A stretch of DNA of 55,018 nucleotides, from positions 1 through 55,018 of IMG/VR virus record IMGVR_UViG_3300006903_000014; one strand, 5' to 3'. Source of the DNA: a virus (lineage: Duplodnaviria; Caudoviricetes). Within the stretch, counting starts at the first letter, position 1, and each line of letters starts with the position of its first letter. The position numbers were made by a program, and so were the translations under genes. The notes beneath the pieces are model-generated. The model had not been told where the DNA came from, made no database searches, and saw only the letters and a list, made by a program, of their open reading frames with translations. Shown one piece after another: positions 1-55,018 of the stretch.

Positions 1-421
1 GTCCCGCGTCCTGTGATCCCGTACACTTTTCACCCCCGGGGTGCTCGAGCGATCGAACGGGCTGGCGACCGAAGCCCCCGTCGCGCGTCGCGGTCTTGCT
101 GCTGTGATGCGAATGGCAGAGCGCCTGTAGATTGGAACGATCGAGCCTGGCCCCGCCCTGTCGCATCGGCACGATGTGGTCCACGTCCTCACTTGCTACC
201 TGTGCCCCCCCCCTGAGGCATGTCCTGCAGCATGGCTCCTCGGCGAGCACCCGCTCCACCAGGGCACGCCACTCCGCCCCATATCCCCTGGCCGTGGCCG
301 AGGGACGTGGCGCCCTGGTGCTGGCTATGCGTGCGGCACAGGGGTCGCACCGTAGCCCCCTGGTGGGGAAGTTGGGACACTGACCCTCGCAGCACCGGCG
401 CCTGGCGGCCCAGGGGCTCAC
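1..421 (-). CDS. HNH endonuclease, HK97 gp74-like packaging accessory (3' end runs off the window)
   Basis: Own translation from GTG at 421 (overlaps TGA of upstream gene): MSPWAARRRCCEGQC...RGYGAEWRALVERVLAEEPCCRTC...VDHIVPMRQGG...SNLQALCHSHHSSKT...DGGFG. Absent from the ORF track because there is no stop in the window. Confidence 0.9.
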   Translation of the reverse strand, partial: MSPWAARRRCCEGQCPNFPTRGLRCDPCAARIASTRAPRPSATARGYGAEWRALVERVLAEEPCCRTCLRGGAQVASEDVDHIVPMRQGGARLDRSNLQALCHSHHSSKTATRDGGFGRQPVRSLEHPGGEKCTGSQDAG

Positions 422-621
422 GTCTCCCGGACCCCCATGTCGCACCACCTGTAGCCGTAGCCATCGCTCCTGTCGCTCCCCCACCAGCACTCGGCGCAGG
501 GCCATGGTGGCTCGGGGTCGTCGGCCCCCCTCTGGTGGGAACCGAGCGGATGTCCGCAATCGGGGCATGGTCCGAGCTGTTCGAGGGGCGAATCGTCGAA
601 CGCGTGGAACTGCGGGGTCAT
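418..621 (-). CDS. Small Cys-rich (zinc-finger-like) protein
   Basis: ATGA overlap at 618-621; CPDCGH...CAEC...C motif. Confidence 0.6.
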   Translation of the reverse strand: MTPQFHAFDDSPLEQLGPCPDCGHPLGSHQRGADDPEPPWPCAECWWGSDRSDGYGYRWCDMGVRET

Positions 622-887
622 CTCTTGCCCGCGACCAGGGTCACATGCACGCCGCAGAAGCACGGGCCCTTCGTGCGTCTACATCGGGCAACGATCTTCT
701 CGTAGCGCTGCAGGAGGGATTCGTCTGGGCGAGACGCCTCGGGCGCGATCCGCTCCAGCCCCCCCTCGAGCAGGTGCCTCACGAATGCGCTCCTGGACCA
801 CCCCAGGGCACGCGCCCTGGAGCTCAACCGCGCGCGCAGGTCCTCGGGCACCGATGTCCCCAGGGGCACGAGCCTAAGCGTCTCCAC
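618..887 (-). CDS. Ribbon-helix-helix (CopG/Arc-like) DNA-binding protein
   Basis: AGAGGG RBS then GTG at 887; LGTSVPEDLRARLSSRARALGWSRSAFVRHLLEGGL is an RHH pattern. Confidence 0.65.
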   Translation of the reverse strand: METLRLVPLGTSVPEDLRARLSSRARALGWSRSAFVRHLLEGGLERIAPEASRPDESLLQRYEKIVARCRRTKGPCFCGVHVTLVAGKR

Positions 888-1211
888 GTTCCCTCTTGCG
901 CGCCAGCTTGCGCATCGACGTCTCGTGGGCGCAGAATCGGAGAGGTCCTGCAGGCAGGCGGCGTCGAGAACCACGTGGCCGTTCGGGCAAAAGGTGTATC
1001 TCCGCCAAGGGCAGTGCCAGCAGATACGGCCCAGCTCGCAGTTCCCATCAAGCGATCGAACTAGCCAGACCACGGTGCGCCGTCGGGGGTCGCGCGGCAT
1101 CTCGTCGTACGTCATGAAGCCGCCCACCAGGCCCGCCCCCGCCCCGCGCCCACGCTCTGCCCGACCGGGCGCGACCACGAGCGTTCCCGCCACGCGCGAC
1201 CGCCTGTTCAC
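874..1211 (-). CDS. Conserved phage hypothetical protein, apparently frameshifted near 935
   Basis: GTGA overlap at 1208-1211; TVVWLV...LGRICW...WRRYTFCP...CLQDLSD. Adding one base at ~935 gives DFCAHETS...* ending at TAG 874-876. Confidence 0.5.
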
Positions 1212-1783
1212 AGCCACAAGTGCTCCGTAACCCTGGCCAGCTTCGCGTCCGGGAGCGCCAGCAGCGCGGCCCGCGCATCCTTCTCCCGGCTGAACCGCAC
1301 GGCCTGGTAGGCGTCCTCGGTCCATAGCTCGGATGTTCCCTCCTGCTTGCCCGCCCACCACAGGGGCATCACGTCACACTGTGTGCATTCGATGAGCCAC
1401 GAGGTCTCGCTGTGGCCCAGATCCACGGGCGCGCCGCACTCGGCCAGGAACTCGATGGCGCGCCTCAGCTCCGCCGGATTCGCCTCTCGGCCGCAGTGCT
1501 CCACGAAGCGCCGGAACTCGTTGGCGATCGCGATCTGCCTATAGCGGGGCATAAACTTCACGGGCCCCGTGACCGCGCCCGGCTCCGTGAAGACGAGGAC
1601 CAGTTCCGAGCTGAAAGCGTCGTACGTAGCCCCATGAAGGATCGCCCCCGGCGGCAGAGACGGCCCAGCCGGATCAATCTCATACGCATGGAGCATCGCA
1701 TTGCCCCCCTCGGATCGGTCCCGCCTGTCGCGCGCGCGCAGCAGGCCCTCCACCAGCTCGCTCGATATCCTCAGCTCCAGCAA
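1208..1783 (-). CDS. Hypothetical protein
   Basis: Coupled ORF with protein-like composition; C-terminal WLIE..WWAG..WT.DA..AVRF.R..DA..TEH.W segment. Confidence 0.6.
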   Translation of the reverse strand: MLELRISSELVEGLLRARDRRDRSEGGNAMLHAYEIDPAGPSLPPGAILHGATYDAFSSELVLVFTEPGAVTGPVKFMPRYRQIAIANEFRRFVEHCGREANPAELRRAIEFLAECGAPVDLGHSETSWLIECTQCDVMPLWWAGKQEGTSELWTEDAYQAVRFSREKDARAALLALPDAKLARVTEHLWL

Positions 1784-2193
1784 TTGAGGTCTCCTCCCCC
1801 CCGGCGACGGCGCGTCAGGTTCGCGCTGTCCTCGTAGTCAAGGACCAGCAGGCTGTCGGCCGGGATCCGCTCCGATCGCCCGCTCCTGACCTTCCAGAAG
1901 ACGAACGGCAGCAGTGGCCTCCAGCGCGCCGGTGCGCCGTGCTCCGCCGAGTACCAGATCGCGCCCTCGCCGAACATGCTCCCGACCCGATAGCGGAGCG
2001 GCACGTCGTCCGGCTCCACGCAGGGCCGCGTCGCCGTGCCGAGCCAGAACGCCGGCCGGCCCACGCGCGCGTAGTAGTAGGCGCCGTCCTCGGAGTACAC
2101 CACCGTGACGCGCCGATAGGCACGAAGGCGGTCCCCCGCCCAGCGGACGAGGGACCGGACGAACTCTCGAAACCCGGTGGCGCCAGGCTTCAT
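1771..2193 (-). CDS. Hypothetical protein
   Basis: ATGA overlap at 2190-2193; aromatic-rich globular sequence. Confidence 0.55.
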   Translation of the reverse strand: MKPGATGFREFVRSLVRWAGDRLRAYRRVTVVYSEDGAYYYARVGRPAFWLGTATRPCVEPDDVPLRYRVGSMFGEGAIWYSAEHGAPARWRPLLPFVFWKVRSGRSERIPADSLLVLDYEDSANLTRRRRGGGDLNCWS

Positions 2194-2339
2194 TTTGGCG
2201 GCGTGGGATCGCAACCGTGCCCGTTGTCCGGCGTGCAGCCGTCGTACTGCGGCGCCGGTCGGGCGGGCTCGACCTGATGGGTCACCTGCGCCGGGCCAGA
2301 CGCCCAGAGCAGCCAGAGGGACAGGAACAGTCGCAGCAT
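2190..2339 (-). CDS. 49-aa putative secreted peptide with two cysteines
   Basis: Own translation MLRLFLSLWLLWASGPAQVTHQVEPARPAPQYDGCTPDNGHGCDPTPPK*; AGGAG upstream; stop overlaps the next ATG. Confidence 0.6.
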   Translation of the reverse strand: MLRLFLSLWLLWASGPAQVTHQVEPARPAPQYDGCTPDNGHGCDPTPPK

Positions 2340-2343
2340 CTTC

Positions 2344-2937
2344 TCACTCTCCTTTGGGCTCGTGGCCCCCGGGCGAGCCTGAGCCCGGTATGTCCTTGGA
2401 GAGGCGCACGACGTCGACGTCGAAGCCGGCGTCTACGACAAGCACGGGCACCCGCCAGCCGAGGCGATCTGCGAAACGCTTTACCAGCGCCTCCGTCCGC
2501 TCGATCGCCTCGTGGCTCAGGTGCTCCCTGGAGCGCAGCACGAGGGCGTCTCCGATCGACAGGACCAGCGGCCTCAGCGCCCCATCGACCCGCTCGCGCT
2601 CGGCCGTCTCGGCCACGTCGCGTGCGCAGAGCGCGCAGGTCCCATTTGGTGCGATCCAGTCCGGGTCCGGCGGCCCGTGGGGGTGATCTCCGCTCGCGTT
2701 CGCGGTCGGTTGATGCTGGAGCCCGCGATAGAGCGCGTGATCGAGTCGTGGGGCAGCCTGGCTCATCTCCCAGCGCTCCTGCTCTCGCTCGGCCTCCCCG
2801 AAGGCGACCAGCTCGGCCCGCAGCATCGCGCAGAGCCGATGGGCCAGCATCTTGCTGTTGACGTGGACGTGGTCCCCGTAGGCGATCTTGCGGGCCACCT
2901 CGTCCGCTCGCGCCACGGTGCTCGCCCTGTGCTCCAT
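2344..2937 (-). CDS. Hypothetical protein
   Basis: GGAGG RBS; fits the operon tiling. Confidence 0.55.
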   Translation of the reverse strand: MEHRASTVARADEVARKIAYGDHVHVNSKMLAHRLCAMLRAELVAFGEAEREQERWEMSQAAPRLDHALYRGLQHQPTANASGDHPHGPPDPDWIAPNGTCALCARDVAETAERERVDGALRPLVLSIGDALVLRSREHLSHEAIERTEALVKRFADRLGWRVPVLVVDAGFDVDVVRLSKDIPGSGSPGGHEPKGE

Positions 2938-2951
2938 CTCTCACCTCCCCC

Positions 2952-3440
2952 TCAGCCTTCGTCGTCGACCTGGACCCGGTCCGCCGGTCTCGGGACGCGA
3001 TCGCCCTCGAGAACGTGCCTCAGCAGGCCCCGCGCGCGGTCGATGGCGCCCGGATCGTTCCACTCGAGGCAGCGGCCGCTCGGATGCGGCAGCCGGTAGG
3101 CCGTGAAGCATCCCCGCGAGCCGCTGAGGGCGCTGCCCCAGACGGCGCCCGTGAACACCGAGAAGTCCGCGCCGAACGCCTGCGCCACCTTGGAGCCCAG
3201 CAGGATCAGCGTCCGCGGCTCCCCCGCCAGGATCAAGGCGGACCGCGCGCGCGCCCGCACGAGGTCCCACGGCCCCTCGCACAGGTTCACGCGATCGAAC
3301 GTGCGCAGGTACTCGCGCTCGGTCAAGCCCAGGATCTTGAAGCACAGCCTCCAGCCGGCGCAGCCCTTGGGCAGCGGGTAGAGCGCATAGCGCGGGTCTA
3401 GCGAGCGCGGGTTATCCTCGCCGATGAGCAGGGGCTTCAC
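2952..3440 (-). CDS. Uracil-DNA glycosylase superfamily protein
   Basis: LLIGEDNP, VNLC, LILLG..VAQAFG and LPHPSGR motifs. Confidence 0.75.
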   Translation of the reverse strand: MKPLLIGEDNPRSLDPRYALYPLPKGCAGWRLCFKILGLTEREYLRTFDRVNLCEGPWDLVRARARSALILAGEPRTLILLGSKVAQAFGADFSVFTGAVWGSALSGSRGCFTAYRLPHPSGRCLEWNDPGAIDRARGLLRHVLEGDRVPRPADRVQVDDEG

Positions 3441-3730
3441 TGACGCCGCTTCCGGCCCTCGGCCTCGCGCTCGAGGCGCGCCGCCCGGTCCGCCCGCGCG
3501 AGCGTCTCATCGTCGAATTGATCGAGGTCCCTACCGGCCTGCAACACCTCGTCCAGCGCGGCGCCGTCTCGCGGCGGCGACGGCGGGACGGGAGTGCAGC
3601 CCGGAATGTAGCGCGGCGCATTGGTGCCCCTCTCGTCGGAGATGGGCGTGCTGGGCGGTCCGCCATGGCGATAGACGTCCCGGATGACGAGCCCCAGCGC
3701 GAGGACGAGCAAACCGGCGATCACGATCAT
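3437..3730 (-). CDS. Membrane-anchored hypothetical protein
   Basis: GGAGG RBS; N-terminal hydrophobic helix MIVIAGLLVLALGLVI. Confidence 0.6.
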   Translation of the reverse strand: MIVIAGLLVLALGLVIRDVYRHGGPPSTPISDERGTNAPRYIPGCTPVPPSPPRDGAALDEVLQAGRDLDQFDDETLARADRAARLEREAEGRKRRQ

Positions 3731-3734
3731 GGCG

Positions 3735-4619
3735 TCACCTCCCCTTTTTGCTATCTCCGAGCAGCTTCTGCAGCCCGGCGCTCCGGACGTCCTTGACCTG
3801 CTCGAGGCGCAGGCCGTATTCATTGGGCGCCGCGTCCACGACCGCTCCCGGCTTGAGCCTCAGCGGCGTGTCGAAGCCCCGCCAGGCGCCGCGGATCACG
3901 TGCTGAGGCCTCTTGAAGCGCCTCTTGGTAGCGACCACGTACGGCCAGACCCGCTCCAGGCTGCGCGCCATCCGCAGCCGGCCGTCTCCCTGGTAGAGCT
4001 GGTCCGTGTTGCCCCCCCGCATCGTCATCGTGTGGAGCTTGTTCGCCATGAAGACGTTGATCAGGGCCGTACACCAGCCGCTAGAGAGGACCTGAAGGCA
4101 CAGGTCGGTGTCCTCGTTGTACCGACCGCGCCAGCGGAACGGCAGGCTGTTCATAATCAGGATGCAGGAATAGACATGCACGTTCAGGTAGAACGGCGGC
4201 GCGCTCTGGATGCAGAACATCTGATAGTTCAGGCCCGCCATTGCGAGGTTCTCGTAGCGGTCCGCGAAGTCCTCGCACGCCGCCAGCGCCGGCCCGGAGT
4301 CGCACATCAGCCGCCGACCTCGCCACCACCTCCGGATGTAGCGGATGTTGTCGTCCAGGATCCAGTGGCGCTCCGCCCCCGACGCGACCGCGTGGCCCCA
4401 GATCCAATTGCGGGCCGGAGTCGAGCCCAGACCGAGATTCGAGAACGGCAGCACGAGCAGCGAGTCCTCGCCCCACGCGGCCGCGTACGCCTCGCGCTCC
4501 TGCGGCTCGACGACCAGCTTGAACGGCACGCCGTCCGCCCGCAGGAACCGCGCCGTCAGCGCGAGCGCGCGCTCCGAACGCCCCTTGGACGGCACGTAGA
4601 TGGGATAGCGCGGGTTCAC
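3735..4619 (-). CDS. TET-associated/GREB1-like GT-A glycosyltransferase (putative DNA base modification)
   Basis: True start GTG 4619 (GTGA overlap); YPIYVPSKGR, ARNWIW, HWILDDNI, YSCILI, WRGRYNEDTDL, GGNT motifs. Confidence 0.85.
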   Translation of the reverse strand: MNPRYPIYVPSKGRSERALALTARFLRADGVPFKLVVEPQEREAYAAAWGEDSLLVLPFSNLGLGSTPARNWIWGHAVASGAERHWILDDNIRYIRRWWRGRRLMCDSGPALAACEDFADRYENLAMAGLNYQMFCIQSAPPFYLNVHVYSCILIMNSLPFRWRGRYNEDTDLCLQVLSSGWCTALINVFMANKLHTMTMRGGNTDQLYQGDGRLRMARSLERVWPYVVATKRRFKRPQHVIRGAWRGFDTPLRLKPGAVVDAAPNEYGLRLEQVKDVRSAGLQKLLGDSKKGR

Positions 4620-5719
4620 TCGCCCTCGCCGTCGGTCGCGACCGGCGCCGGCTCCGCGCCCGACCTGAAGCGGAGCGACACGAGGTCCTCGCGCTCCCTC
4701 TCCGGCCACCAGATCGACCAGACGGCCCCGTTCTTCTTGCTTACCACCGTGGCTCCGATCTGCTCCATGAAGCGTGCCCGGTCGCCCTCGTTGTCGAACT
4801 GGACGACGAGGCGCTGGACCTGCCCCGCGGGCTCGTATTCGGGCAGGCCCGCCCACGCGGCGGCGGCGTCCTTGTCGCGCAGCTCGCCCGCCGGCCGCGT
4901 GGTCAGCGCGAGGGCCGCGAGCTGGTTCCCGTCGAAGCCGGTCCCCTCGAGCCCGCCGTCTCCCATCAGTTCCTTCAGCAGCTCGGTGAGCGCGCGGTCG
5001 TCCACCTCGGCCAGGTTGCGGATTTCGTTCTCGCTCTCCATGATCCGGAGCGCGCGCGGATCCTCGGGTCCGACCGCGATGCGAACCGCCGGCACGCGCT
5101 CTAGCCCCATCGACTGCGCCGCCTCGACGACGCCGTGGCCCACCAGGATCGTGCCGTCCCGCGCCACCACGATGTTGCGGAAGAACCCGTGTCGCGTGAT
5201 GCTCGCGACCAGGTGCGCTATCTGATCCGCCGGGTGCTTCCGGTAGTTGCGCGGGTGGGGCTTGAGGTCCCTCAGCGCCACGGAGCGGGTCTCCGCGAGC
5301 CCCTCGAAGCCCCACGTCTCCAGGTCGGTCCACTCGTAGAAGTCGGCCAGCTTGTCGTAGTCCCAGTCGCCCGCGTTGCGGTTCAGCCGGACGTTCAGCT
5401 CCTCGACCTCTCCGGGCTCGAGCTGGCGCGAGGGCACGCGCACGTCGACCAGGGCGCCGGGCTCCACGATGGACTGCGCCAGGAGCACCCGCCTCCGCAT
5501 GTGCCCGCCGAGGACGGTCCCGTCCAGGTTCACGGCGATCGGCTCGACGTAGCCGAACCGCCGCAGGCTCTCCGCGAGGTCCGCGGCCTGGCGCTCCGTG
5601 AGCTGGCGCGGGTTCCGCTCCCACTCGACGAGGCTCGACAGCGGCCGCTGCTCCGTGTGCCACTCGATCGCCGCGCGGGTCGGCCGAGCCCTGGCGACCG
5701 GCTTCCTGCGGGGGCTCAC
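4616..5719 (-). CDS. Protein with two tandem ParB/Sulfiredoxin-like domains plus a C-terminal domain
   Basis: NPR...SLRRFGYVEPIAVN..GTVLGGHMR and HPRNYRKH...SITRHGF..NIVV..DGTILVGHG; C-terminal W.GLPEY..LVVQF..SIWWP. Confidence 0.85.
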   Translation of the reverse strand: MSPRRKPVARARPTRAAIEWHTEQRPLSSLVEWERNPRQLTERQAADLAESLRRFGYVEPIAVNLDGTVLGGHMRRRVLLAQSIVEPGALVDVRVPSRQLEPGEVEELNVRLNRNAGDWDYDKLADFYEWTDLETWGFEGLAETRSVALRDLKPHPRNYRKHPADQIAHLVASITRHGFFRNIVVARDGTILVGHGVVEAAQSMGLERVPAVRIAVGPEDPRALRIMESENEIRNLAEVDDRALTELLKELMGDGGLEGTGFDGNQLAALALTTRPAGELRDKDAAAAWAGLPEYEPAGQVQRLVVQFDNEGDRARFMEQIGATVVSKKNGAVWSIWWPEREREDLVSLRFRSGAEPAPVATDGEGE

Positions 5720-6027
5720 GCGAGGGTGATCTTGGCGCCGAGGCGATTGGAGAGGCGCGCCTCGTACCGCTCACGCTCGCGCTCCGCCTGGTCGGCCTGC
5801 GCCCGCACGTACTCTTCGGGGGTGATGATCCCCTTCTCGATGAGAAGCGCCGCCAGTGCCGCCTGACCGCATAGCGCCAGGTTCACCCCAACTCGCAGGT
5901 GCTTGGGCGTGGTCTCGCCGCTCGCTGCCCCCTGGCCGCGCGTGTTCAGCTCCATCTCCATCGCCACGCCCGACTGAATCGCGTGGCACGCCGCCTCGTA
6001 TCGCTTCTGGTCCTTGCTCTCCGCCAT
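5716..6027 (-). CDS. Conserved phage hypothetical protein
   Basis: HAIQSGVA...ETTPKHLRVGVN...LLIEKGIIT.EEY. Confidence 0.7.
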   Translation of the reverse strand: MAESKDQKRYEAACHAIQSGVAMEMELNTRGQGAASGETTPKHLRVGVNLALCGQAALAALLIEKGIITPEEYVRAQADQAERERERYEARLSNRLGAKITLA

Positions 6028-6030
6028 CGC

Positions 6031-6273
6031 TCAGCTCGCCTTTCCAGCCAGGGCCTGGAGCACGGGGTCCGGCCTCGGCTCGTTATCCTTCCGGTTCGGG
6101 AACAGCATGAAGTCGATGACCCAGAGGCCGGCCGCTCGCACGGATGGGAAGCCGCCACAGCCGAATGCCCAGCTGCCGTCCTGCGTGCTGTAGAAGGACG
6201 CGCGCCACTGCCCCTTGACCTCGCCGTCGGGCTCGATCCGCCAGCCGCCGCGCGGCCTCTTGGTGCGCTCCAT
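6031..6273 (-). CDS. Hypothetical protein
   Basis: ATG at 6273; fits the tiling. Confidence 0.5.
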   Translation of the reverse strand: MERTKRPRGGWRIEPDGEVKGQWRASFYSTQDGSWAFGCGGFPSVRAAGLWVIDFMLFPNRKDNEPRPDPVLQALAGKAS

Positions 6274-6305
6274 GCGATCGCCGCCCCCCGGCGGCCGGCC
6301 CGCTT

Positions 6306-6881
6306 CTACTGCGCGAAGATGACGCGCAGGAGCGGGTGCAGCTCGACGCCGTTCTTCGGCGCCCCCGTCTGTCCGTGCAGCCTGTCGTAGAACGCCACGC
6401 CCTCGAGCGTCACGCGCCGACCCACCAGGGCCCTCAGCGTCCCCTCGGTCAGGTCCCCGCCCGCGACCGCCACCAGCCTCGCGCGGGCCCGGATGATCTC
6501 GTTGAGCGTCCTCGAGCCCCTGGCGCACGCCGGGTCCACCAATTCGGCCACGAGGCTCGGACCCCTGCACCGACGCGAGCGCGCGTCCCACGCGGCCGGC
6601 TCGCACGCGCAGACGTGGACGTCCCGGTCGTCCTCGATCTTGGCGCAGGAGATGATCGCCGCCACCTGGTAGACCCTGAACTCCTCGCGGCCCGGCGCGC
6701 CCCGCGCCTCCCAGCCGACCACCGGCGGATCCGGGGCCGGCAGCGAGGCCAGGTGGTCCACGGACGTCTCGGCCGGACGCAGGTCCACGCGCCCGGCCTT
6801 CTCGTCGCTCATGCGCTTGACGTCGGAGCGCTCGACTCCGCAGGACGCCGCCGCCGCCAGCAGGAGCGCGGCGGTGATCAC
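6306..6881 (-). CDS. Secreted/lipoprotein, possible OB-fold
   Basis: GTG 6881; signal/lipobox-like LLLAAAASC; CGVER..VK...D, EDDRDVH and G..FYD..HGQTG...NGVELHP motifs. Confidence 0.7.
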   Translation of the reverse strand: MITAALLLAAAASCGVERSDVKRMSDEKAGRVDLRPAETSVDHLASLPAPDPPVVGWEARGAPGREEFRVYQVAAIISCAKIEDDRDVHVCACEPAAWDARSRRCRGPSLVAELVDPACARGSRTLNEIIRARARLVAVAGGDLTEGTLRALVGRRVTLEGVAFYDRLHGQTGAPKNGVELHPLLRVIFAQ

Positions 6882-7435
6882 TTGCCCATCCGGTAGCGGA
6901 CGGCGCCCGGCGTCTTGGACAGGAAGCCCGCGTCGAGGATGCCGAGGTACGACGCGGCGGCGGCGACGAAGAGCAGCACGCGACCCTGGCCCGCGCAGGA
7001 GAGCGAGAGCGACCGGACGGCGAGCGCGACGCAGCTGGACCCGCTGACGTAGACGAACAGCGCGGTGAGGATCGAGGCCAGCGTGCCGGAGTTGTCCGCC
7101 AGCCAGCGATAGACGGGGCTCTCCGCCAGGATCGCGGGGCGGCCCGGGGTGCTGATGGCCTTGTCCGAGAGGCCGATCGCCAGGAGGAACCCGCCGATCC
7201 ATTCGAGCGACGCCTCGAGCCCCGGCGACGCGCCGACGGCGCCGCCCACGTAGCCCACCAGGCCGATGGTCAGGCCGGTCCAGCTCTTCCACCCCTTCAG
7301 CGCGCCCAGCACGCGCTCCAGGAGCGCGCCGTGCTTGCCGGCCTCGCCGTCGCGCAGCCAGCGGATGAGCAGGTTCTCCGCGAGCCCGCGCAGCAGCTTG
7401 TTCGGTACGCCCCAGATAGCTCTCAGGATCCCCAC
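6878..7435 (-). CDS. Multi-pass membrane protein (holin-like)
   Basis: About 4 hydrophobic helices; LKGWKSWTGL motif as in some holins; GGAGG RBS. Confidence 0.6.
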   Translation of the reverse strand: MGILRAIWGVPNKLLRGLAENLLIRWLRDGEAGKHGALLERVLGALKGWKSWTGLTIGLVGYVGGAVGASPGLEASLEWIGGFLLAIGLSDKAISTPGRPAILAESPVYRWLADNSGTLASILTALFVYVSGSSCVALAVRSLSLSCAGQGRVLLFVAAAASYLGILDAGFLSKTPGAVRYRMGK

Positions 7436-7446
7436 GGCTCCCCTCC

Positions 7447-7725
7447 CTATTCCGCGCCGCCCTCGGCGCCCGGCTCCGTCGGCCCACCCGAGTCGCCGGT
7501 CTCGTCCGGCGCGGGTCTGTCCTTCGCCTTACCCTTGCCCTTAGCCTTGGTGGGCTTGACGGGCGCGCAGCCCTCGGGCAGGACCTCGCCCTCGGCCGGC
7601 TTGCACAGCCCCTCGGCGATCAGGGCGGCCGCGTCGCGCGGGTCGCCCACGTCGATGATCCCGGGCTGAAGCGAGTAGCCCGTGCCGTCGTGGAACATCG
7701 GCTCCCCGTCGTAGGTCAGCTTCAT
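7447..7725 (-). CDS. Hypothetical protein
   Basis: GGAG RBS; short domain plus Lys/Gly low-complexity tail. Confidence 0.6.
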   Translation of the reverse strand: MKLTYDGEPMFHDGTGYSLQPGIIDVGDPRDAAALIAEGLCKPAEGEVLPEGCAPVKPTKAKGKGKAKDRPAPDETGDSGGPTEPGAEGGAE

Positions 7726-7727
7726 CG

Positions 7728-7979
7728 CTACTCGCTCCTCTCCGGCCAGTGCCAGGTGCCGGGTGCCTGCTGCTCGTCGTGGCCCACCCCGCCCTTCGAC
7801 TCGAGGTCGGCCGGCAGCTCTCGGAAGTGTATGCCCGTCGGGTTCAGGACCGCCAGCCCGACGCGTTCGTCATCGTCCAGGCCGGTGACCTCGGTCACGA
7901 TCGCGGCGCGGCAGGCGCTGGGATATGGTCCGCCGCCGACGGAGACGTAGTGGACCACGCGTCCGACCGTCGGCCTCAT
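7728..7979 (-). CDS. Conserved phage protein (PTVGRVVHY...RAAIVTEV...GTWHWPER type)
   Basis: ATGA overlap; recognisable motif set. Confidence 0.75.
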   Translation of the reverse strand: MRPTVGRVVHYVSVGGGPYPSACRAAIVTEVTGLDDDERVGLAVLNPTGIHFRELPADLESKGGVGHDEQQAPGTWHWPERSE

Positions 7980-8209
7980 CGCCCCCCCCTCAGGAGCGCG
8001 TCGGGCACCACTGGCCCGGCGATCCCGCCCGGCACGAAGCCCGCGCCGTTGCGCGGGACCATCACGTGGGCCGCCGCGTTCGCGCGCTCGATCGCCGCGA
8101 GGCGAGCGTCGATGGCTCCGATCAGTCGCAGCAGGCGCCGCAGCTCCACCAGGCAGCTCACGCCCAGCGCCAGCAGGCCGAGCGCCGCGACCCCGCACGC
8201 CGCGATCAC
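7976..8209 (-). CDS. Small membrane protein with a coiled coil
   Basis: GTGA overlap; TM helix then LRRLLRLIGAIDARLAAIE. Confidence 0.55.
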   Translation of the reverse strand: MIAACGVAALGLLALGVSCLVELRRLLRLIGAIDARLAAIERANAAAHVMVPRNGAGFVPGGIAGPVVPDALLRGGR

Positions 8210-8541
8210 TTGCCGCTCCACGACAGCTCGAACCCGGCCTCGGCCTGCGGCTTCGCCCCGCGCTCCCACTCGACGCCGAACAGGCCCTCGAGCTTGAACC
8301 CGCGGCCGAAGCGCTTCACGCCCACGATCTGCGCGTCCCCCCGTGGCTTGCCGTCGAGACCGATCCCGCCGTGGAACTTCACGTCGAGGTAGGGGTGCTC
8401 CTCGTCCGCCAGCGCGACGGCGCGGTCCCACGAGGCCTGCAGCTCGCTGTCCTTGAAGTGGACCAGCCCGTCGTGGGTCAGGGCCATCCCCGGCGGGAGC
8501 GTCGTCGGCAGGCTCGGCAGCGGCGCGGACGAATCGGTCAT
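8206..8541 (-). CDS. Hypothetical protein
   Basis: AAGGGGG RBS; C-terminal beta-strand-like alternating pattern ending FELSW. Confidence 0.6.
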   Translation of the reverse strand: MTDSSAPLPSLPTTLPPGMALTHDGLVHFKDSELQASWDRAVALADEEHPYLDVKFHGGIGLDGKPRGDAQIVGVKRFGRGFKLEGLFGVEWERGAKPQAEAGFELSWSGK

Positions 8542-8553
8542 TGGATTCCCCCT

Positions 8554-8676
8554 TTACCAGAACCGGCCGCGGCGGGCCGCTAGGCGGTTGTAAGCCAGGC
8601 GTTCATTCTCGCGAAGGTCCCTGTCCAGGCGGGCGAAGATGCGCCGGATTCGACGCGCCGACGGGATCGCGGTCAC
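8554..8676 (-). CDS. Small basic protein
   Basis: GTGA overlap; 40 aa. Confidence 0.4.
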   Translation of the reverse strand: MTAIPSARRIRRIFARLDRDLRENERLAYNRLAARRGRFW

Positions 8677-9842
8677 TTGGCCCTCGTCCCCCATACCTTG
8701 TCGTCCTCGACCACTAGACCGGTGCTCTTCTGCCTGAGCCACACGTGCGCCTCATGATCGCCGCCCGACGTCGTCGTCGCGTACCAGTAGCCCCAGCTCC
8801 CCTCTGCCGGATCCGGGCCGCGCTGTGGCTGCAGGTCGAACAGTCCCTCCAGCTCCAGCTTCACGATCTCCGTGTCCCGCTTCTGGCACAGGGCGGGATA
8901 GTCCGCATCGAAGCCCTTGGGGTTCGGCCCGCTGGCCTTCCAGCGCAGCTTGACGCGCGTGTTCGCCGGGAGCGTCTTCTCCCCGTGCTTCGTCACGCCG
9001 TTCTGCGACCAGACCTCGACGCTGGTCAGTGGCGGGCAGGTCCCCGGCGGCGGCGTAGGGCCCGGCGTCGGCGTGGGACGCGGCGATGGATGGGGCGTCG
9101 GGACGGGCGTCGGCTCCGGGCTCGGCCGCGGGGTGGGCTCCGGCGTCGGTTCCGGCTCGGGCGTCGGGGTCGGGATCGGCGTCGCCCCCCCAGTGATCCG
9201 ATAGACGCCATTGTCGTCCCGACCGATCTTGCCCCAGGCGACGCGCGGGCCGCCGTAGGCCACGACGTGGACGCCCTCCCACAGGCCCGCCATCCCGTGG
9301 GTCGTCTCGGCGGGCCCCGGCGCGATCGCGATCCCGTCGTCCGGGATCCCGCCCCCGTGAGGCGAGAACTGCCCCGCGCACAGGCCCTCGCCGCGCAGGC
9401 GCTCCGTCAGGCGAGCGAAGAACGCCTGTGGCTCGCCCGTCCGGCAATCCTGGTCCCCGCGATGGCAGTTGGTCAGCGTCTCGATGGTCTTGGTCAGGTG
9501 CTCGGCGATCCCGCCAGGCCGATGCATGTACTCGAGAAAGTCGCGCGCCGTCGCCGGCTCGCGCGGCCCGGACGAGTCGTTGAGCAGGACCTCGTCCCCG
9601 CCCTGCGGCGTGACGCAGCCCTGGAACGATGGAGGCGGCGCCGGGGTCGGAGACGGGCTCGGGCTCGGCTGGGGCTGTGGGATCGGAGTCGGAGAGGGCG
9701 CGGGCTCCGGCGATGGCGTGCCGCCCGGAGAGGGCGGTGGGCTGGGTGCGGGGCCGCCCGGGAGCGAGACGTGGATCGCCGGGCAGCCCAGCGAGAGCAT
9801 CGCCGCGGCGGCGATCGCGAGGAACCCGGCCCAGCGGCGCAC
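8673..9842 (-). CDS. Pro/Thr-rich putative lipoprotein
   Basis: GGAGG then GTG 9842; MRRWAGFLAIAAAAMLSLGC signal; two (PS/PT/PE)n linkers separate two Cys-containing domains. Confidence 0.7.
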   Translation of the reverse strand: MRRWAGFLAIAAAAMLSLGCPAIHVSLPGGPAPSPPPSPGGTPSPEPAPSPTPIPQPQPSPSPSPTPAPPPSFQGCVTPQGGDEVLLNDSSGPREPATARDFLEYMHRPGGIAEHLTKTIETLTNCHRGDQDCRTGEPQAFFARLTERLRGEGLCAGQFSPHGGGIPDDGIAIAPGPAETTHGMAGLWEGVHVVAYGGPRVAWGKIGRDDNGVYRITGGATPIPTPTPEPEPTPEPTPRPSPEPTPVPTPHPSPRPTPTPGPTPPPGTCPPLTSVEVWSQNGVTKHGEKTLPANTRVKLRWKASGPNPKGFDADYPALCQKRDTEIVKLELEGLFDLQPQRGPDPAEGSWGYWYATTTSGGDHEAHVWLRQKSTGLVVEDDKVWGTRAK

Positions 9843-9844
9843 GG

Positions 9845-10354
9845 TCAGTCCGCCCTCGGAAAGATCAGGAACGGCCCCCAGGCGCGATTGCCCGAGGCGT
9901 CCAGGCCGTGGCTCACCCGGATCGCCGCGCTGGTCGTCCCAGGGCCCCATCCGTTCCAGCGCACCATGAAGGTGTAGCCGTCCGTGTCGATCAGGCCCCC
10001 CTCGTGCGCGCCCCGCGCCGCCTTCGCCGGGTCCTTCGACGGCGGCCGTCCGGAGTCGCCGAAGATGCCCTGGTCGATCAGCTCCCAGGCGCTCCCGAAC
10101 GTCGCCGCCACGTCGGCGTCGCCGCGGAAGCTGCCCACCCGGTGAGCTGGCTGGGTGCCGCCCTCGTACAGCTCCACCTCGATCTCCGCCGCGGCCGGCT
10201 TGGGCTTCGACGGGTCGCCGACGGTGTCCAGGCGGATCTTGTCGCGCGCCATCAGCACGCCCTCGTCCGTGGCGAACGGCGATAGGATCGCCTCGACGTC
10301 CTGCTCCACCCCGCGATTGCGGATCGTGCTGACCTTCAGCAAGGGATAATCCAC
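9845..10354 (-). CDS. Hypothetical protein
   Basis: GGAGG RBS; coupled to its neighbours. Confidence 0.6.
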   Translation of the reverse strand: MDYPLLKVSTIRNRGVEQDVEAILSPFATDEGVLMARDKIRLDTVGDPSKPKPAAAEIEVELYEGGTQPAHRVGSFRGDADVAATFGSAWELIDQGIFGDSGRPPSKDPAKAARGAHEGGLIDTDGYTFMVRWNGWGPGTTSAAIRVSHGLDASGNRAWGPFLIFPRAD

Positions 10355-10356
10355 GG

Positions 10357-10674
10357 CTACCTCCTACCCTCTCGAATGGCCTGGTAGACCTCGTCCGACT
10401 GCGCCGTGAAATGGCCCAGCAGGAAGGCGATGACCACGAGGCCGATGTCGACCAGCATGTGGACCACGACCACGATGATCAGGACGACCCACGGCTGCTC
10501 GGCCCAGACCTGCCAGATCAGGCGCGAGATGGTCCCGTCCCCCGCCGCCTTCCCGCTCAGCTCGATCCAGAGCAGCCAGCCGCCGCCGCCGAAGATCACG
10601 AGCAGGCCGATGCACACCAGCGCGATGGCGAACGGGAGCAGGCGACGCGCGGTCACGACCAGCTCGGGCTTCAT
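10357..10674 (-). CDS. Holin-like two-TM membrane protein
   Basis: ATGA overlap with the amidase stop; two long hydrophobic helices, basic C-terminus. Confidence 0.65.
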   Translation of the reverse strand: MKPELVVTARRLLPFAIALVCIGLLVIFGGGGWLLWIELSGKAAGDGTISRLIWQVWAEQPWVVLIIVVVVHMLVDIGLVVIAFLLGHFTAQSDEVYQAIREGRR

Positions 10675-11240
10675 TCGTTGATCGCCGCGATCACGAGGCC
10701 GAGATAGGTCGACATCGGGAAGGACGGGCCCGGGTCCCAGTGGTCCGACTTGCGGAACGCCACGCTGATCGCGGCGTGGGTCGTGATCCCCGCCAGCCCG
10801 TTCTTCAGGTCGACCGGCGCCAGGGCGCGGGCCGGGATCTTGTGGCGCACGCAGATGTCGGCCGCCAGCCTGGCGCTCACCCTCAGCATGGACAGGCTGT
10901 ACTCGTCGAGCCAGTCGCGCTCCGACTGGTTCGCGTAGCCCGCGTGCTCGATGTGGATCCCGTTCTGGTTCGCGCCCGGCGCGGCCCACGCCACGTCCTG
11001 CTCCTCGACGCACCGCACGACCTCCCGGTCGTCGACGCAGTAGTGGGCCGATGCCTCCGGAGAGTCTGGCGAGGCGAACCACTGCGCCACCGCGCGCGCC
11101 GTGCCCGGCTTCTCGGGATGCTCCATCGAGTGGAGGACCAGGAGGCTAACCTGGCGGCCGAGCTGTGCGTGCGTGAAGTACCTCGCTCGGATCAGGTCCA
11201 CGGTGCCAAAAGCGTAGCCCGCGACTTGCCTTGATGTCAA
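10671..11240 (-). CDS. Endolysin, N-acetylmuramoyl-L-alanine amidase (Amidase_2)
   Basis: LLVLHSME, ASAHYCVD, AWAAPGAN..GIHIEH, THAA...HWDPG zinc-amidase motifs. Confidence 0.92.
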   Translation of the reverse strand: MTSRQVAGYAFGTVDLIRARYFTHAQLGRQVSLLVLHSMEHPEKPGTARAVAQWFASPDSPEASAHYCVDDREVVRCVEEQDVAWAAPGANQNGIHIEHAGYANQSERDWLDEYSLSMLRVSARLAADICVRHKIPARALAPVDLKNGLAGITTHAAISVAFRKSDHWDPGPSFPMSTYLGLVIAAINE

Positions 11241-11725
11241 GCCCGGCCCCCGAGCACCCGCGCCCTCTGGAGGATCGTCTCGACCGCCTCTGCGGCCGAG
11301 CCCACGATCATCACGGCTGAGCCGCGCCAGCCCTCGACGAATCGCTGCTCGTCCGGCGTCAGCCTCTGCGCGCTGGGCTTGAGCGACCCGTCCTTGACCT
11401 CGACCAGGAACGTCAGGCCCTGATAGCCGACAGTGAGGTCCGGGAATCCCTGGCCGAGCATCGACGTCACGCGCACGCTCGCGCCGATCTTGCGCAGGGC
11501 GTCCACCACCGCCTTCTGCGTCGCGTCGACCCGGTGCCGCTGCCTCACGTCGTCACCGTCGGACCACTTCAGCGGCGCCGGGATCACGTCCCACGAGGTC
11601 CCCCGGCGATCGAGCCCCGCGGCCGCGGCGTATTCCCGCGCGTCGACGTCGGCCACGAACGGCCCGGCGATCGCGACCCCGTCGGCGTACCGCGCGAGAA
11701 TGAAGTACTCGAGCTGGGCCGTCAC
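11237..11725 (-). CDS. VRR-NUC-like PD-(D/E)xK endonuclease / Holliday junction resolvase (possible internal start at 11548)
   Basis: RVDATQ.AVVDALR..GASV...GFPDL.VG...LVEVKDG...LTPDE..F. Confidence 0.8.
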   Translation of the reverse strand: MTAQLEYFILARYADGVAIAGPFVADVDAREYAAAAGLDRRGTSWDVIPAPLKWSDGDDVRQRHRVDATQKAVVDALRKIGASVRVTSMLGQGFPDLTVGYQGLTFLVEVKDGSLKPSAQRLTPDEQRFVEGWRGSAVMIVGSAAEAVETILQRARVLGGRA

Positions 11726-12756
11726 TTGCCCTCGTCCTCGTCATCGGGCAACTCTAGCAGGCGCCGCGGCGGCGTGGGGTCCAGTTGCTGCGGCCGCGGC
11801 CTCGCAGGCATCCGCTTGTGCGGAGTCGCCCTCATCGGCGGCCCGCCCGCATGCAGTCCGCAGGCTGTATATCCCGGCCCGAGCACGGGCAAACGACAGC
11901 CCGCCACCCCGCAGATTTCGCCTATCGGGATCGCCTGGATAAACGATTGCGTGTTCAAGTAGCCGGCCGCTTCGGACGCCCGGAGCATCGCGTCCATCCG
12001 CTCCGCGGCGCTGGCCGCGCTCGCGCCCATGCTCGCGATGGTGAGTCCGGCCGTCGGGTCGTATTGGGCCACCGGGAAGGCCTCCTCCATGCTGAAGCTG
12101 GTCGTGCTTCCGTCCGGGAATCGCACGCGGAACTCGGGCATGTAGCCGAGAGTCCTCACCCGATCGCCCGCCATCCCGTGGATCGCCTGAAGGACCCCGC
12201 GCTTCCCGCGATTCGACCAGAACCCGACCGAACAGCCCACCGAGGACTCCGTCAGCATTCGGCTGGAGCTCAGCATCTTGACGGCGCGCTGACGCCACGG
12301 CGCGGATTCCGGGCCGCCCTGGGATATGAGGAGAGCCTGCAGCTCGGACGTGAAGGCATTGACCGTCGTCTCCGCGCCGGTGAACCTCTGGACGATCCTG
12401 CGGAGCGCGCCCTCGGCGTCGGTCCCGTCGCACTGCCGAATCGGCACATCGACGTGGACGCAGCCGGCCTTCCCGCAGTAGAAGACCTCCCTCCACCCGC
12501 CGCCCTCGAACACTGCGTCCCGCGCGGCCGCGACGTCCTCCATGAACCGCTCGGCGTCATGGCGGCTGCTGAAGCTGCGCCGCTGGCGACTCGTGATCTC
12601 CTCGGCGACCCCGACCTCCGTGGGCGTCGGCCCCAGCGCGGCCTCCAGGTCGATCAGGATGTGGCTCTCGTGGTTCTTCACCACCCTGGCGCGCACCCTC
12701 TGTCGGCCGGAGCGGAACTCCCGGATCCCTCGGCTCAACCAGCGATAGGTCGCCAT
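11722..12756 (-). CDS. Hypothetical protein
   Basis: TGATG coupling at 12754-12758; Cys clusters CGKAGC and CGVAGC. Confidence 0.55.
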   Translation of the reverse strand: MATYRWLSRGIREFRSGRQRVRARVVKNHESHILIDLEAALGPTPTEVGVAEEITSRQRRSFSSRHDAERFMEDVAAARDAVFEGGGWREVFYCGKAGCVHVDVPIRQCDGTDAEGALRRIVQRFTGAETTVNAFTSELQALLISQGGPESAPWRQRAVKMLSSSRMLTESSVGCSVGFWSNRGKRGVLQAIHGMAGDRVRTLGYMPEFRVRFPDGSTTSFSMEEAFPVAQYDPTAGLTIASMGASAASAAERMDAMLRASEAAGYLNTQSFIQAIPIGEICGVAGCRLPVLGPGYTACGLHAGGPPMRATPHKRMPARPRPQQLDPTPPRRLLELPDDEDEGK

Positions 12757-13088
12757 CACGTCTCCAGCTTCGCGAGCGCGGCGACGTAGTCGGCGAGCGC
12801 CTCGAGCGCGACCACCAGCCGCTCGCGCGACGGTGCGTCCATCTTCCGCGCGCGCGCCATGATCGTGTCCGCCGCCAGCACGCATTCACCGTCGGGCTGC
12901 CCGGCGAAGAACACCCGCCGCACCCGCGGGAGCGTCGGGACCGGCCGCTGCCTCAGCAGCTCGCAGACCTGGACGACGTCGCGCGGCCTGAAGCCCGAGC
13001 CGTCCGGCGGGAGCGGGAGCTTTCGGAAGAACTCCGCCACCTCGTCGAGCGCCGCCTCGCGCGCGCGGTCCGTCGCGCGCTGGATCAT
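12756..13088 (-). CDS. Hypothetical protein
   Basis: ATGA overlap. Confidence 0.55.
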   Translation of the reverse strand: MIQRATDRAREAALDEVAEFFRKLPLPPDGSGFRPRDVVQVCELLRQRPVPTLPRVRRVFFAGQPDGECVLAADTIMARARKMDAPSRERLVVALEALADYVAALAKLET

Positions 13089-13366
13089 CGCGCCGTCCCC
13101 TCCCCGCGTTCCCTGCTCCAGCGCTTCGCCTCCGGGCAGGTCGCGAAGTGGGCGACGTAGCCGTCCGGATCCCGGCTCAGGCGCGCCAGGGGATCCCCCC
13201 CGGGGCGGCGCTCGAGCGAGAAGAGCAGCGCCTTGGGCCCGGCCGTGGCCCGTGAGACCTGCTCCGCGTCGACGGGCATCTTCTTGCCCCGCGCCGTCAC
13301 CACCCAGATCATCGCGGCGCCGCAGCTCCGGCAGTCGCTCGTGTAGAACCCCTCATCGGTGATCAT
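13085..13366 (-). CDS. Conserved phage Zn-binding protein
   Basis: CRSCGA..IW..T..GKKMPVD...HFATCP motif. Confidence 0.75.
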   Translation of the reverse strand: MITDEGFYTSDCRSCGAAMIWVVTARGKKMPVDAEQVSRATAGPKALLFSLERRPGGDPLARLSRDPDGYVAHFATCPEAKRWSRERGEGTAR

Positions 13367-13683
13367 GCCTCGTCCCCCCTTCCCTCTGTCCTCAGCTCCA
13401 GCGCCGCGTCGATGAGCTGCCCGCAGGCGCCACAGCGGACCTCGTCCCCCCACGCCGGCCTGGAGCCGTCCGGCATCACGACCTCCTCGGCCCTGGCGAA
13501 CGCGCCGCCCTGCCGATAGAAGGCGATCCCATTGCATACGACGTGCCGCATGCGGAATGGGTAAAGCCTCGGCTCCGGACCCGTCCAGGGCCCGCAGGGG
13601 CGGCAGCCCAGGTGGGCGCCGTAGGGATGACAGCAGGCGACGCACTCCGCGCCGACGTCCGTCACGTCCCAGGACGCCCTCAC
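13363..13683 (-). CDS. Cys-rich hypothetical protein
   Basis: GTGA overlap; CxxC pairs. Confidence 0.5.
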   Translation of the reverse strand: MRASWDVTDVGAECVACCHPYGAHLGCRPCGPWTGPEPRLYPFRMRHVVCNGIAFYRQGGAFARAEEVVMPDGSRPAWGDEVRCGACGQLIDAALELRTEGRGDEA

Positions 13684-14417
13684 GCCGACCGCCCGTCTGA
13701 GACCCGTCCGTCCGTCAGCAGCTTGACCTCCGCGGCCGCGCGCGCGTCGGCCGGAGTGACGCCGCGGCGCCTCAGCTCGGCGACCTCGGCGCGCGTCCAG
13801 ATGGAGCCCCTCGGCACCCCCGCGCGCTCGAGGCGGGCGAGCGCGGCCGCGTCCGTCGCGACGTGGAGCGTCCTCCCCAAGCCGGCGTCGATCTCCACGC
13901 AGAGCGAGCGCGGAGGGCGCAGCAGGTCCTGCACCGGCCACATCTCCTCGAGCGGCACGTACCAGAGCTTGACCTCGCCGCCCGGCCTCTTGAATCTACC
14001 CTGGCGCCGCGCGCGGCGGAAGCCCGCGCGGTCCACCCAGCCGCGAAGGAGCGCCGTCGAGTCAGTGAGCCGCCAGATCAGCACGCCCACGTCGAACGAC
14101 AGGGTGTCGTCCTCCGGGTGGTTCAGGCGGAACGGGCCGCCCTCCTTCCAGCACGTCTTCACGTCGACCGTGCGTGCGTCGGCGAGGGCGAAGTCGGGGT
14201 CGCGCAGCTCCTTGAAGCGCGGCGTGGGCGTGATGCCCGTCGCCCGGCCGAAGGCGATCTCGCCCCAGTAGCCGCGCGCCTCCGGCGTCTGGTCGTCCGC
14301 GCCCGTCGTGTTCTTGTACTCGCGGACGCTCCGCCTGCGCGCGCGCCCGTCGAGTCGCCGCTGGGCCCCGACCTTGAGCGCCTGCTCCCAGTCGTCCGAC
14401 GTCATCTCGACGATCAC
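13680..14417 (-). CDS. PD-(D/E)xK nuclease-like protein
   Basis: G..GEIAF...PDF...TVDVKT...LRGW pattern. Confidence 0.6.
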   Translation of the reverse strand: MIVEMTSDDWEQALKVGAQRRLDGRARRRSVREYKNTTGADDQTPEARGYWGEIAFGRATGITPTPRFKELRDPDFALADARTVDVKTCWKEGGPFRLNHPEDDTLSFDVGVLIWRLTDSTALLRGWVDRAGFRRARRQGRFKRPGGEVKLWYVPLEEMWPVQDLLRPPRSLCVEIDAGLGRTLHVATDAAALARLERAGVPRGSIWTRAEVAELRRRGVTPADARAAAEVKLLTDGRVSDGRSA

Positions 14418-14734
14418 GGGACCACCGGCGGGGTCAGCGCGGCGCATGAGACGTAGCCGACGACCCAGCGAATGAAGATTACCCATGACCCGGCGGACGA
14501 CAGGAATGGCTCCCCCTCGATGAGGCAGTGGGGCTTCGTGATCTTGCGGCCGATGATCGAGTGGTAGTCGGCGTAGCCGCCCCGCCTCAGCCAGGCGTAT
14601 TTGGCTGGAGGCGTGGTGAAGAACGGGTCCCTGGGATCCTCGTGGCAGCGGACGCAGAGGTATCTCTGGTGCTGATCCGAATGGAGGCATGGGCCGGGCC
14701 CATGGCAGCTCTCGCACTTCCGCCCGCCACTCAT
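14414..14734 (-). CDS. Zn-finger hypothetical protein
   Basis: ATGA overlap; CESC...CVRC. Confidence 0.5.
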   Translation of the reverse strand: MSGGRKCESCHGPGPCLHSDQHQRYLCVRCHEDPRDPFFTTPPAKYAWLRRGGYADYHSIIGRKITKPHCLIEGEPFLSSAGSWVIFIRWVVGYVSCAALTPPVVP

Positions 14735-15060
14735 GACTCGAGCCCCATGGCCTTCTCTATCGCCCGCTCGATCGCCTCGACCTCGATCGCGTCCGTAGGC
14801 CATGAGCCTATCGCTGCCGCGGCAGCCTCCGCGATTCGCCTCGTCGCTCCGGCGCCCAGGACCAGGACCCGATGGTCGTCGCAGACCGGCATGCTGCCGA
14901 GCAGCAGCGTCCAGCCGCGCGGCGGACGAAGATATGCCTCGGCGATGTATCGGCTCGGCCCGCCGCCGGGAGCCGGCGAGAGGCGCGTGACGTCGTCTTT
15001 CTGGCAGAATCGGCAACGCCACGTGACGTCCACGTCGAGGTCCGTCTTACGGTCAGCCAC
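14731..15060 (-). CDS. Zn-finger hypothetical protein
   Basis: CRFC...PRGW...VCDDH. Confidence 0.55.
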   Translation of the reverse strand: MADRKTDLDVDVTWRCRFCQKDDVTRLSPAPGGGPSRYIAEAYLRPPRGWTLLLGSMPVCDDHRVLVLGAGATRRIAEAAAAAIGSWPTDAIEVEAIERAIEKAMGLES

Positions 15061-15559
15061 GGGGCACCTCGAATATCTGCGCGCGGGCGATGTCCTCGTC
15101 GAGCGCGAGCGGAATCAGCCACAGGAGATTCGGTACGAAGGCGAGCCCCGTCAGGCCCCCCGGCGAAGCGGGACCACACCAGAGCGTCTCGTCCGTCCGC
15201 GGCATCAATGTCGACATGCCGTCCAGCGTCCACTTCGCCGCGAAGAAATGCACGGCCCAGCCACGGGCGTCGGACAAGGAGGCGTAGTGGCGCCATGTAA
15301 AATCGGGCGGGTCGCGCAGCGCATCCACGGTGCTGATTCCTGGATCGGCGACGCCGACCTCCTCGCGGAACTCCCTGCGCATCGCGTATTCGAAGGACGG
15401 GTCCGTCGGCTCGACCTTCCCGCCGATCCCGTTCAGGCGGCCGGCCTGCCACTCCGGCCTGCGCTTCCGGATCAGCAATACCCTCCTGTCGAACGGCGGC
15501 GTCGGGTCGGCGAACAGGAACCCGACGACGTAGTGGGTCCTCTTCGGGGCTCCCGTCAC
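15053..15559 (-). CDS. NUDIX hydrolase
   Basis: VLLIRK.RP.WQAG.LNGIGGKVE...AMRREFREEVG Nudix box. Confidence 0.9.
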   Translation of the reverse strand: MTGAPKRTHYVVGFLFADPTPPFDRRVLLIRKRRPEWQAGRLNGIGGKVEPTDPSFEYAMRREFREEVGVADPGISTVDALRDPPDFTWRHYASLSDARGWAVHFFAAKWTLDGMSTLMPRTDETLWCGPASPGGLTGLAFVPNLLWLIPLALDEDIARAQIFEVPRG

Positions 15560-15825
15560 GACTCGCTCCGCCTCGTCGAGCAGAGCTGAGCCAGGGCCCG
15601 GCACTCGGACGCGGCCTCGATGAACGAGTGCTCGAGGTCGTACAGCGAGCGCGGCGGCAGGTCGCTGACGGCCAGGCCCCCGTTCAGGAGCATCTGGAGC
15701 GGCCCCTGGACGACCGCGATGCGCTGGATGTGGAATCCCAGCAGCCCCCAGCGCGCGGTGGGCTCCTCCGGCGTGCCCTTCTGCTGCTCGAGCGTCCGCT
15801 TCGCCTCGTCACACTGCTTGCACAT
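15556..15825 (-). CDS. Hypothetical protein
   Basis: RBS; coupled ORF. Confidence 0.5.
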   Translation of the reverse strand: MCKQCDEAKRTLEQQKGTPEEPTARWGLLGFHIQRIAVVQGPLQMLLNGGLAVSDLPPRSLYDLEHSFIEAASECRALAQLCSTRRSES

Positions 15826-15841
15826 GCGCCCCCCCTCTCTC

Positions 15842-16231
15842 CTAAAGGCCGCGCGACCGCAGCCACTCCCCGACCTGCTCCCGTCTCCAGCCGTGCTGGT
15901 CCTGCACGTGCGCGAGCGCCATCATCCAATCGTGCCGCGGCGGGCACTCGCACATCTGGAGCGCGGTGTCCTTGAGCCAGGGCCAGCAGACCTCCAGCGC
16001 GTCGACCACGCTCAGCCGCTTCGCCGCGAGCCTCGCATTGAGTCGCTCCCACGATCCCGCCCGCGCGATCAGGGCCGTCCCCATGGCGTCGGCGCAGGCC
16101 GGGACCGGCCCGTCCTCCGGGCGCCCGATCCACGCCATCCCGTGGCTCGCGGTGAAGAAGTACTCCGGGCCCTCGGGGATGAGCGCGCAGCCGGCGAGGA
16201 TCGCGTCCGACAGCTTGACCATGGCGCTCAT
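15842..16231 (-). CDS. Conserved phage hypothetical protein
   Basis: LSDAILAG...CA..MG...QD.HGWRREQVGEWL. Confidence 0.6.
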   Translation of the reverse strand: MSAMVKLSDAILAGCALIPEGPEYFFTASHGMAWIGRPEDGPVPACADAMGTALIARAGSWERLNARLAAKRLSVVDALEVCWPWLKDTALQMCECPPRHDWMMALAHVQDQHGWRREQVGEWLRSRGL

Positions 16232-16506
16232 CTCTCGAGCCGCTCCGGGAACCAGGTCGCCAGCTCCGCCCTGACGGCCGCCGGCTCGTGGTCGTAGTCG
16301 GGCCGGCCGCAGGAGGCGCACGCCCACCGTTCGCTCCCGGCGAAGTCATGGTTCGGAACCAGCGCCGGGAGCGAGGCGCCGCACAGGACGCAGCGCGCGG
16401 CGGCGCCATGGATCTCGACGTAGCGCGCCATGCCCTCGACCGGCACGAATCCGCACATCGCGCAGCAGTGGGGCGGCCAGGGCACAGTGCCCGAGATAAG
16501 AGTCAA
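16228..16506 (-). CDS. Zn-finger hypothetical protein
   Basis: Three CxxC pairs. Confidence 0.5.
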   Translation of the reverse strand: MTLISGTVPWPPHCCAMCGFVPVEGMARYVEIHGAAARCVLCGASLPALVPNHDFAGSERWACASCGRPDYDHEPAAVRAELATWFPERLER

Positions 16507-17057
16507 TCCTCACCCCCCTCGTCGTCAAACACCTGGTCCGCCTCGTCGGGCGGGTCCTTGTATGGGAGCCAGCCCTGTCCCGCCACCGGGGCCGCGGGCA
16601 TCGACTTGGCCACGGGCGCGACCGGGGCCTGCACCATCCCCAGACCGGCCGCGATTCGCTCCAGGTGCTCGTCCGCCGGCTCGCCCTCGCGCCGCTCCAG
16701 GTCTCCTCCCGGAGAGAGGCGCGTCAGCTCGGCCTCCGTCGGGCCCGGCCGCTCGCGAGCCCCCGTGAACTTGTCCGGCCTGGTCCCGTCCGCCAGCAGG
16801 ACGCGCACCTTCAGCTCCGCCGTGTGGGTCACCGCGAACAGGAGCACGCCGCGCTCGGCCGGCGTCAGGCGCTTCCCGTCGGTCTCGAGGTCCGCCGACC
16901 ACTGGTCAAACGCCTCCTCCACGCCGAGCTGACGCGAGCGGCCCTCGAGCGCGTACCAGTCCAGGAACGTCTGCGCGAGGTCCTGCGCGCGCGACGCGAA
17001 CAGCGCCAGGCGCCGCCCGTAGTAGTCCGACTCCTCGCGCGTCAGCTCGTCCGCCAT
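16503..17057 (-). CDS. Hypothetical protein
   Basis: GGAGG RBS; TGATG coupling. Confidence 0.55.
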   Translation of the reverse strand: MADELTREESDYYGRRLALFASRAQDLAQTFLDWYALEGRSRQLGVEEAFDQWSADLETDGKRLTPAERGVLLFAVTHTAELKVRVLLADGTRPDKFTGARERPGPTEAELTRLSPGGDLERREGEPADEHLERIAAGLGMVQAPVAPVAKSMPAAPVAGQGWLPYKDPPDEADQVFDDEGGED

Positions 17058-17176
17058 CACGCCCTCCCGTGGCAGCGCGGGCAACGACCGCCCTCGGCGC
17101 GCCGATGGCCGAGGAGACCGCAGGCGATCCCGCGGAGCCATCGTCCCAGCGCCGCGACGCCCACCCGACTCGACAT
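17057..17176 (-). CDS. Small C.L.GH...C.RC protein
   Basis: TGATG coupling at both ends. Confidence 0.5.
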   Translation of the reverse strand: MSSRVGVAALGRWLRGIACGLLGHRRAEGGRCPRCHGRA

Positions 17177-17697
17177 CAGCTCCACTCCGCTGGACGCAAC
17201 GACGCCGGGAGATAGAGGGGGTGCGCGGGGCTGCCGTCCTTGTTCAGGGCCAGGACGCTCAGCCGAACGCCCAGCGCCCGCAGCATCGAACGCACGTAGC
17301 GGCAGTGGGCGGCATATCCCGGCACCGAGCGCCCCGACCTGCCCCACGCGGCGATCACCAGTTGCGCCTGCGCCGCGTTGCCCGAGATGAAGCCGGCGTT
17401 CTGCGGCCCCTCCGGCTCCGGGTCGCGCGCGAGGTCCATCGGATCGGTGGCCCGCCGCGCGTAGAGGTTCACGACGACCATGCCGCCGAACCCCAGGTCC
17501 CGGGAGAAGCGCGCGCACCGACGAATCGTCGGGTCGTCGTCCATCCCGTCCGCCGTCGACGGGTTCAGCATGATCCAGCACGGTCGCGTCGCGAGCATTC
17601 CCGGCGCCCACCAGTGGCGCCAGAGGCTGTAGCGATATCGGCCATCCTCCGAGATGACCGCGCCCCCCGTCCATTCGTCGCGCGCCGGCATGATCAT
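17176..17697 (-). CDS. DUF1643 family protein
   Basis: YRY.L.R.W, IMLNPSTAD...DDPTIRRC, VVNLYA.RATDP, IAAWG, P.HPLY. Confidence 0.9.
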   Translation of the reverse strand: MIMPARDEWTGGAVISEDGRYRYSLWRHWWAPGMLATRPCWIMLNPSTADGMDDDPTIRRCARFSRDLGFGGMVVVNLYARRATDPMDLARDPEPEGPQNAGFISGNAAQAQLVIAAWGRSGRSVPGYAAHCRYVRSMLRALGVRLSVLALNKDGSPAHPLYLPASLRPAEWS

Positions 17698-18209
17698 CTC
17701 CGCCTCCCCAGACCCAGCTCCTCCATCGGCTCGGGCAGGCCGATGGCCGCGCGCCTTGCCCACGCGGCGCGCAGGGCCGCCGTGAACTGACGCATGACGT
17801 ATCGGCGCCCGCGGTCGTCCTCCTCGAACGCCTCGTGCCCTCCGACCGCCTCGAACGCCTCGGCGACCTCCGGCCCGAGGTCGCGCGCGATCACGTAGTG
17901 GACGCGACGGCGCTGGCCGCCGCCCATCTCGACGGCGCTCCTGTCGACGGCGCGGAACGCCTCGTTGGCGGCGGCGACCTCCGCGGCCTCCCGCTCGCGC
18001 CGCTTCGCCTCGAGAAGCATCGCCGGTGGCGGGAGCCGCGTGGAGCGCCAGGTGCTAAGCGTCTCGGAGACCGCGACTCTCCACTCGTCGTCGGTGAGCT
18101 GCGGCGCGATCACCCCGCGGTAGACGTTAAGCAGGTCCTCCGTGGGCTCGCGGTCATAGGCCACGCAGAGCGCGTGCATCCCGGCGGCGAACGCCGCATC
18201 GCTGATCAC
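17694..18209 (-). CDS. Replication accessory protein (G39P/DUF6475-like helicase loader or loader inhibitor)
   Basis: F...M..L...Y......L..Y...L.D.EW..AV......LP.PA.L pattern; A..AVGG...F...RQF C-terminus; lies downstream of the initiator-like gene. Confidence 0.65.
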   Translation of the reverse strand: MISDAAFAAGMHALCVAYDREPTEDLLNVYRGVIAPQLTDDEWRVAVSETLSTWRSTRLPPPAMLLEAKRREREAAEVAAANEAFRAVDRSAVEMGGGQRRRVHYVIARDLGPEVAEAFEAVGGHEAFEEDDRGRRYVMRQFTAALRAAWARRAAIGLPEPMEELGLGRRR

Positions 18210-18382
18210 TCGAATCCCCACGGGACGTCGAATCCCACGGCACCATCGCCATCGGGCGGCGGTGACGGCCGGCTCAGGTCCGCGAATGGTCCGAGGGGCG
18301 TCGGTCCCGCGTCCCGCAGGCAGACGCCGCAGGTGAGGCGGTCGTCGCAGCGGCAGTCGGCCCGCTTGCAGTAGCCCCTCAT
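18206..18382 (-). CDS. Small Cys-rich protein
   Basis: ATGA overlap; CKRADCRC...CGVC. Confidence 0.5.
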   Translation of the reverse strand: MRGYCKRADCRCDDRLTCGVCLRDAGPTPLGPFADLSRPSPPPDGDGAVGFDVPWGFE

Positions 18383-18762
18383 AGTCGCCCCTCGATAGAG
18401 AACTCTGGCAGCGGGTGTCCGTCCTCGCAGGACCAGAGGTGGAGGCAGTACGGGTGGATGTTCACGTAGCGGTCCCGCGGGGGAATCACCTGGACCGCAT
18501 AGCGCTCCCTGCCGAGGAACAGCTCCTTGACCGCGACGACCTCCGTCCAGTTGGGCAGCCTGTCGGGGCGCGCGAGCGACAGGTGAATCCAGCGCCTCCC
18601 GTCCCCCGGACGGCGCCCGGAGATGATGACGCTGAGCTGGTCGTGGCGGAGGTAGCGGCGGCCGTCCCCCTTCTCCTCGACGACCCGCCAGTTGTGCGGC
18701 AGGATCAGCGGCAGCACCGACCGACAGTCCCACGCCCCCGGCGGAAGCTCCTGGCCGCTCAT
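18379..18762 (-). CDS. DUF7694-like phage protein
   Basis: WIHLS..R.DRLP.W.E...VK..F.G....AVQ..P....YVNIHP.CLHLW. Confidence 0.75.
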   Translation of the reverse strand: MSGQELPPGAWDCRSVLPLILPHNWRVVEEKGDGRRYLRHDQLSVIISGRRPGDGRRWIHLSLARPDRLPNWTEVVAVKELFLGRERYAVQVIPPRDRYVNIHPYCLHLWSCEDGHPLPEFSIEGRL

Positions 18763-19109
18763 CCGATCACCGGCCTGGCGGAGACCGGCACCAGCGGGTC
18801 GTCGGCGAAGTCGAACGCCGGGCGGCTGGTGCCGTCCGGGAATACGACCTCGATCGGCGAGAGATTGAAGAGTCCCCCGCTGGTGTAGTCGCAGGGTCCC
18901 GCGCCGGGCACGAACGCCTCCCTGGAGACGGGCAAGTTGCGGCCGACGCAGCTGTAGGCCACCCCTCCCTCCGTGAAGCCGGCGGCCCTATAGTCGAGCA
19001 CCGAGGCCACGTGTTGGCAGGACGGGCATCGGAAGCGCCACGCCATCGGGTCGAGCCCATAACGCCGCGTGCCGGCGGCGACCCACTCTGAGTGCTCGAT
19101 TCTTCTCAT
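18759..19109 (-). CDS. VVA0879-like conserved phage Zn protein
   Basis: W.F.CP.C.H...DY...SC.GR...CDY..GGLF...FDFA. Confidence 0.7.
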   Translation of the reverse strand: MRRIEHSEWVAAGTRRYGLDPMAWRFRCPSCQHVASVLDYRAAGFTEGGVAYSCVGRNLPVSREAFVPGAGPCDYTSGGLFNLSPIEVVFPDGTSRPAFDFADDPLVPVSARPVIG

Positions 19110-19246
19110 CGACGGGATCGCTCCGCGATGACGATGTTGATCAGTCCGCCTAGCGCCCAGACCAGAAGGCGCGGGTGGTGGAGCAGCGCGACGACCGACG
19201 GGATCACGATCATCAGCGTGCCCAGCAGCCAGCCGAGACCCCGCAT
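19106..19246 (-). CDS. Small two-helix membrane protein
   Basis: GAGGAG RBS; hydrophobic. Confidence 0.5.
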   Translation of the reverse strand: MRGLGWLLGTLMIVIPSVVALLHHPRLLVWALGGLINIVIAERSRR

Positions 19247-19262
19247 GACGGCGACGTTCTCC

Positions 19263-19982
19263 TCATCCACGGCCGCCGCCGATCCACGGCTCCGCGGCCG
19301 CCAGGAACCGATGCACCTTGTCCAGGTCGAACTGCTGGTCATCGTCCGAGCGCAGACGGGTCTCCGCGTCGATCCAGAGGCGCTGGGTCGCCGGCACGTG
19401 CGCCGCGAGCCTGCCGAGCTGCTCGCCGACGTTCTCCGGCGACAGCCCGCCCGCGTAGCCCACGTAGCCCGCGCCGGGGAGCGGCCAGAAGTCGGGCAGG
19501 ATCCCGGCCCCGCCCGAGCGGTCGTAGAGCGGAGCGACGCGCAGGCCCCAATCCTGAAAACGCCTGAGCTTGTCGTCGTTCACGCCGTCGACCTGGACGA
19601 CGTAGCCGCCCCACGGCTGCAGGGCCTGGAGCGCGGGCGCGGCCTCTCCGGGCTGGACGTCGTGGAGGCTCGCGTGGAAGTTGAGCTGGATGCGGTCGAA
19701 GCGGCCGGCGATGGTCGGCCTCATCTGCGCGAAGTCGTCTCCCCCGAGCAGGAGGGCCCGCACCCAGCGCCCGCACAGGTGGCCGCTGATCCCGCCCGGC
19801 GAGCGCGGGCCGCCGAGGAACGCCTGGATCCACTTGGTCGTGGGGAATCGCGGCGACCCCTCCTGCGACTTGGAGAGCAGGATCCCCCACTCGACGAACG
19901 GGAAGCGCCGCTGCAGCGTCCAGAGCGCCTCGGGCCCAACGCTGTCGTCCGCCCCCGTGACGGTGACTCTATCCAGGATCAT
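19263..19982 (-). CDS. Phosphoribosylanthranilate-isomerase-like (TrpF-like) TIM-barrel protein
   Basis: TVTGADD, EWGILLS, HLCG, RIQLNF, L.D.SGG.G, GYAGGL.PENV, WID.E. Confidence 0.8.
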   Translation of the reverse strand: MILDRVTVTGADDSVGPEALWTLQRRFPFVEWGILLSKSQEGSPRFPTTKWIQAFLGGPRSPGGISGHLCGRWVRALLLGGDDFAQMRPTIAGRFDRIQLNFHASLHDVQPGEAAPALQALQPWGGYVVQVDGVNDDKLRRFQDWGLRVAPLYDRSGGAGILPDFWPLPGAGYVGYAGGLSPENVGEQLGRLAAHVPATQRLWIDAETRLRSDDDQQFDLDKVHRFLAAAEPWIGGGRG

Positions 19983-20281
19983 CGCGCACCTCCGATCGGC
20001 CTTCCCTTGTCGAAGTTCTTGTGGCAGTCGTCACAGAGCAGCACGTAGTCGCGCAGGTGGCGACGTACATCCGCGAGCGTCTCCCAGCTCCCGCGAGACC
20101 TGCCGCTGACGCCCGTCGGCCTCAGGTGGGCGAACTCGAGATAGTCCTCTCTGCTGCAGGCCACGCAGCGGCCGCCGCCCAGGATCTGCCGGAGTCGCTC
20201 GCGCAGCCGGCGGATGCATCGGCGTCGCCTGTCCTCGTAGCGGAGGAGCGCGGCCGTCGACGCGTCGCGCTCGGCGCTCAA
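19979..20281 (-). CDS. HNH endonuclease-like protein
   Basis: TTGA overlap; LGG.RC..C...LEFAH...LLC..CH. Confidence 0.75.
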   Translation of the reverse strand: MSAERDASTAALLRYEDRRRRCIRRLRERLRQILGGGRCVACSREDYLEFAHLRPTGVSGRSRGSWETLADVRRHLRDYVLLCDDCHKNFDKGRPIGGAR

Positions 20282-20634
20282 CGGGCCCCGCCCTCGCGCC
20301 GGCCGTCGAGCCAGCGCTGGATCAGCTCCCGACTGGCGGCCGCCACGTCGCGCGAGCCGGACGTCTTCTTGCCGAGCCAGACGCCCAGCTTGCTCGCGAA
20401 GGTGCCCGGCTTGACGAAGCGCGCCGGCTCGGCGCGCAGGTAGAGCTGCCACGCGGGCCGCACCGCGTCCCACCCATATCGCTCGACGACGCGGCGCAGG
20501 GACCCGGCGATCTCGCCGCCGGGGGCCGTCGCCTCCCCGAACACCGCGTTCCAGTCGTCGCACGCCTCCTGCACCCACGCCGCCCCCCTCCTGACCACCT
20601 TCGCCCCCCGGGTTGGCATGTCTCTCGCTACCAT
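20278..20634 (-). CDS. Short protein resembling only the C-terminal helical domain of phage replication initiators
   Basis: GGAGG RBS; W...F...L...VE.YG...V..AW..YL....FVKP.TF...L..WL pattern; position upstream of the G39P-like gene. Confidence 0.55.
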   Translation of the reverse strand: MVARDMPTRGAKVVRRGAAWVQEACDDWNAVFGEATAPGGEIAGSLRRVVERYGWDAVRPAWQLYLRAEPARFVKPGTFASKLGVWLGKKTSGSRDVAAASRELIQRWLDGRREGGAR

Positions 20635-20639
20635 CCCTC

Positions 20640-21240
20640 CGTCGTAGGACGCCGGTGAGTAGCGGACCTCACTTGCTCCGCGCGGACGAGGCTCGACCCC
20701 TCAGGGTCTCGTCCGCGCGGAAGCGTCGGCGCCGTACGAGCACGGCCCCACCGCACGCGCCCCGCGGACGGCGTCGTCCGCCGCGGGAGGTCGCTACTTA
20801 ATGGTCCGACGCGCGGACCAGGAGAGAAGGCATCCGACCTGCGAGCGCCCCGGGACCGTCTCCCCACCCCCACAGAGGTCCCGTTTTTGAGAACCCGCGG
20901 GGCGCTGCCGTTGACCGCCCGCCCCGCGAGAGAGGAATGGCGCGCCCGGAGGCCAGGGACCGACCGTCCACGTACCACTCGCGGAGCTTGGAAGTTTTCC
21001 GCAGCAGGGGCGTGGCTGGCGGCGGGGGGCAGACCGCGCGCGCGCCGCGACCTTCGCGGGCACTCATCTCGGCGAGGTGACGGTCGGTCTCTGGCATCCA
21101 GGCGTACCTGCGGTTGGGGCTTGACCGGTGGGGGTGCGCCGGATATAGTGGCGGGCATCCCGCTCGCCTCTGCGATCCCGGCGGCCTCGGACTGAATCTC
21201 CGAGGTCGCCGCCCCTCCCTCGCGACCTTCCCGCGGACGA
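20640..21240. ncRNA. Large structured non-coding element (putative primer/leader RNA or origin)
   Basis: Nested inverted repeats: 20658-70/20787-98, 20677-90/20708-21 (14 bp), 20802-20, 20844-51/20899-906, 20952-68/21079-95 (17 bp), 21179-21211. Confidence 0.6.
21121..21149 (+). promoter_or_regulatory. Sigma70-type promoter, antisense to the phage operon
   Basis: TTGACC-N17-TATAGT. Confidence 0.7.
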
Positions 21241-21241
21241 C

Positions 21242-21294
21242 AAGATAGCGCCCTTTGGTAGAATGGTCCAGCGGAATCTCGAAATTGGTAGAAT
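21242..21294 (-). promoter_or_regulatory. Sigma70-type promoter with a 10-bp direct repeat
   Basis: TGGACC(21270-65)-N17-TATCTT(21247-42); ATTCTACCAA at 21255-64 and 21285-94. Confidence 0.6.
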
Positions 21295-21382
21295 CGCCCA
21301 CCGCGGGGCCGCGCAGGATCCTCCCTGACGCAACGTGGGCGCCGCTGGCGCGATCGGCGGGGCGGCGCCTGCTCTCGAGCCA

Positions 21383-22168
21383 TCAGCGCCTCCGCGCGCC
21401 CCTGACGGTCGACTTGGGACGCTCGAAGATGCGTACGCCGGCCAGCTCGCGCGTCCCGCTCTCGACGGCCGCGCGGATCAGCCGCGGGTCGGGGCTGCAG
21501 TAGCGCCGCTCGACCTGGTCGGGCTGCTGGATCTCGAAGTCCCAGACCATCCCGCTCGAGACGCTCCCGGAGTCCGTCTTGACGCCCGTGGGGATCGGTG
21601 GCGCCAGGGTCTCACGATGGGCGGCCGCCGCCTGCAGGTGAGCCCGCCGCTCGCCGGCCGCCGCCGCCACGCGTTCCTCCGCGGTCTTGGCCTCGAGCTT
21701 GCGCGCCGCCTCCAGGCGCTCCTGCTCCTGCGCCGCCTGCTCCCGGCGCCTGGCCTCCGCCTGCTGCTCGGCGCGACGCAGCGCGATCGCGGAGAGGGCC
21801 GCCTCCGTCTTCCGCTTGGCGTTGAGCTTCACGGCCTCCAATCGTCTCACGACCGGGTCGACCGCGGCCCGCAGGCGCGTCTCGATCCCGCGGACGGGCC
21901 CGAGCACCCTGTCCCTCGCGCGTTCCGCGACCTTGACGCCGCGGTGAGCCAGCGCCGCGATCTCGCCCGCGGACGTCTCGGCGCCCTCGGCCTCGGGGTC
22001 GATCGCCTCCAGCCTGGCCTCGAGCCGAGCGGCTCCGGCCGCCAGGCGCTCCAGGATGGCGACGCCGCCCATCACCCCCACGGCGACGGACTCCGACATT
22101 CCCGCCGTGAGCTCCGGTCCAGCGACGCGCGCCACGCCCGTCTCGGTCACCGTGCTATCCTCTGGCAT
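21383..22168 (-). CDS. Coiled-coil recombination-module protein (Gp157-like C-terminus)
   Basis: Long Ala/Glu/Arg coiled coil; C-terminal WDFEI..PD.V.R.YC.PD...I..AV..G..E..GVRIFE. Confidence 0.7.
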   Translation of the reverse strand: MPEDSTVTETGVARVAGPELTAGMSESVAVGVMGGVAILERLAAGAARLEARLEAIDPEAEGAETSAGEIAALAHRGVKVAERARDRVLGPVRGIETRLRAAVDPVVRRLEAVKLNAKRKTEAALSAIALRRAEQQAEARRREQAAQEQERLEAARKLEAKTAEERVAAAAGERRAHLQAAAAHRETLAPPIPTGVKTDSGSVSSGMVWDFEIQQPDQVERRYCSPDPRLIRAAVESGTRELAGVRIFERPKSTVRGARRR

Positions 22169-22244
22169 TCGCCTCGTCTCCTCTCGCGGAGCCCCCGGCC
22201 CGGGGTCGCCGCCCTCGGGCCGGGGGCCGGCGGGCTCCGCCGCC

Positions 22245-23267
22245 TCAGTCCTCGTCCGGGAACAGCTCCATCGCCGCGCGTTCCAGCTCATCGGCGGGCG
22301 CAGGTTGGGGGGCTGAAGCTGGCTCCGGCGGCGGCTGGGAGGCCGCAGGCGGCGACGGCGCGGCCTTTCTTGGCTTCGGCTCGGTCGCCTTCTCCGGCTC
22401 GCGCTTCGCGTCATCCTGGCCCGTCGCCGCCCCGGCCTGGACCTGCTCGGGCGTCAGGCTCGCCGGCCTGACCACCTCGGGACCGGCCTCGCGCGCCGTG
22501 GAGAAGATCTCCTCGAGCGTGGCCTCCTTGTCGACGGTAACCGCCGTCTTGATGCCCGTCAGCGTGATCAGGTCGTCCACGTCGACGTCCGCCAGCCCCG
22601 GCCGGTCGAGGAGCTTGAGCACCGCGGCCTGGTCGTAGCCCTTAGTGGCGAACCAGGCGAAGGCGCGCTCGCGCCGCTTCTCGATGGTCATCCCCTTGCC
22701 GGTCGAGACGTCCTTCGCCTTCTCCAGGATCCTGCTCACCACCGGCGACGGGATCACGTTGAAGACGGCGTTGCGATACGCGATCGCGCTGGCCGCCATC
22801 GTCGTGACGTTGATCATGTCGTCGCTGTAGCGCCGCCCGTCGCTGTTGCGGATCCCGCGGGTGACGTCGACGCCCACACGCAGGTTCTTCTCCAGGTCCC
22901 AGGCGACCCCGCGCACCGTAACGACCTTCTCCCCCGCGCCGAGCGGCGTCGTGGCCGCGTGGATGTTGCCCCAGCTCGAGGCCATGATGCGCGCCAGGTG
23001 TACCGACGGGCCCTCGATGTTCTTAGTCTTGCCCTTCTTGTCCTTCCGCGGGAGCCGGTAGTAGCACATCGAGGCCGTGTCCTCGTCCATCGTCGCGAGC
23101 AGCTCCGCCTCCTTGAGGCAGAGGTCGACGCTGCGCGGGAATCGCTTCGCCGTCGCGATCTGCACGTCTATCTCGGCCCGGCTGATCGTGGAGAGCGCGG
23201 TCGCGTCGACCTCGTCCGCGCCGACCGGCTCGACGACCTCGGCCTCCAACGTCCTCGCCTTCGACAT
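22245..23267 (-). CDS. Putative single-strand annealing/recombination protein
   Basis: RAEIDVQIATAKRFPRS, YRLPR...IEGPSV.LA....WGNI, AWDLEKN, AYRNA; downstream of the exonuclease. Confidence 0.7.
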   Translation of the reverse strand: MSKARTLEAEVVEPVGADEVDATALSTISRAEIDVQIATAKRFPRSVDLCLKEAELLATMDEDTASMCYYRLPRKDKKGKTKNIEGPSVHLARIMASSWGNIHAATTPLGAGEKVVTVRGVAWDLEKNLRVGVDVTRGIRNSDGRRYSDDMINVTTMAASAIAYRNAVFNVIPSPVVSRILEKAKDVSTGKGMTIEKRRERAFAWFATKGYDQAAVLKLLDRPGLADVDVDDLITLTGIKTAVTVDKEATLEEIFSTAREAGPEVVRPASLTPEQVQAGAATGQDDAKREPEKATEPKPRKAAPSPPAASQPPPEPASAPQPAPADELERAAMELFPDED

Positions 23268-23269
23268 CT

Positions 23270-23560
23270 CTAGACCTCCTCCTCCGAGCGGCGCCGCGGG
23301 CCCCTCGGCATCCTGTTCTTCGGGTCCCCGGCCTTTCGGCCGCGGCGGGACATCACGATATGTTCGACGCGCCGGATCTCCGCGCGCGTCGCCTCCACGA
23401 CGGCCCCCCTGTCGATCGCGCCGAAGTCTCGGCGCCGGTCGAGCGAGTCGAGGTAGTCGAACAGCAGCACGAGCGATCGCCTCGGGTCAGGCTTCGCGGC
23501 GAGCCCGCGCATGTAATCGACCTCGTCGGCCGTCGTCCAGGCGAGGACCTCCTCGCTCAA
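23270..23560 (-). CDS. Hypothetical protein
   Basis: TTGA overlap; WTT.DE..Y..GL...L..Y.....RR.DFG.ID. Confidence 0.55.
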   Translation of the reverse strand: MSEEVLAWTTADEVDYMRGLAAKPDPRRSLVLLFDYLDSLDRRRDFGAIDRGAVVEATRAEIRRVEHIVMSRRGRKAGDPKNRMPRGPRRRSEEEV

Positions 23561-23832
23561 CTGCGGGCCTTGACGTGCGCGGCCTGCACACGCGCCGAGA
23601 ACGTCGCCGCCGCGAGGGACATCCTCCGCAGGGACTCGACGGGCAGCGGGAAGGCGTCGACGAACAGGCACCACCGCGCGAGCGCCTCCTCGATCGCCTC
23701 GCACTGCCGGGCGAACAGCTCCGGGCCCGCGGCCGCCTGGAGCTGGCGCGCCAGGTCCGCGACGGGCATGCAGCCCCGCCTGCCCGCCCTCGGCGGACGC
23801 GGCGCGAGGTGGCCGTGCTTGGGGCGCCTCAC
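23557..23832 (-). CDS. Hypothetical protein
   Basis: GTGA overlap. Confidence 0.45.
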   Translation of the reverse strand: MRRPKHGHLAPRPPRAGRRGCMPVADLARQLQAAAGPELFARQCEAIEEALARWCLFVDAFPLPVESLRRMSLAAATFSARVQAAHVKARS

Positions 23833-24110
23833 GTGGTCTGCCCCGGCCCCTGGCGCCGCATGGACTCGAGCGCGGCGAGCGCCAGCGCGCCTATCTGAGC
23901 GAAGCGGAGCCGCGAGTCGTACGTGCCCATCCCGATCTCCTGATTCAGCGCCAGCGCGTAGTGGAGAATCAGGTCGCACCACTCGGAGGGCGTGTGCCCG
24001 TCGTCGTGGGCCTCGGCCCATCGGTCTCGCTGCCGCGCGCGCTCCACCAGGACCTGGATCATCGCCCAGCCGGCGGGCGTCCTCTCCTCGACCGGCACCT
24101 GCAGCCTCAT
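23829..24110 (-). CDS. MazG-like all-alpha protein
   Basis: V..ER.RQ...W...HDD.H...EW...I...QIGALA.AA.E. Confidence 0.65.
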   Translation of the reverse strand: MRLQVPVEERTPAGWAMIQVLVERARQRDRWAEAHDDGHTPSEWCDLILHYALALNQEIGMGTYDSRLRFAQIGALALAALESMRRQGPGQTT

Positions 24111-24373
24111 TCTGTTCCCTCCGCCAGGCCGGCGACGTCGTCGCTGTACCAGCGCTCCATCTCGTCCGCGAGCGCCAGCGCCTCGAGCACCTTGGCGCGC
24201 TGCCGCTTGCTCGCCCCGGAGAACCCGCCGTTGGCGCCGAGGTAGCGGTCGCACCACTCCCGAATCGTGCCCGGCGCATGCTGGTCCCTGGCGAGCAGCA
24301 CGAATATCGGTTCGTCCGCCCGCGCCCTGCCCAGGCAGCTCCGCGGGTCCCTCAGCTCCATGCTCTTCTTCAA
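24107..24373 (-). CDS. Conserved phage hypothetical protein
   Basis: CL.RA..DEPIFVLLARD..AP..IR.W...A..ME.W. Confidence 0.75.
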   Translation of the reverse strand: MKKSMELRDPRSCLGRARADEPIFVLLARDQHAPGTIREWCDRYLGANGGFSGASKRQRAKVLEALALADEMERWYSDDVAGLAEGTE

Positions 24374-25251
24374 TCGGTCCCCCCTCCGCGTCGCCCGTTC
24401 ACGAACGGGCAGTCAGACCAGAACTCGCACCAGCGCGGCGCGCACCACCAGGAGAGCGCCGGGTCCGCCGGTACGAATACGCCCCGCTTCACCGCCGCGA
24501 CCGCCACGTTGATTCGCCTGACCAGGGCCGCCACGTCCCTGGCGTCGCGCGTCGTCTCCAGGGGAACGTGTCGCCTCAGGCCGCGCCCCGGCGTCCTGAC
24601 CAGGTAGTCGAGGACGTACTTGCCGGGGAGCGCGCCCGTCTCGGCCGAGCGGATCATTCCGTACATCGTGAGCTGCTGGCTCCGCTCGGCCGCCGAGGCG
24701 GCCGGACTCTTCTCCGACGTCTTGGCGTCCCGGATCACCTCGACCGTCTCCTGCTCCTCGAGCCCGAGCGAGGCGCGGAGCTGACCGACCAGGCTCACCG
24801 ATGCCGGCTCCCGCGTGATCACATCCATGGTCCCGTGGACCACGAGATCGGAGTCTCGCGGTCTGACGATGACCTTGCGCTCGACCGCCACGACGTCCAG
24901 CGTCGGCGCTACAACCTTGGCGTACAGGCCACCCAGGTCCACCGCGAAGTCCTTGGCCGCGTCGACGTCGTCGGGCCGCGCCTCCCCATCGACCGCGTCC
25001 CCGCTCGGCGTGATCCCGTCCTGGACCTCGCGCTCGAAGGCGTCGGCGGCGACGTCCTCGGCCTCCTCGACGCTCATCACGGCTGCGTCCATGCGGCGCA
25101 GGTTCGCCTCCCGCGCGGCGGCGTGGACGGCCGTCCCGCGCGCCTGCGGCAGGGTCCGGGGCCGGCGCTCGCCCTCGATGTGTCGCCGCCTGAACATCTC
25201 CCCGCAGCGCTGCAGGTCGGTGAGGGCGGAGTTGTTCCACTCCTGGCTCAT
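24370..25251 (-). CDS. Cas4-like/RecB-family PD-(D/E)xK exonuclease
   Basis: ATG 25251; N-terminal C, GTAVH, GTMD, IRDAKT, QLTMY, C..RWCEFWSDC Fe-S cysteines. Confidence 0.88.
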   Translation of the reverse strand: MSQEWNNSALTDLQRCGEMFRRRHIEGERRPRTLPQARGTAVHAAAREANLRRMDAAVMSVEEAEDVAADAFEREVQDGITPSGDAVDGEARPDDVDAAKDFAVDLGGLYAKVVAPTLDVVAVERKVIVRPRDSDLVVHGTMDVITREPASVSLVGQLRASLGLEEQETVEVIRDAKTSEKSPAASAAERSQQLTMYGMIRSAETGALPGKYVLDYLVRTPGRGLRRHVPLETTRDARDVAALVRRINVAVAAVKRGVFVPADPALSWWCAPRWCEFWSDCPFVNGRRGGGTD

Positions 25252-25298
25252 GGTAGACCTGAATATAAGTCGGTGCCCGGTCGGGTGTGGTCCGGACC

Positions 25299-25529
25299 CT
25301 AGCGCTTTTTCTTGGAGGGGCGGCGCGGCGGACCGGCATTCTCGGCCAGGAGCTGCAGGTGCCGGGCCCGGCCCTCGGGGATCATCACGGCGCCGGTCTC
25401 GTAGCGGCTGATCTGGACGGCGCCGCGCATCCCGAGCATCTCGGCGAGGCGCGCCTGGCTCACGCCGAGCCGCTCCCGGAGCGCGCGGAACTCGGCCGGC
25501 GACATGGTCGACTCGACGGTGGCTGACAT
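25299..25529 (-). CDS. XRE-family HTH transcriptional regulator (Cro-like, no peptidase domain)
   Basis: FRALRERLGVSQARLAEMLG...ISRYETG...IP. Confidence 0.9.
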   Translation of the reverse strand: MSATVESTMSPAEFRALRERLGVSQARLAEMLGMRGAVQISRYETGAVMIPEGRARHLQLLAENAGPPRRPSKKKR

Positions 25530-25536
25530 TGCGTTC

Positions 25537-25565
25537 AAGATAACACCCCCCCCTCGTTACTTCAA
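25537..25565 (-). promoter_or_regulatory. Promoter giving a leaderless mRNA for the HTH regulator
   Basis: TTGAAG-N17(contains G8 and TG extension)-TATCTT, 7 nt before ATG 25529. Confidence 0.6.
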
Positions 25566-26237
25566 GCCGAACGGATGGCCCAGGTTCGCGAATCGCTCGA
25601 GCGTGTCCCAGGCTCCGGGTCTCTCCGGCTGGGGATGGGGCCGCTCCGCCCTCCGATAGAGCAGGTTCGCCCACACGTCGCTGCGGACGAAGAACGCGTT
25701 GACGCCCCGGCTCTCGCAGTAGACCAGCGTGTAGCCCTTCCGCTGCGCCAGGCAGGCCAGGCCCATCAGCGATGCCCCGAAGTAGGCGTCGCCCGACCAG
25801 ACGAAATCGTTGTCCCTCGGGACGCTCGCGATCCACCCCGGTCCGAGCTGCGCGTTGTACTCGATCACGACGACCCGCGGGAGCAGGCGCATGGCCTCCC
25901 ATATCCACAGGTCCTGCCCGTCGACGTCGATCGAGACCAGGTCCGGCTGCGGGACCGTCGGCACGCCGAGCGCCTTGAAGATGGAGTTGACGTTGTCCGG
26001 GGTGATCCTGACCTTCACCACCCCGGCGGACGGGTCGCCGTCCCTGTCGATCCAGACGCCGCTCCAGCCCCGCTGCAGCAGCAGCCGCGTGTTGCACTCC
26101 TCGGCGCGCGGGCCGGTCCCGATCTCGACGTAGTAGCGCGAGCGCTCCCCGATCGCGCGGAAGATGGACTCGATCACGCCGTCCTCGCCGTTCTGGCTGA
26201 AGACCTTCGCCTCCGCGATCGGCAGGGCGGGCGTCAC
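25557..26237 (-). CDS. FkbM-like SAM-dependent methyltransferase
   Basis: FSQNGEDGVI, YVEIG, NT..L...GW.G..ID, DLVSIDVDG.D.WIW, PRVVVIEYN, GASL, GVNAFFVR. Confidence 0.85.
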   Translation of the reverse strand: MTPALPIAEAKVFSQNGEDGVIESIFRAIGERSRYYVEIGTGPRAEECNTRLLLQRGWSGVWIDRDGDPSAGVVKVRITPDNVNSIFKALGVPTVPQPDLVSIDVDGQDLWIWEAMRLLPRVVVIEYNAQLGPGWIASVPRDNDFVWSGDAYFGASLMGLACLAQRKGYTLVYCESRGVNAFFVRSDVWANLLYRRAERPHPQPERPGAWDTLERFANLGHPFGLK

Positions 26238-27052
26238 TCCGAGGCCATCCTGTTCATGACCTCGCTGACCCTGCGGCCCCAGCGACGCTCCCACGCGGGG
26301 AGCCCGACGTCGCGGACGAAGGCCAGTGCCTCGGCCGGCGCCATGTCCGGCTCCAGCGCCTTGTAGAACCAGCCCCGGCCCCCCATCGACGGTATCGCCC
26401 GGATGACCCGTCCGAGCATGATGCTCTCCGCCCAGCACCAGACTGGCTTGCGGCCCCAGCGGCGCGCGATCCGGCGGCGGAGCGGCATCACCTCCGACCA
26501 CCAGGTGGATTCGTTCGTGCCCTGCCAGACGTCCAGGAGGTAGTGGTCGAACTCGACGTCCGTGCGTAGCAGGAAGTCGTGGAGGTCGCCGCCGATGATC
26601 GAGACGCCGCCCGGGCGGCAGAGCTGAATGACGTCCGGCGACAGCTCGACCACCGTCACGGCCGCGACTCCGGGCAGGTCGCGCACCTTCGCGGCCAGGA
26701 TCCCGAGGCCAGGCCCGCCCACGAGCACCCGGCCGCTCGGCCGCACCTTCGCGAGCATCTCGTCGATCTGGCGCAGCTCGCGCGGCTCGTCCGTCATCCA
26801 GACCCGCTCGCCCCACGGGTGGAGCTGCACGAGCTGGTGGACCCGGACGGGCACGTCGTAGGTCACGTACTCGACCTTGCGCCGCGTGAGGAACGCCTCG
26901 CGCTGGTCGACGACGGCGACCGGCACGCCCGGGACGAACACGCGGTGCTTGATGGCGTGGATCCCCACGCGCCGCTCGGGCAGGTCCACCGGGGAGCCCG
27001 GCACCCTGGTCTCGCACGTCCCCTCGACCGGCTCGATGTACTGGTCGCTCAA
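26234..27052 (-). CDS. Spermidine-synthase-like class I SAM methyltransferase
   Basis: TTG 27052; WMTD.P.E, G.VLVGG.GLG, VTVVE...DVI, FD....DVW. Confidence 0.75.
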   Translation of the reverse strand: MSDQYIEPVEGTCETRVPGSPVDLPERRVGIHAIKHRVFVPGVPVAVVDQREAFLTRRKVEYVTYDVPVRVHQLVQLHPWGERVWMTDEPRELRQIDEMLAKVRPSGRVLVGGPGLGILAAKVRDLPGVAAVTVVELSPDVIQLCRPGGVSIIGGDLHDFLLRTDVEFDHYLLDVWQGTNESTWWSEVMPLRRRIARRWGRKPVWCWAESIMLGRVIRAIPSMGGRGWFYKALEPDMAPAEALAFVRDVGLPAWERRWGRRVSEVMNRMASE

Positions 27053-27066
27053 CCTTGCCCCCCTTC

Positions 27067-27568
27067 TCAGAATTCGGCGCCGGGGCGCTGCTTCGCCCGG
27101 CCCACGCCGCTCTCGTCCGACACCAGCCGCTGCTCGAAGCCGAACGGGAACCGCAGCCCCGGCTCGGCCAGGGGCGAACAGGTGATACTGGTTGGCGGAG
27201 TCGACGCGCCGGCTCTCCGCCGGGAACAGCTCCACGGCCTCGCGCTCCGCCGACAGGATGGCGTTCTTCACCCGCTGCAGCTCCCGCCAGTCTCGGATGG
27301 GCTCGCGATCGTTGCGCTTGATGGAGAGGTGGAGCAGGGCCGGCCAGTTCTGCGGCCCCGCGTTCCTGTAGAGCGCGACCGTGTACAGCTCGTTCTTCCA
27401 GACCTCGCCCGCGGCCAGGTGCCCCTTGACCCACGCGGCAAGCCGGTTCTCGTCCACGATCCCCAGCTCGGCGTAGAAGTCGGGCCGCGCGCGGAAGTCG
27501 CGCAGCGTCTCCGCCACGGCGCGCGCGACCTCGTCCGCTGGGTACTCCGCCCGCTCGAACGGGGTCAC
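27067..27568 (-). CDS. DUF7694-like protein, apparently frameshifted at 27171-27174
   Basis: HLSIKR.DR.PI.DWR.LQ.VKN...E.EAVELFPAESR.VD.ANQYHL; removing one C gives ...RFPFGF..RLV...* at 27067. Confidence 0.7.
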
Positions 27569-27708
27569 ACGCGCCCCCGCAGCGCCGCGATGAAGTTGGC
27601 GCAATAGCCGCAGGTACACCAGCGCTTCGGGATATAGGGCGCGTGCCCGAGTCGGCGCCAGTATGCCACGGGGCCGAGGCCGAGCGCCCGCTCCAGAACG
27701 GCCCTCAC
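27565..27708 (-). CDS. Small Cys-containing protein
   Basis: GTGA overlaps at both ends; CTCGYC. Confidence 0.45.
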   Translation of the reverse strand: MRAVLERALGLGPVAYWRRLGHAPYIPKRWCTCGYCANFIAALRGRV

Positions 27709-27944
27709 CGCAGATCCATCAGCCGCCCGGTCGCGCGCGGCCTGGCCCCGTCGAGGTCGACCGGTTCCTCGCAGTCCAGTTCTCGCCTCAGCTCGGTCAG
27801 GCGCACCGCGGCGCGGCCGGCCGCCTCGCGCCACTTGCGCACCTTCGTCTCGGCGAGCTTCCGCCTGCGCTCCCAGCGCCGGTACATCTCCGTGGCCTTC
27901 TCCTGCGCCGCCTTCGCCCGCTTCCACCGCTGCTCGATCGACAT
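27705..27944 (-). CDS. Small basic coiled-coil protein
   Basis: GAGG RBS; Lys/Arg-rich helix. Confidence 0.55.
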   Translation of the reverse strand: MSIEQRWKRAKAAQEKATEMYRRWERRRKLAETKVRKWREAAGRAAVRLTELRRELDCEEPVDLDGARPRATGRLMDLR

Positions 27945-28025
27945 CTCGCCTCACTTTCACTGCTACCAGGTCCTCCGGAATCCCGAACCACCCCGCGACC
28001 TCAGCCGCCGTGAGCCACCGCGCCG

Positions 28026-28439
28026 TCACCGCCGCTCGGCCAGCGAGCAGCGCCACGCCTCCTCCGCGGTCGCGTACCAGCGGAGCAGCTCGTCGCCGCC
28101 GCAGGCCCGGATCCTGACGAACGCCTCCGGGTCCGGGGTGATGCCTCGGGCCGCGAGCCTGGCGCGGCAGGCCATCAGGCCGGCTGCCGCGCGCGCCACG
28201 CCCAGCGTCGGCGTCCACGGTTCGGATTCCGGCTCCGGCCGGCGGGCCCACTCCCGGAGGCGCTCGAGCGCGGCCGCGACGTCCTCCTCGCGCGTCGTCG
28301 CCGGCCGCGCCACGTAGCTGACCCGCTCGAGGCTCTCCCGCTCCCGCCGGGCCCGGTCCGCCACGCCGGAGCGGACCAGGGCCACGCCGACGGCGACGGA
28401 CAGCGCCGCCGCCGTCAACCACCAGACTCGGGGCGCCAT
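28026..28439 (-). CDS. Membrane-anchored hypothetical protein
   Basis: GGAGGAG RBS; N-terminal TM helix. Confidence 0.55.
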   Translation of the reverse strand: MAPRVWWLTAAALSVAVGVALVRSGVADRARRERESLERVSYVARPATTREEDVAAALERLREWARRPEPESEPWTPTLGVARAAAGLMACRARLAARGITPDPEAFVRIRACGGDELLRWYATAEEAWRCSLAERR

Positions 28440-28441
28440 CG

Positions 28442-29404
28442 CTACTCCTCCAGCTCCATGAGGCGCGTGGGCCGATCCGTCACCATCGTCGCGAGCGCCG
28501 CCTTGATCTCGTCCATGCGCGCCCTCACGTGGTCGCGCAGGGCGCCCTCCTCGCGGAGCGTCTCGACGGTCACGCCCTCGAGCAGCTTGCGCAGGCGCTC
28601 GGAGACCTGCTCCAGCTCGGAGTCCCCCGTCACGTTCCGCAGCTTCACGGTGTCCAGGAACTCCCCCAGGTTGGAGACCAGCGTCGAGCGGAACACCTTC
28701 GGCTTGCCCGTCTTGCCGTCCACCTCGAGCCGATCGGCCATGTGGTCGACGAGGTCCTTCAGCTCCGCGCGCAGGAGCGCCTGGACCTGCTCGCCGACGG
28801 CGGCGATCGCGCGCTCTTGCTTCTCGACCTCGCGCTGGAAGATCGCGGCCGAGATGGCCTTTAGCTTCTTGGGCGTCGCGAACGTCAGCCATCGCGTGTC
28901 GAAGACGTAGGCCGCGCGGACCACGGCCGGCTTGGGATACTCGGCCTCGTCGAAGATGTCGCCGAGCTGCTCGCGGTCCGTCTCGATCAGCCCGCCCGGC
29001 GCCGCATAGGCGTCGATGAGCGCCGTCACCAGGGCGGTCCGCTCGACGTCGCGCTCTGCGAGGTAGTCGTCGACCTCCTCGACGCCCTCGAAGGCGACCA
29101 GGTATAGCCCGCCGCGGAAGAACGACGGCACCGAGTGCTCCACGACCCACTCGCGCGTACCGCCGTCGTGCTTCCGGATCGCGTCGACCAGCGGGTGGCG
29201 GAGGATGCGCTTCGTGACGCGGACCAGCTTCTTGTCCGCGTCGGTCTGCACCAGCTCGCTGTCGACCCGGCGCGAGGTGCCGTACCGCCCCAGCGTCAGG
29301 GACAGGCACAGCGTCCGTTCCATCACGCCGCCGAGGTCCTGCACGTTCTCGCCCGCCTGAGCCTGCGCCAGGCTGCCGCCCGGCATCGCCGTCGCGGTCG
29401 TCAT
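28442..29404 (-). CDS. DUF3150-like coiled-coil protein
   Basis: K.I....SVP..F..G.YLV...LG..F...EYP....V...Y.F...KVFR.TLV.N..EF....NV..D..L pattern. Confidence 0.65.
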   Translation of the reverse strand: MTTATAMPGGSLAQAQAGENVQDLGGVMERTLCLSLTLGRYGTSRRVDSELVQTDADKKLVRVTKRILRHPLVDAIRKHDGGTREWVVEHSVPSFFRGGLYLVAFEGVEEVDDYLAERDVERTALVTALIDAYAAPGGLIETDREQLGDIFDEAEYPKPAVVRAAYVFDTRWLTFATPKKLKAISAAIFQREVEKQERAIAAVGEQVQALLRAELKDLVDHMADRLEVDGKTGKPKVFRSTLVSNLGEFLDTVKLRNVTGDSELEQVSERLRKLLEGVTVETLREEGALRDHVRARMDEIKAALATMVTDRPTRLMELEE

Positions 29405-29670
29405 CGTCCACCTCCCAGGGGCTCCGGGATCCCGTGCCCCTCGATCCAGTCCCGCTCCGCCTTGAGCGCCGTCGACCGGCGCCCGAACGGCCCGACCGTC
29501 GGGCCGCCGACGGGCGCCAGGTCGGCGACCCACTGCCCGGAGTCGTCCGGCTCGACCGTCGACGCGCGGCGGATCAGCACGTCCCCCACCGCGCTCGCGA
29601 TCGGCGCGAGGTCGTCGTCGTGAACGAAGCGCAGGTCGCCGTTGGGGCCCACCACGATGAGCGCGCTCAC
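29401..29670 (-). CDS. Conserved small partner protein of the AAA operon
   Basis: GTGA overlap; IRRAS.VEPD..G.W.ADL.PV.GP..GPF..RS.AL.AE..W. Confidence 0.75.
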   Translation of the reverse strand: MSALIVVGPNGDLRFVHDDDLAPIASAVGDVLIRRASTVEPDDSGQWVADLAPVGGPTVGPFGRRSTALKAERDWIEGHGIPEPLGGGR

Positions 29671-29852
29671 CGCTGGCGCTCCCGCTCGCGCTCGCTGTAC
29701 TCCGGCGTGCGCCGGTTGCTCGCGACGTCGCCGAGCGCCTGCTCGAGGGCGCGCGTGGCCCGCTCGCACTCCGGGCCCGAGAACCCCCTCATGTCCCCGA
29801 TCTCGACCTCGCCCTCGGGCGAGACCGTCACGTTGAAGCTGCGGAGCGCCAT
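29667..29852 (-). CDS. DUF2997 family protein
   Basis: V.VSPEGEV.I...GF.G..C...T..LE.ALG......TPEY. Confidence 0.85.
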   Translation of the reverse strand: MALRSFNVTVSPEGEVEIGDMRGFSGPECERATRALEQALGDVASNRRTPEYSERERERQR

Positions 29853-29855
29853 CGC

Positions 29856-30353
29856 TCACCCCCTCCATCCGGAGGCGGCGACTCTGATCTGCACGGAGCC
29901 GTCCTCCTGGACCTTGACGCCCTCGACCCGGCCACCGCGCCGCTTGACCTCGGCCTTCACCTTCTCCACGGCGTACGCCTGGCAGAGCTGGGCGCCCGCC
30001 GTCTTGGGCAGGCGACCGACCATGTAGTAGTCCCACACCGGCACGAAGCCGCGCCCGCTCGGCGCCTTGCGGAGGCCGATCTCGTAGGTTGCCCCCGGGA
30101 CCCGGATCGCGTGCTCGCAGCCGCGGAGCAGCTTGGTCATCTCCTTGATTCGCTCGTGGTCGGCGAGCCCCTTCAGGCGCGCGACCTCTGCCGGCGTGAA
30201 CAGGTGCTCCGGGATGGCCGTGTCGCCCACCCACGAGCCGTACCAGTTGTACGTCTGCTGCCCCTCCAGGAACTCCCAGCCGAGCGTCTTGCAGGCCGCG
30301 CGCACGGCCGAGAGGTCGTCCATCCGCGTCTTCACCGTCACCACGTGGCTCAT
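29856..30353 (-). CDS. DUF1257 (Ycf35-like) protein
   Basis: MSHVVTVKT...DL..V..AC..LG...YEIG.....WDY...L.QAYAVE......G..V.......DGS..I.V. Confidence 0.85.
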   Translation of the reverse strand: MSHVVTVKTRMDDLSAVRAACKTLGWEFLEGQQTYNWYGSWVGDTAIPEHLFTPAEVARLKGLADHERIKEMTKLLRGCEHAIRVPGATYEIGLRKAPSGRGFVPVWDYYMVGRLPKTAGAQLCQAYAVEKVKAEVKRRGGRVEGVKVQEDGSVQIRVAASGWRG

Positions 30354-31868
30354 CTACTTCGCTCCTTGCATCTGCGAGAGGTCCCGGCCGCCCCGGAGCG
30401 CAGCCTCCGGTCGGTCCGCGCGATACGCGCCCTCATGCTGGGCGCTCAGGAAGCGCCCCTCCGCGAGCTGGCGCGCCTTCTTGATGGAGTCGGGGTCCGC
30501 CTTCGACACGGGCACGATCCGCCGCGACGCCTCGACCAGGCCGCAGTTCAGGCGATAGGCCAGCTCGCAGCAGTTGCGGATCTCGGCCCCCGTCCAGCCC
30601 GCGTCGTCGGGCAGCTCGGCGTCCTCGATCCCCCGGCGCTCGCGATGCAGCGCCCAGATCGCGGCGCGCTCCTCGGCCGACGGCAGGTCGAAGAACCAGA
30701 TGCCCATCCAGAACCGGCGACGCAGCTCGGGCGAGAGCGAGTCCAGGCGGTTCGCGGTCCCCACGACCAGGACGCGGTTGCGCCCCACGGCCTTGACGAC
30801 CTTCATCATGTCGCGGATGCCGCGCTCGCTCTGCCCCACGTACTCGCCCTTGGTCGCGCCGAGGTCCCCCGATAGGAGCGGCACGCGCATCGTCCCGGCC
30901 AGGCCGCGCGCGAAGTGGCTCTTGCCGGTGCCGGGCGGCCCATACAGGATGACGCCGCTCCAGCCGTTGTCCTCCATCTCCCGCAGGATCACGCCATGCT
31001 GGTCATCGGAGACGCCCGACGTGTCGCGCCCGTGCCCGGTCCCGCCGAGCATCTTCTCAATCTCATCCAGGTGGAAGACGGCCTCCGGCGGCACCGGGCC
31101 GGCGGCGAGCTGGCGCGCGAAGCCGCTGATGGACGGCAGGCCGCGCAGGTCGTCGAGGGAGTCGCGCCCATAGACCAGCTCGATCCCCCGCGTGTTGATC
31201 GCGACCCGCTTCCGGTCCCACAGCTCGTCGAGGCGCAGACCGCTCTTGCGCATGCTCATGGCGGCGATAGTCTCGGCCTCGAAGGCGGAGAGGCCGCGCA
31301 CGGCCGCCACCGCCGGCTCGAGCCCGCTCTTGGGCAGGTCCACCCCGCCGTCCTTGTACAGCGCCTTCAGGATGCCCGCCAGCGCCGCGTCATCCGGGAG
31401 CTGCTCGTCGAGTACCACGACGTCGTGGCGCAGCTCGCTCGGGAGCGGCATGTCGGGCCCCATCAGGACGAGCATCCGGCCGTCGGCCTTGTACCTGTTC
31501 CGCAGGTTCGCCACCGCCTGCGCCACGATCGGGTCGGCGATGTGCCGGTGCGCGTTCCACATCAGGAGCAGGCTGCGCCGCGGGAACTTGTCGGCGAGCT
31601 GGAGCGCGACGTCCGGCTGCCGGCTCTGAGAGGCCAGCTCGTCCGGCGGCATGTCGAGCCCCGCCACGGCTGCCGCCCCGGCGTCGTTCAGCGCGACCAG
31701 GCCGCGGCAGGCATCCCACTGCACCTTGGGGCTCTCGGACGGGATCGCGCTGCAGATGCGGTCGACCAGGGCGTGCTGGTCCGGCGTCATCAACCCGACC
31801 ACCGGCGTCGAGACGTTGCGCGCCGAGACCAGGGTGTCGACGATGTCCTTCTCCGCGCGGCCCGTCAT
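30354..31868 (-). CDS. Ycf46-like AAA+ ATPase with permuted Walker B/Walker A order
   Basis: Degenerate N-terminal AAA-like domain; FHLDEIEK (31079-53), GPPGTGKS (30941-18), YVGQSE, VGTAN, PELRRRF, FFDLP, WTGAEI. Confidence 0.9.
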   Translation of the reverse strand: MTGRAEKDIVDTLVSARNVSTPVVGLMTPDQHALVDRICSAIPSESPKVQWDACRGLVALNDAGAAAVAGLDMPPDELASQSRQPDVALQLADKFPRRSLLLMWNAHRHIADPIVAQAVANLRNRYKADGRMLVLMGPDMPLPSELRHDVVVLDEQLPDDAALAGILKALYKDGGVDLPKSGLEPAVAAVRGLSAFEAETIAAMSMRKSGLRLDELWDRKRVAINTRGIELVYGRDSLDDLRGLPSISGFARQLAAGPVPPEAVFHLDEIEKMLGGTGHGRDTSGVSDDQHGVILREMEDNGWSGVILYGPPGTGKSHFARGLAGTMRVPLLSGDLGATKGEYVGQSERGIRDMMKVVKAVGRNRVLVVGTANRLDSLSPELRRRFWMGIWFFDLPSAEERAAIWALHRERRGIEDAELPDDAGWTGAEIRNCCELAYRLNCGLVEASRRIVPVSKADPDSIKKARQLAEGRFLSAQHEGAYRADRPEAALRGGRDLSQMQGAK

Positions 31869-32143
31869 CGCCGCCCCCGCATCATCGGCGCGAGCCGGAA
31901 CCGGGGGTCGGCGTCCAGCTTCCGCTCCATGAACGCCATCGCCTCCTCGAGCGCCTCGACCCGGCGCCGGCACGCCTCGCACGAGCAGCCCAGCGAGTAG
32001 CGCCCGCAGCCGGGCAGCGCGTTGACTCGGCCCATCAGCTCGTCCTGCCTGGCGTCGCCGGAGCAGGCCGGGAGAACGGCGGGGGTCCGCCCCATCGTCT
32101 CTCCGCCCTCGGCCGGGTTGGGTCCGTCCGCCCGGGCCGTCAC
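31865..32143 (-). CDS. Small Cys-containing protein
   Basis: Y..GC.C..C motif; coupled. Confidence 0.55.
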   Translation of the reverse strand: MTARADGPNPAEGGETMGRTPAVLPACSGDARQDELMGRVNALPGCGRYSLGCSCEACRRRVEALEEAMAFMERKLDADPRFRLAPMMRGRR

Positions 32144-32355
32144 AGCGCCTCCGTGTAGACCAGCTCCCGGCTGTCGGCGTCGTACACCAGGCCGCGAGCG
32201 TCCGTCTGCCCGCGAAGCCAGGCGCTCTCCAGCGCGGCCGCCGCGCGCTCGATCGTGCGGAACTTCGAGCCCCCGCGCCGCGGCACAACGCGGAGCCGCC
32301 GCCCATCTGCTTCCAGGATCGCCACGAACCGCCCGTCCTGCCCCAGGTCCTTCAT
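32140..32355 (-). CDS. Hypothetical protein (first gene after the second early promoter)
   Basis: GGGAGG RBS. Confidence 0.65.
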   Translation of the reverse strand: MKDLGQDGRFVAILEADGRRLRVVPRRGGSKFRTIERAAAALESAWLRGQTDARGLVYDADSRELVYTEAL

Positions 32356-32364
32356 GCTCGCCTC

Positions 32365-32408
32365 CCTTATCTTGGCTCTAATATAGCACGTATATTATAG
32401 GCTGTCTA
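32365..32408 (-). promoter_or_regulatory. Sigma70 early promoter with a putative operator
   Basis: TAGACA-N17-TATATT with TG extension; spacer contains TATAATATAC, shared with the 35633-35678 site. Confidence 0.75.
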
Positions 32409-32427
32409 GCCCCCCCCCAAGAAAAAA

Positions 32428-33090
32428 CTACTCGGGCAGGCGGTCGACGTCCTCGCGCCCCGGCGGCGCCAGGAGCAGCGGGACGTCCCCGGCCATCACG
32501 GCCGTGAGCTGAGCCGGGCTGGCGAACGCGCGGTCCAGCTTCAACAGGAGCGCCTCATATCCCCCGCATAGCGCCGCGAACCACGCCTCGGCCTCCGGCG
32601 TCCACTCGACGCATCCCGGCGCCCTGTCCCCATGCGGGACGTTCAGGGCGTTGCGCGTGATTCGGAACGCCGTCGGGATGGAGCTGTCGAGGAACTCGTA
32701 GCGGTACTTGACCACGCCCGTGCGCGGCGCCGCCACGGCGATCTCGTCGTAGACGCCGACGGCCAGCTCCAGCGCCATCCCCTCCGACAGACCCATCTCC
32801 GACCGCGCGAGGACCGCCCGGCCGGAGCGCTGGATCCGCGCGCACATCCTGACGTGATAGACAATCACCCGGCGGCGCGTGGTCCTGCTCAGCAGGTACT
32901 CCTTGACGGCCGCCTCCCAGGCGGACTTGCAGGCCTCGAGCGTCGGCCCGCCCATCTCCCGCCGGCCGCCGAGGACCTCGACGACGTAATCCGGCAGGTT
33001 CGCGGTGAACAGGCCGTCCCTGTCGCAGCGGATCTCGCGATGGAACTCCTTCCCGCCAATCCAGACCGTCTCGCTCCTGACCTTCGCCAT
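32428..33090 (-). CDS. Hypothetical protein
   Basis: GAGGAGG RBS; globular composition. Confidence 0.65.
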   Translation of the reverse strand: MAKVRSETVWIGGKEFHREIRCDRDGLFTANLPDYVVEVLGGRREMGGPTLEACKSAWEAAVKEYLLSRTTRRRVIVYHVRMCARIQRSGRAVLARSEMGLSEGMALELAVGVYDEIAVAAPRTGVVKYRYEFLDSSIPTAFRITRNALNVPHGDRAPGCVEWTPEAEAWFAALCGGYEALLLKLDRAFASPAQLTAVMAGDVPLLLAPPGREDVDRLPE

Positions 33091-33102
33091 TCGCCCCTCC
33101 TC

Positions 33103-33291
33103 TCAGCGAGCGGCCGACTCCGGCCGACGCCTGGTCACGACCTCGTGGCCGCACGCGTCACAGACCTTGTAGACGATGCCCGGGAAGCGTCCCTGGTCAG
33201 AATCCTTGCCTTCGATGAATCGGACCCGGGCGCCCCCGCATCTCGCGCATCCCGCCCGTCTCCTGTTGGCCTCCCGGACGGCCTCGCTCAT
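33103..33291 (-). CDS. Small Zn-ribbon protein
   Basis: CARCGG...VCDACGH. Confidence 0.55.
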   Translation of the reverse strand: MSEAVREANRRRAGCARCGGARVRFIEGKDSDQGRFPGIVYKVCDACGHEVVTRRRPESAAR

Positions 33292-33530
33292 TCCCGATCC
33301 CCGGCGGCTCCGCGAAGCCGCGCTCGCGCCCACGCCCGCTCGGCGTCCTGCTCGCGGAGCGCCCGGTGCGCGTCGCCGTCCGGGTCGAGCGCGTCGAGAA
33401 GGATCGCCCGGAGGCGGTAGTACTCCTCGACGTCGCCGGGCTGCGCCGGCCGCGACAGCATCCGAAAGAGACGGCCCAGCGCCAGGCTCACGACGAGGCG
33501 CTCCTCCGGCGCCGGGCCGTCCCCACTCAA
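33288..33530 (-). CDS. Hypothetical protein
   Basis: Coupled ORF. Confidence 0.5.
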   Translation of the reverse strand: MSGDGPAPEERLVVSLALGRLFRMLSRPAQPGDVEEYYRLRAILLDALDPDGDAHRALREQDAERAWARARLRGAAGDRE

Positions 33531-33709
33531 GACGTCTTCTCCGTCAGCTTCTCGACCGACTCCGGCCTGGAGCAGCGGTCGACGGCCCAGCCCCGCTTCT
33601 TCCAGTCCGGCCCGTGACGCTCATCCATCTGAGCGAGCGCCGCCTCGTCCGTGTCGACCTCGAAGACGTAGATCGGTTCTCCCCGGAATGACGCGACGAA
33701 GTGCCTCAC
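33527..33709 (-). CDS. Hypothetical protein
   Basis: GTGA overlap. Confidence 0.5.
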   Translation of the reverse strand: MRHFVASFRGEPIYVFEVDTDEAALAQMDERHGPDWKKRGWAVDRCSRPESVEKLTEKTS

Positions 33710-34584
33710 TCGCAGACCGGGAGGGATCCGCCCAGCCCGCCCCCGCAGCCGAGGATGGCCTCCAGCGCCGTCTCGTAGCGCGCCCCCAGCAGGTCCTGCG
33801 AGGCGTGGTCGAAGTGCAGGTTGTCGCCCTTGTCCGTGAGCCCCAGCGAGTCGACGAAGGCGCGCGAGAAGTCCTTCGTCATCGCCTGGCGCGTCTGGTT
33901 CACCACGGCGGCCCTGGCGGGGTACGCCGTCGGGTCCAGGAAGCGCCCCAGCTCGCCAGCGATGAACGGCAGGCCCGCCGCCGGCAGATGCGGGGACCTC
34001 GAGAGCTGGCTGGGGCCTTCGGCCAATGGCAGTACCTCCTGGCGCATCTGGAGTACGACCGCCTCCAGCGCCGCCTGGTATCCCTGCGCGGCCGCCGTGC
34101 TCTTCGCGTTGGACTCGCCCTGGTGCCAGAGCACCGCCATGATCTCGACTCCAAGCGCCTGCGCCTCGTGGATCATCACGCGGCAGACGTCGTATGCGTC
34201 CCGGTTCGCCTTCCAGTCCGAGACGAGGGACCCGGACACGGCGCACTGCACGATCCACAGTTCCGGCGTCAGGGGGTGGGCGGCGAGGTACGCCTCCGCG
34301 AACGCGCGGCCGAACCCGTAGCCGGCGCCTCCGATCGGCTCGGCGGAGTCTCGCGGGCGGCCGTCGCGGCGGATCGCCTGGACCGCGGCCAGGGGAGTGG
34401 TATCGCCGGCCTCGAGCGCCGCCTGCCCCAGGGCGTTGCTCTGCCCCATGATCACGACGGCGCGCGCGCCAGGCAGCGGGACCGGCCCGGCGGCGGCCGC
34501 GGCCGCCCCGGAGAGGACCGCCAGGAGAGACAGAGCGAGCGGGGCCGCTCCGGCCCCGCGGGTCTTGTGCTGTTGTCCGTTCAT
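33706..34584 (-). CDS. Secreted SGNH hydrolase, sialate O-acetylesterase (SASA/CE6-like)
   Basis: AAGGAAGGA RBS; signal peptide; GQSN, WHQGESN and DNLHF (DxxH) catalytic blocks. Confidence 0.88.
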   Translation of the reverse strand: MNGQQHKTRGAGAAPLALSLLAVLSGAAAAAAGPVPLPGARAVVIMGQSNALGQAALEAGDTTPLAAVQAIRRDGRPRDSAEPIGGAGYGFGRAFAEAYLAAHPLTPELWIVQCAVSGSLVSDWKANRDAYDVCRVMIHEAQALGVEIMAVLWHQGESNAKSTAAAQGYQAALEAVVLQMRQEVLPLAEGPSQLSRSPHLPAAGLPFIAGELGRFLDPTAYPARAAVVNQTRQAMTKDFSRAFVDSLGLTDKGDNLHFDHASQDLLGARYETALEAILGCGGGLGGSLPVCE

Positions 34585-34646
34585 CGTATGTCCTTCCTTT
34601 CCTGCCGCGATCGGAGGGGCCCGCGGCGTTGCCCCGTTGGTTGAGC

Positions 34647-34889
34647 CTAGTCCTCGTCGCGGCGTCCGCCGCGCTCGACGATCTCGGCCTGCAGTTCCGC
34701 GATGCGCGCCAGGCGCTCGTGGGTCGGCCCGTAGTCGGAGACCTCGTTCTCGAGCCCGCCCAGCTCGAAGCACTGCGTGCAGAGGCGGAGATGGACGCTG
34801 TCGCCGTGGCCGTCGTCCCGGGTCTTGCGGCCGCAGGCGCCGCAGGCGTAGCAGCCGGAACCGTGGGAGAACGTCGTGGTGCGCCTCAT
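34647..34889 (-). CDS. Conserved small Zn-finger phage protein
   Basis: F..GSG.Y.C..CGR.TR....D.....LC..CFEL.G.EN..SD. Confidence 0.7.
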   Translation of the reverse strand: MRRTTTFSHGSGCYACGACGRKTRDDGHGDSVHLRLCTQCFELGGLENEVSDYGPTHERLARIAELQAEIVERGGRRDED

Positions 34890-35251
34890 CGACCGGCCCC
34901 AGGCTCGGCCGGGCAGCCCTCGTCGTGCCCGCCGTAGGCGCCGCACGCGATGCACGGACCGGGCTCGGCGCCCTCGCACGCCGAGGAGCAGGCGCCGCTG
35001 TTGACGCCGCTCACCAGGGGCCCGCCGCATGCTGAGCAGCTCGGCTGAGTGGGCGCCTCGACGTCCAGGGCCGTCAGGACGGCGTCGTGAATCACGGCGC
35101 CGGTCGGGCACAGGCCGTCAGGATCTCGCGACTCGAGGCAGCGCCGGCAGCTCTCGAGGTGGCGGCCGTACTCTAGCTCGGCGTGGCGGGACGGGGGCGC
35201 GCATCGGCACGCGTAGGTCAGGCGGCCGCAGTCGGGGCAGGTCGCGCTCAC
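34886..35251 (-). CDS. Cys-rich hypothetical protein
   Basis: GTGA overlap; multiple CxxC. Confidence 0.5.
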   Translation of the reverse strand: MSATCPDCGRLTYACRCAPPSRHAELEYGRHLESCRRCLESRDPDGLCPTGAVIHDAVLTALDVEAPTQPSCSACGGPLVSGVNSGACSSACEGAEPGPCIACGAYGGHDEGCPAEPGAGR

Positions 35252-35523
35252 TTGCGCGCCCCGCGCGCCTTGCGCACCTTCGTGACCTGGACCTTCGAGA
35301 CCTGGTCGAAGCGGGCGAACCAGGTCTGACCGCCGGCCGCGGGTCGCAGGACATAGCCCAGGTGATGGAGCGCGACGACGACCGCCGGCACCGTGACGAC
35401 GACCTGGCCCACGACGGCCTCTCCGACCTCGAAGCGCCTGACGTTCCGGTAGCGCTCGATCACCTCGTGGTCCTGGTCGGCCTGCCATGCGAGGGAGCCC
35501 CTCATCGGCCGGGGCTCTCTCAC
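35248..35523 (-). CDS. Hypothetical protein
   Basis: GTGA overlap. Confidence 0.55.
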   Translation of the reverse strand: MREPRPMRGSLAWQADQDHEVIERYRNVRRFEVGEAVVGQVVVTVPAVVVALHHLGYVLRPAAGGQTWFARFDQVSKVQVTKVRKARGARK

Positions 35524-35624
35524 TTGCCACCCCGCGCCGCCGCGAACTGCGCCACCGTCATGCTGGCGTAGGTCATGTGGCCCGCCTTCGCGTCCCGCCT
35601 GGCCGCCCGCGCTCCGTTCTTCAT
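35520..35624 (-). CDS. 34-aa first early peptide
   Basis: AAGGAG-N6-ATG; MKNGARAARRDAKAGHMTYASMTVAQFAAARGGK*; stop overlaps the next GTG. Confidence 0.55.
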   Translation of the reverse strand: MKNGARAARRDAKAGHMTYASMTVAQFAAARGGK

Positions 35625-35632
35625 AACCATCT

Positions 35633-35678
35633 CCTTATCTCCAGTATATTATACGAAAGATAAGGGGCCGGCTGTCCA
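35633..35678 (-). promoter_or_regulatory. Early promoter overlapped by a 33-bp imperfect palindrome (operator)
   Basis: TGGACA-N19-TATAAT; CCTTATCT-CCA-GTATA-T-TATAC-GAA-AGATAAGG at 35633-35665. Confidence 0.65.
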
Positions 35679-35736
35679 GCTTTTTCTTGAGATTTTTCTG
35701 CGCTGCTAGTGGATGGGCTCGGCTCGGGTTAGCAGC

Positions 35737-36264
35737 TTAGCGGTTGGCGGCGGCGGCGAGGGTGGGCGGGGGCGGTGACGCAGGGGCCGGCCTGGCGTCC
35801 GTGGCGGGACGGATCCCCATGTGGTCCATCATCAGGTCCAGCTTGCGCTCGAGGCGCCCGAGGCGCTCCTCGACGCGGTCCCGATAGCGCAGGTCCGCCT
35901 CCTGCGTGCGGCGCCATTCGGCGACGTTCGCGTCCGAGCTGGCGACGTGGCCCGCGAGGCGCTCCTGGAGCTCATCGACGCGGCGCCGCTGGTCGCGCAT
36001 GTCCTCCGCGGACGTCGCCGTCTGAAACGTCGGGGCGGCGGCGGCGTGGCCCGAGGCCGCGTCCATCGCGCGACCGGCGAGCCCGGAGGCGACCGCGACC
36101 ACCAGGGAGGCCAGGATCCCCATGAGCCACCACACCACCTTGCCGGTTCCGGCGTCCTCGTGCGGAGGATTCTCCTCGGCCCATCGCTTGCGTTCGTCGG
36201 GAGTCGATCGGCGTCGGTCGCGACCGACGTATCGCATAGTGGTAACCAGGGAACCGATTTTCAT
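35737..36264 (-). CDS. Single-TM coiled-coil protein (holin/XhlA-like)
   Basis: ATGA overlap at 36261-64; WWLMGILASLVVAVA; RLERKLD. Confidence 0.6.
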   Translation of the reverse strand: MKIGSLVTTMRYVGRDRRRSTPDERKRWAEENPPHEDAGTGKVVWWLMGILASLVVAVASGLAGRAMDAASGHAAAAPTFQTATSAEDMRDQRRRVDELQERLAGHVASSDANVAEWRRTQEADLRYRDRVEERLGRLERKLDLMMDHMGIRPATDARPAPASPPPPTLAAAANR

Positions 36265-36950
36265 GCTACACCACCCGCGGCCGGCGTCAAGGGGGCCGCG
36301 AAGAAATAGCGCCGCCGCCGGTCCTCGCGCAGCGCGCGCCAGAGCTGGGCGTACTCGTCGGGCCGGATGACCCGCCGCCAGCGCCGATCGGCGCGGTAGA
36401 GCGCCGCCACGAGGCGCGGCAGCTCGAGCAGCCCCACCGCGACCAGCGGTCCGATCAGGGACGAGCACAGGTAGGCGAACCCGCCCGCGTCGATGTTGTA
36501 GTCCACGACCGCGTAGATCTGCGTGGCCCGGACGTTGCCCGTGCCCGTGCCGCCGACCACGACGCCGGACTCCAGCGTCGCGATGTCGGCCGGGGACCAG
36601 GCGCCGCCGCCAGGGCGCCCCGGGCTCTGCGAATAGTCGACGTACGAGCCCGTGGTCGCGAAGGCCGAGCTGTCGCTGTTCGTCGCGCTCAGGCGGAGCC
36701 GGATGATGAGCGTGCGGCCCCCGCCCTCGTTGCGCCCCAGCGCGTGGCCCGCGACCTCCCCGTTGATCGACGTCGCGGCCGAGTCGAGGGGGTCGAGCGT
36801 GAACGTCTGGCCGTTCCCGACCGTGCCGTTGACGATGTACGACGTGTCGCCGTCGTTGGTCTGGCACGCCGCCGGCTTCCCGCTGCCGGCGCCCAGCGTC
36901 CACGCGTTCGATCCGCCGTTGGCGACCGGGAACAGGCTGACGACCGGCAC
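36261..36950 (-). CDS. Tail-associated virion protein
   Basis: G/S/T-rich beta-type sequence downstream of the tail genes. Confidence 0.6.
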   Translation of the reverse strand: MPVVSLFPVANGGSNAWTLGAGSGKPAACQTNDGDTSYIVNGTVGNGQTFTLDPLDSAATSINGEVAGHALGRNEGGGRTLIIRLRLSATNSDSSAFATTGSYVDYSQSPGRPGGGAWSPADIATLESGVVVGGTGTGNVRATQIYAVVDYNIDAGGFAYLCSSLIGPLVAVGLLELPRLVAALYRADRRWRRVIRPDEYAQLWRALREDRRRRYFFAAPLTPAAGGVA

Positions 36951-36951
36951 C

Positions 36952-37980
36952 CTAGCTCTCCTCGGAGGCGCCCAGCATGATCTCGTGGGGCCGCGCGAAT
37001 TGGAGCGTCCGAATGGAGACGGACAGGTCAGCGCCGGCCGTCCCGGTGCCCACCTGGTCGATGTCGAAGTCCAGGACCGCGTCCGTCGGGGTGGCGCCGT
37101 GGATGCCCTTGAAGCACCGATAGCGGTAGGTCCCGTCCGGCGTCTGCGCGCCGTAGTTGGCCGCGGCCGCGATCTGCGGCTTGGTGGTGAACGCGGTCGT
37201 CCAGGCCGAGCCGTCCCAGTGGTTCACGTCGACGATGATGGCCTGCGTCGCCGGGGCCGTCTTCGCGCGGAGCTGGACCTCGGTGATGATGAACGGCCGG
37301 TCCGGCTCGAAGCGGTCGACGTCCGTCCCGGTGCTGAGCGTGCCGCCCTTCGAGAGGCGGATGGTTCCCTTGAGCACCGGGGGCGGGATGAAGCGCGAGG
37401 GCGGCGAGTCGGCGAACAGGAACATCCCGCCGCTGACATAGTAGACGGCGCTGATCGCGCCCTCGACCCCGGCGACGATCTTGGTGGCGGCCGCGGCGTC
37501 GAGGGTCTTGGTGTGGAAGATGAGCTGCCAGGTCCCATCACCCGTGTGCGCGGTGCCGTAGGTCTTGCTGTTCCCGTCGTCGATGAAGACGCGCACGGCC
37601 GGCGAGGCGTTCGAGGTCTTGACGTAGAACGCGGCATTGCAGATGACGCCTTTGAAGTAGTCGTCGAAGCTGGTCGTGCTGAAGACGTTCTGAAAGACGT
37701 TCGAGACGGCGCCGCCGCCCGACGTCAGCTTGATGCAGAACTTGCCGACCTTCCTGTTGGTGTCCCCGAGGCCGGTCCCCGCCCGCGTGATCGCCCGTCC
37801 CGCGCCCGCGGTCTGCCAGTGGGCCGGGTCCGACGTGTCCCCCGCGGGCCAGATGAGGAAGGTGGGGTCCGCGAGCAGGTTCCCCCAGATGCTCGCCTGC
37901 AGCGCCAGGAAATTGGTGCGCTCCTGCGCGCTGACCGGGGGCGTCCCGAAGGCTGGCAGCGTGTAGTCGGGCGCCGGCAT
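36952..37980 (-). CDS. Tail fibre/receptor-binding protein with a CBM-like domain
   Basis: NLLAD..F..W, HTGDGTWQ galactose-binding-like domain; C-terminal DIDQVG...AGADL.V domain. Confidence 0.65.
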   Translation of the reverse strand: MPAPDYTLPAFGTPPVSAQERTNFLALQASIWGNLLADPTFLIWPAGDTSDPAHWQTAGAGRAITRAGTGLGDTNRKVGKFCIKLTSGGGAVSNVFQNVFSTTSFDDYFKGVICNAAFYVKTSNASPAVRVFIDDGNSKTYGTAHTGDGTWQLIFHTKTLDAAAATKIVAGVEGAISAVYYVSGGMFLFADSPPSRFIPPPVLKGTIRLSKGGTLSTGTDVDRFEPDRPFIITEVQLRAKTAPATQAIIVDVNHWDGSAWTTAFTTKPQIAAAANYGAQTPDGTYRYRCFKGIHGATPTDAVLDFDIDQVGTGTAGADLSVSIRTLQFARPHEIMLGASEES

Positions 37981-37982
37981 TT

Positions 37983-40799
37983 TTAGGTCCTCATGTCGAG
38001 GTCGGGCAGCAGCTCGACGGTCGACTCCCCCGCCTGGAAATTCTGCGAGATGGACTTGATTCTCTTGACCGCCGAGGCGAGCGCCCCGGTGGTGGCGAGC
38101 GCGCGAGCACGCGTCAGGATCACCTTGTCACCCACCTTGCTGTTGATGAGTTTGCCCCGGACGCGGATGGGAAGCAAGGCCGGCGGATTCGCCGAGAGCG
38201 ATAGGAACAGGTTGGCGACCCGCTGCGCGTCCTCGCCACTCGTGAGCAGCGTCGGGATGGTCTTGGTCCCGCGGCGGTTGAAGCGCAGCGGAACCGTCGT
38301 GCTCGTCGCCTGGCGCGAGAACGGCTTGCCCGTGGACGGGTCCGTCGCGAAGGTGACGAGCACCGCGGCGAACACGTCGTTGATGGTCTGGCGCGCCGCA
38401 TACGCCTGGAAGTCCTCGTCCCTCAGGTCGACCGCGCCGGCCGAGCCGGCCTGATAGATGTTGTAGAAGATCACCCCGGTACCGTCCACCAGGATGTCGG
38501 CGAGGTTCGAGTACTCGAGCAGACTGAATAGGTCCTCGGTGGAGACGCTCGCCGCCAGGTAGAGCGCGAGCGCCTGCGGCGCCGTGGTCCGCGCCGAGAC
38601 GAAGGACGCTGAATCGAGCAGCGCCGCCGGGTAGCGCATGAGCTGGCCCAGGATGAAGCGGCAGACGTCGGCCCCCTTCGTGATCAACGCCGAGGCGCTC
38701 CCCGTGTAGCTGCCCGCCGCGTCGTCCTTGTAGCCCTGCACGTCGACCCGGAGGTGATGCTGCGCGTCTGGGTCGCTGAACACGGGCGTGTCCGAGAAAA
38801 ACGGACCGGCGCCCGTGAGATCCGCGCTCGAGGCGAAGCCCAGTGTCTTGTAGATGCCTCGCTCCTTGTTGACCCCCGTCCCGCACAGCAGCTTCTTGGT
38901 GGTGCCGCTGTCGATGAAGACCCGGAACGTGTGCCGCTGCGTCGCGCCATTGTCGAAGCTGTCCTCATAGAAGCACTGGAGCGATGGATGCCCGACTGGC
39001 TTTTGCGCCGCCGTCCGGATGTGGCCCGCCAGGCCGACCGCCGTATAGACGCCCGGCGTGAGGTCGGTCTCGATCACGCCATCATCCGACTGCCAATCCA
39101 GGCGGTCATTGACACCCAACTGGATGATGAACGGGCCCGGATTCTTATTGATGGTGAAGCGCCCCGTGGCGGCGAAGTTGTCAGTGTAGCCGAGGCCGGC
39201 TCCGACGGCGACCGCGATCCTGCGGGCCGGATCCTTGATGGTCGCCGCCGCCTCGTCCGCATAGGCATAGACCGCGTCGAGGCTCTTGAAGCCATTGATG
39301 CCGACGCTCGCGTCGCCCACCTCGTAGGTGCCGTATAGCGTCAGCTCGTCCTTGTCGATCCGGACGACGGGGACGCCGGTCAGGACGCCGAGCAGCAACG
39401 CCCTCGGCGTCGACGCCTTGCTGGGGTCGAGCCCCGGGAAGGAGAACTGATCATAGCTGTTCGGTGGGGCCGTGCGATGGAGAAAGGCCCGAGCGTCCTG
39501 CACGTCGAGCTGGACCGCGAGGTCGTCCGCCGAGACGTTCTGCACGATCCCCGTGAACTGGCGCCGGTAGTCGTCCGCGAGCAGCTCCTCGCCGTCGATG
39601 AACGTCCCCCCGAACGACACGCGCACCTCGGAGCCGATCCAGTCCAGGTCCGCGAGCGGCCTGTAGAACAGCCCGTCGACGTTCTGCAGGCCGAGACTCC
39701 CCGAGCCGAGCTGCTTCCCGCCGAAGAACGCATCGTGGGAGCCTACCGACGCCGCCGGCACAGACCCGGCCGCCAGTCGGTCGTCGTACAGCTCGAAGGA
39801 CCAAACCGGCAGGAACGCCGCGTTGTCGAAGTAGACGTCGCCCGTCTTCCCGACGCCCGACGTATTGCGCATGCGCAGGTGAACCTCAAAGGCCGAGGAG
39901 TCGCTCCAGGCCCGGAAGTCCACGACGACGCGCCTCCACTCGCCCGCTGTTTGCGGCAGGTCGATGCCGTTGGTCCCGCTCTCGAAGTCGCGCCCGTTGC
40001 TCTGCAGGTACTGGCTCGAGCCGGAGATGCCCAGCAGCAGGTTCGGCACCAGCGCGACGTCGGCGCCGACCGGGGTCATATAGAGCGCCGACATCCGATA
40101 GGTCCGGCCCGAGCGCACGACGACGTTTTGCTTCTCCTCGGCCGGGATCGAGACGGACGAAGCGGTCGCCTTCAGGTCGAGCGAATAGGTCCCGGAATAG
40201 ATCAGCGCGGCCTCGCGCGCCACGCTGCCGCCGGCTCCCGTCGCCTCCGTCCAGTTGTCCGCGTCGCTCGCGCTCGACCAGCTCTCGAACGTCCCGTTGA
40301 GCAGCTTTGTGTCCCCGAGCGTCGGATGCGTCGCCGCCCGCCCGGAGAAGAAAAACCCGAAGGACGCCACCACGGTCACCGCGTTCGGATCAGCCCCGGC
40401 GGCGAGATGGACGTAGAGCTGCGGGTAGGCGTCCCAGACGTCACCCGTCGAGTTGTCCCACCACACGATCCCGTCGTCCCAGCGCCGACCGGAGTCGATG
40501 GTGGTGCGGTCGTAGTAGTAGGTGCCCGCCGTGGCCGCGCAGTCCGCCAGGGACTCGGCCCGCGTTAGCCCGGTGTCGAGGTCCGAGCGCACCGCCACGA
40601 CGTCGAGCGTGAACCCCTCGTAGCCCAGGAGCAGCGGCGAGGCGTACGTCCCCGTCTGGTAGAGCGACCAGCTCGTGACGACCCGCCGGGGCCGCACCTC
40701 GACCAGGACGTGCTTCTCGCTCGCCGTCTGGATCACCAGCTCGGCGAATGGCCGCAGGTTGCTCCGCACGCCGAGGACGCCGTGCCCGACGTCGCTCAC
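37983..40799 (-). CDS. Baseplate hub/tail-tip protein with an inserted carbohydrate-binding-like domain
   Basis: 938 aa after the Dit position; LLNGTFESW...VYFDNA CBM4/9-like insert; hub-like C-terminus VGDKV.L. Confidence 0.7.
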   Translation of the reverse strand: MSDVGHGVLGVRSNLRPFAELVIQTASEKHVLVEVRPRRVVTSWSLYQTGTYASPLLLGYEGFTLDVVAVRSDLDTGLTRAESLADCAATAGTYYYDRTTIDSGRRWDDGIVWWDNSTGDVWDAYPQLYVHLAAGADPNAVTVVASFGFFFSGRAATHPTLGDTKLLNGTFESWSSASDADNWTEATGAGGSVAREAALIYSGTYSLDLKATASSVSIPAEEKQNVVVRSGRTYRMSALYMTPVGADVALVPNLLLGISGSSQYLQSNGRDFESGTNGIDLPQTAGEWRRVVVDFRAWSDSSAFEVHLRMRNTSGVGKTGDVYFDNAAFLPVWSFELYDDRLAAGSVPAASVGSHDAFFGGKQLGSGSLGLQNVDGLFYRPLADLDWIGSEVRVSFGGTFIDGEELLADDYRRQFTGIVQNVSADDLAVQLDVQDARAFLHRTAPPNSYDQFSFPGLDPSKASTPRALLLGVLTGVPVVRIDKDELTLYGTYEVGDASVGINGFKSLDAVYAYADEAAATIKDPARRIAVAVGAGLGYTDNFAATGRFTINKNPGPFIIQLGVNDRLDWQSDDGVIETDLTPGVYTAVGLAGHIRTAAQKPVGHPSLQCFYEDSFDNGATQRHTFRVFIDSGTTKKLLCGTGVNKERGIYKTLGFASSADLTGAGPFFSDTPVFSDPDAQHHLRVDVQGYKDDAAGSYTGSASALITKGADVCRFILGQLMRYPAALLDSASFVSARTTAPQALALYLAASVSTEDLFSLLEYSNLADILVDGTGVIFYNIYQAGSAGAVDLRDEDFQAYAARQTINDVFAAVLVTFATDPSTGKPFSRQATSTTVPLRFNRRGTKTIPTLLTSGEDAQRVANLFLSLSANPPALLPIRVRGKLINSKVGDKVILTRARALATTGALASAVKRIKSISQNFQAGESTVELLPDLDMRT

Positions 40800-41920
40800 A
40801 ACGCCTCCAGGACCTGAATAGAGGGCGTGAAGCGGTCGAACGTCGCACCGTCGCCGGGGCTCTGCTGGTGCGTGATCTCCGCCATGAGGCAGATGTAGCG
40901 CGTGTCCGCCGGGACGTTCTGCGGGTCGAGCGCCATGAAGAACGTACCGCCCACGCCAACGGCGTCCGCCAGCGCCTCCAGCGCGTCCTTGTCCGCCGAG
41001 CTGAGGCGCGGGAAGCTGAGCGTCCAGCCGCGGGCCCGCTGCCGCTTGTCCCGGAACAGCGCCCCGTGGTCCGCGTAGGCGATCGCGCTGTAGTCCTTCC
41101 GGGTGATCTGGTAGCCCTGCGCGTGCGAGCGGCCCGGCTCGAAGTAGGTCCCCAGGAACGCGACCCCCGCGTAGGTGACGCCGGCCACGTTGCTGATGTC
41201 ATCGACGATGATCCGCCGCCACTGCTGGCTCTGGCTCGCGAAGTAGGCGCAGCGCACTATCGCGTCGCCCGCCAGGACCTGCGTGAACGTCGGCGCCGCC
41301 CACGAGTTGGTCGTGGAGCCCTGCAGGGTCACCGTCCCCGTCGTCCCCATGTTGTGGTCCAGCAGCGCCGCGAACGTCGTGGCCAGCGCGGAGCCCTGGT
41401 CGAAGAGCAGGAACTCCCTCGAGTGGTAGACCACGACGTCGGACGTATACGAGGTCGAGCCAGTCTTGTTCGCCGACGTGTCGAACCCTAGGTCCCGCCC
41501 GCAGCTCTGCGCGACGTTGGCCCCGGTGAGCAGCAGCAGCGCTAGCGCGTCCGTCCCGCTCGTGCGCGCCACCGTGATCTTCTTGGTGCCCGTGTCGTAC
41601 GTGACCGTGTACGTGTTCGTGTGCCCGGGGGCCGCGTTCATCGCGGCCTGGACCGCGGCCGCCCAGTCCGCCCCCGTCGCATAGTTGGTGTTCACCGTCG
41701 CGATGGTCGCCACGCGCGCCACGCCGGCCTCGCTGAAGTCCAGCTTGTCGTTGAAGCCGACGTAGACGTTCCATCCTGCCTTCGACCACCAGCGCTTCTG
41801 ACGGCTCGGATCCCTCAGACGCGACGCCGGAAAGTTGGTCTGCTGCGAGCTGGCGGTGATGACTGTCGTCGAAACGATGGCCTTGTTGTCGTACGGGAGC
41901 CGAGGCGTCACGTTCGCCAT
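40796..41920 (-). CDS. Distal tail (Dit-like) protein
   Basis: Immediately after the tape measure gene; FPASRL.DP, LDHN, R.W.LSF. Confidence 0.65.
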   Translation of the reverse strand: MANVTPRLPYDNKAIVSTTVITASSQQTNFPASRLRDPSRQKRWWSKAGWNVYVGFNDKLDFSEAGVARVATIATVNTNYATGADWAAAVQAAMNAAPGHTNTYTVTYDTGTKKITVARTSGTDALALLLLTGANVAQSCGRDLGFDTSANKTGSTSYTSDVVVYHSREFLLFDQGSALATTFAALLDHNMGTTGTVTLQGSTTNSWAAPTFTQVLAGDAIVRCAYFASQSQQWRRIIVDDISNVAGVTYAGVAFLGTYFEPGRSHAQGYQITRKDYSAIAYADHGALFRDKRQRARGWTLSFPRLSSADKDALEALADAVGVGGTFFMALDPQNVPADTRYICLMAEITHQQSPGDGATFDRFTPSIQVLEAL

Positions 41921-41926
41921 CTCTCG

Positions 41927-44900
41927 CTAGCCTCCCCAATCCCCGACGGCGTTGTTATGCACGCGCCACTTGCGGTTCTTGGTGTTCTTCAGGAGCACGC
42001 GGCCGACGGCCTCGCCGTCGAGGGTGATCGTGGCGTCCTGGTCCCCGCCCGGCCCCGCCGGGGCACTGGCGCCCATCATCGCCGCTAGCTGGGCGCCGAG
42101 TGCGGACCCGAGTCCGGCGCCGATCGAGCGGGCGAGCGCGTCGGCCGGCCCGACCAGCTCCGGGTTGGACGGGCTGCCGTGCAGGACCCAGTTGCCCACA
42201 GAGGTCGCCACGCCACCGAACGCCGCGCCCTGCTGGTTGCGCTCCCCCGGGCCGCCGGGCGTGTTCGACCCGCCGGGGCCGCCCCCGGGCCCGTTGTTCG
42301 GCACGTTGTAGCCCTGCGCGGCCTGGTTCGCCGCGTTGGTCGCGTTCGTGACCGAGCGCCACTGCGAGGCGATGTCGGCAACGACGTCCAGGGACCCGGC
42401 GAGCGGCCCGTTGGGGTCGGTGACCAGGTCGGAGAACCCCTGATAGACGTCGATCGTGTCGGAGGTCGCCTTCGTCGCGAACACCGACATCTCGTCGATG
42501 CCGGCGTTGATCTCGCTGGTCCAGTATTCCCCCTGGGAGACCAGCGCCTCGGCCATGTTGCTCCCGTCCACCGCGATGTCCTGGAACGCGGAGCCCGTCG
42601 AGGCCGAGACGTCGCCCGCGAACGTCTGCCACGCCTGCGAGCTGGCGCTGCTGGCGGCGAAGGCGGCGCCCGTGGCCGCCGCACTCCCGGACTGCAGCGA
42701 CTGGATGGCGGCCTGGCTCGCCGTGGCGGCCGCCTGCGTGCCCTGCGCGGCGGCGTTCGCGCTCGCCTGCGCCGCGGCCTGCGCGGCTCCGGCCGCGGCG
42801 CCGGCCGCCGCCTCGCCCGCCGCCGCCGCCCCCTGCGCCGCCTGGCTCATGCTGCTGTTCATCCCGTTCGCCGCGTTCTGCGCGGCCGGCGGGATGGCGC
42901 CCATCGCGGTCGCGATCGAGGTCAGGAGGGACACCACCTGCTGCAGTGGATCCGTCGGGAAGGCGACGCCGGCCGCCTTCGCCTGGTCGATCAGCGCCTG
43001 CGTGTTGGAGTCGAGCTGCATCCCATACTGCTGCGCGACCTGCTGCGCCTGCGCGAGCAGCGGCGCGATGGCCTGCAGCGCGGTCTGGCTGTCCACGCCC
43101 TGGTCGGTGAGCTGCTTCATCGCCGACGCGGCCTGCTCCTCGAAGCCCTGGAATGCGCCCTGGGTCATGTACCCCGAGTCGGCGAGCCCGCCCAGCGCGT
43201 CCTGGAGCCCCTGGATGCCCTCGGTGATGTTCTTCGTGGCCTCGTTGCCGATCAGCCCCATGATCTGTTCGATGGGGCCCATCACGGCCGAGGCGTCGAA
43301 GCCGCCCTTCTTGAGCGAGTCCTGGATCGCGTCGAAGGCGGGCTTCATCGCCGTCGCCGCGTTGATCAGCCCGTCCTCCTTGACCTTCGCCCAGAAGGTG
43401 GCGCCGAAAATCTGCGCCTGCGCCTGCGCGTCCTCGGGGGTGATGATCTGGATCCCCTTGACCGCGCCGGCCGTTCCGGATACCGCCTTGTCCAGCCCCG
43501 CCTTCACAGCGGCCGCGATCTCCGGGACGTGCTCGCCCATCGCGCGAGCCTCCTGGATCATCTGGACGCCCAGCCGGCGCGCCGCCTCCGCCGCGGCCCC
43601 CGTCGAGGACTCGGCCTGGTGCTGGACCTGCGCGAACGCCTTGCCGATCTCGGCCACGCCCTCCGCCGCCGGGATCGAGCCCGAGGCGACGCCCTTCATC
43701 AGATCGCCGATCTGGGAGGTGAAGGCCTCGACGCCCATCCCGCTCTCGGTGATCGCCTGCGTCAGGTTGAGCAGGCTCGCGCTCTTGACGTCGATGTGGA
43801 GGTGGTCGGCCGTCTGCTGGATCGCCTGCTGCAGGCTCTCGGAGATGGTCGTGCCGAGCTGCTGTCCGATGGCCTGCGCCTGCTGCTCCGCCTTCGAGGG
43901 TCCCCCGAACAGGTGGCCGATGAGGCTGATTCCGGCGAGGATCCCGTGGACGGCCCCGGCGATGATCTGCACCGGGTTGTGGGAGGCGAGCCCCTCGACG
44001 ACGTCGCTGGCCGCCTTGCCCATGTTCTGCAGGTCACCGAGCGCCTGCGCGAAGGAGGAGTCCGCGGCGACGCCGAAGGCCGCCGCCACCTCGCTGGCGA
44101 TCCCGATCAGGTCCGAGATTCCCTTGAACGCGTGGGCGATCCGCTTCAGGTGCTCCTCGTGCTCCTTTTCCTGCTCGAGCAGCCGCTCATCCTCCTGCCG
44201 CGCGATCTCCTCGGCGACGCGCCGGCTCGCCCAGAGGCCGTTACCCATCTGGACGCCGGTGTTCATCCGCTCCTGCGCCTCCTGAGCCTTGAGGATCACC
44301 TGGTAGAAGTCGTCGGCGCTGTCGTCGAGCGGCGTGCCGTTCAGCTCCTGATAAAGCGCGCGGATCTCCTGCAGCTTGGGCGGGACCTTCTCGAGCCCGC
44401 CCTTCACCAGCGCCTCGATCTTCTTGTTGGCCTCCTCGAGCAGCACCGGGTTCTCGCGCAGGATCGCCGTCGTGTGCTCGTCGCCCAGGGCGGCCGCCAG
44501 CTTCGCCGCCTTCTCCTCCAGGTCCTGGCCCGTGAGCTGCCGGCGCAGCTCCTCGACCTCCTGCGCCCACTTCGACAGGTCACCGGCCGAGCCCTTCGCG
44601 TGCTCGCCGACGTGCTCCAGCTCGAGGCTCGCCCCGGCGATCTTCTCCTTGGCGCCCTGGAGCGTGGAGTTGACCTTCTCGAGGCTCTCGTGGAACTTCG
44701 AGTTGGCGGCGATCGTGTCGTTGGCGCTCGCCTTCATCCCGACCAGGGCGCTGTTCACGTAGTCGAGCCCCGTCTTGGTGGAGGCGATCGTCTTGCTGAG
44801 ATCGTTGCCGAACAGCTTCGAGACGAGCCCGCCGCCGGGAATCGAGGCCGCCAACTCGGCCAGCTTCAGGTTCGCCGTGAGGATGGCCTGCGCGAAGAGA

Positions 44901-45859
44901 AGGACGCCCGCCATCGCCGCGTCGAAGCCGATGCGCAGGAAGTCGAGCACGTCCCGCGCCGCGCCGACGCCGCTCACCAGGAGCTGGATGCCAGAGACGG
45001 CGAGAACGATCCCCTGCGTGGTCCAGGCGGCGATCTGCGCCCGATTGTCGATGAACCAGTGGGAGAGCTGACCCATCAGGTTCGTCAGGATCTCGATGGC
45101 CGCGTGGAGCCCTCCGCTCGAGGCGACTCCGGCCGCAAAGTTGTTCCAGACGCCCTGTCCGGTATCCTTCAGCAGCTTGAACTCGTTGTTGAGCTTGGCG
45201 CCAGCCGCCACGGCCTTCTCGTCGATGATGATCCCCAGCTCCCGAGCCCTCGCGATCACGGCCGCGATGTTGCTGGAGAACAAGGGAAGCATCTCCGTCC
45301 CGGTCTTGCCCAGCGTCTTGAAGGCGGCGATCCCGCGCAGCGTCGGGTTCTCGATGCTGGCGATCTTCTCGCCCAACTTCAGGAAGGCATCGGCGGGATT
45401 CTGCGCGATCAGCGCGCGCGTCTCGAGGCCGAGCGCCCGGAACGCCTCCGGGGTCTCCCCCAGCTTCTTCTTCATCTTGTCGATCGCGCCCGTGATCGAG
45501 TCCAGGGATGTGTCCGTCGGCCGTCCGGCGGCGGCCAGCTCCTGCAGCATCGTCGTGTTGGTGCCGATCTTGGTCCCGAGGATCTCGAGCTTGTCGCTCA
45601 TCTCCGCGAAGTGCTCGACGCTCTCCACCGCCAGCTTGGGGACCTCGAGCAGGGTCTCCTTGAATTTCTCCATGGCCTCGTGGGCCAGCTCGATCCCCGC
45701 GCCGATCCCGATCCCCTCCTTGAAGGCCTCGCTCATCCCGTGGGCGGCGTGGGACGCCTCCTGGGTGGCGTGGGCGATCTGGGAGAGCTGGAACGACACG
45801 TCCTGCAGGACTCCGCCGCCGGCCTGGCTGATCACGAGGCGGACGGAGACGTCCGCCAC
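41927..45859 (-). CDS. Tail tape measure protein
   Basis: 1310 aa, Ala/Gln-rich helical, TM-like stretches; follows the frameshifted chaperone. Confidence 0.92.
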   Translation of the reverse strand: MADVSVRLVISQAGGGVLQDVSFQLSQIAHATQEASHAAHGMSEAFKEGIGIGAGIELAHEAMEKFKETLLEVPKLAVESVEHFAEMSDKLEILGTKIGTNTTMLQELAAAGRPTDTSLDSITGAIDKMKKKLGETPEAFRALGLETRALIAQNPADAFLKLGEKIASIENPTLRGIAAFKTLGKTGTEMLPLFSSNIAAVIARARELGIIIDEKAVAAGAKLNNEFKLLKDTGQGVWNNFAAGVASSGGLHAAIEILTNLMGQLSHWFIDNRAQIAAWTTQGIVLAVSGIQLLVSGVGAARDVLDFLRIGFDAAMAGVLLFAQAILTANLKLAELAASIPGGGLVSKLFGNDLSKTIASTKTGLDYVNSALVGMKASANDTIAANSKFHESLEKVNSTLQGAKEKIAGASLELEHVGEHAKGSAGDLSKWAQEVEELRRQLTGQDLEEKAAKLAAALGDEHTTAILRENPVLLEEANKKIEALVKGGLEKVPPKLQEIRALYQELNGTPLDDSADDFYQVILKAQEAQERMNTGVQMGNGLWASRRVAEEIARQEDERLLEQEKEHEEHLKRIAHAFKGISDLIGIASEVAAAFGVAADSSFAQALGDLQNMGKAASDVVEGLASHNPVQIIAGAVHGILAGISLIGHLFGGPSKAEQQAQAIGQQLGTTISESLQQAIQQTADHLHIDVKSASLLNLTQAITESGMGVEAFTSQIGDLMKGVASGSIPAAEGVAEIGKAFAQVQHQAESSTGAAAEAARRLGVQMIQEARAMGEHVPEIAAAVKAGLDKAVSGTAGAVKGIQIITPEDAQAQAQIFGATFWAKVKEDGLINAATAMKPAFDAIQDSLKKGGFDASAVMGPIEQIMGLIGNEATKNITEGIQGLQDALGGLADSGYMTQGAFQGFEEQAASAMKQLTDQGVDSQTALQAIAPLLAQAQQVAQQYGMQLDSNTQALIDQAKAAGVAFPTDPLQQVVSLLTSIATAMGAIPPAAQNAANGMNSSMSQAAQGAAAAGEAAAGAAAGAAQAAAQASANAAAQGTQAAATASQAAIQSLQSGSAAATGAAFAASSASSQAWQTFAGDVSASTGSAFQDIAVDGSNMAEALVSQGEYWTSEINAGIDEMSVFATKATSDTIDVYQGFSDLVTDPNGPLAGSLDVVADIASQWRSVTNATNAANQAAQGYNVPNNGPGGGPGGSNTPGGPGERNQQGAAFGGVATSVGNWVLHGSPSNPELVGPADALARSIGAGLGSALGAQLAAMMGASAPAGPGGDQDATITLDGEAVGRVLLKNTKNRKWRVHNNAVGDWGG

Positions 45860-46300
45860 CTAACGCCCCTTCTTATCGGGATACAGCCGCTCGAGCATCT
45901 GCTCGGAGTGTACAGCGTTACTGACCCGGATCAAGAGCGCCCGTCGGACCTCGGGCGGGTCCCCCTCCAGGCTGGCGGCATAGTAGGGGTCGAACAGCGG
46001 CCGCAGGTGGGGCTGCACCATGAAGAACGCGAGCGTGGCCGCGTCGACGTTGTCGGGGTCCAGCTCGACGCGGGGACATGGGCGGCCCCACTGTTCCCGG
46101 ATCGCGGCCAGGTGGTACTCCGGCACGCAGGGCCCCTCTTCCACGTGCTCGCCCTCCTCGACCCCACGCCCGAGCGAGGCCGACAACCGCCTGGCGTCGG
46201 CCTCGCTCTCTGCGTCCGTCCCGCCGAGCATCACGCACGCCCGGCACCGGTCCTCAGTGACTGCCCCGAAGTCGAGGCGGAAGGACAGCCACGCGATCAG
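45860..46300 (-). CDS. Tail assembly chaperone -1 frame extension (GT-like)
   Basis: KLIAWLSFRLDF... in the -1 frame relative to 46297..46779, no own start, ends one base before the TMP start. Confidence 0.7.
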   Translation of the reverse strand: MIAWLSFRLDFGAVTEDRCRACVMLGGTDAESEADARRLSASLGRGVEEGEHVEEGPCVPEYHLAAIREQWGRPCPRVELDPDNVDAATLAFFMVQPHLRPLFDPYYAASLEGDPPEVRRALLIRVSNAVHSEQMLERLYPDKKGR

Positions 46301-46779
46301 TTTGACTCGAGGTCCTGCGCCTTGTCCTGCGCCCGGCGCGCCTCCTTGTCGACCCACGCGAGCACGGACGAACCGACGTAGGGGTGCTCCTCGAGATAAT
46401 GCTCCTTGAGCGCGTCGTTTTTCCACTGCTTGTCCAGGGACACCGCCTGACCGGCCGTGACCACGCGACCCAGCAGCTTGGAGTAGACCTCCGCGGCCTC
46501 GGCGTCGCCCACCAGGTGCTCGAAGTTCTCCGAGTCGGTCAGGGCATACGCGGCCCGCGCGCGCGCGTATGCCTTCGTCTTCTCCGTGTCGACGACGATG
46601 ACGCCGTCGCGCATCTTGACCTTGGTCTGGTCGTGCTTCACTCGGAACTGGCGCTCGACGGACGCCGGGATCCGACGCACCCTGAGTCGGACCATCTTGC
46701 CCAGGTCCTTGTCCTCCTGGTAGTCCATCCAGTCGCCGTCGTCGTTCTCCGCATTCCCGAACTCCCTCGTGACCGCCAT
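46297..46779 (-). CDS. Tail assembly chaperone (G-like)
   Basis: Between tail tube and TMP; ends GAG TCA AAC TGA. Confidence 0.8.
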   Translation of the reverse strand: MAVTREFGNAENDDGDWMDYQEDKDLGKMVRLRVRRIPASVERQFRVKHDQTKVKMRDGVIVVDTEKTKAYARARAAYALTDSENFEHLVGDAEAAEVYSKLLGRVVTAGQAVSLDKQWKNDALKEHYLEEHPYVGSSVLAWVDKEARRAQDKAQDLESN

Positions 46780-46870
46780 TCGCGTCCCCTCCTGGTTCTA
46801 TGCGTGAGCGGCCTGCCGCGCGCCGGGGCGGGGGCGGCCGCGACCTCCCCCGCCCGGTCCGGTCCGACGC

Positions 46871-47938
46871 CTAGGCCAGCGCGTCCGTGCTCTTCTGGTT
46901 GACCATCTCCATGGTGACGGCCTCCTGGTAGGTGGCCGGGAAGCCCGTCGGCACGGCCGTCCTGCGGTGCGCCTCGAAGGACAGGTTGACCGGGATGCGG
47001 CCCGGCCCGCCCACGTTCGCGTCCCCGCCGCTGAACTGCACGTCCGGGAAGTACAGCGTGATGGAGAAGTTGGTCGTGCCGTTCGCGATCGGCCCGGTGA
47101 AGGTGACGGTCATCTTCTTGCGGGCCTTCGAGAGCATGGCGGAGAGCAGCGCGTCGTTGCCGCCGGTCCCGTCGAAGTACTTCGAGAAGGCGATCTTGCC
47201 CGTGACCATGGTGAAGCCGTCCTGGATGGGCTCGTCGATCAGGTAGCCGTAACGGGTGGTGACGTCGTCCGTCGGGTAGCTGTTGTCCAGCGAGACCTCG
47301 AACTCCGAGAGGTAGACCAGGTCCGCGTTGGCGAGCGCGCCACCGTCGTGGGCGTTGATCTTGACCACCATCTGGGAGAACAGGGCGAAGTCCCGGTTGG
47401 AGGGCATCGTGATGTTGGCGACGGTGGCGTTGGTGTTCGTGCCGGCGCCCGTGTTGATGTTGAGCCCCTGCGGGATCATGGGGAACTTCGCGCGCAGGCG
47501 CGTCCCGTTCTTGATGCTCAGGTTGAAGCCGCCGACCTTCGCGGTCGTATACTCCCAGACGCCGACCTGCTTGTTGAAGACCAGCGTCCCGTGCAGCCCC
47601 TCCTTGTCGTCGTTGATCTTGAAGACGTGCTTGTACGCGTTGTCGCTCGCGACCTGCGAGGGCGCGCCGGCCGTCCCCATCGCCATCGCGAAGAACCGTT
47701 CGATCCCCTCGTAGCGCACATCCATCTCGACGTCGCCCGAGTGGAACTCGTTGCCCTTGTCCCCGAACAGCTTCGACGCTCGCCCGGTGAGCGAGACGTC
47801 GGGGATGAACTGCGAGTCGGGCGTGAGCCCCTCGGTGACGTACTCGAATCCGTCGTTGGCCCCGGCCGCGACGGGCGTGCCCCACGTCGTCGACTTCTTG
47901 AACCCACCGATCGCGCGGAAGCCCTTGCCGTAAGCCAT
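46871..47938 (-). CDS. Major tail tube protein
   Basis: TWGTPV, G.V..D.RYEG..RF, F.VSLDN, NVGGPG.I.V.L.F; no sheath gene seen. Confidence 0.85.
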   Translation of the reverse strand: MAYGKGFRAIGGFKKSTTWGTPVAAGANDGFEYVTEGLTPDSQFIPDVSLTGRASKLFGDKGNEFHSGDVEMDVRYEGIERFFAMAMGTAGAPSQVASDNAYKHVFKINDDKEGLHGTLVFNKQVGVWEYTTAKVGGFNLSIKNGTRLRAKFPMIPQGLNINTGAGTNTNATVANITMPSNRDFALFSQMVVKINAHDGGALANADLVYLSEFEVSLDNSYPTDDVTTRYGYLIDEPIQDGFTMVTGKIAFSKYFDGTGGNDALLSAMLSKARKKMTVTFTGPIANGTTNFSITLYFPDVQFSGGDANVGGPGRIPVNLSFEAHRRTAVPTGFPATYQEAVTMEMVNQKSTDALA

Positions 47939-47941
47939 GGC

Positions 47942-48172
47942 CTACTCCCTCCTTCGGCGCGCCGGCACATCGGCCTCGGGCGCCCTGTCGACCGTCTCGA
48001 TCACGGGCCCGCCGTCCGGGATCTTGACCAGCCCGGACGCGAGCATCTTCTCGGCCCACTCGGGCTCGACCTCATTGACGCCGCGCTCGAGCTGGATGCC
48101 CGAGGGCGGATGATACGTGCCCTGCCCGGCCGAAGCCGGGTCCACCGCGGGCCCTGGATATTCGACCTTCAC
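47942..48172 (-). CDS. Small virion-region protein
   Basis: MKVEYPGP...RG..EV....AE..L pattern common just before tail tube genes. Confidence 0.6.
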   Translation of the reverse strand: MKVEYPGPAVDPASAGQGTYHPPSGIQLERGVNEVEPEWAEKMLASGLVKIPDGGPVIETVDRAPEADVPARRRRE

Positions 48173-48840
48173 GGCGTCCTCCCTCGGAGAGCGAACGGGT
48201 AGTTGTCGGGACCCCAGGCGAACGGGGGCCCCAGCTCCGCGAGAGCGTCGCCCTCCGCGACCGTCTCGAGGCCGCCGGCTTCGAAGTGCGCGCGCCAGGC
48301 CGCCGGGTCCATGCAGAGGTAATGATTGCGCGGACCGGCCGAAATGCCAAGCCGGAAGTGGGGCGGCGTGGACGGCACCGTCGCCAGGATCATGTGCCGC
48401 GCGACCCGCCCCAGCTCGGCGAGCACGCGCGGCTGGAGCTCAAGGGGCAGGTGCTCCACGATGTCGAGCGCCACGACGACCTCGAAGGCGCCGTCCACGA
48501 ACGGCAGCGCGCAGGCGTCGGCGACAGCGCCGGCCCGCGTCCGGAAGTCCTCCCCGAGGTCCACCCCGACGGCGCGCAGCCCCCGGTCCCTCAGCTCCTC
48601 GACCAGGATCCCCCGGCCGCAGCCGAGGTCCAGCACGCGCCAGTCCGGCGGCAGGTCCTGGCCCCGGAGCAGCAGCTTGCGCAGCGCCAGGCAGACGCCG
48701 ACGGCGCTCCTGCGCCAGCGGTCCCTGTTGTCCCAGTGGCCGGGGCCGCCGTAGCCGCTCTCGAATCCTACGTCCTCGCCGAGGTTGTAGCGGGGGCCGT
48801 ACCTGGTGCGCAGGTCGGCCCTCAGCTCCTCGGGGGTCAA
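48169..48840 (-). CDS. Class I SAM-dependent methyltransferase
   Basis: TTGA overlap; VLDLGCGRG, GVD, DACALPF.DG.F.VV...D.VEHL. Confidence 0.88.
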   Translation of the reverse strand: MTPEELRADLRTRYGPRYNLGEDVGFESGYGGPGHWDNRDRWRRSAVGVCLALRKLLLRGQDLPPDWRVLDLGCGRGILVEELRDRGLRAVGVDLGEDFRTRAGAVADACALPFVDGAFEVVVALDIVEHLPLELQPRVLAELGRVARHMILATVPSTPPHFRLGISAGPRNHYLCMDPAAWRAHFEAGGLETVAEGDALAELGPPFAWGPDNYPFALRGRTP

Positions 48841-50009
48841 TTGGGCTGCCCCGCCGGCCCACCAGGCGCCTCGCTGGCGTGAGCGCCGGCCGGATGCCAG
48901 GGATGGATGCCCGCGGGGCCGTTCTGCGCGTCCCTGGGGGCGCCCAGCGCCTCGGTGGGCTCGGCGCCCGGGAATGTTCCACGTGGAACGTCCTGCCCGG
49001 CGGCCGCCTCGATCGCCCGGAGCAGCCCCTCCGCCGAGGCGCCCCAGGTCATCGAGCGGGCCCGGTGGACGCCCATGAGCCGGCGTGCCTCCAGGTCCGG
49101 GGAGCCGAACCCGGCCCGCGCGGTCCGCAGGCTGTCGGCCAGGTCGGCGATGCTGGCGACCTCGAGCCGGTAGGCCGCGTCCCCGTATCGGATCGAGACG
49201 ACGTCCCGCGTCGGCACGACGATCCCGTGGGAGTCGTCGAGGAAGTCCGCGTGGCCGCCGGTCAGCGGCGAGACGACCAGGCACCCCGCTGCCATCGCCT
49301 CGAGCGCCGGCAGGCCGAAGCCCTCGCCGTAGGACGTCGAGACGAACACGTCCGCCGAGGCGTAGAGCGCCAGCATGTCCGCCGGCTCCAGGTCGCGCCC
49401 GTCCACGAGCACGTGGTCCTGGCCGTTCATCCCCCGCACGATCCTGTCGGCCGGGTCCGTGGCGATGGTCTTCACGTAGAGCTGGGGCGGGTCCACCGCG
49501 CCCTCGAAGGCGCGCGCCCACGCCGGCGCCAGCCGGTCCCAGCCCTTGCGCTCGATCGGCGAGCCGACCCACAGGAATCGTCGCCTCGGCCCCGTCCCGG
49601 CCGCCATCGCGATGGTGCGCCGCGAGTAGTCTGTCGAGAGGAAGGACTCATGCACGCCGAGCGGGACCACCTGCGCCTCGAGCCCGTGCGCGCGCCAGAC
49701 CTCGGCGCAGTACGTCGACGGGACCACGAGGCGATCCGCCCTCGAGATCGGGTCGAGCAGGGCAGGGGGTATGACCGGCGCCTCCCACATAGTGAACAGC
49801 ACGTTGATCTTGCCCGGGACGGGCGCGAACCAGTGGGGCGGACAGAAGTGAAGGTGCGCCCTCGGGTCCGACCCCGCGGCGCCCGCGTCCCTCAGCGCCG
49901 GCCCCACGCGGCGCCTGAGCGCGTCGTAGAGATTGAAGGCGGCCGAGAGGTAGCCGCGGGCGATCCCGAGCCCTGCCGGGAAGCGGTAGTGGCGCCACGC
50001 CAGCTTCAC
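48837..50009 (-). CDS. GT-B glycosyltransferase (GT4-like)
   Basis: TMWE, VVPS, RKG.D, ADVFV..S.GEGFGLP.LEAMA.G. Confidence 0.92.
   Translation of the reverse strand: MKLAWRHYRFPAGLGIARGYLSAAFNLYDALRRRVGPALRDAGAAGSDPRAHLHFCPPHWFAPVPGKINVLFTMWEAPVIPPALLDPISRADRLVVPSTYCAEVWRAHGLEAQVVPLGVHESFLSTDYSRRTIAMAAGTGPRRRFLWVGSPIERKGWDRLAPAWARAFEGAVDPPQLYVKTIATDPADRIVRGMNGQDHVLVDGRDLEPADMLALYASADVFVSTSYGEGFGLPALEAMAAGCLVVSPLTGGHADFLDDSHGIVVPTRDVVSIRYGDAAYRLEVASIADLADSLRTARAGFGSPDLEARRLMGVHRARSMTWGASAEGLLRAIEAAAGQDVPRGTFPGAEPTEALGAPRDAQNGPAGIHPWHPAGAHASEAPGGPAGQPN
48975..48990. other. parS: Chromosomal-type parS palindrome
   Basis: TGTTCCACGTGGAACG, 15/16 to TGTTCCACGTGGAACA; perfect 14-bp palindrome 48976-48989. 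Confidence 0.7.
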
Positions 50010-50266
50010 CTGTCGTCCCTCCTGGCGCGCGCGACCCGCAGCCGCTCCGTCGCCACGCGCGCGCGGGCCCTGAACGATGCGCCCAGGGCGGCGAACGCGT
50101 CGTTGTCCCCGGCGACCTGCGCCACCTGGAGCGCGTCGGCGTGCAGGGCGCCCACCTCAGCCTCGAGTCGCTCCAGCCTCTGCTCGAGGGCGGCGACCCG
50201 CTCGCGGAGCGCGACGACCTCCGCCCACGCCTTTGACTCCTTGGCCAGGCTCTCCATCGCGCTCAC
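50006..50266 (-). CDS. Small coiled-coil protein
   Basis: GTGA overlaps at both ends. Confidence 0.55.
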   Translation of the reverse strand: MSAMESLAKESKAWAEVVALRERVAALEQRLERLEAEVGALHADALQVAQVAGDNDAFAALGASFRARARVATERLRVARARRDDR

Positions 50267-50760
50267 GGCAGGTTCCTGTCGTAGCTGAACTCGACCACCA
50301 CGCGCATGAACACCAGGGCCCAGCCGTCCAGGTAGGTCCGCTCCGGGCCCAGCTCGGAGGTCGGGATCATCACGTTCTCGGCCAGGCCCCCGAGGGAGAC
50401 GTCCTGCCGGAGCGCGCGCTTGGCGTCCCGCAGGATGCGGTGCTGGACCGTGTTCCGGAGCGGGATGGAGGAGTCGGGATCGAACGGGTCCTCCACTCCC
50501 TGGTCTATCCTGACCAGGCCGGCGATGTCCACCGACATGTCCTCGCGCACGATGAAGCTGGGCTCTTCCACGGCCTCCATGTCGTCCGGCACCATCACGA
50601 AGTAGGCCGCGTACTGGCGCGCGATGACCTTGTCCGAGAACTCGAAATAGCGGGCCACCTTCTCCGGCGTGTACCAGTAGGTGGCGCCACCGTCGGCGAC
50701 GATCCCCGCCAGCTTGGCCTGCAGCGCCACCATGATCTGCTCGGCGATGGACTCGGCCAT
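50263..50760 (-). CDS. Tail terminator/completion protein
   Basis: SIAEQI..AL...L, D..RAL..D.SLGGLA; position. Confidence 0.75.
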   Translation of the reverse strand: MAESIAEQIMVALQAKLAGIVADGGATYWYTPEKVARYFEFSDKVIARQYAAYFVMVPDDMEAVEEPSFIVREDMSVDIAGLVRIDQGVEDPFDPDSSIPLRNTVQHRILRDAKRALRQDVSLGGLAENVMIPTSELGPERTYLDGWALVFMRVVVEFSYDRNLP

Positions 50761-50761
50761 C

Positions 50762-51277
50762 TCAGCGCCCCTCGAGCAGGCGCTCGCCCAGGGCCGCGAC
50801 CTCGCTGGCGACCCGCGGGCCGGCCCACCTCGCCGCGGCCTGCACCTCGGGCTCGAGCGCGACCGTCCTGGTGATCGGGCTGCCGGGGTGGCGGACGGCC
50901 CTCGCGAACACGAGGCGGCCGCCGACCTGGAATACGAGGCGCCCGGCGACTGATCCGCCGCGCGGCTTGATGGCGTGCGGCTTCGTGTGCCCGCCGCCCT
51001 CGATCAGCGCCGCCATCCCGATCGCCTGCAGCCCGCCCACGTACGCGTCGGCCGAGGCGTCGTAGGTGGGCTTGATGTTCTTGATGATCAGGGGCGGGAT
51101 GCCGGTGCCGCGGGTCTTGGTCAGCCAGATGCGGCGGCCGGCGCCGCGCCAGCGATAGCGGGTCATCGCCCCGCGGCGCGCCATCTTCAGCGCCTCCGAG
51201 AGGACGGGGTTGATCGCCCGGCCGCGCTCGCGCGCCATGGTCCTGAGCCGCTCCGCCGCCGTCTCCGCGTCGATCAC
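50762..51277 (-). CDS. HK97 gp10-like neck/tail completion protein
   Basis: GTGA overlap; IEGG..T.PH.I.P...L.F......FAR.V.HPG. Confidence 0.7.
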   Translation of the reverse strand: MIDAETAAERLRTMARERGRAINPVLSEALKMARRGAMTRYRWRGAGRRIWLTKTRGTGIPPLIIKNIKPTYDASADAYVGGLQAIGMAALIEGGGHTKPHAIKPRGGSVAGRLVFQVGGRLVFARAVRHPGSPITRTVALEPEVQAAARWAGPRVASEVAALGERLLEGR

Positions 51278-51918
51278 TCGTCCCTCTCCCCAGTGCTGCT
51301 CGGGAACTCGCGCCGGAACGGGCGCAGCATCCGGAGCATCCTGTCGTTCAGGTCCGGCAGCGCCACGCGCGAGAAGTTGCCCGCCGCGTCGGTCTGGCTC
51401 AGGATGTCGAACTGCTGCCGCTTGAAGGCGCTGTAGGCGATCGCGGCCTGCAGCAGGCAGACGTCCTTCAGGTCCTGCGGCACCGAGGCGGTGTCCGCAT
51501 AGCCCGCCTGGTAGGTCACGCGCACCGCCCGGAAGCCGCGCAGCCACGCCCACGGGCTCGGCCCCCTAACGCGGAGCAGCCGCGCGCGCTTCTTCTGGAG
51601 GATGTAGTCCGTGTTCACCGTGAGCAGCGTCCCTGCCGCGGCGTAGCTTCGAAAGAGGTCCTCGCGGATCTCGGTGATCGAGATGACCGGCCAGTCGATC
51701 AGCAGCAGCTCGGTGTCGTAGGCGCGGAAGGTGTGGAACTCGACGAGGTCCGAGGTCCTCTTGACGATCTGCCTCTTGAGGTGGGTCTCCACCTGGAGCG
51801 AGACCCCGTTGCAGATGTCCTTGATGGCGTCGTCGGCGCCGGTCCCGCTCTTCACGTCGAGCTTGCGCTTCAGCTCGATGTCTGTGATCAGCGCGTAGTT
51901 GGAGAGCGTGACCGGCAC
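51274..51918 (-). CDS. Head-tail adaptor (gp6/gp15-like)
   Basis: L....ELK..L, PV.SI, VTY.AGY...VP.DLK. Confidence 0.85.
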   Translation of the reverse strand: MPVTLSNYALITDIELKRKLDVKSGTGADDAIKDICNGVSLQVETHLKRQIVKRTSDLVEFHTFRAYDTELLLIDWPVISITEIREDLFRSYAAAGTLLTVNTDYILQKKRARLLRVRGPSPWAWLRGFRAVRVTYQAGYADTASVPQDLKDVCLLQAAIAYSAFKRQQFDILSQTDAAGNFSRVALPDLNDRMLRMLRPFRREFPSSTGERDE

Positions 51919-51924
51919 CGGGTC

Positions 51925-52203
51925 CTACCCCTGGATGGCGCCGCGCGCGCGCTTCGCGGCCGAGGCGGCGGCCCGCTCGCTGGCCGGCCTCTTGCCGACG
52001 GCTGAGGCGCTTGTGCCGACCTCGGGCGCGATGGTCTGGTTGACGACGTCCGGCGGCATGACCGTGCCCGGCGCCGGCGTGGCGAAGCCCTGCTTGTAGG
52101 CGTTCACCGCCGCCGTGAAGGACATCTCGACGACGACGCCGGTCTCTCGGCCCATCGTCCGGATCATCTTCATGGTCCTGCCTTTCGTGTCTCGCTGGTT
52201 CAT
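51925..52203 (-). CDS. Small head-region protein (alternative start at 52173)
   Basis: RBS; position. Confidence 0.55.
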   Translation of the reverse strand: MNQRDTKGRTMKMIRTMGRETGVVVEMSFTAAVNAYKQGFATPAPGTVMPPDVVNQTIAPEVGTSASAVGKRPASERAAASAAKRARGAIQG

Positions 52204-52258
52204 TCGTCCTGCGCTCCTCTCTCTCCCGCCGCCCCGCGCCGCGCGGAGCGGGCGCCCG

Positions 52259-52690
52259 TCAGCGGATGTAGACGTAGCAGACGCCCTGCTTCGACGCGCC
52301 CGCGTTCGTCACATGGATCGTGAGCTTGTCGTTTGCCACGACCCCGAGGGACGTCGCGAGCACCTGCTCGACGACCGTCCCCGATCGGTTCTGTCCCGCG
52401 CCCATCAGCACGTCGGTCGTGTCGTCGTCGTTGACGACGATGTCGTAGAGATTCGTGGGCGCCGTCCCGCCGCCGGACGGGACGGTGACCAGGCGCTCGA
52501 GCGCGCCGTCATAGGTGAACGTAGTGGCGCCGTCCGCCGCGCCAGCGCCGTCCGACGTCCACGAGAAGGTGACCTTCTTCACGGAGCCGGCGCGCTCTTC
52601 GGTCACGACGACCGTGCCGGCCGCGAGCGCGAACGCCGCGGCCCCGAGCGTCAGGGCCGCGGTCATGGTTGCCGTCAGGAGCTTGGGCAT
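52259..52690 (-). CDS. Virion-region beta-rich protein with a signal-peptide-like N-terminus
   Basis: MPKLLTATMTAALTLGAAAFALA; WTSD..G.A, P.....APT..YDI...D....DVL.G.G.NRS. Confidence 0.7.
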   Translation of the reverse strand: MPKLLTATMTAALTLGAAAFALAAGTVVVTEERAGSVKKVTFSWTSDGAGAADGATTFTYDGALERLVTVPSGGGTAPTNLYDIVVNDDDTTDVLMGAGQNRSGTVVEQVLATSLGVVANDKLTIHVTNAGASKQGVCYVYIR

Positions 52691-52694
52691 CGGC

Positions 52695-53153
52695 CTAGGG
52701 TTCCTTCGCCCAGGTGCCGACGACGGACTCGATCGCCCATTCCGCGCCGGTGCAGACCAGCGTGATCTGGTCGTAGACCCGGTCCGTCGCGCCGGTGTTG
52801 ATGATCCCCTTGCCGGCGACGGCCGTCAGGCCGTTCCCCTGGATGACGTCGGTCCCGTTGGGGCTGATCTTCAGGCCGGTGCCCGCCGAGGGCGTCCCGC
52901 ACATGAAGGTGTACCAGACCCCCTTCAGCGCGGCCACGGCCGCCGGCAGCGTGAAGACGGCGTCGACGGCCCCGATGAAGAGCTGGCCGCTCATGGCCCT
53001 GGTCAGGGCGCCCCCCGCGTGGGGGTTCGTCGTCGGCTGCTGGGATCCCTGCGTGGTGACCACCAGGTTGTCGCCGTCGATGTCCTGGATGTTGTTTGCG
53101 CCCGCGTAGAACCGGAGGACGTTCCCGATCCAGCGAGAGCTGAGGTTCGCCAT
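52695..53153 (-). CDS. Putative capsid decoration/fibre protein
   Basis: FTLPAA....G..YTF...I.PNGTD.I motif; position. Confidence 0.6.
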   Translation of the reverse strand: MANLSSRWIGNVLRFYAGANNIQDIDGDNLVVTTQGSQQPTTNPHAGGALTRAMSGQLFIGAVDAVFTLPAAVAALKGVWYTFMCGTPSAGTGLKISPNGTDVIQGNGLTAVAGKGIINTGATDRVYDQITLVCTGAEWAIESVVGTWAKEP

Positions 53154-53211
53154 CGGCCGACCGCCTTTCCCCTCCCTATCCCGGCCGCGTCATTGCGGCC
53201 TCGGGTTCAGA

Positions 53212-53245
53212 CCCCGCGCGCCCGGGAAGTCAAGGGCGCGCGGGG
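53212..53245. other. Intergenic 12-bp GC hairpin (pause/processing or weak terminator)
   Basis: CCCCGCGCGCCC-N10-GGGCGCGCGGGG; no U-tract. Confidence 0.45.
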
Positions 53246-53261
53246 CGTCCGTCGGCAGATC

Positions 53262-53729
53262 CTAGTTGGCCTTCGCGTCGACGTCGAGCGGCTTGAAGCG
53301 CGGCCGGATGTAGACGCACGCCTCGGTGATGTTCGCCGCGTTGCTCGCGCCCGTGACGGCGCGCACGCAGTCGAAGCCGCCCGCGATGTCGAACGCGTCG
53401 ATGTCGAGCTGGAAGATGACGATCTTCTGCTTGACGGCGGCGCTCGTGGTGAAGTTGGCCGCGGCCGCCTGCTTGGTGAGCGGGGAGGCCGTGCCGGCGT
53501 CCTGGTTGACGTAGATCGGGCAGGCCGGGATGGCCTTGCCGCCGGCGCCCGCGACGTTCGTACACTGCTCGGGCGCGATCGCGATGGTGGCGGCGTTGCC
53601 CTGGTCGATGTGGACCACCAGGAACGCGGCCTCGGCGTTCTTCAGGCTGACCGCCTCCCCGTTGCGCCCCGCCGCGTCCGCGGCCGGCTTCAGCGTCTGC
53701 ACGGGGATCATGTCCTGCGGGATGAACAT
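53262..53729 (-). CDS. Capsid cement/minor head protein
   Basis: Directly after the MCP; P.AD....G..VSLKN...Q.T...G.G.KA...GFDCV. Confidence 0.7.
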   Translation of the reverse strand: MFIPQDMIPVQTLKPAADAAGRNGEAVSLKNAEAAFLVVHIDQGNAATIAIAPEQCTNVAGAGGKAIPACPIYVNQDAGTASPLTKQAAAANFTTSAAVKQKIVIFQLDIDAFDIAGGFDCVRAVTGASNAANITEACVYIRPRFKPLDVDAKAN

Positions 53730-53803
53730 TGACTCTTCTCCTTGCTCTTCCGGGGGCCCGGCCTCACCGGACCCCCGGCTCACTCAAGAAAGGGCCCTGC
53801 GCC

Positions 53804-54967
53804 CTACGGCCTCGACGCCAGCAGGACGAACGGCGACAGGGTGTTCGTGCCGTTCTTCGGCGTGAGCGGCGCATTCCAGACCGGCTGACCGTCGATCCGG
53901 TACAGGAAGCGGAACACCTGCTCGTCGTTCAGGAAGCGGACGTGCATCGACACGGCGCTCTGGATCGCGCCCTTGTCGATGGTCAGGTACTGCGAGAGGT
54001 CCACGAGCTGAATGTCGCCCACGGTGCCGACCGTCGAGCAGTACTCCACGGGGATCACGGGCCGCCCGAACAGCGTGGCGTACGGCTGTCCGGAGACGCC
54101 CCCCGCGGGCAGGTAGACCGGCACGCCGCCGGTCCCGATCTTGAGCACCATCTGGTAGAGCTGGGGCTCGCAGTCCTGGTTGATGAGCCACACGGCGTTC
54201 TGCCGCGAGCGCGCCCACATGCGCGACCACATCTTGAGCACGTTCTCGAAGACGATCGTGCCCGTGGGCTGGCCCGACTCGGCCGACACCGTGACCACCG
54301 CGCCGCTGTTCAGGTAGCCGAGCGGCTGACCGGCGCCGCTGCCGTTGACGATCGCGTCCTCGCACCGGAACATCAGCTCCTCGGGCAGCGCCTCGTTGAC
54401 GATGCTCTCGAGGGCGGCCGCGTCGGCGAGCACCTCGTCGGTGCCGTAGACGAGACCGGTGATCTTGTGCAGCTGCAGCTCCATCTGGCGGAACTTCGGC
54501 TGGGAGGCGGTGAACGCCGCGGCCTCCGCCGTCCAGTAGGACAGCACGCCGCCCCAACGGGAACCGTCCACGCGCGAGGTCTCGTCGATGGCGTTGATCT
54601 TCAGGCCGTTCGAGCCCCCGCTGATGGGGACCCGGCGGACCCGGCTCATGATCTGGCCGGTCTCATACGTCTTCCGCAGGATCTCCGCGCTGAAGTCCTT
54701 GGTGACGAGGAACCCGCCGTCGGCCTGGATCAGCTCACCGAGCCCGGTCGCGGCCGCGCGCTTCGGGTCCGGGGCCTGCCAGACCAGCCGCGGGTCGACG
54801 TGCTGGTTGGGCATCGTCGCCCCGGCGACCGCCTGCAGGAACTCTCCGAAGCTGGAGAACCCGCCCTTGCCGTCTCCCGCCCCGGCCGCGAGCGCGGCCC
54901 TCTGGGACGCCGTGTGATCCGCCGGGCCGCGCGTCGGCTCGACGGTGCGCTCCAGCTCGAGCTGGAG
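53804..54967 (-). CDS. Major capsid protein, HK97 fold (N-terminus truncated)
   Basis: F.SFGEFL, DGGFLV, IDETSR, W.AE, K....Y.TDE.L.D, G.G.GQPLG, LFGRPV, F..DE..FRF..R.DGQP. Confidence 0.95.
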   Translation of the reverse strand, partial: LQLELERTVEPTRGPADHTASQRAALAAGAGDGKGGFSSFGEFLQAVAGATMPNQHVDPRLVWQAPDPKRAAATGLGELIQADGGFLVTKDFSAEILRKTYETGQIMSRVRRVPISGGSNGLKINAIDETSRVDGSRWGGVLSYWTAEAAAFTASQPKFRQMELQLHKITGLVYGTDEVLADAAALESIVNEALPEELMFRCEDAIVNGSGAGQPLGYLNSGAVVTVSAESGQPTGTIVFENVLKMWSRMWARSRQNAVWLINQDCEPQLYQMVLKIGTGGVPVYLPAGGVSGQPYATLFGRPVIPVEYCSTVGTVGDIQLVDLSQYLTIDKGAIQSAVSMHVRFLNDEQVFRFLYRIDGQPVWNAPLTPKNGTNTLSPFVLLASRP

Positions 54968-55018
54968 CGCACCGTCGAGCCGACGCGCGGCCCGGCGGAT
55001 CACACGGCGTCCCAGAGG
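54899..55018. repeat. Perfect 120-bp terminal palindrome (fold-back)
   Basis: 54959-55018 is the exact reverse complement of 54899-54958, centred on CCAGCTC|GAGCTGG. Confidence 0.95.

What the first reader, a model, noticed from the sequence alone, without database searches (positions are those of the whole stretch)
20635..21382. ~750-bp multi-domain structured non-coding element at the replication-origin position: candidate RNA-primed (ColE1-like) phage origin or large ncRNA
Seen: the only long gap in a tightly tiled genome, packed with nested stems. These are a closing stem 20658-70/20787-98 enclosing a perfect 14-bp stem 20677-90/20708-21 and two smaller hairpins; hairpin 20802-20; stem 20844-51/20899-906 with an inner hairpin whose minus-strand loop is GUGGGGGUGGGG; a 17-bp long-range stem 20952-68/21079-95; and a 13-bp hairpin 21179-21211. 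A minus-strand promoter at 21242-70 would give a ~600-nt leader. Known: ColE1 uses a ~550-nt folded primer RNA with a G-rich tract and a short convergent antisense RNA. Inference: an analogous RNA-controlled origin in a tailed phage with no recognised polymerase, primase or helicase. Alternative: a processive antitermination leader for the ~20-kb downstream operon, where no Q-like gene was recognised. Several stems have G-U wobbles on the plus strand, so the functional strand (or ssDNA) is uncertain.
Basis: partly seen in the sequence, partly recalled or inferred. Interest (0 to 1): 0.85.

Follow-up and report, generated by a model that had tools for sequence, protein, structure and literature searches.

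The report
Structured non-coding RNA region in phage
A 750-base stretch of an orphan soil phage genome carries no gene, folds better than chance, and resembles a promoter-to-terminator non-coding RNA at the same place in one distant relative, so it is probably a new large phage RNA whose role, perhaps in starting DNA replication, is untested.

Summary
Window 20635-21382 has no coding signal. The named stems exist. It folds better than shuffles on both strands (z about -4), and 1 of 21 same-size genome controls folds as well. It is the longest internal gap, not the only one. It matches no Rfam family, and its 251-aa ORF has no homologue.

New here: the best relative I could reach, metagenome contig L019 (RecT-like protein 42% identical), has the same gene order. 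In the same slot it has a non-coding unit of about 740 nt. That unit has the locus's only sigma-70-like promoter and a canonical terminator, both on the gene-sense strand. A core of about 200 nt (window 20958-20759, minus strand) aligns collinearly with it. The score beats 197-200 of 200 shuffles and 146-152 of 154 real high-GC controls. Three hairpins are kept through compensatory changes. Covariance-model scores alone are at noise level.

Best reading: a new large structured ncRNA on the minus strand. Plus-strand promoter-like sites could make short antisense RNAs. A ColE1-like or phage-c2-like origin role fits the position but is untested. I found no RNA data and no third member.

The parts
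20635..21382 (.). Whole non-coding, structure-rich intergenic region between the orphan gene 21383..22414 and the orphan gene 20278..20634
   Evidence: Flat GC by codon phase. z -4.0 and -3.84. z -4.10 against 21 genome controls. No Rfam family at gathering score. The ORF that spans it has no homologue.
20759..20958 (-). Conserved core shared with the L019 non-coding unit (L019 10349-10532, plus strand)
   Evidence: Collinear chained alignment. 3, 2 and 8 of 154 real high-GC controls score as high under three gap settings. In an anchored alignment 115 of 165 aligned columns are identical; 35 consensus pairs, 8 of them compensatory.
20895..20929 (-). Hairpin H1: 10-bp stem whose loop holds CGGUCAACGGC
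   Evidence: 4 of 10 pairs change on both sides between the window and L019. Top hit of the reciprocal model R2 with filters off (20.5 bits, E 0.022).
20852..20882 (-).
   Evidence: the loop is conserved in L019 and 3 of 6 stem pairs change on both sides. This stretch folds better on the minus strand (-31.1 against -27.9 kcal/mol).
20759..20803 (-). Conserved block UUAAGUAGC followed by hairpin HC (CCGCGG arms, bulged U)
   Evidence: Best local alignment between the window and L019 (11 of 300 shuffles score as high). Alignments.
20655..20800 (.). Domain 1: closing stem 20658-70/20787-98 around three hairpins (four-way junction)
   Evidence: z -4.70 (minus) and -5.18 (plus), 0 of 200 shuffles.
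20677..20721 (-). Perfect 14-bp stem (18 pairs in the MFE), 43 nt before the next start codon. Its arms resemble the arms of the L019 terminator, but no U-run follows.
   Evidence: Dot-plot match between window 20693-20680 and L019 10970-10983, 10 of 14. No terminator-like site with a T-run in the region.
20940..21107 (.). Domain 3: 168-nt extended hairpin closed by arms 20943-68/21079-104
   Evidence: z -5.31 (minus) and -5.76 (plus), 0 of 200 shuffles. On the plus strand the centroid nearly equals the MFE.
21121..21149 (+). Plus-strand sigma-70-like promoter TTGACC-17-TATAGT (10 of 12), antisense to all neighbouring genes
   Evidence: one of only 5 such sites in the 55-kb window.
21150..21240 (+). 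Hairpins downstream of the plus-strand promoter, including 21179-21211. Candidate body of a short antisense RNA.
   Evidence: z -3.52 on plus (0 of 200 shuffles) against -1.23 on minus (28 of 200). One G.T pair that exists only on the plus strand.
21237..21296 (.). AT-rich patch, third lowest GC of any 60-nt window. Holds two exact TTGGTAGAAT repeats 30 bp apart (TGN-extended -10 boxes on plus) and the weak minus-strand promoter 21270-21242.
   Evidence: 2 of the 6 TGNTANNNT sites in the window lie here.
21335..21374 (.). GC-rich hairpin just after the stop codon of 21383..22414. Possible two-way terminator without a U-run; folds better on plus.
   Evidence: -29.8 kcal/mol on plus, -21.2 on minus. 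Not better than shuffles.

Best explanation
The gap is not a coding gene and not a plain terminator-promoter spacer. It most likely encodes a large structured non-coding RNA of roughly 0.5-0.6 kb, read on the minus (gene-sense) strand. This RNA would belong to an undescribed family that has at least one other member, the unit of about 740 nt in metagenome contig L019.

In both phages the element follows the recombination genes: PD-(D/E)XK exonuclease, RecT-like protein, and a shared orphan. In L019 it precedes replication genes (a DnaB-like helicase). In the window the downstream genes carry only weak replication leads.

The conserved core is three hairpins, H1, H2 and HC. Their loops are conserved, including a G-rich one, together with the single-stranded motif UUAAGUAGC.

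On the opposite strand of the window's right third there are three promoter-like sites and hairpins that fold better on the plus strand. These could give one or more short antisense RNAs that overlap the 5' part of the long RNA and end at the hairpin 21335-21374.

Shown: non-coding character, excess folding, synteny, and the promoter and terminator signals in L019. Supported but not proven: homology of the core. Inferred only: that the RNA acts in cis at or near the phage's replication origin, as an origin transcript or R-loop former like PE1-T of lactococcal phage c2 or RNA II of ColE1. I put that role at about 0.3.
For: Non-coding and structured.

No conserved ORF. ORF251 matches only itself. 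In L019 10200-11000 no sense-strand stop-to-stop frame exceeds 105 aa.

Synteny. L019 has the exonuclease (PF12705, 2.5e-22), the RecT-like protein (42% identity, E 2e-75), and a homologue of the C-terminus of 21383..22414 (38% over 78 aa, E 2.9e-7). Then comes the non-coding stretch, then DnaB_C (1.7e-27).

L019 transcription signals. The only sigma-70-like site in its 16.5 kb is TTGACA-18-TAAAGT at 10216-10245. A 14-bp stem followed by T6 lies at 10952-10985. Both are on the gene strand. The unit folds with z -3.78 and z -8.3/-6.6 for 10291-11250 (only 10 shuffles).

Shared core. The chained local score is 41.5 against 26.8 +/- 3.5 for shuffles, 0 of 200 as high; 1 and 3 of 200 under other gap costs. 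The reverse-complement control scores 26.6. 3, 2 and 8 of 154 real high-GC segments score as high.

Structure. 16 pairs in H1 and H2, 30 of 32 cells paired, 7 pairs changed on both sides. Slid controls give 34-50% paired and 1-2 such pairs. The anchored alignment gives 35 pairs, 8 compensatory.

The same Rfam family is the best sub-threshold hit in both elements, on the gene strand in each: RF02932 at 25.1 and 22.8 bits.

Antisense side. Plus-strand promoter-like sites and plus-favoured folding of 21150-21240 and 21335-21374.

Precedent for a non-coding origin transcript in a tailed phage: passages of PMC7150918 on c2 PE1-T.
Against: Only two members, and the homology is not secure. Window-only model R1 hits L019 at 19.7 bits, E 0.56 in 462 kb. 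Chance hits of about 20 bits occur inside coding DNA in a search of similar size. The reciprocal L019-only model misses the window site with default filters. With filters off it ranks the site first, but nearly tied with 36726-36778 (20.5 against 20.3 bits) and aligning hairpin 1 only. The best single local block is matched by 11 of 300 shuffles. blastn and nhmmer see nothing. The pair counts were made on alignments fitted to the structure.

The window lacks a convincing sense promoter (8 of 12) and has no terminator with a T-run. Its strongest promoter-like sites point the other way.

Folding is as good or better on the plus strand for most sub-domains, so DNA-level or plus-strand function is not excluded.

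The replication labels of the window's neighbours are leads only. Nothing came from Pfam or PHROGs. The fold searches used low-confidence models and gave nothing.
Confidence: 0.5

Rival explanations
1. Ordinary inter-operon control region. A hairpin ends the recombination operon, an AT-rich patch carries promoters, and a long, incidentally GC-rich and self-complementary 5' leader precedes the next operon. No separate RNA function.
For: The AT-rich patch 21237-21296 ranks third in the genome, behind two patches that carry clear minus-strand promoters. A hairpin lies right after the upstream stop codon. Most 150-nt windows of the gap fold no better than chance.
Against: 750 bp is far more than the other promoter regions of this tightly packed genome use. 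Whole-region and domain z-scores of -4 to -5.8. The other non-coding-like stretches do not fold unusually. The L019 counterpart has its own terminator. The core is shared.
Confidence: 0.2
2. DNA-level replication origin. The inverted repeats and the recurring CGCGGACG-type words are binding sites or extruded hairpins for an initiator. The AT-rich patch with two 10-bp direct repeats is the unwinding element. RNA plays no part.
For: Folding is equally good on both strands. The 8-mer CGCGCGGA occurs 5 times against 0.24 expected, and CGCGGACG 4 times against 0.18. Two exact TTGGTAGAAT repeats lie 30 bp apart. The position is next to genes with weak replication leads.
Against: Stems covary between the window and L019 rather than keeping their sequence. 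That is what a folded single strand would show, not a duplex binding site. The L019 element is bracketed by a promoter and a terminator. There is no regular iteron array. GC skew shows no inflection, though with all genes on one strand skew says little.
Confidence: 0.15
3. Strict ColE1-type origin. A minus-strand RNA II analogue of about 550-600 nt forms a persistent hybrid through its G-rich loop, is cut by RNase H and primes Pol I. A short convergent plus-strand RNA I analogue controls it.
For: A convergent promoter pair (21121-21149 on plus, 21270-21242 on minus) would give an overlap of about 80 nt that holds a 13-bp hairpin with a 7-nt loop. The G-rich loop is conserved in L019. No polymerase, primase or helicase was found in the proteins scanned.
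Against: No sequence or Rfam relation to ColE1 RNAs. The minus-strand promoter is weak. No antisense promoter near the 5' end of the L019 unit. The L019 unit ends in a terminator, which a primer RNA does not need. L019 encodes its own DnaB-like helicase. The record is about 75% complete.
Confidence: 0.06
4. The functional products are only the short plus-strand RNAs from the promoters at 21121-21294. They would act as antisense regulators of the 3' end of 21383..22414 or of read-through transcripts. The rest of the gap is filler.
For: 2 of the 5 best sigma-70-like sites and 2 of the 6 extended -10 boxes of the whole window lie here on the plus strand. 21150-21240 folds with z -3.52 on plus only.
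Against: These promoters point away from the most structured and conserved part, 20655-21107. They are not seen in L019. No T-run terminator follows them.
Confidence: 0.07
5. The 251-aa ORF 20628..21383 (minus), rich in Arg, Pro, Gly and Ser, is a real gene for a disordered protein.
For: It fills the gap exactly, its start overlaps the upstream stop and its end overlaps the downstream start. A gene caller predicted it in a public collection.
Against: GC at its third codon position is 0.60-0.72, against more than 0.9 in real genes here. No Pfam hit. No homologue among 1.84 billion representatives. The frame is not kept in L019. By my own arithmetic from base composition, an open frame of this length occurs in roughly 1 in 70 random frames at 72% GC.
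Confidence: 0.02

Closest known systems
Origin region of lactococcal Ceduovirus phages (c2-type ori with the non-coding PE1-T transcript)
   Same: A non-coding stretch of several hundred bp in a siphovirus, with its own promoter and no ORF or ribosome-binding site. Its transcript is thought to start replication through transcription. The cloned region replicates a plasmid without phage proteins (passages of PMC7150918). The L019 unit likewise runs from a promoter to a terminator.
   Different: No sequence relation was looked for or found. c2 ori lies between divergent early and late blocks in a low-GC host. Here all genes run one way, and the element lies between the recombination genes and the putative replication genes. 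Origin activity is untested here.
ColE1 RNA II / RNA I origin
   Same: A long folded RNA with a G-rich loop, and a convergent promoter that could give a short antisense RNA over its 5' end.
   Different: No Rfam or sequence match. The antisense promoter is not conserved in L019. L019 has a terminator at the 3' end. The features of ColE1 itself are recalled from textbook knowledge and were not checked in a call.
Rfam RF02932 Betaproteobacteria-1 RNA
   Same: It is the best sub-threshold hit in both the window (25.1 bits) and L019 (22.8 bits), on the gene strand in each. The hit covers two hairpins, and part of the loop sequence matches the consensus.
   Different: Both scores are far below the gathering score of 49.4. 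The third hairpin of the model is missing, whereas the two best sub-threshold hits in 151 bacterial genomes do align over it. I found no paper describing the family.
Large ornate bacterial and phage RNAs (GOLLD, ROOL, OLE)
   Same: RNAs of several hundred nt, highly structured, of unknown function (abstract of PMC12286853 in the listing). That GOLLD and ROOL occur partly in phages is recalled, not read here.
   Different: No match to their Rfam models even at E up to 10 in the gap. High-GC soil phage. Only two members, so 'ornate' conservation cannot be judged.

Membership tests
Rfam RF02932 Betaproteobacteria-1 | Score at or above the curated gathering score (49.4 bits) | tested here: not met
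   25.1 bits in the window; 22.8 bits in L019.
Rfam RF02932 Betaproteobacteria-1 | Three-hairpin architecture, including the 3' hairpin (model positions about 89-116) | tested here: not met
   In both alignments the 3' part is replaced by a short unaligned stretch.
Any Rfam 15 family (GOLLD, ROOL, group I/II introns, riboswitches and others) | Match at gathering score anywhere in the window | tested here: not met
   0 matches in 55,018 bases on both strands. Nothing better than E 0.021 in 20400-21600.
ColE1-type RNA-primed origin | Long primer-RNA promoter about 500-600 nt upstream, plus a convergent antisense promoter over its 5' end | tested here: inconclusive
   The plus-strand site 21121-21149 is strong (10 of 12). 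The minus-strand site 21270-21242 is weak (8 of 12). Not conserved in L019.
ColE1-type RNA-primed origin | RNase H processing of a persistent RNA-DNA hybrid and Pol I extension; origin activity | not testable with these tools
   No RNA runs hold the sequence. Needs a mini-replicon assay.
c2-type phage origin with a non-coding transcript | Non-coding unit with its own promoter (and terminator), no ORF and no RBS | tested here: inconclusive
   Met in L019. In the window the sense promoter is weak and there is no T-run terminator.
c2-type phage origin with a non-coding transcript | The fragment supports plasmid replication in the host | not testable with these tools
   Host unknown. The source is a rhizosphere metagenome.
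New ncRNA family (window + L019) | Shared core sequence beyond chance, in the same orientation and gene neighbourhood | tested here: met
   (p about 0.01-0.05 against real controls). Synteny of three flanking genes.
New ncRNA family (window + L019) | Covariation that supports a common secondary structure | tested here: inconclusive
   7 of 16 and 8 of 35 pairs are compensatory. But there are only two sequences, the alignments were fitted to the structure, and the covariance-model scores are at noise level.

The most novel reading that the evidence does not exclude
The window and L019 define a new family of structured RNAs of about 0.6-0.75 kb in high-GC soil siphoviruses. These RNAs would be the phages' origin transcripts. 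The RNA would be made next to the replication genes. Its conserved G-rich loop and hairpins would form or position an RNA-DNA hybrid that opens or primes the origin. In the window phage, where no helicase, primase or polymerase was recognised, short convergent antisense RNAs would set the firing rate. That would be a ColE1- or c2-like logic arising independently in an unrelated phage lineage.
Probability: 0.15. Interest if true: 0.8.

Novelty: new variant of a known kind. Interest (0 to 1): 0.55.

Why it matters
Large structured RNAs of phages are few, and almost none has a known function. Replication origins of uncultured high-GC phages are essentially unmapped.

If this element is a conserved RNA between the recombination and replication modules, it gives a concrete, clonable candidate of about 750 bp. 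It could be used to test RNA-dependent origin firing outside ColE1 plasmids and lactococcal c2 phages. It also adds a new RNA family to structure catalogues.

If it is only a long leader, the finding is ordinary. Either way, the conserved core (H1, H2, UUAAGUAGC, HC) gives a search handle for finding more members as metagenomes grow.

Tried and rejected
Known RNA families. Rfam at gathering score over the whole window gave 0 matches. At E up to 10 over the gap, only sub-threshold hits appeared. No tRNA or tmRNA.

Close relatives. The phages collection gave no match for 15000-27000 in near mode or for the gap in distant mode. The flank proteins 20278..20634, 21383..22099 and 17694..18221 match only themselves in 5.8 billion proteins. 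A scan of viral contigs with 20278..20634 found no relative. Relatives found through the RecT-like protein were all 50% identical or less: 12 viral loci, 31 metagenome loci and 3 genome loci. Relatives found through the capsid protein were all 62% or less. Named phages were all under 60%. blastn and nhmmer of the gap against 12 and then 132 loci gave nothing.

Motif scans of viral contigs. The double TTGGTAGAAT pattern gave 6 AT-rich, unrelated stretches. The loop pattern gave 1 hit in moderate-GC DNA with no hairpin by eye, not confirmed by model R1. The UUAAGUAGC-plus-hairpin pattern gave 0.

Model R3 (two sequences). 3 weak hits in 406 kb, two of them inside the RecT-like gene of one phage. 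0 of 151 genomes of one phylum. An empty answer there shows nothing, because the host phylum is unknown.

RF02932 in 151 genomes: 0 over the cut-off.

A long gap is not a general feature of the RecT-like gene's neighbourhood. The 17 loci of 0.61 GC or less had no ORF-free stretch of 300 nt or more nearby, though the test is weak above about 50% GC. Of the non-coding-like stretches in three other high-GC loci, L011 did not fold better than shuffles and L002 only weakly.

The global MAFFT alignment of the gap with the L019 unit was uninformative. Dot-plot hit counts were no higher than in the reversed and reverse-complement controls.

Expression. No RNA holder was listed. The only run is the probable DNA source. 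Laying its contigs showed only the source contig and no variant.

Neighbour function. AF2 single-sequence models had pLDDT 64.3 and 62.4. Foldseek against the PDB gave nothing at E 0.001 or better. BLASTP of the 118-aa protein against the L019 147-aa protein gave nothing.

Earlier notes of this scan. No look-alike stretch in other genomes.

A blastn search of the L019 unit against phages hit only a simple GGCA-type repeat in 18 actinophage records. I judged this low-complexity and did not follow it.

Papers. A search for 'Betaproteobacteria-1' found 3 papers whose titles and abstracts were irrelevant.
Full report
WHAT THE RECORD IS. The window is the whole held record, a virus contig of 55,018 nt. 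IMG/VR classes it as linear, and CheckV estimates it as about 75% complete. GC content is about 71%. Nearly all genes lie on the minus strand and show GC above 0.9 at the third codon position. Family searches identify the following:
- a major head protein at 53804..55003, a minor tail protein, a glycosyltransferase, an AAA ATPase, and a ParB-like protein followed by a glucosyltransferase;
- an amidase at 10671..11201;
- upstream of the finding, a PD-(D/E)XK exonuclease at 24370..25251 and a phrog_3657 protein at 22245..23267; some mycobacterial prophage records annotate their 29%-identical counterpart of the latter as RecT-like;
- downstream of the finding, an orphan 118-aa gene (20278..20634), a small HNH endonuclease (about 19979..20270), a DUF7694 protein, DUF1643 and NUDIX.

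No polymerase, primase or helicase appeared in the Pfam and PHROGs scans of most, but not all, called proteins.

THE OBSERVATION. Across 20600-21379 the GC content of the three codon phases is flat at 0.60-0.82. Both flanks reach 0.90-0.97 in one phase.

The 748-nt region folds to -414 kcal/mol on either strand. That gives z -4.00 and -3.84, with 0 of 20 shuffles as stable. In my own control the gap scored z -4.10. Twenty-one other 748-nt windows of the same genome ranged from -4.24 to +2.71, and only one (52501-53248) was as low.

Most of the excess is in two domains:
- 20655-20800, a closing stem around three hairpins: z -4.70/-5.18;
- 20940-21107, a 168-nt extended hairpin: z -5.31/-5.76, 0 of 200 shuffles each.

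In a 150-nt scan of the whole genome only 20601-20750 stands out.

The gap is the longest internal stretch without a coding signal, but not the only one. 1-1170 and about 14581-15180 also lack it, and they fold like shuffles.

A 251-aa ORF spans the gap exactly. Its third-position GC is that of non-coding DNA. It has no Pfam hit and no homologue other than itself among 1.84 billion representative proteins.

TRANSCRIPTION SIGNALS IN THE WINDOW. The whole window has only five sigma-70-like sites at 9 of 12 or better. Two lie in the gap, and both are on the plus strand, against the direction of every neighbouring gene. They are TTGACC-17-TATAGT at 21121-21149 and ACGACA-16-TAGAAT (with TG) at 21237-21264. 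A second TGGTAGAAT lies at 21286-21294. These are 2 of only 6 TGNTANNNT sites in the window. The 10-mer TTGGTAGAAT occurs exactly twice, 30 bp apart.

The patch 21237-21296 is the third most AT-rich 60-nt window of the genome. The two lower ones carry clear minus-strand promoters just ahead of start codons. No terminator with a T-run is present.

The right third of the gap folds better on the plus strand:
- 21150-21240: z -3.52 on plus against -1.23 on minus;
- 21335-21374: -29.8 against -21.2 kcal/mol.

The stretch 20844-20906 folds better on the minus strand, -31.1 against -27.9 kcal/mol.

LOOKING FOR RELATIVES. The phage is an orphan. I found no DNA match in 50,697 phage records. The three flank proteins I searched match only themselves in 5.8 billion proteins. 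Relatives reached through the RecT-like protein are all 50% identical or less, and those reached through the capsid protein 62% or less. blastn and nhmmer of the gap against all 132 fetched loci found nothing. No RNA run holds the sequence; only the probable source metagenome does.

THE SYNTENIC RELATIVE L019. Among high-GC loci I looked for stretches without a coding signal and folded three of them. L019 is a 16,470-nt metagenome contig with the best RecT-like match (42% identity, E 2e-75). It stood out with z -8.3/-6.6 for 10291-11250 (only 10 shuffles). The unit 10250-10995 gives z -3.78 (20 shuffles).

L019 has the same gene order as the window:
- the exonuclease (PF12705, 2.5e-22);
- the RecT-like gene;
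- a homologue of the C-terminus of the window's 21383..22414 (38% over 78 aa, E 2.9e-7);
- about 1 kb of non-coding DNA;
- a DnaB-like helicase (PF03796, 1.7e-27).

Within that non-coding DNA lies the only sigma-70-like site of the whole locus, TTGACA-18-TAAAGT at 10216-10245. A textbook intrinsic terminator also lies there: a 14-bp stem followed by T6, at 10952-10985. Both are on the gene strand. No sense frame is open for more than 105 codons. L019 therefore carries a stand-alone non-coding transcription unit of about 740 nt in the slot that the gap occupies in the window.

IS THE WINDOW'S GAP HOMOLOGOUS TO IT? Evidence for:
(i) The best sub-threshold Rfam hit is the same family in both, RF02932, on the gene strand in both: 25.1 bits at window 20832-20929 (minus) and 22.8 bits at L019 10363-10451 (plus). 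For scale, the best hits in a 6.2-Mb high-GC genome were 19.4 bits. The best in 151 genomes were 28.8 and 26.4 bits.
(ii) Model R1, built from the window's two hairpins alone, finds L019 10363-10438 as the only non-self hit in 462 kb.
(iii) On the resulting alignment, 30 of 32 cells pair and 7 of 16 pairs change on both sides. Slid controls give 34-50% paired and 1-2 such pairs. The loops are largely conserved.
(iv) A chained local alignment links window 20958-20759 (minus) to L019 10349-10532 in collinear blocks. These include CUCCUG, UUAAGUAGC and a CCGCGG-armed hairpin with a bulged U. The score is 41.5 against 26.8 +/- 3.5 for shuffles, with 0 of 200 as high; 1 and 3 of 200 with other gap costs. 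The reverse-complement control scores 26.6. Against 154 real high-GC segments, 3, 2 and 8 score as high.
(v) An anchored alignment has 115 identical of 165 aligned columns. RNAalifold finds 35 pairs kept in both sequences, 8 of them compensatory. The neighbouring proteins are only about 40% identical.

Evidence against:
- The R1 hit has E 0.56 in its search space, and hits of about 20 bits occur by chance inside coding DNA.
- The reciprocal L019-only model R2 misses the window site with default filters. With filters off it ranks the site first, but barely (20.5 against 20.3 bits), and through hairpin 1 only.
- The best single local block is matched by 11 of 300 shuffles.
- Overall dot-plot density is no higher than in the controls.
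- No third member was found.

I put homology of the core at roughly 60%. The positional analogy holds regardless: a structured non-coding unit between the recombination and replication genes.

Neither element is a member of RF02932. Both score far below the gathering score and lack the third hairpin.

HOW IT MOST LIKELY WORKS. Shown: the region is non-coding and unusually self-complementary. In one relative it sits where a promoter-to-terminator non-coding unit sits. It carries strong promoter-like sites on the antisense strand.

Supported: a conserved three-hairpin core read on the minus strand.

Inferred: the window makes a minus-strand RNA of roughly 0.5-0.6 kb. This RNA would start at the weak promoter near 21242-21270, or arise by read-through of the hairpin at 21335-21374. 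It would contain the core and end near the strong stem 20677-20721, whose arms resemble those of the L019 terminator. Short plus-strand RNAs from 21121-21294 would overlap its 5' part and could end at 21335-21374.

The position is after the exonuclease and RecT-like genes. In L019 it is ahead of a helicase. In the window it is ahead of genes with weak language-model leads to replication families: Phg_2220_C/DnaB_2 for the 118-aa protein, and G39P_N on 24% of one cluster for the 175-aa protein. Pfam, PHROGs and fold searches did not confirm these leads. This position makes a replication-linked role the most natural guess.

The closest precedent in tailed phages is the non-coding PE1-T transcript of the lactococcal c2 origin. 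It is thought to start replication through transcription, in a fragment that replicates a plasmid without phage proteins (passages of PMC7150918). I rate an origin-transcript role at about 0.3 and the strict ColE1 mechanism at about 0.06. Nothing here tests either. GC skew is uninformative.

VERDICT. The ColE1-like origin remains an untested analogy. The antitermination-leader idea is disfavoured by the L019 terminator.

The element matches no described RNA family. It is best filed as a candidate new family of large phage RNAs with two members. It is moderately interesting. It would become highly interesting if more members confirm the covariation, or if the fragment shows origin activity.

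Noticed in passing
window 53401-53550 (+) and 52501-53248: Inside minus-strand coding genes of the head-tail region, the plus strand of 53401-53550 folds to -92.7 kcal/mol, z -5.9, 0 of 200 shuffles. The 748-nt window 52501-53248 (minus) has z -4.24, as extreme as the gap itself. Unexplained.
   Followed up: partly
window 32340-32420 and 35600-35700 (minus strand): The two most AT-rich patches of the genome carry promoter-like sites (TAGACA-17-TATATT with TG; a TATAAT box). They share the words TATAATATAC and AGATAAGG just before start codons. The second has an inverted repeat CTTATCT/AGATAAG around its -10 box, which looks like an operator.
   Followed up: partly
L019 10216-10991: A stand-alone non-coding unit of about 740 nt in a metagenome phage contig, with a consensus-like promoter and a 14-bp terminator followed by T6. 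It lies between a homologue of the window's 21383..22414 and a DnaB-like helicase.
   Followed up: yes
L019 10880-10944: A GGCAC/GGCAA-type simple repeat inside the L019 unit matches DNA of 16 Mycobacterium and 2 Gordonia phage records at 78-84% over about 60 nt; the listed rows show no annotated feature or a hypothetical protein there. Probably low complexity.
   Followed up: no
window 14418-15052 and 1-1170: Two further stretches lack the genome's typical third-position GC signal. The first holds ORFs that look protein-like by eye (14731..15060). The second is at the contig end. Neither folds unusually.
   Followed up: partly
window 19979-20305 (-): A small HNH endonuclease (PF13391, 8.7e-06; phrog_4234, 8.2e-08) lies in a different frame, overlapping the end of the long ORF 19979..20578, just downstream of the 118-aa gene.
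   Followed up: partly
window 20677-21241: Words of the type CGCGGACG / CGCGCGGA recur. CGCGCGGA occurs 5 times against 0.24 expected, and CGCGGACG 4 times against 0.18. They lie mostly in the arms of separate hairpins. They could be a protein-binding word or simply shared stem sequence.
   Followed up: partly

Follow-up and report, generated by a model that had tools for sequence, protein, structure and literature searches.

A large tailed-phage AAA+ ATPase family in which the Walker B block was probably transposed ahead of Walker A

AAA+ proteins are among the best-studied molecular motors, and their motifs canonically follow the order Walker A, pore loop, Walker B, sensor 1 and arginine finger along the chain. 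To our knowledge, the family profiles are built on the succession Walker A, Walker B, sensor 1 and arginine finger, which is regarded as invariant. A gene in a caudoviricete virus record (IMG/VR IMGVR_UViG_3300006903_000014, positions 1 to 55,018; the window denotes this whole stretch of 55,018 nucleotides) raised the question of whether this order can be broken in a functional enzyme. A first-pass annotation had proposed that Walker B stands ahead of Walker A in this gene, with all motifs in one frame, through an exchange of two internal blocks.

The coding sequence occupies 30354..31868 on the minus strand, as do all features described below on that strand, and comprises 504 codons with the stop codon at 30354-30356 and the ATG at 31868 as the likely start. 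The ATPase homologues started at the equivalent position in the family alignments, matching this ATG, and the database gene call P0002 was identical to the ORF across 504 aa (own-record match 30357-31868); residue numbers refer to P0002 (504 aa) throughout. The ORF translation gave, in a single frame, helix alpha0, VFHLDEIEK (Walker B) with its following helix, GPPGTGKS (Walker A), YVGQSE, VLVVGTAN and PELRRRF. The individual positions were DDLRGL at residues 238-243, VFHLDEIEK at 264-272 (VFHLDE, 31062-31079), DTSGVS...ILREMED at approximately 282-299, GVILYGPPGTGKS at 305-317 (GPPGTGKS, 30918-30941), YVGQSE at 343-348 (30825-30842), VLVVGTAN (sensor 1) at 366-373 (30750-30773) and PELRRRF at 380-386 (30711-30731). 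All of these lay within 30700-31180, and the translation bore out the proposed order of Walker B before Walker A.

The N-terminal module (residues 1-225; 31194..31868) was predicted to have an AAA-like alpha/beta and lid fold with no P-loop, as in a degenerate 'D1'. It showed a beta-alpha-beta pattern in the AlphaFold2 model, was collinear with canonical relatives in hhalign and carried no Walker A in the family alignment. With neither Walker A nor Walker B in this module, and with the Pfam AAA match beginning only at residue 307, the chain did not have the two nucleotide-binding AAA modules of the tandem type II proteins, despite a two-tier fold match. Residues 236-260 (31089..31163) contain the D-x-R/G-G-L turn with the invariant G243, helix alpha0 (residues 245-256 by AlphaFold2) and a new 12-residue linker. 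They are followed by the moved block, block B (residues 261-303; 30960..31088), composed of the strand VFHLD, the Walker B residues D268/E269, a Gly/Ser-rich loop and helix alpha3, and by block A (residues 304-363; 30780..30959), which holds beta1, Walker A, alpha1, beta2, YVGQSE at the position of pore loop 1, and alpha2. Block A aligned to positions 1-54 of the Pfam AAA profile over residues 307-360, and the PDB sequence matches covered 305-365. Residues 364-394 (30687..30779) contain beta4 with sensor 1, alpha4 with the arginine pair, and beta5 (strands 366-372 and 390-392 by AlphaFold2). The remaining residues 395-504 (30357..30686) form the helical lid, bearing the family motif WTGAEIRNCC, and a conserved C-terminal tail (IVPV...GRFLSA), both of which are common to canonical relatives.

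The catalytic signatures were those of an AAA+ protein. GPPGTGKS at 310-317 conformed to the P-loop pattern GxxxxGK[ST], and Pfam AAA (PF00004) matched at 58.5 bits against a cut-off of 21.2. The sensor 1 and arginine finger regions both aligned to a VCP-like ATPase in a phmmer search, and the hhhhDE pattern of a Walker B on a core strand was present as VFHLDE at 264-269, at a non-canonical place in the chain. The classical chain order beta1-alpha1-beta2-alpha2-beta3-alpha3-beta4 was not observed, as beta3-alpha3 precedes beta1 in P0002, whereas the elements of a canonical control were ordered as usual. The first-pass annotation had noted that a second hhhhDE motif past Walker A would speak against its reading. 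No such Walker B was present C-terminal of Walker A in P0002, where merely GRNR separates the end of alpha2 from VLVVGTAN and where the canonical Walker B block aligned to a gap at 362/363 in the profile alignment. The profile tools (Pfam and PDB sequence searches) recovered no more than two half-domains, one around Walker A and the other around sensor 1, and the Walker B of the swapped family consequently goes unannotated.

A trivial explanation would be that the order arose from a local misassembly or chimera, or from a gene-calling artefact, in a metagenomic viral contig. The source record is indeed a metagenome-derived, linear virus sequence of approximately 75% completeness, and the sequence was found in a single run, probably its source. 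In the separate Logan assembly of that run, 1601 bases were identical with 0 differences and no joints at a depth of approximately 12, although this assembly was made from the same reads and is not independent. Against an artefact, the order was shared by 333/333 unique homologues from many separate assemblies, by the complete genome of a cultured phage and by 18 bacterial genome or MAG loci. The misassembly that the first-pass annotation had allowed for was not found, and an artefact is exceedingly improbable.

The homologues comprised the best 120 clusters and the best 150 representatives, full-length and at 37-50% identity. The set of 333 unique sequences was obtained by adding 81 proteins from the loci and leaving out the duplicate P0001, three canonical phage proteins and three intein-bearing proteins longer than 620 aa. 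The search for homologues with Walker B before Walker A, which had been suggested at the outset, thus returned the swapped order in every aligned member of this set. The cultured phage was Tunturiibacter phage Tunturi_3, whose ATPase gp103 has the same swapped order. A regex motif scan of the 333 sequences placed Walker B ahead of the pore loop in 283 cases and behind it in none, and the pattern did not match the other 50. Such scans missed variants (12/121 in one set, 50/333 in another), and another one gave spurious extra Walker A matches; alignment columns were therefore used for the residue counts. By this measure, E269, K316, N373 and R385 were each present in 333/333 sequences, D or E at position 268 in 333/333, and R384 in 325/333. 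The lengths of the junction loops were nearly fixed, with 12 aa between alpha0 and the moved strand in 311/333, 8 aa between alpha3 and beta1 in 326/333, and 11 aa in the remaining junction loop in 291/333. Three family members carried inteins at the P-loop or sensor 1. The invariant catalytic residues, the kept junction lengths and these inteins agree with the earlier suggestion, drawn from the intact motifs, that the enzyme is predicted to be functional. Across the family, whose consensus in pore loop 1 is S/L-x-V-G, the aromatic residue present as Y343 in P0002 was not conserved, and a threading mechanism is uncertain for this reason.

The origin of the moved block was addressed by comparing the 333 swapped sequences with 118 canonical ones in hhalign. 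The first match was collinear, aligning residues 9-484 of the query to 20-550 with a probability of 100% and an E value of 1.4e-40. The second match was off-diagonal and placed query residues 261-305 on the Walker B block of the canonical profile at 366-410 (probability 97%, E value 9e-11). On this profile comparison, the two blocks are homologous and their match is not due to chance. Together with the family alignments, the hhalign result, collinear before alpha0 and from beta4 on, upheld the proposal that two internal blocks had been exchanged with the termini unchanged. The exchanged segments were beta3-alpha3 (approximately 43 aa) and beta1-alpha1-beta2-alpha2 (approximately 60 aa), and the breakpoints fell cleanly at loop positions in alignments with the canonical relatives. 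A circular permutation was considered and ruled out, since the flanks, through alpha0 on one side and from beta4 to the C-terminus on the other, are collinear with the canonical relatives. As had been claimed from the sequence, the old termini are not joined, and just two internal blocks trade places.

The closest canonical relatives were encoded at 16 genome loci, mostly in Planctomycetota MAGs (L103-L115, L121, L129 and L138), all with Walker A first. They scored 241-379 bits on the HMM of the swapped family, compared with 156-263 bits on an SM1-type HMM. Further canonical relatives are found in phages and prophages, including Pseudomonas phage SM1 (gp026), Rhodobacter phage RcTiptonus (gp60) and the Streptococcus satellite Javan368_0002. 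P0002 shares with the canonical relatives the N-terminal AAA-like module, alpha0, the Walker A block, sensor 1 and the arginine pair, as well as the WTGAEI-type lid motif, the C-terminal VPV...R.WA.GR..SA tail, the DUF1257 and DUF2997 neighbours and, with the closest group, the fourth gene of the neighbourhood described below. They differ in that Walker B lies 56-59 residues past Walker A in the canonical relatives and approximately 45 residues before Walker A in P0002. Trees were built from random subsamples of the hit lists of two queries and were rooted at the midpoint. The difference between swapped and canonical order required 1 change in both the 53-row tree (SH-aLRT 100) and the 70-row tree (SH-aLRT 99), and the swapped clade of the latter was nested among canonical rows under this rooting. 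The nearest canonical row in the 70-row tree, L121, had a very long branch with 80% support. In these sequence trees, the swapped proteins form a single clade nested among canonical ones.

The AlphaFold2 model of P0002 had a pLDDT of 93.8 and a pTM of 0.89. Its elements ran in the order alpha0, strand 263-267, helix 286-301, strand 304-309, helix 316-327, strand 331-334, helix 346-362 and strand 366-372, and the model of a canonical relative contained the equivalent elements in canonical order. The pLDDT fell to 68-84 at residues 271-290, a flexible Gly/Ser loop. A mean-field coupling analysis (Meff 269, top 82 pairs) gave 4 pairs that connect the moved strand with the sensor-1 strand (365-373), with offsets of 101-103 in parallel register. 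It also gave 2 pairs for beta1-beta4, 2 for beta1-beta5 and 7 for alpha3-alpha2; one beta4-beta5 pair (rank 8) was at odds with simple adjacency. Couplings of the moved strand to beta1 or beta5 were absent from the top 82 pairs, and those to beta2 from the top 150. AlphaFold2 and the coupling analysis draw on the same alignment information and are not mutually independent.

The modelled fold was that of an AAA+ protein with its alpha/beta core and lid. VIA-align of model residues 226-473 to 3cf0_A gave a Z score of 16.7 with an rmsd of 2.4 over 203 residues, that to Vps4 (6bmf_B) a Z score of 16.9, and that of the whole model to p97/Cdc48 D1-D2 (7lmz_C) a Z score of 18.7 (rmsd 4.8, 397 aligned); Foldseek against the PDB returned whole-chain matches only (Rix7, Cdc48 and p97), at high rmsd. 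When the swapped model and the canonical control were aligned sequentially, the former had fewer aligned residues on 3cf0_A (203 vs 249, rmsd 2.4 vs 2.8), 6bmf_B (212 vs 251), 6p07_B (205 vs 249) and 7lmz_C (397 vs 443). The deficit of 33-46 residues corresponds to approximately one block that is unalignable in order, while the location of the block is not given by the deficit. The element order, the couplings of the moved strand to the sensor-1 strand and the aligned-length deficit together favoured the idea of a rewired sheet connectivity put forward at the outset, and on this indirect evidence the moved strand would occupy the beta3 slot. Prediction of a complex of three copies of residues 226-504 with ATP scored 0.01, which has no bearing on ring formation either way.

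Could the DEIEK segment instead be an extended alpha0 or linker in a pseudo-ATPase that lost beta3 and binds ATP without hydrolysing it? MAFFT can indeed place the W-x-D/x-E residues of the canonical alpha0 region beneath HLDEIEK, and the recovery of the Walker A and sensor-1 halves only by the Pfam and PDB sequence searches would also fit such a loss. This explanation is nevertheless quite improbable, given the profile homology that relates residues 261-305 to Walker B and alpha3 of the canonical proteins, the invariance of E269 with the conserved D/E268 in 333/333 sequences, the modelled succession of strand 263-267 and a long helix, which the canonical control shares, and the parallel-register couplings that tie this strand to the sensor-1 strand. 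A core without beta3 would, moreover, leave a gap in the sheet.

The couplings do not separate contacts within a chain from those between chains, and the moved block might thus insert into the neighbouring ring subunit by 3D domain swapping, with active sites built from two chains. The 12-aa linker between alpha0 and the strand and the flexible Gly/Ser loop at 271-290 could permit such excursions. On the other hand, the monomer model was confident overall (pTM 0.89), the conserved 8-residue link from alpha3 to beta1 (326/333) tethers the block to its own P-loop strand, and the rewired connections need to reach only one or two strands further, which provides a simple solution within one chain. 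We thus consider an exchange of the block between subunits very improbable.

P0002 is very likely a genuine and probably active classical AAA+ ATPase, belonging to a large family of tailed phages and prophages in whose ancestor beta3-alpha3 was transposed. In the proposed scenario, a unit of approximately 43 residues comprising beta3 (Walker B) and alpha3 would have been transposed to between alpha0 and beta1 in the common ancestor of the family, possibly by internal duplication and subsequent loss. The resulting chain would run alpha0, beta3-alpha3, beta1-alpha1-beta2-alpha2, beta4-alpha4-beta5 and lid, a permutation that is non-circular because the termini are untouched. The route is a conjecture, as none of the 333 sequences proved to be a duplication intermediate carrying an additional Walker B block after alpha2 and ahead of beta4, and the longest link at this position had 13 residues. 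In three dimensions, the canonical 5-1-4-3-2 sheet is most likely preserved, in which case D268/E269 would still lie next to K316, the lysine of the P-loop. The rewiring would be confined to three loops, each connection spanning one or two strands further in an unchanged direction, which is compatible with right-handed crossovers. By analogy with other AAA+ proteins, K316/S317 would hold ATP-Mg, E269 would activate water, N373 would sense the gamma-phosphate, and R384/R385 would act on the site of the neighbouring subunit in a ring; we infer that P0002 hydrolyses ATP and forms rings.

The ATPase gene was accompanied by a conserved set of neighbours. The ATG of a gene for a 165-aa DUF1257 protein (29856..30353; PF06868, E value 7.5e-05, 23.3 bits with a cut-off of 22.2) abuts the stop codon of the ATPase gene in the sequence TAGATG, and is followed by a gene for a 61-aa DUF2997 protein (29667..29852; PF11211, E value 2.7e-12). 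A fourth gene (28442..29407; approximately 321 aa), also a conserved neighbour of the ATPase, had no Pfam match at an E value of 0.01. Its nearest Atlas cluster (score 0.98) has PF11348 in 18% of its members, which hints at a DUF3150-like product as a lead. At 80 viral loci, homologues of the DUF1257, DUF2997 and fourth genes were found beside the ATPase gene in 70/80, 70/80 and 75/80 cases, respectively, and the closest canonical loci had them in 15/16, 15/16 and 9/16 cases. Phages SM1 and RcTiptonus, with canonical ATPases, carry DUF2997, and SM1 also carries DUF1257. For the functions of the partners, Pfam, PHROGs and NCBIfam returned DUF names or nothing, and the literature on DUF1257, DUF2997, DUF3150 and Ycf46 in phages was uninformative. 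P0002 would act together with the DUF1257, DUF2997 and DUF3150-like proteins of its conserved module, possibly in the ATP-driven remodelling of some phage or host component. Since canonical-order relatives occur in the same gene module, the swapped ATPase most likely does the same job. The ATPase thereby points to a widespread, uncharacterised four-gene phage module of ATPase, DUF1257, DUF2997 and DUF3150-like proteins.

A permutation of the AAA+ core of this kind was not found described in open-access papers and preprints. It might be real and yet already reported, for example in a survey of AAA+ or phage proteins, as the literature search covered open-access papers and preprints and as others may have met the swapped order in so large a family. 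There is a small chance of this, but the candidate papers in the open literature used the word "permuted" for methylases only, the best PHROGs family was labelled 'unknown function', NCBIfam had no specific model, and the source names were 'hypothetical protein', 'ATPase' and 'AAA family ATPase'. It seems reasonably likely that the swapped family represents the first natural non-circular permutation of an AAA+ (ASCE P-loop) catalytic core, which arose once in the ancestor of a phage-borne clade while the enzyme kept working. If this is true, neither folding nor catalysis in the AAA+ fold requires the core strands to emerge from the ribosome in one particular order, and a very well-studied enzyme fold seems able to accommodate a rearranged chain. 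The swapped family and its canonical sisters in the same module would then constitute a natural matched pair for the rewiring of a motor fold, in which the importance of individual P-loop core connections to folding, ring assembly and subunit coupling can be tested. They would also provide a concrete evolutionary case of an internal non-circular permutation of single origin that has persisted.

Among known systems, the classical AAA+ proteins with solved structures (p97/VCP, Cdc48 D1-D2, Vps4, spastin and Rix7) match P0002 in fold and in the Walker A/pore-loop and sensor 1/arginine-finger sequences, and its C-terminal module matches p97 D2 (the 3cf0_A alignment given above). Unlike them, P0002 has reordered core units and an N-terminal module without a P-loop, and it has no p97-type N-domain. 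Ycf46 has the canonical motif order, and Ycf46-type ATPases are associated with Ycf35 (DUF1257) and DUF2997. P0002 resembles them in the PF06868 and PF11211 genes directly downstream and in its predicted N-domain with one active AAA module, while no Ycf46-specific model was among the Pfam or NCBIfam results for P0002. The YjeQ/RsgA-class GTPases are circularly permuted; they keep the key three-dimensional positions despite the reordering, as P0002 probably does, but they differ from it in fold and in the circular nature of the permutation. A non-circular permutation has been described for the HK97 capsid fold of Bordetella phage BPP-1 (PMC3863775). The BPP-1 capsid and P0002 are alike in being phage-borne, in being non-circularly permuted and, probably in the case of P0002, in keeping key three-dimensional positions, and they differ in fold.

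The ATPase gene was located at 30354-31868 on the minus strand as a single reading frame, identical to the 504-aa database gene call P0002. In the residue numbering of P0002, the motifs appeared in the order DDLRGL (238-243), VFHLDEIEK (264-272), a Gly/Ser-rich loop with ILREMED (to approximately 299), GVILYGPPGTGKS (305-317), YVGQSE (343-348), VLVVGTAN (366-373) and PELRRRF (380-386). The reading frame of 30354-31868 showed that the order given in the first-pass annotation, with Walker B followed by Walker A, sensor 1 and PELRRRF in one frame, was correct as written. The second Walker B that the annotation had proposed to look for behind Walker A was absent, as the helix after YVGQSE ends just four residues before VLVVGTAN and a second Walker B cannot fit there. 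Ahead of the likely start the frame stayed open for another 146 codons (31869-32306, minus strand) and overlapped a separate 71-codon ORF (32140-32355) with high third-position G+C; this long form is probably not translated.

The word-indexed search detected 494 proteins with E values up to 1e-5, and the best 120 among them were full-length relatives with 40-52% identity. An exhaustive comparison with representatives found 1059 clusters with E values up to 1e-30, probably including some relatives of the canonical order (Walker A first), and the best 150 of them were all full length. The swapped order, with the Walker B block before the Walker A block, was seen in every row of both a 16-row and a 119-row alignment. 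A set of 333 unique sequences was then defined by removing three intein-bearing proteins longer than 620 aa, the duplicate P0001 and three canonical phage proteins, and adding 81 locus proteins. The Walker B, Walker A, sensor 1 and arginine-finger residues (E269, K316, N373 and R385) were each present in 333/333 sequences, and a motif scan placed Walker B ahead of the pore loop in 283 and behind it in none (pattern unmatched in 50). The same order was found in gp103, the ATPase of the cultured Tunturiibacter phage Tunturi_3 (38% identity), and in 18 of 80 bacterial genome and MAG loci, from Acidobacteriota, Nitrospirales, Planctomycetota, Armatimonadota, Myxococcales and others. The misassembly considered in the first-pass annotation was not found: the Logan assembly of the probable source run, made from the same reads as the window, contained the same stretch with no difference and no joint. 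An assembly artefact was ruled out, the swapped order being a family trait across the 333 homologues, a cultured phage and bacterial loci.

Three swapped-family proteins of 836-896 aa (P0082, P0259 and P0255) carried large insertions starting with Cys, two of them interrupting the P-loop behind GPPG/GVPG and the third following the 'ATC' of sensor 1. The Pfam intein/homing-endonuclease domain PF05203 was detected in P0082, and PF14890 in the canonical relative P0269. Inteins at the P-loop and sensor 1 fit a strong functional constraint on both motifs.

The canonical order was observed in Pseudomonas phage SM1 gp026, Rhodobacter phage RcTiptonus gp60, a Streptococcus satellite protein and 62 of the 80 genome loci. 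The closest canonical relatives were 16 of these 62 loci, mostly from Planctomycetota MAGs, with 28-31% identity to the window ATPase and scores of 241-379 bits on the swapped-family HMM versus 156-263 on the SM1-type HMM. They had in common with the window ATPase the N-terminal module, alpha0, the Walker A block, sensor 1, the lid motif WTGAEI and the C-terminal tail. Loci L103-L110, L114 and L121 of this group came from Planctomycetota MAGs and one isolate, and L102, which diverged furthest among the swapped sequences seen, was from a Planctomycetaceae MAG too. Profile-profile comparison by hhalign of the 333 swapped against 118 canonical sequences gave a collinear match (probability 100%, E 1.4e-40, 9-484 versus 20-550) with one block skipped on each side, and a second one off the diagonal, in which 261-305 aligned with canonical 366-410 (probability 97%, E 9e-11). 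The breakpoints were loops directly before strands, and the canonical order alpha0, beta1-alpha1-beta2-alpha2, beta3-alpha3, beta4 became alpha0, beta3-alpha3, beta1-alpha1-beta2-alpha2, beta4. Because the termini are unchanged, the permutation is not circular, and the two matches bore out the earlier proposal of an exchange of two internal blocks. We regard it as virtually certain that the chain order is as described, that it is conserved and that the moved block is homologous to its canonical counterpart.

AlphaFold2 with the 119-row alignment modelled the swapped ATPase with pLDDT 93.8 and pTM 0.89; a model of the canonical relative L108 had pLDDT 87.0. The two models had an identical set of elements of similar lengths, differing in chain order: helix alpha0 (residues 245-256 in the swapped model, 234-245 in L108), the Walker B strand (263-267, 315-319), helix alpha3 (286-301, 339-353), strand beta1 (304-309, 256-261), helix alpha1 (316-327, 267-278), strand beta2 (331-334, 282-285), helix alpha2 (346-362, 295-311), strand beta4 (366-372, 358-364) and strand beta5 (390-392, 382-386). 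Mean-field coupling analysis of the 333 sequences (Meff 269, residues 225-470) was evaluated for the top 82 pairs. Four pairs linked the moved strand to the sensor-1 strand at a constant offset of 101-103, indicating a parallel register, and further pairs linked beta1 to beta4 (two, offset 63), beta1 to beta5 (two) and alpha3 to alpha2 (seven). No coupling of the moved strand to beta1 or beta5 was among these 82 pairs, and no beta2 pair was seen. This covariation pattern fits the canonical 5-1-4-3 strand arrangement.

A sequential structure aligner was applied to the swapped model and a canonical control on the same PDB chains. The swapped model gave Z 16.7, rmsd 2.4 and 203 aligned residues on 3cf0_A (p97 D2; control 24.1, 2.8 and 249), 16.9, 3.4 and 212 on 6bmf_B (Vps4; 23.5, 2.8 and 251), 16.2, 2.8 and 205 on 6p07_B (spastin; 23.1, 2.7 and 249), and 18.7, 4.8 and 397 on 7lmz_C (p97 D1-D2; 25.4, 4.2 and 443). 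Over seven chains, including 6g2v, 4d82_B and 8vls_A, it aligned 33-46 fewer residues, approximately one block, and its remainder superposed about as well as the control. The lengths of the new junction loops were fixed at 12 aa (311/333), 8 aa (326/333) and 11 aa (291/333). In the AAA+ topology, each new connection spans one or two strands more than the old one, without a change of direction, so that right-handed crossovers and helix positions can be kept. Residues 1-225 (31194-31868, minus strand) were predicted to form a second AAA-like alpha/beta and lid module lacking both Walker motifs, conserved in swapped and canonical relatives alike. The whole chain aligned to p97/Cdc48 D1-D2, and the predicted shape is two-tiered like that of p97, the upper tier being dead. 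The whole explanation, including a canonical three-dimensional arrangement and activity, is considered highly probable.

For the origin of the swap, two trees were constructed from columns filled in most rows, so that neither copy of the moved block contributed; their rows had been sampled at random from the hit lists, and the root was not inferred. One branch parted swapped from canonical sequences in both the 53-row tree (SH-aLRT 100) and the 70-row tree (SH-aLRT 99). Midpoint rooting of the latter nested the swapped clade among the closest canonical group, the nearest canonical row being a very long branch. The swap apparently has one origin, as judged from these trees. To our knowledge, every other AAA+ protein has the canonical order, and a canonical-to-swapped direction is therefore the parsimonious reading. 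As a conjecture, both blocks were likely duplicated internally and the outer copies then lost; none of the 333 sequences contained an extra block.

A DUF1257 gene starts immediately behind the ATPase stop codon (TAGATG), suggesting coupled translation. It is followed by DUF2997 and a conserved gene of approximately 321 codons with a weak DUF3150 lead, and the three genes (28442-30353, minus strand) make up a conserved module with the ATPase. Same-strand homologues lay nearby in 70/80, 70/80 and 75/80 viral loci, respectively, and in 15/16, 15/16 and 9/16 of the closest canonical loci. DUF1257 and DUF2997 were also present in phage SM1, which has a canonical ATPase, and DUF2997 in RcTiptonus. 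The presence of the module beside canonical ATPases indicates that it is older than the swap, and hence the most likely role of the swapped enzyme is that of its canonical relatives. In this role, subunits assembled in a ring would use ATP to drive remodelling. Pore loop 1 had no conserved aromatic residue in the 16-row and 119-row family alignments, which makes a threading mechanism uncertain.

The window, a linear metagenomic virus record of 55,018 bases (approximately 75% complete, 70.7% G+C), bears nearly all likely genes on the minus strand. A weak tape measure match of 1310 aa (41927-45859), together with a minor tail protein, a glycosyltransferase and a major head protein among 46871-47938, 48837-50009 and 53804-55003 (all minus), confirmed a tailed phage; the major head protein gene sits at the window edge. 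A 355-aa protein (33706-34773, minus) had a SASA carbohydrate esterase domain (sialate O-acetylesterase-like, E 8e-29); it is possibly an enzyme that modifies receptors or is associated with the tail. Of the two proteins encoded at 26234-27619 and 4616-5719 (both minus), one joined DUF7694 to a methyltransferase-like part, and the other had a ParB-like nuclease/partition domain with DNA methyltransferase as its best PHROG label.

In open-access full text, this motif order was not found described for any AAA+ protein, and 'permuted' in passages of candidate papers referred to methylases only. The best PHROGs family was labelled 'unknown function', and NCBIfam had no specific model for the family. 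The swapped order has likely not been described before. In a large phage-borne family, one beta-alpha unit of the AAA+ core has been transposed, a real and conserved change with an apparently single origin. Circularly permuted GTPases are one of the nearest precedents. The other is the HK97 fold in phage BPP-1, for which a non-circular permutation has been reported (PMC3863775).
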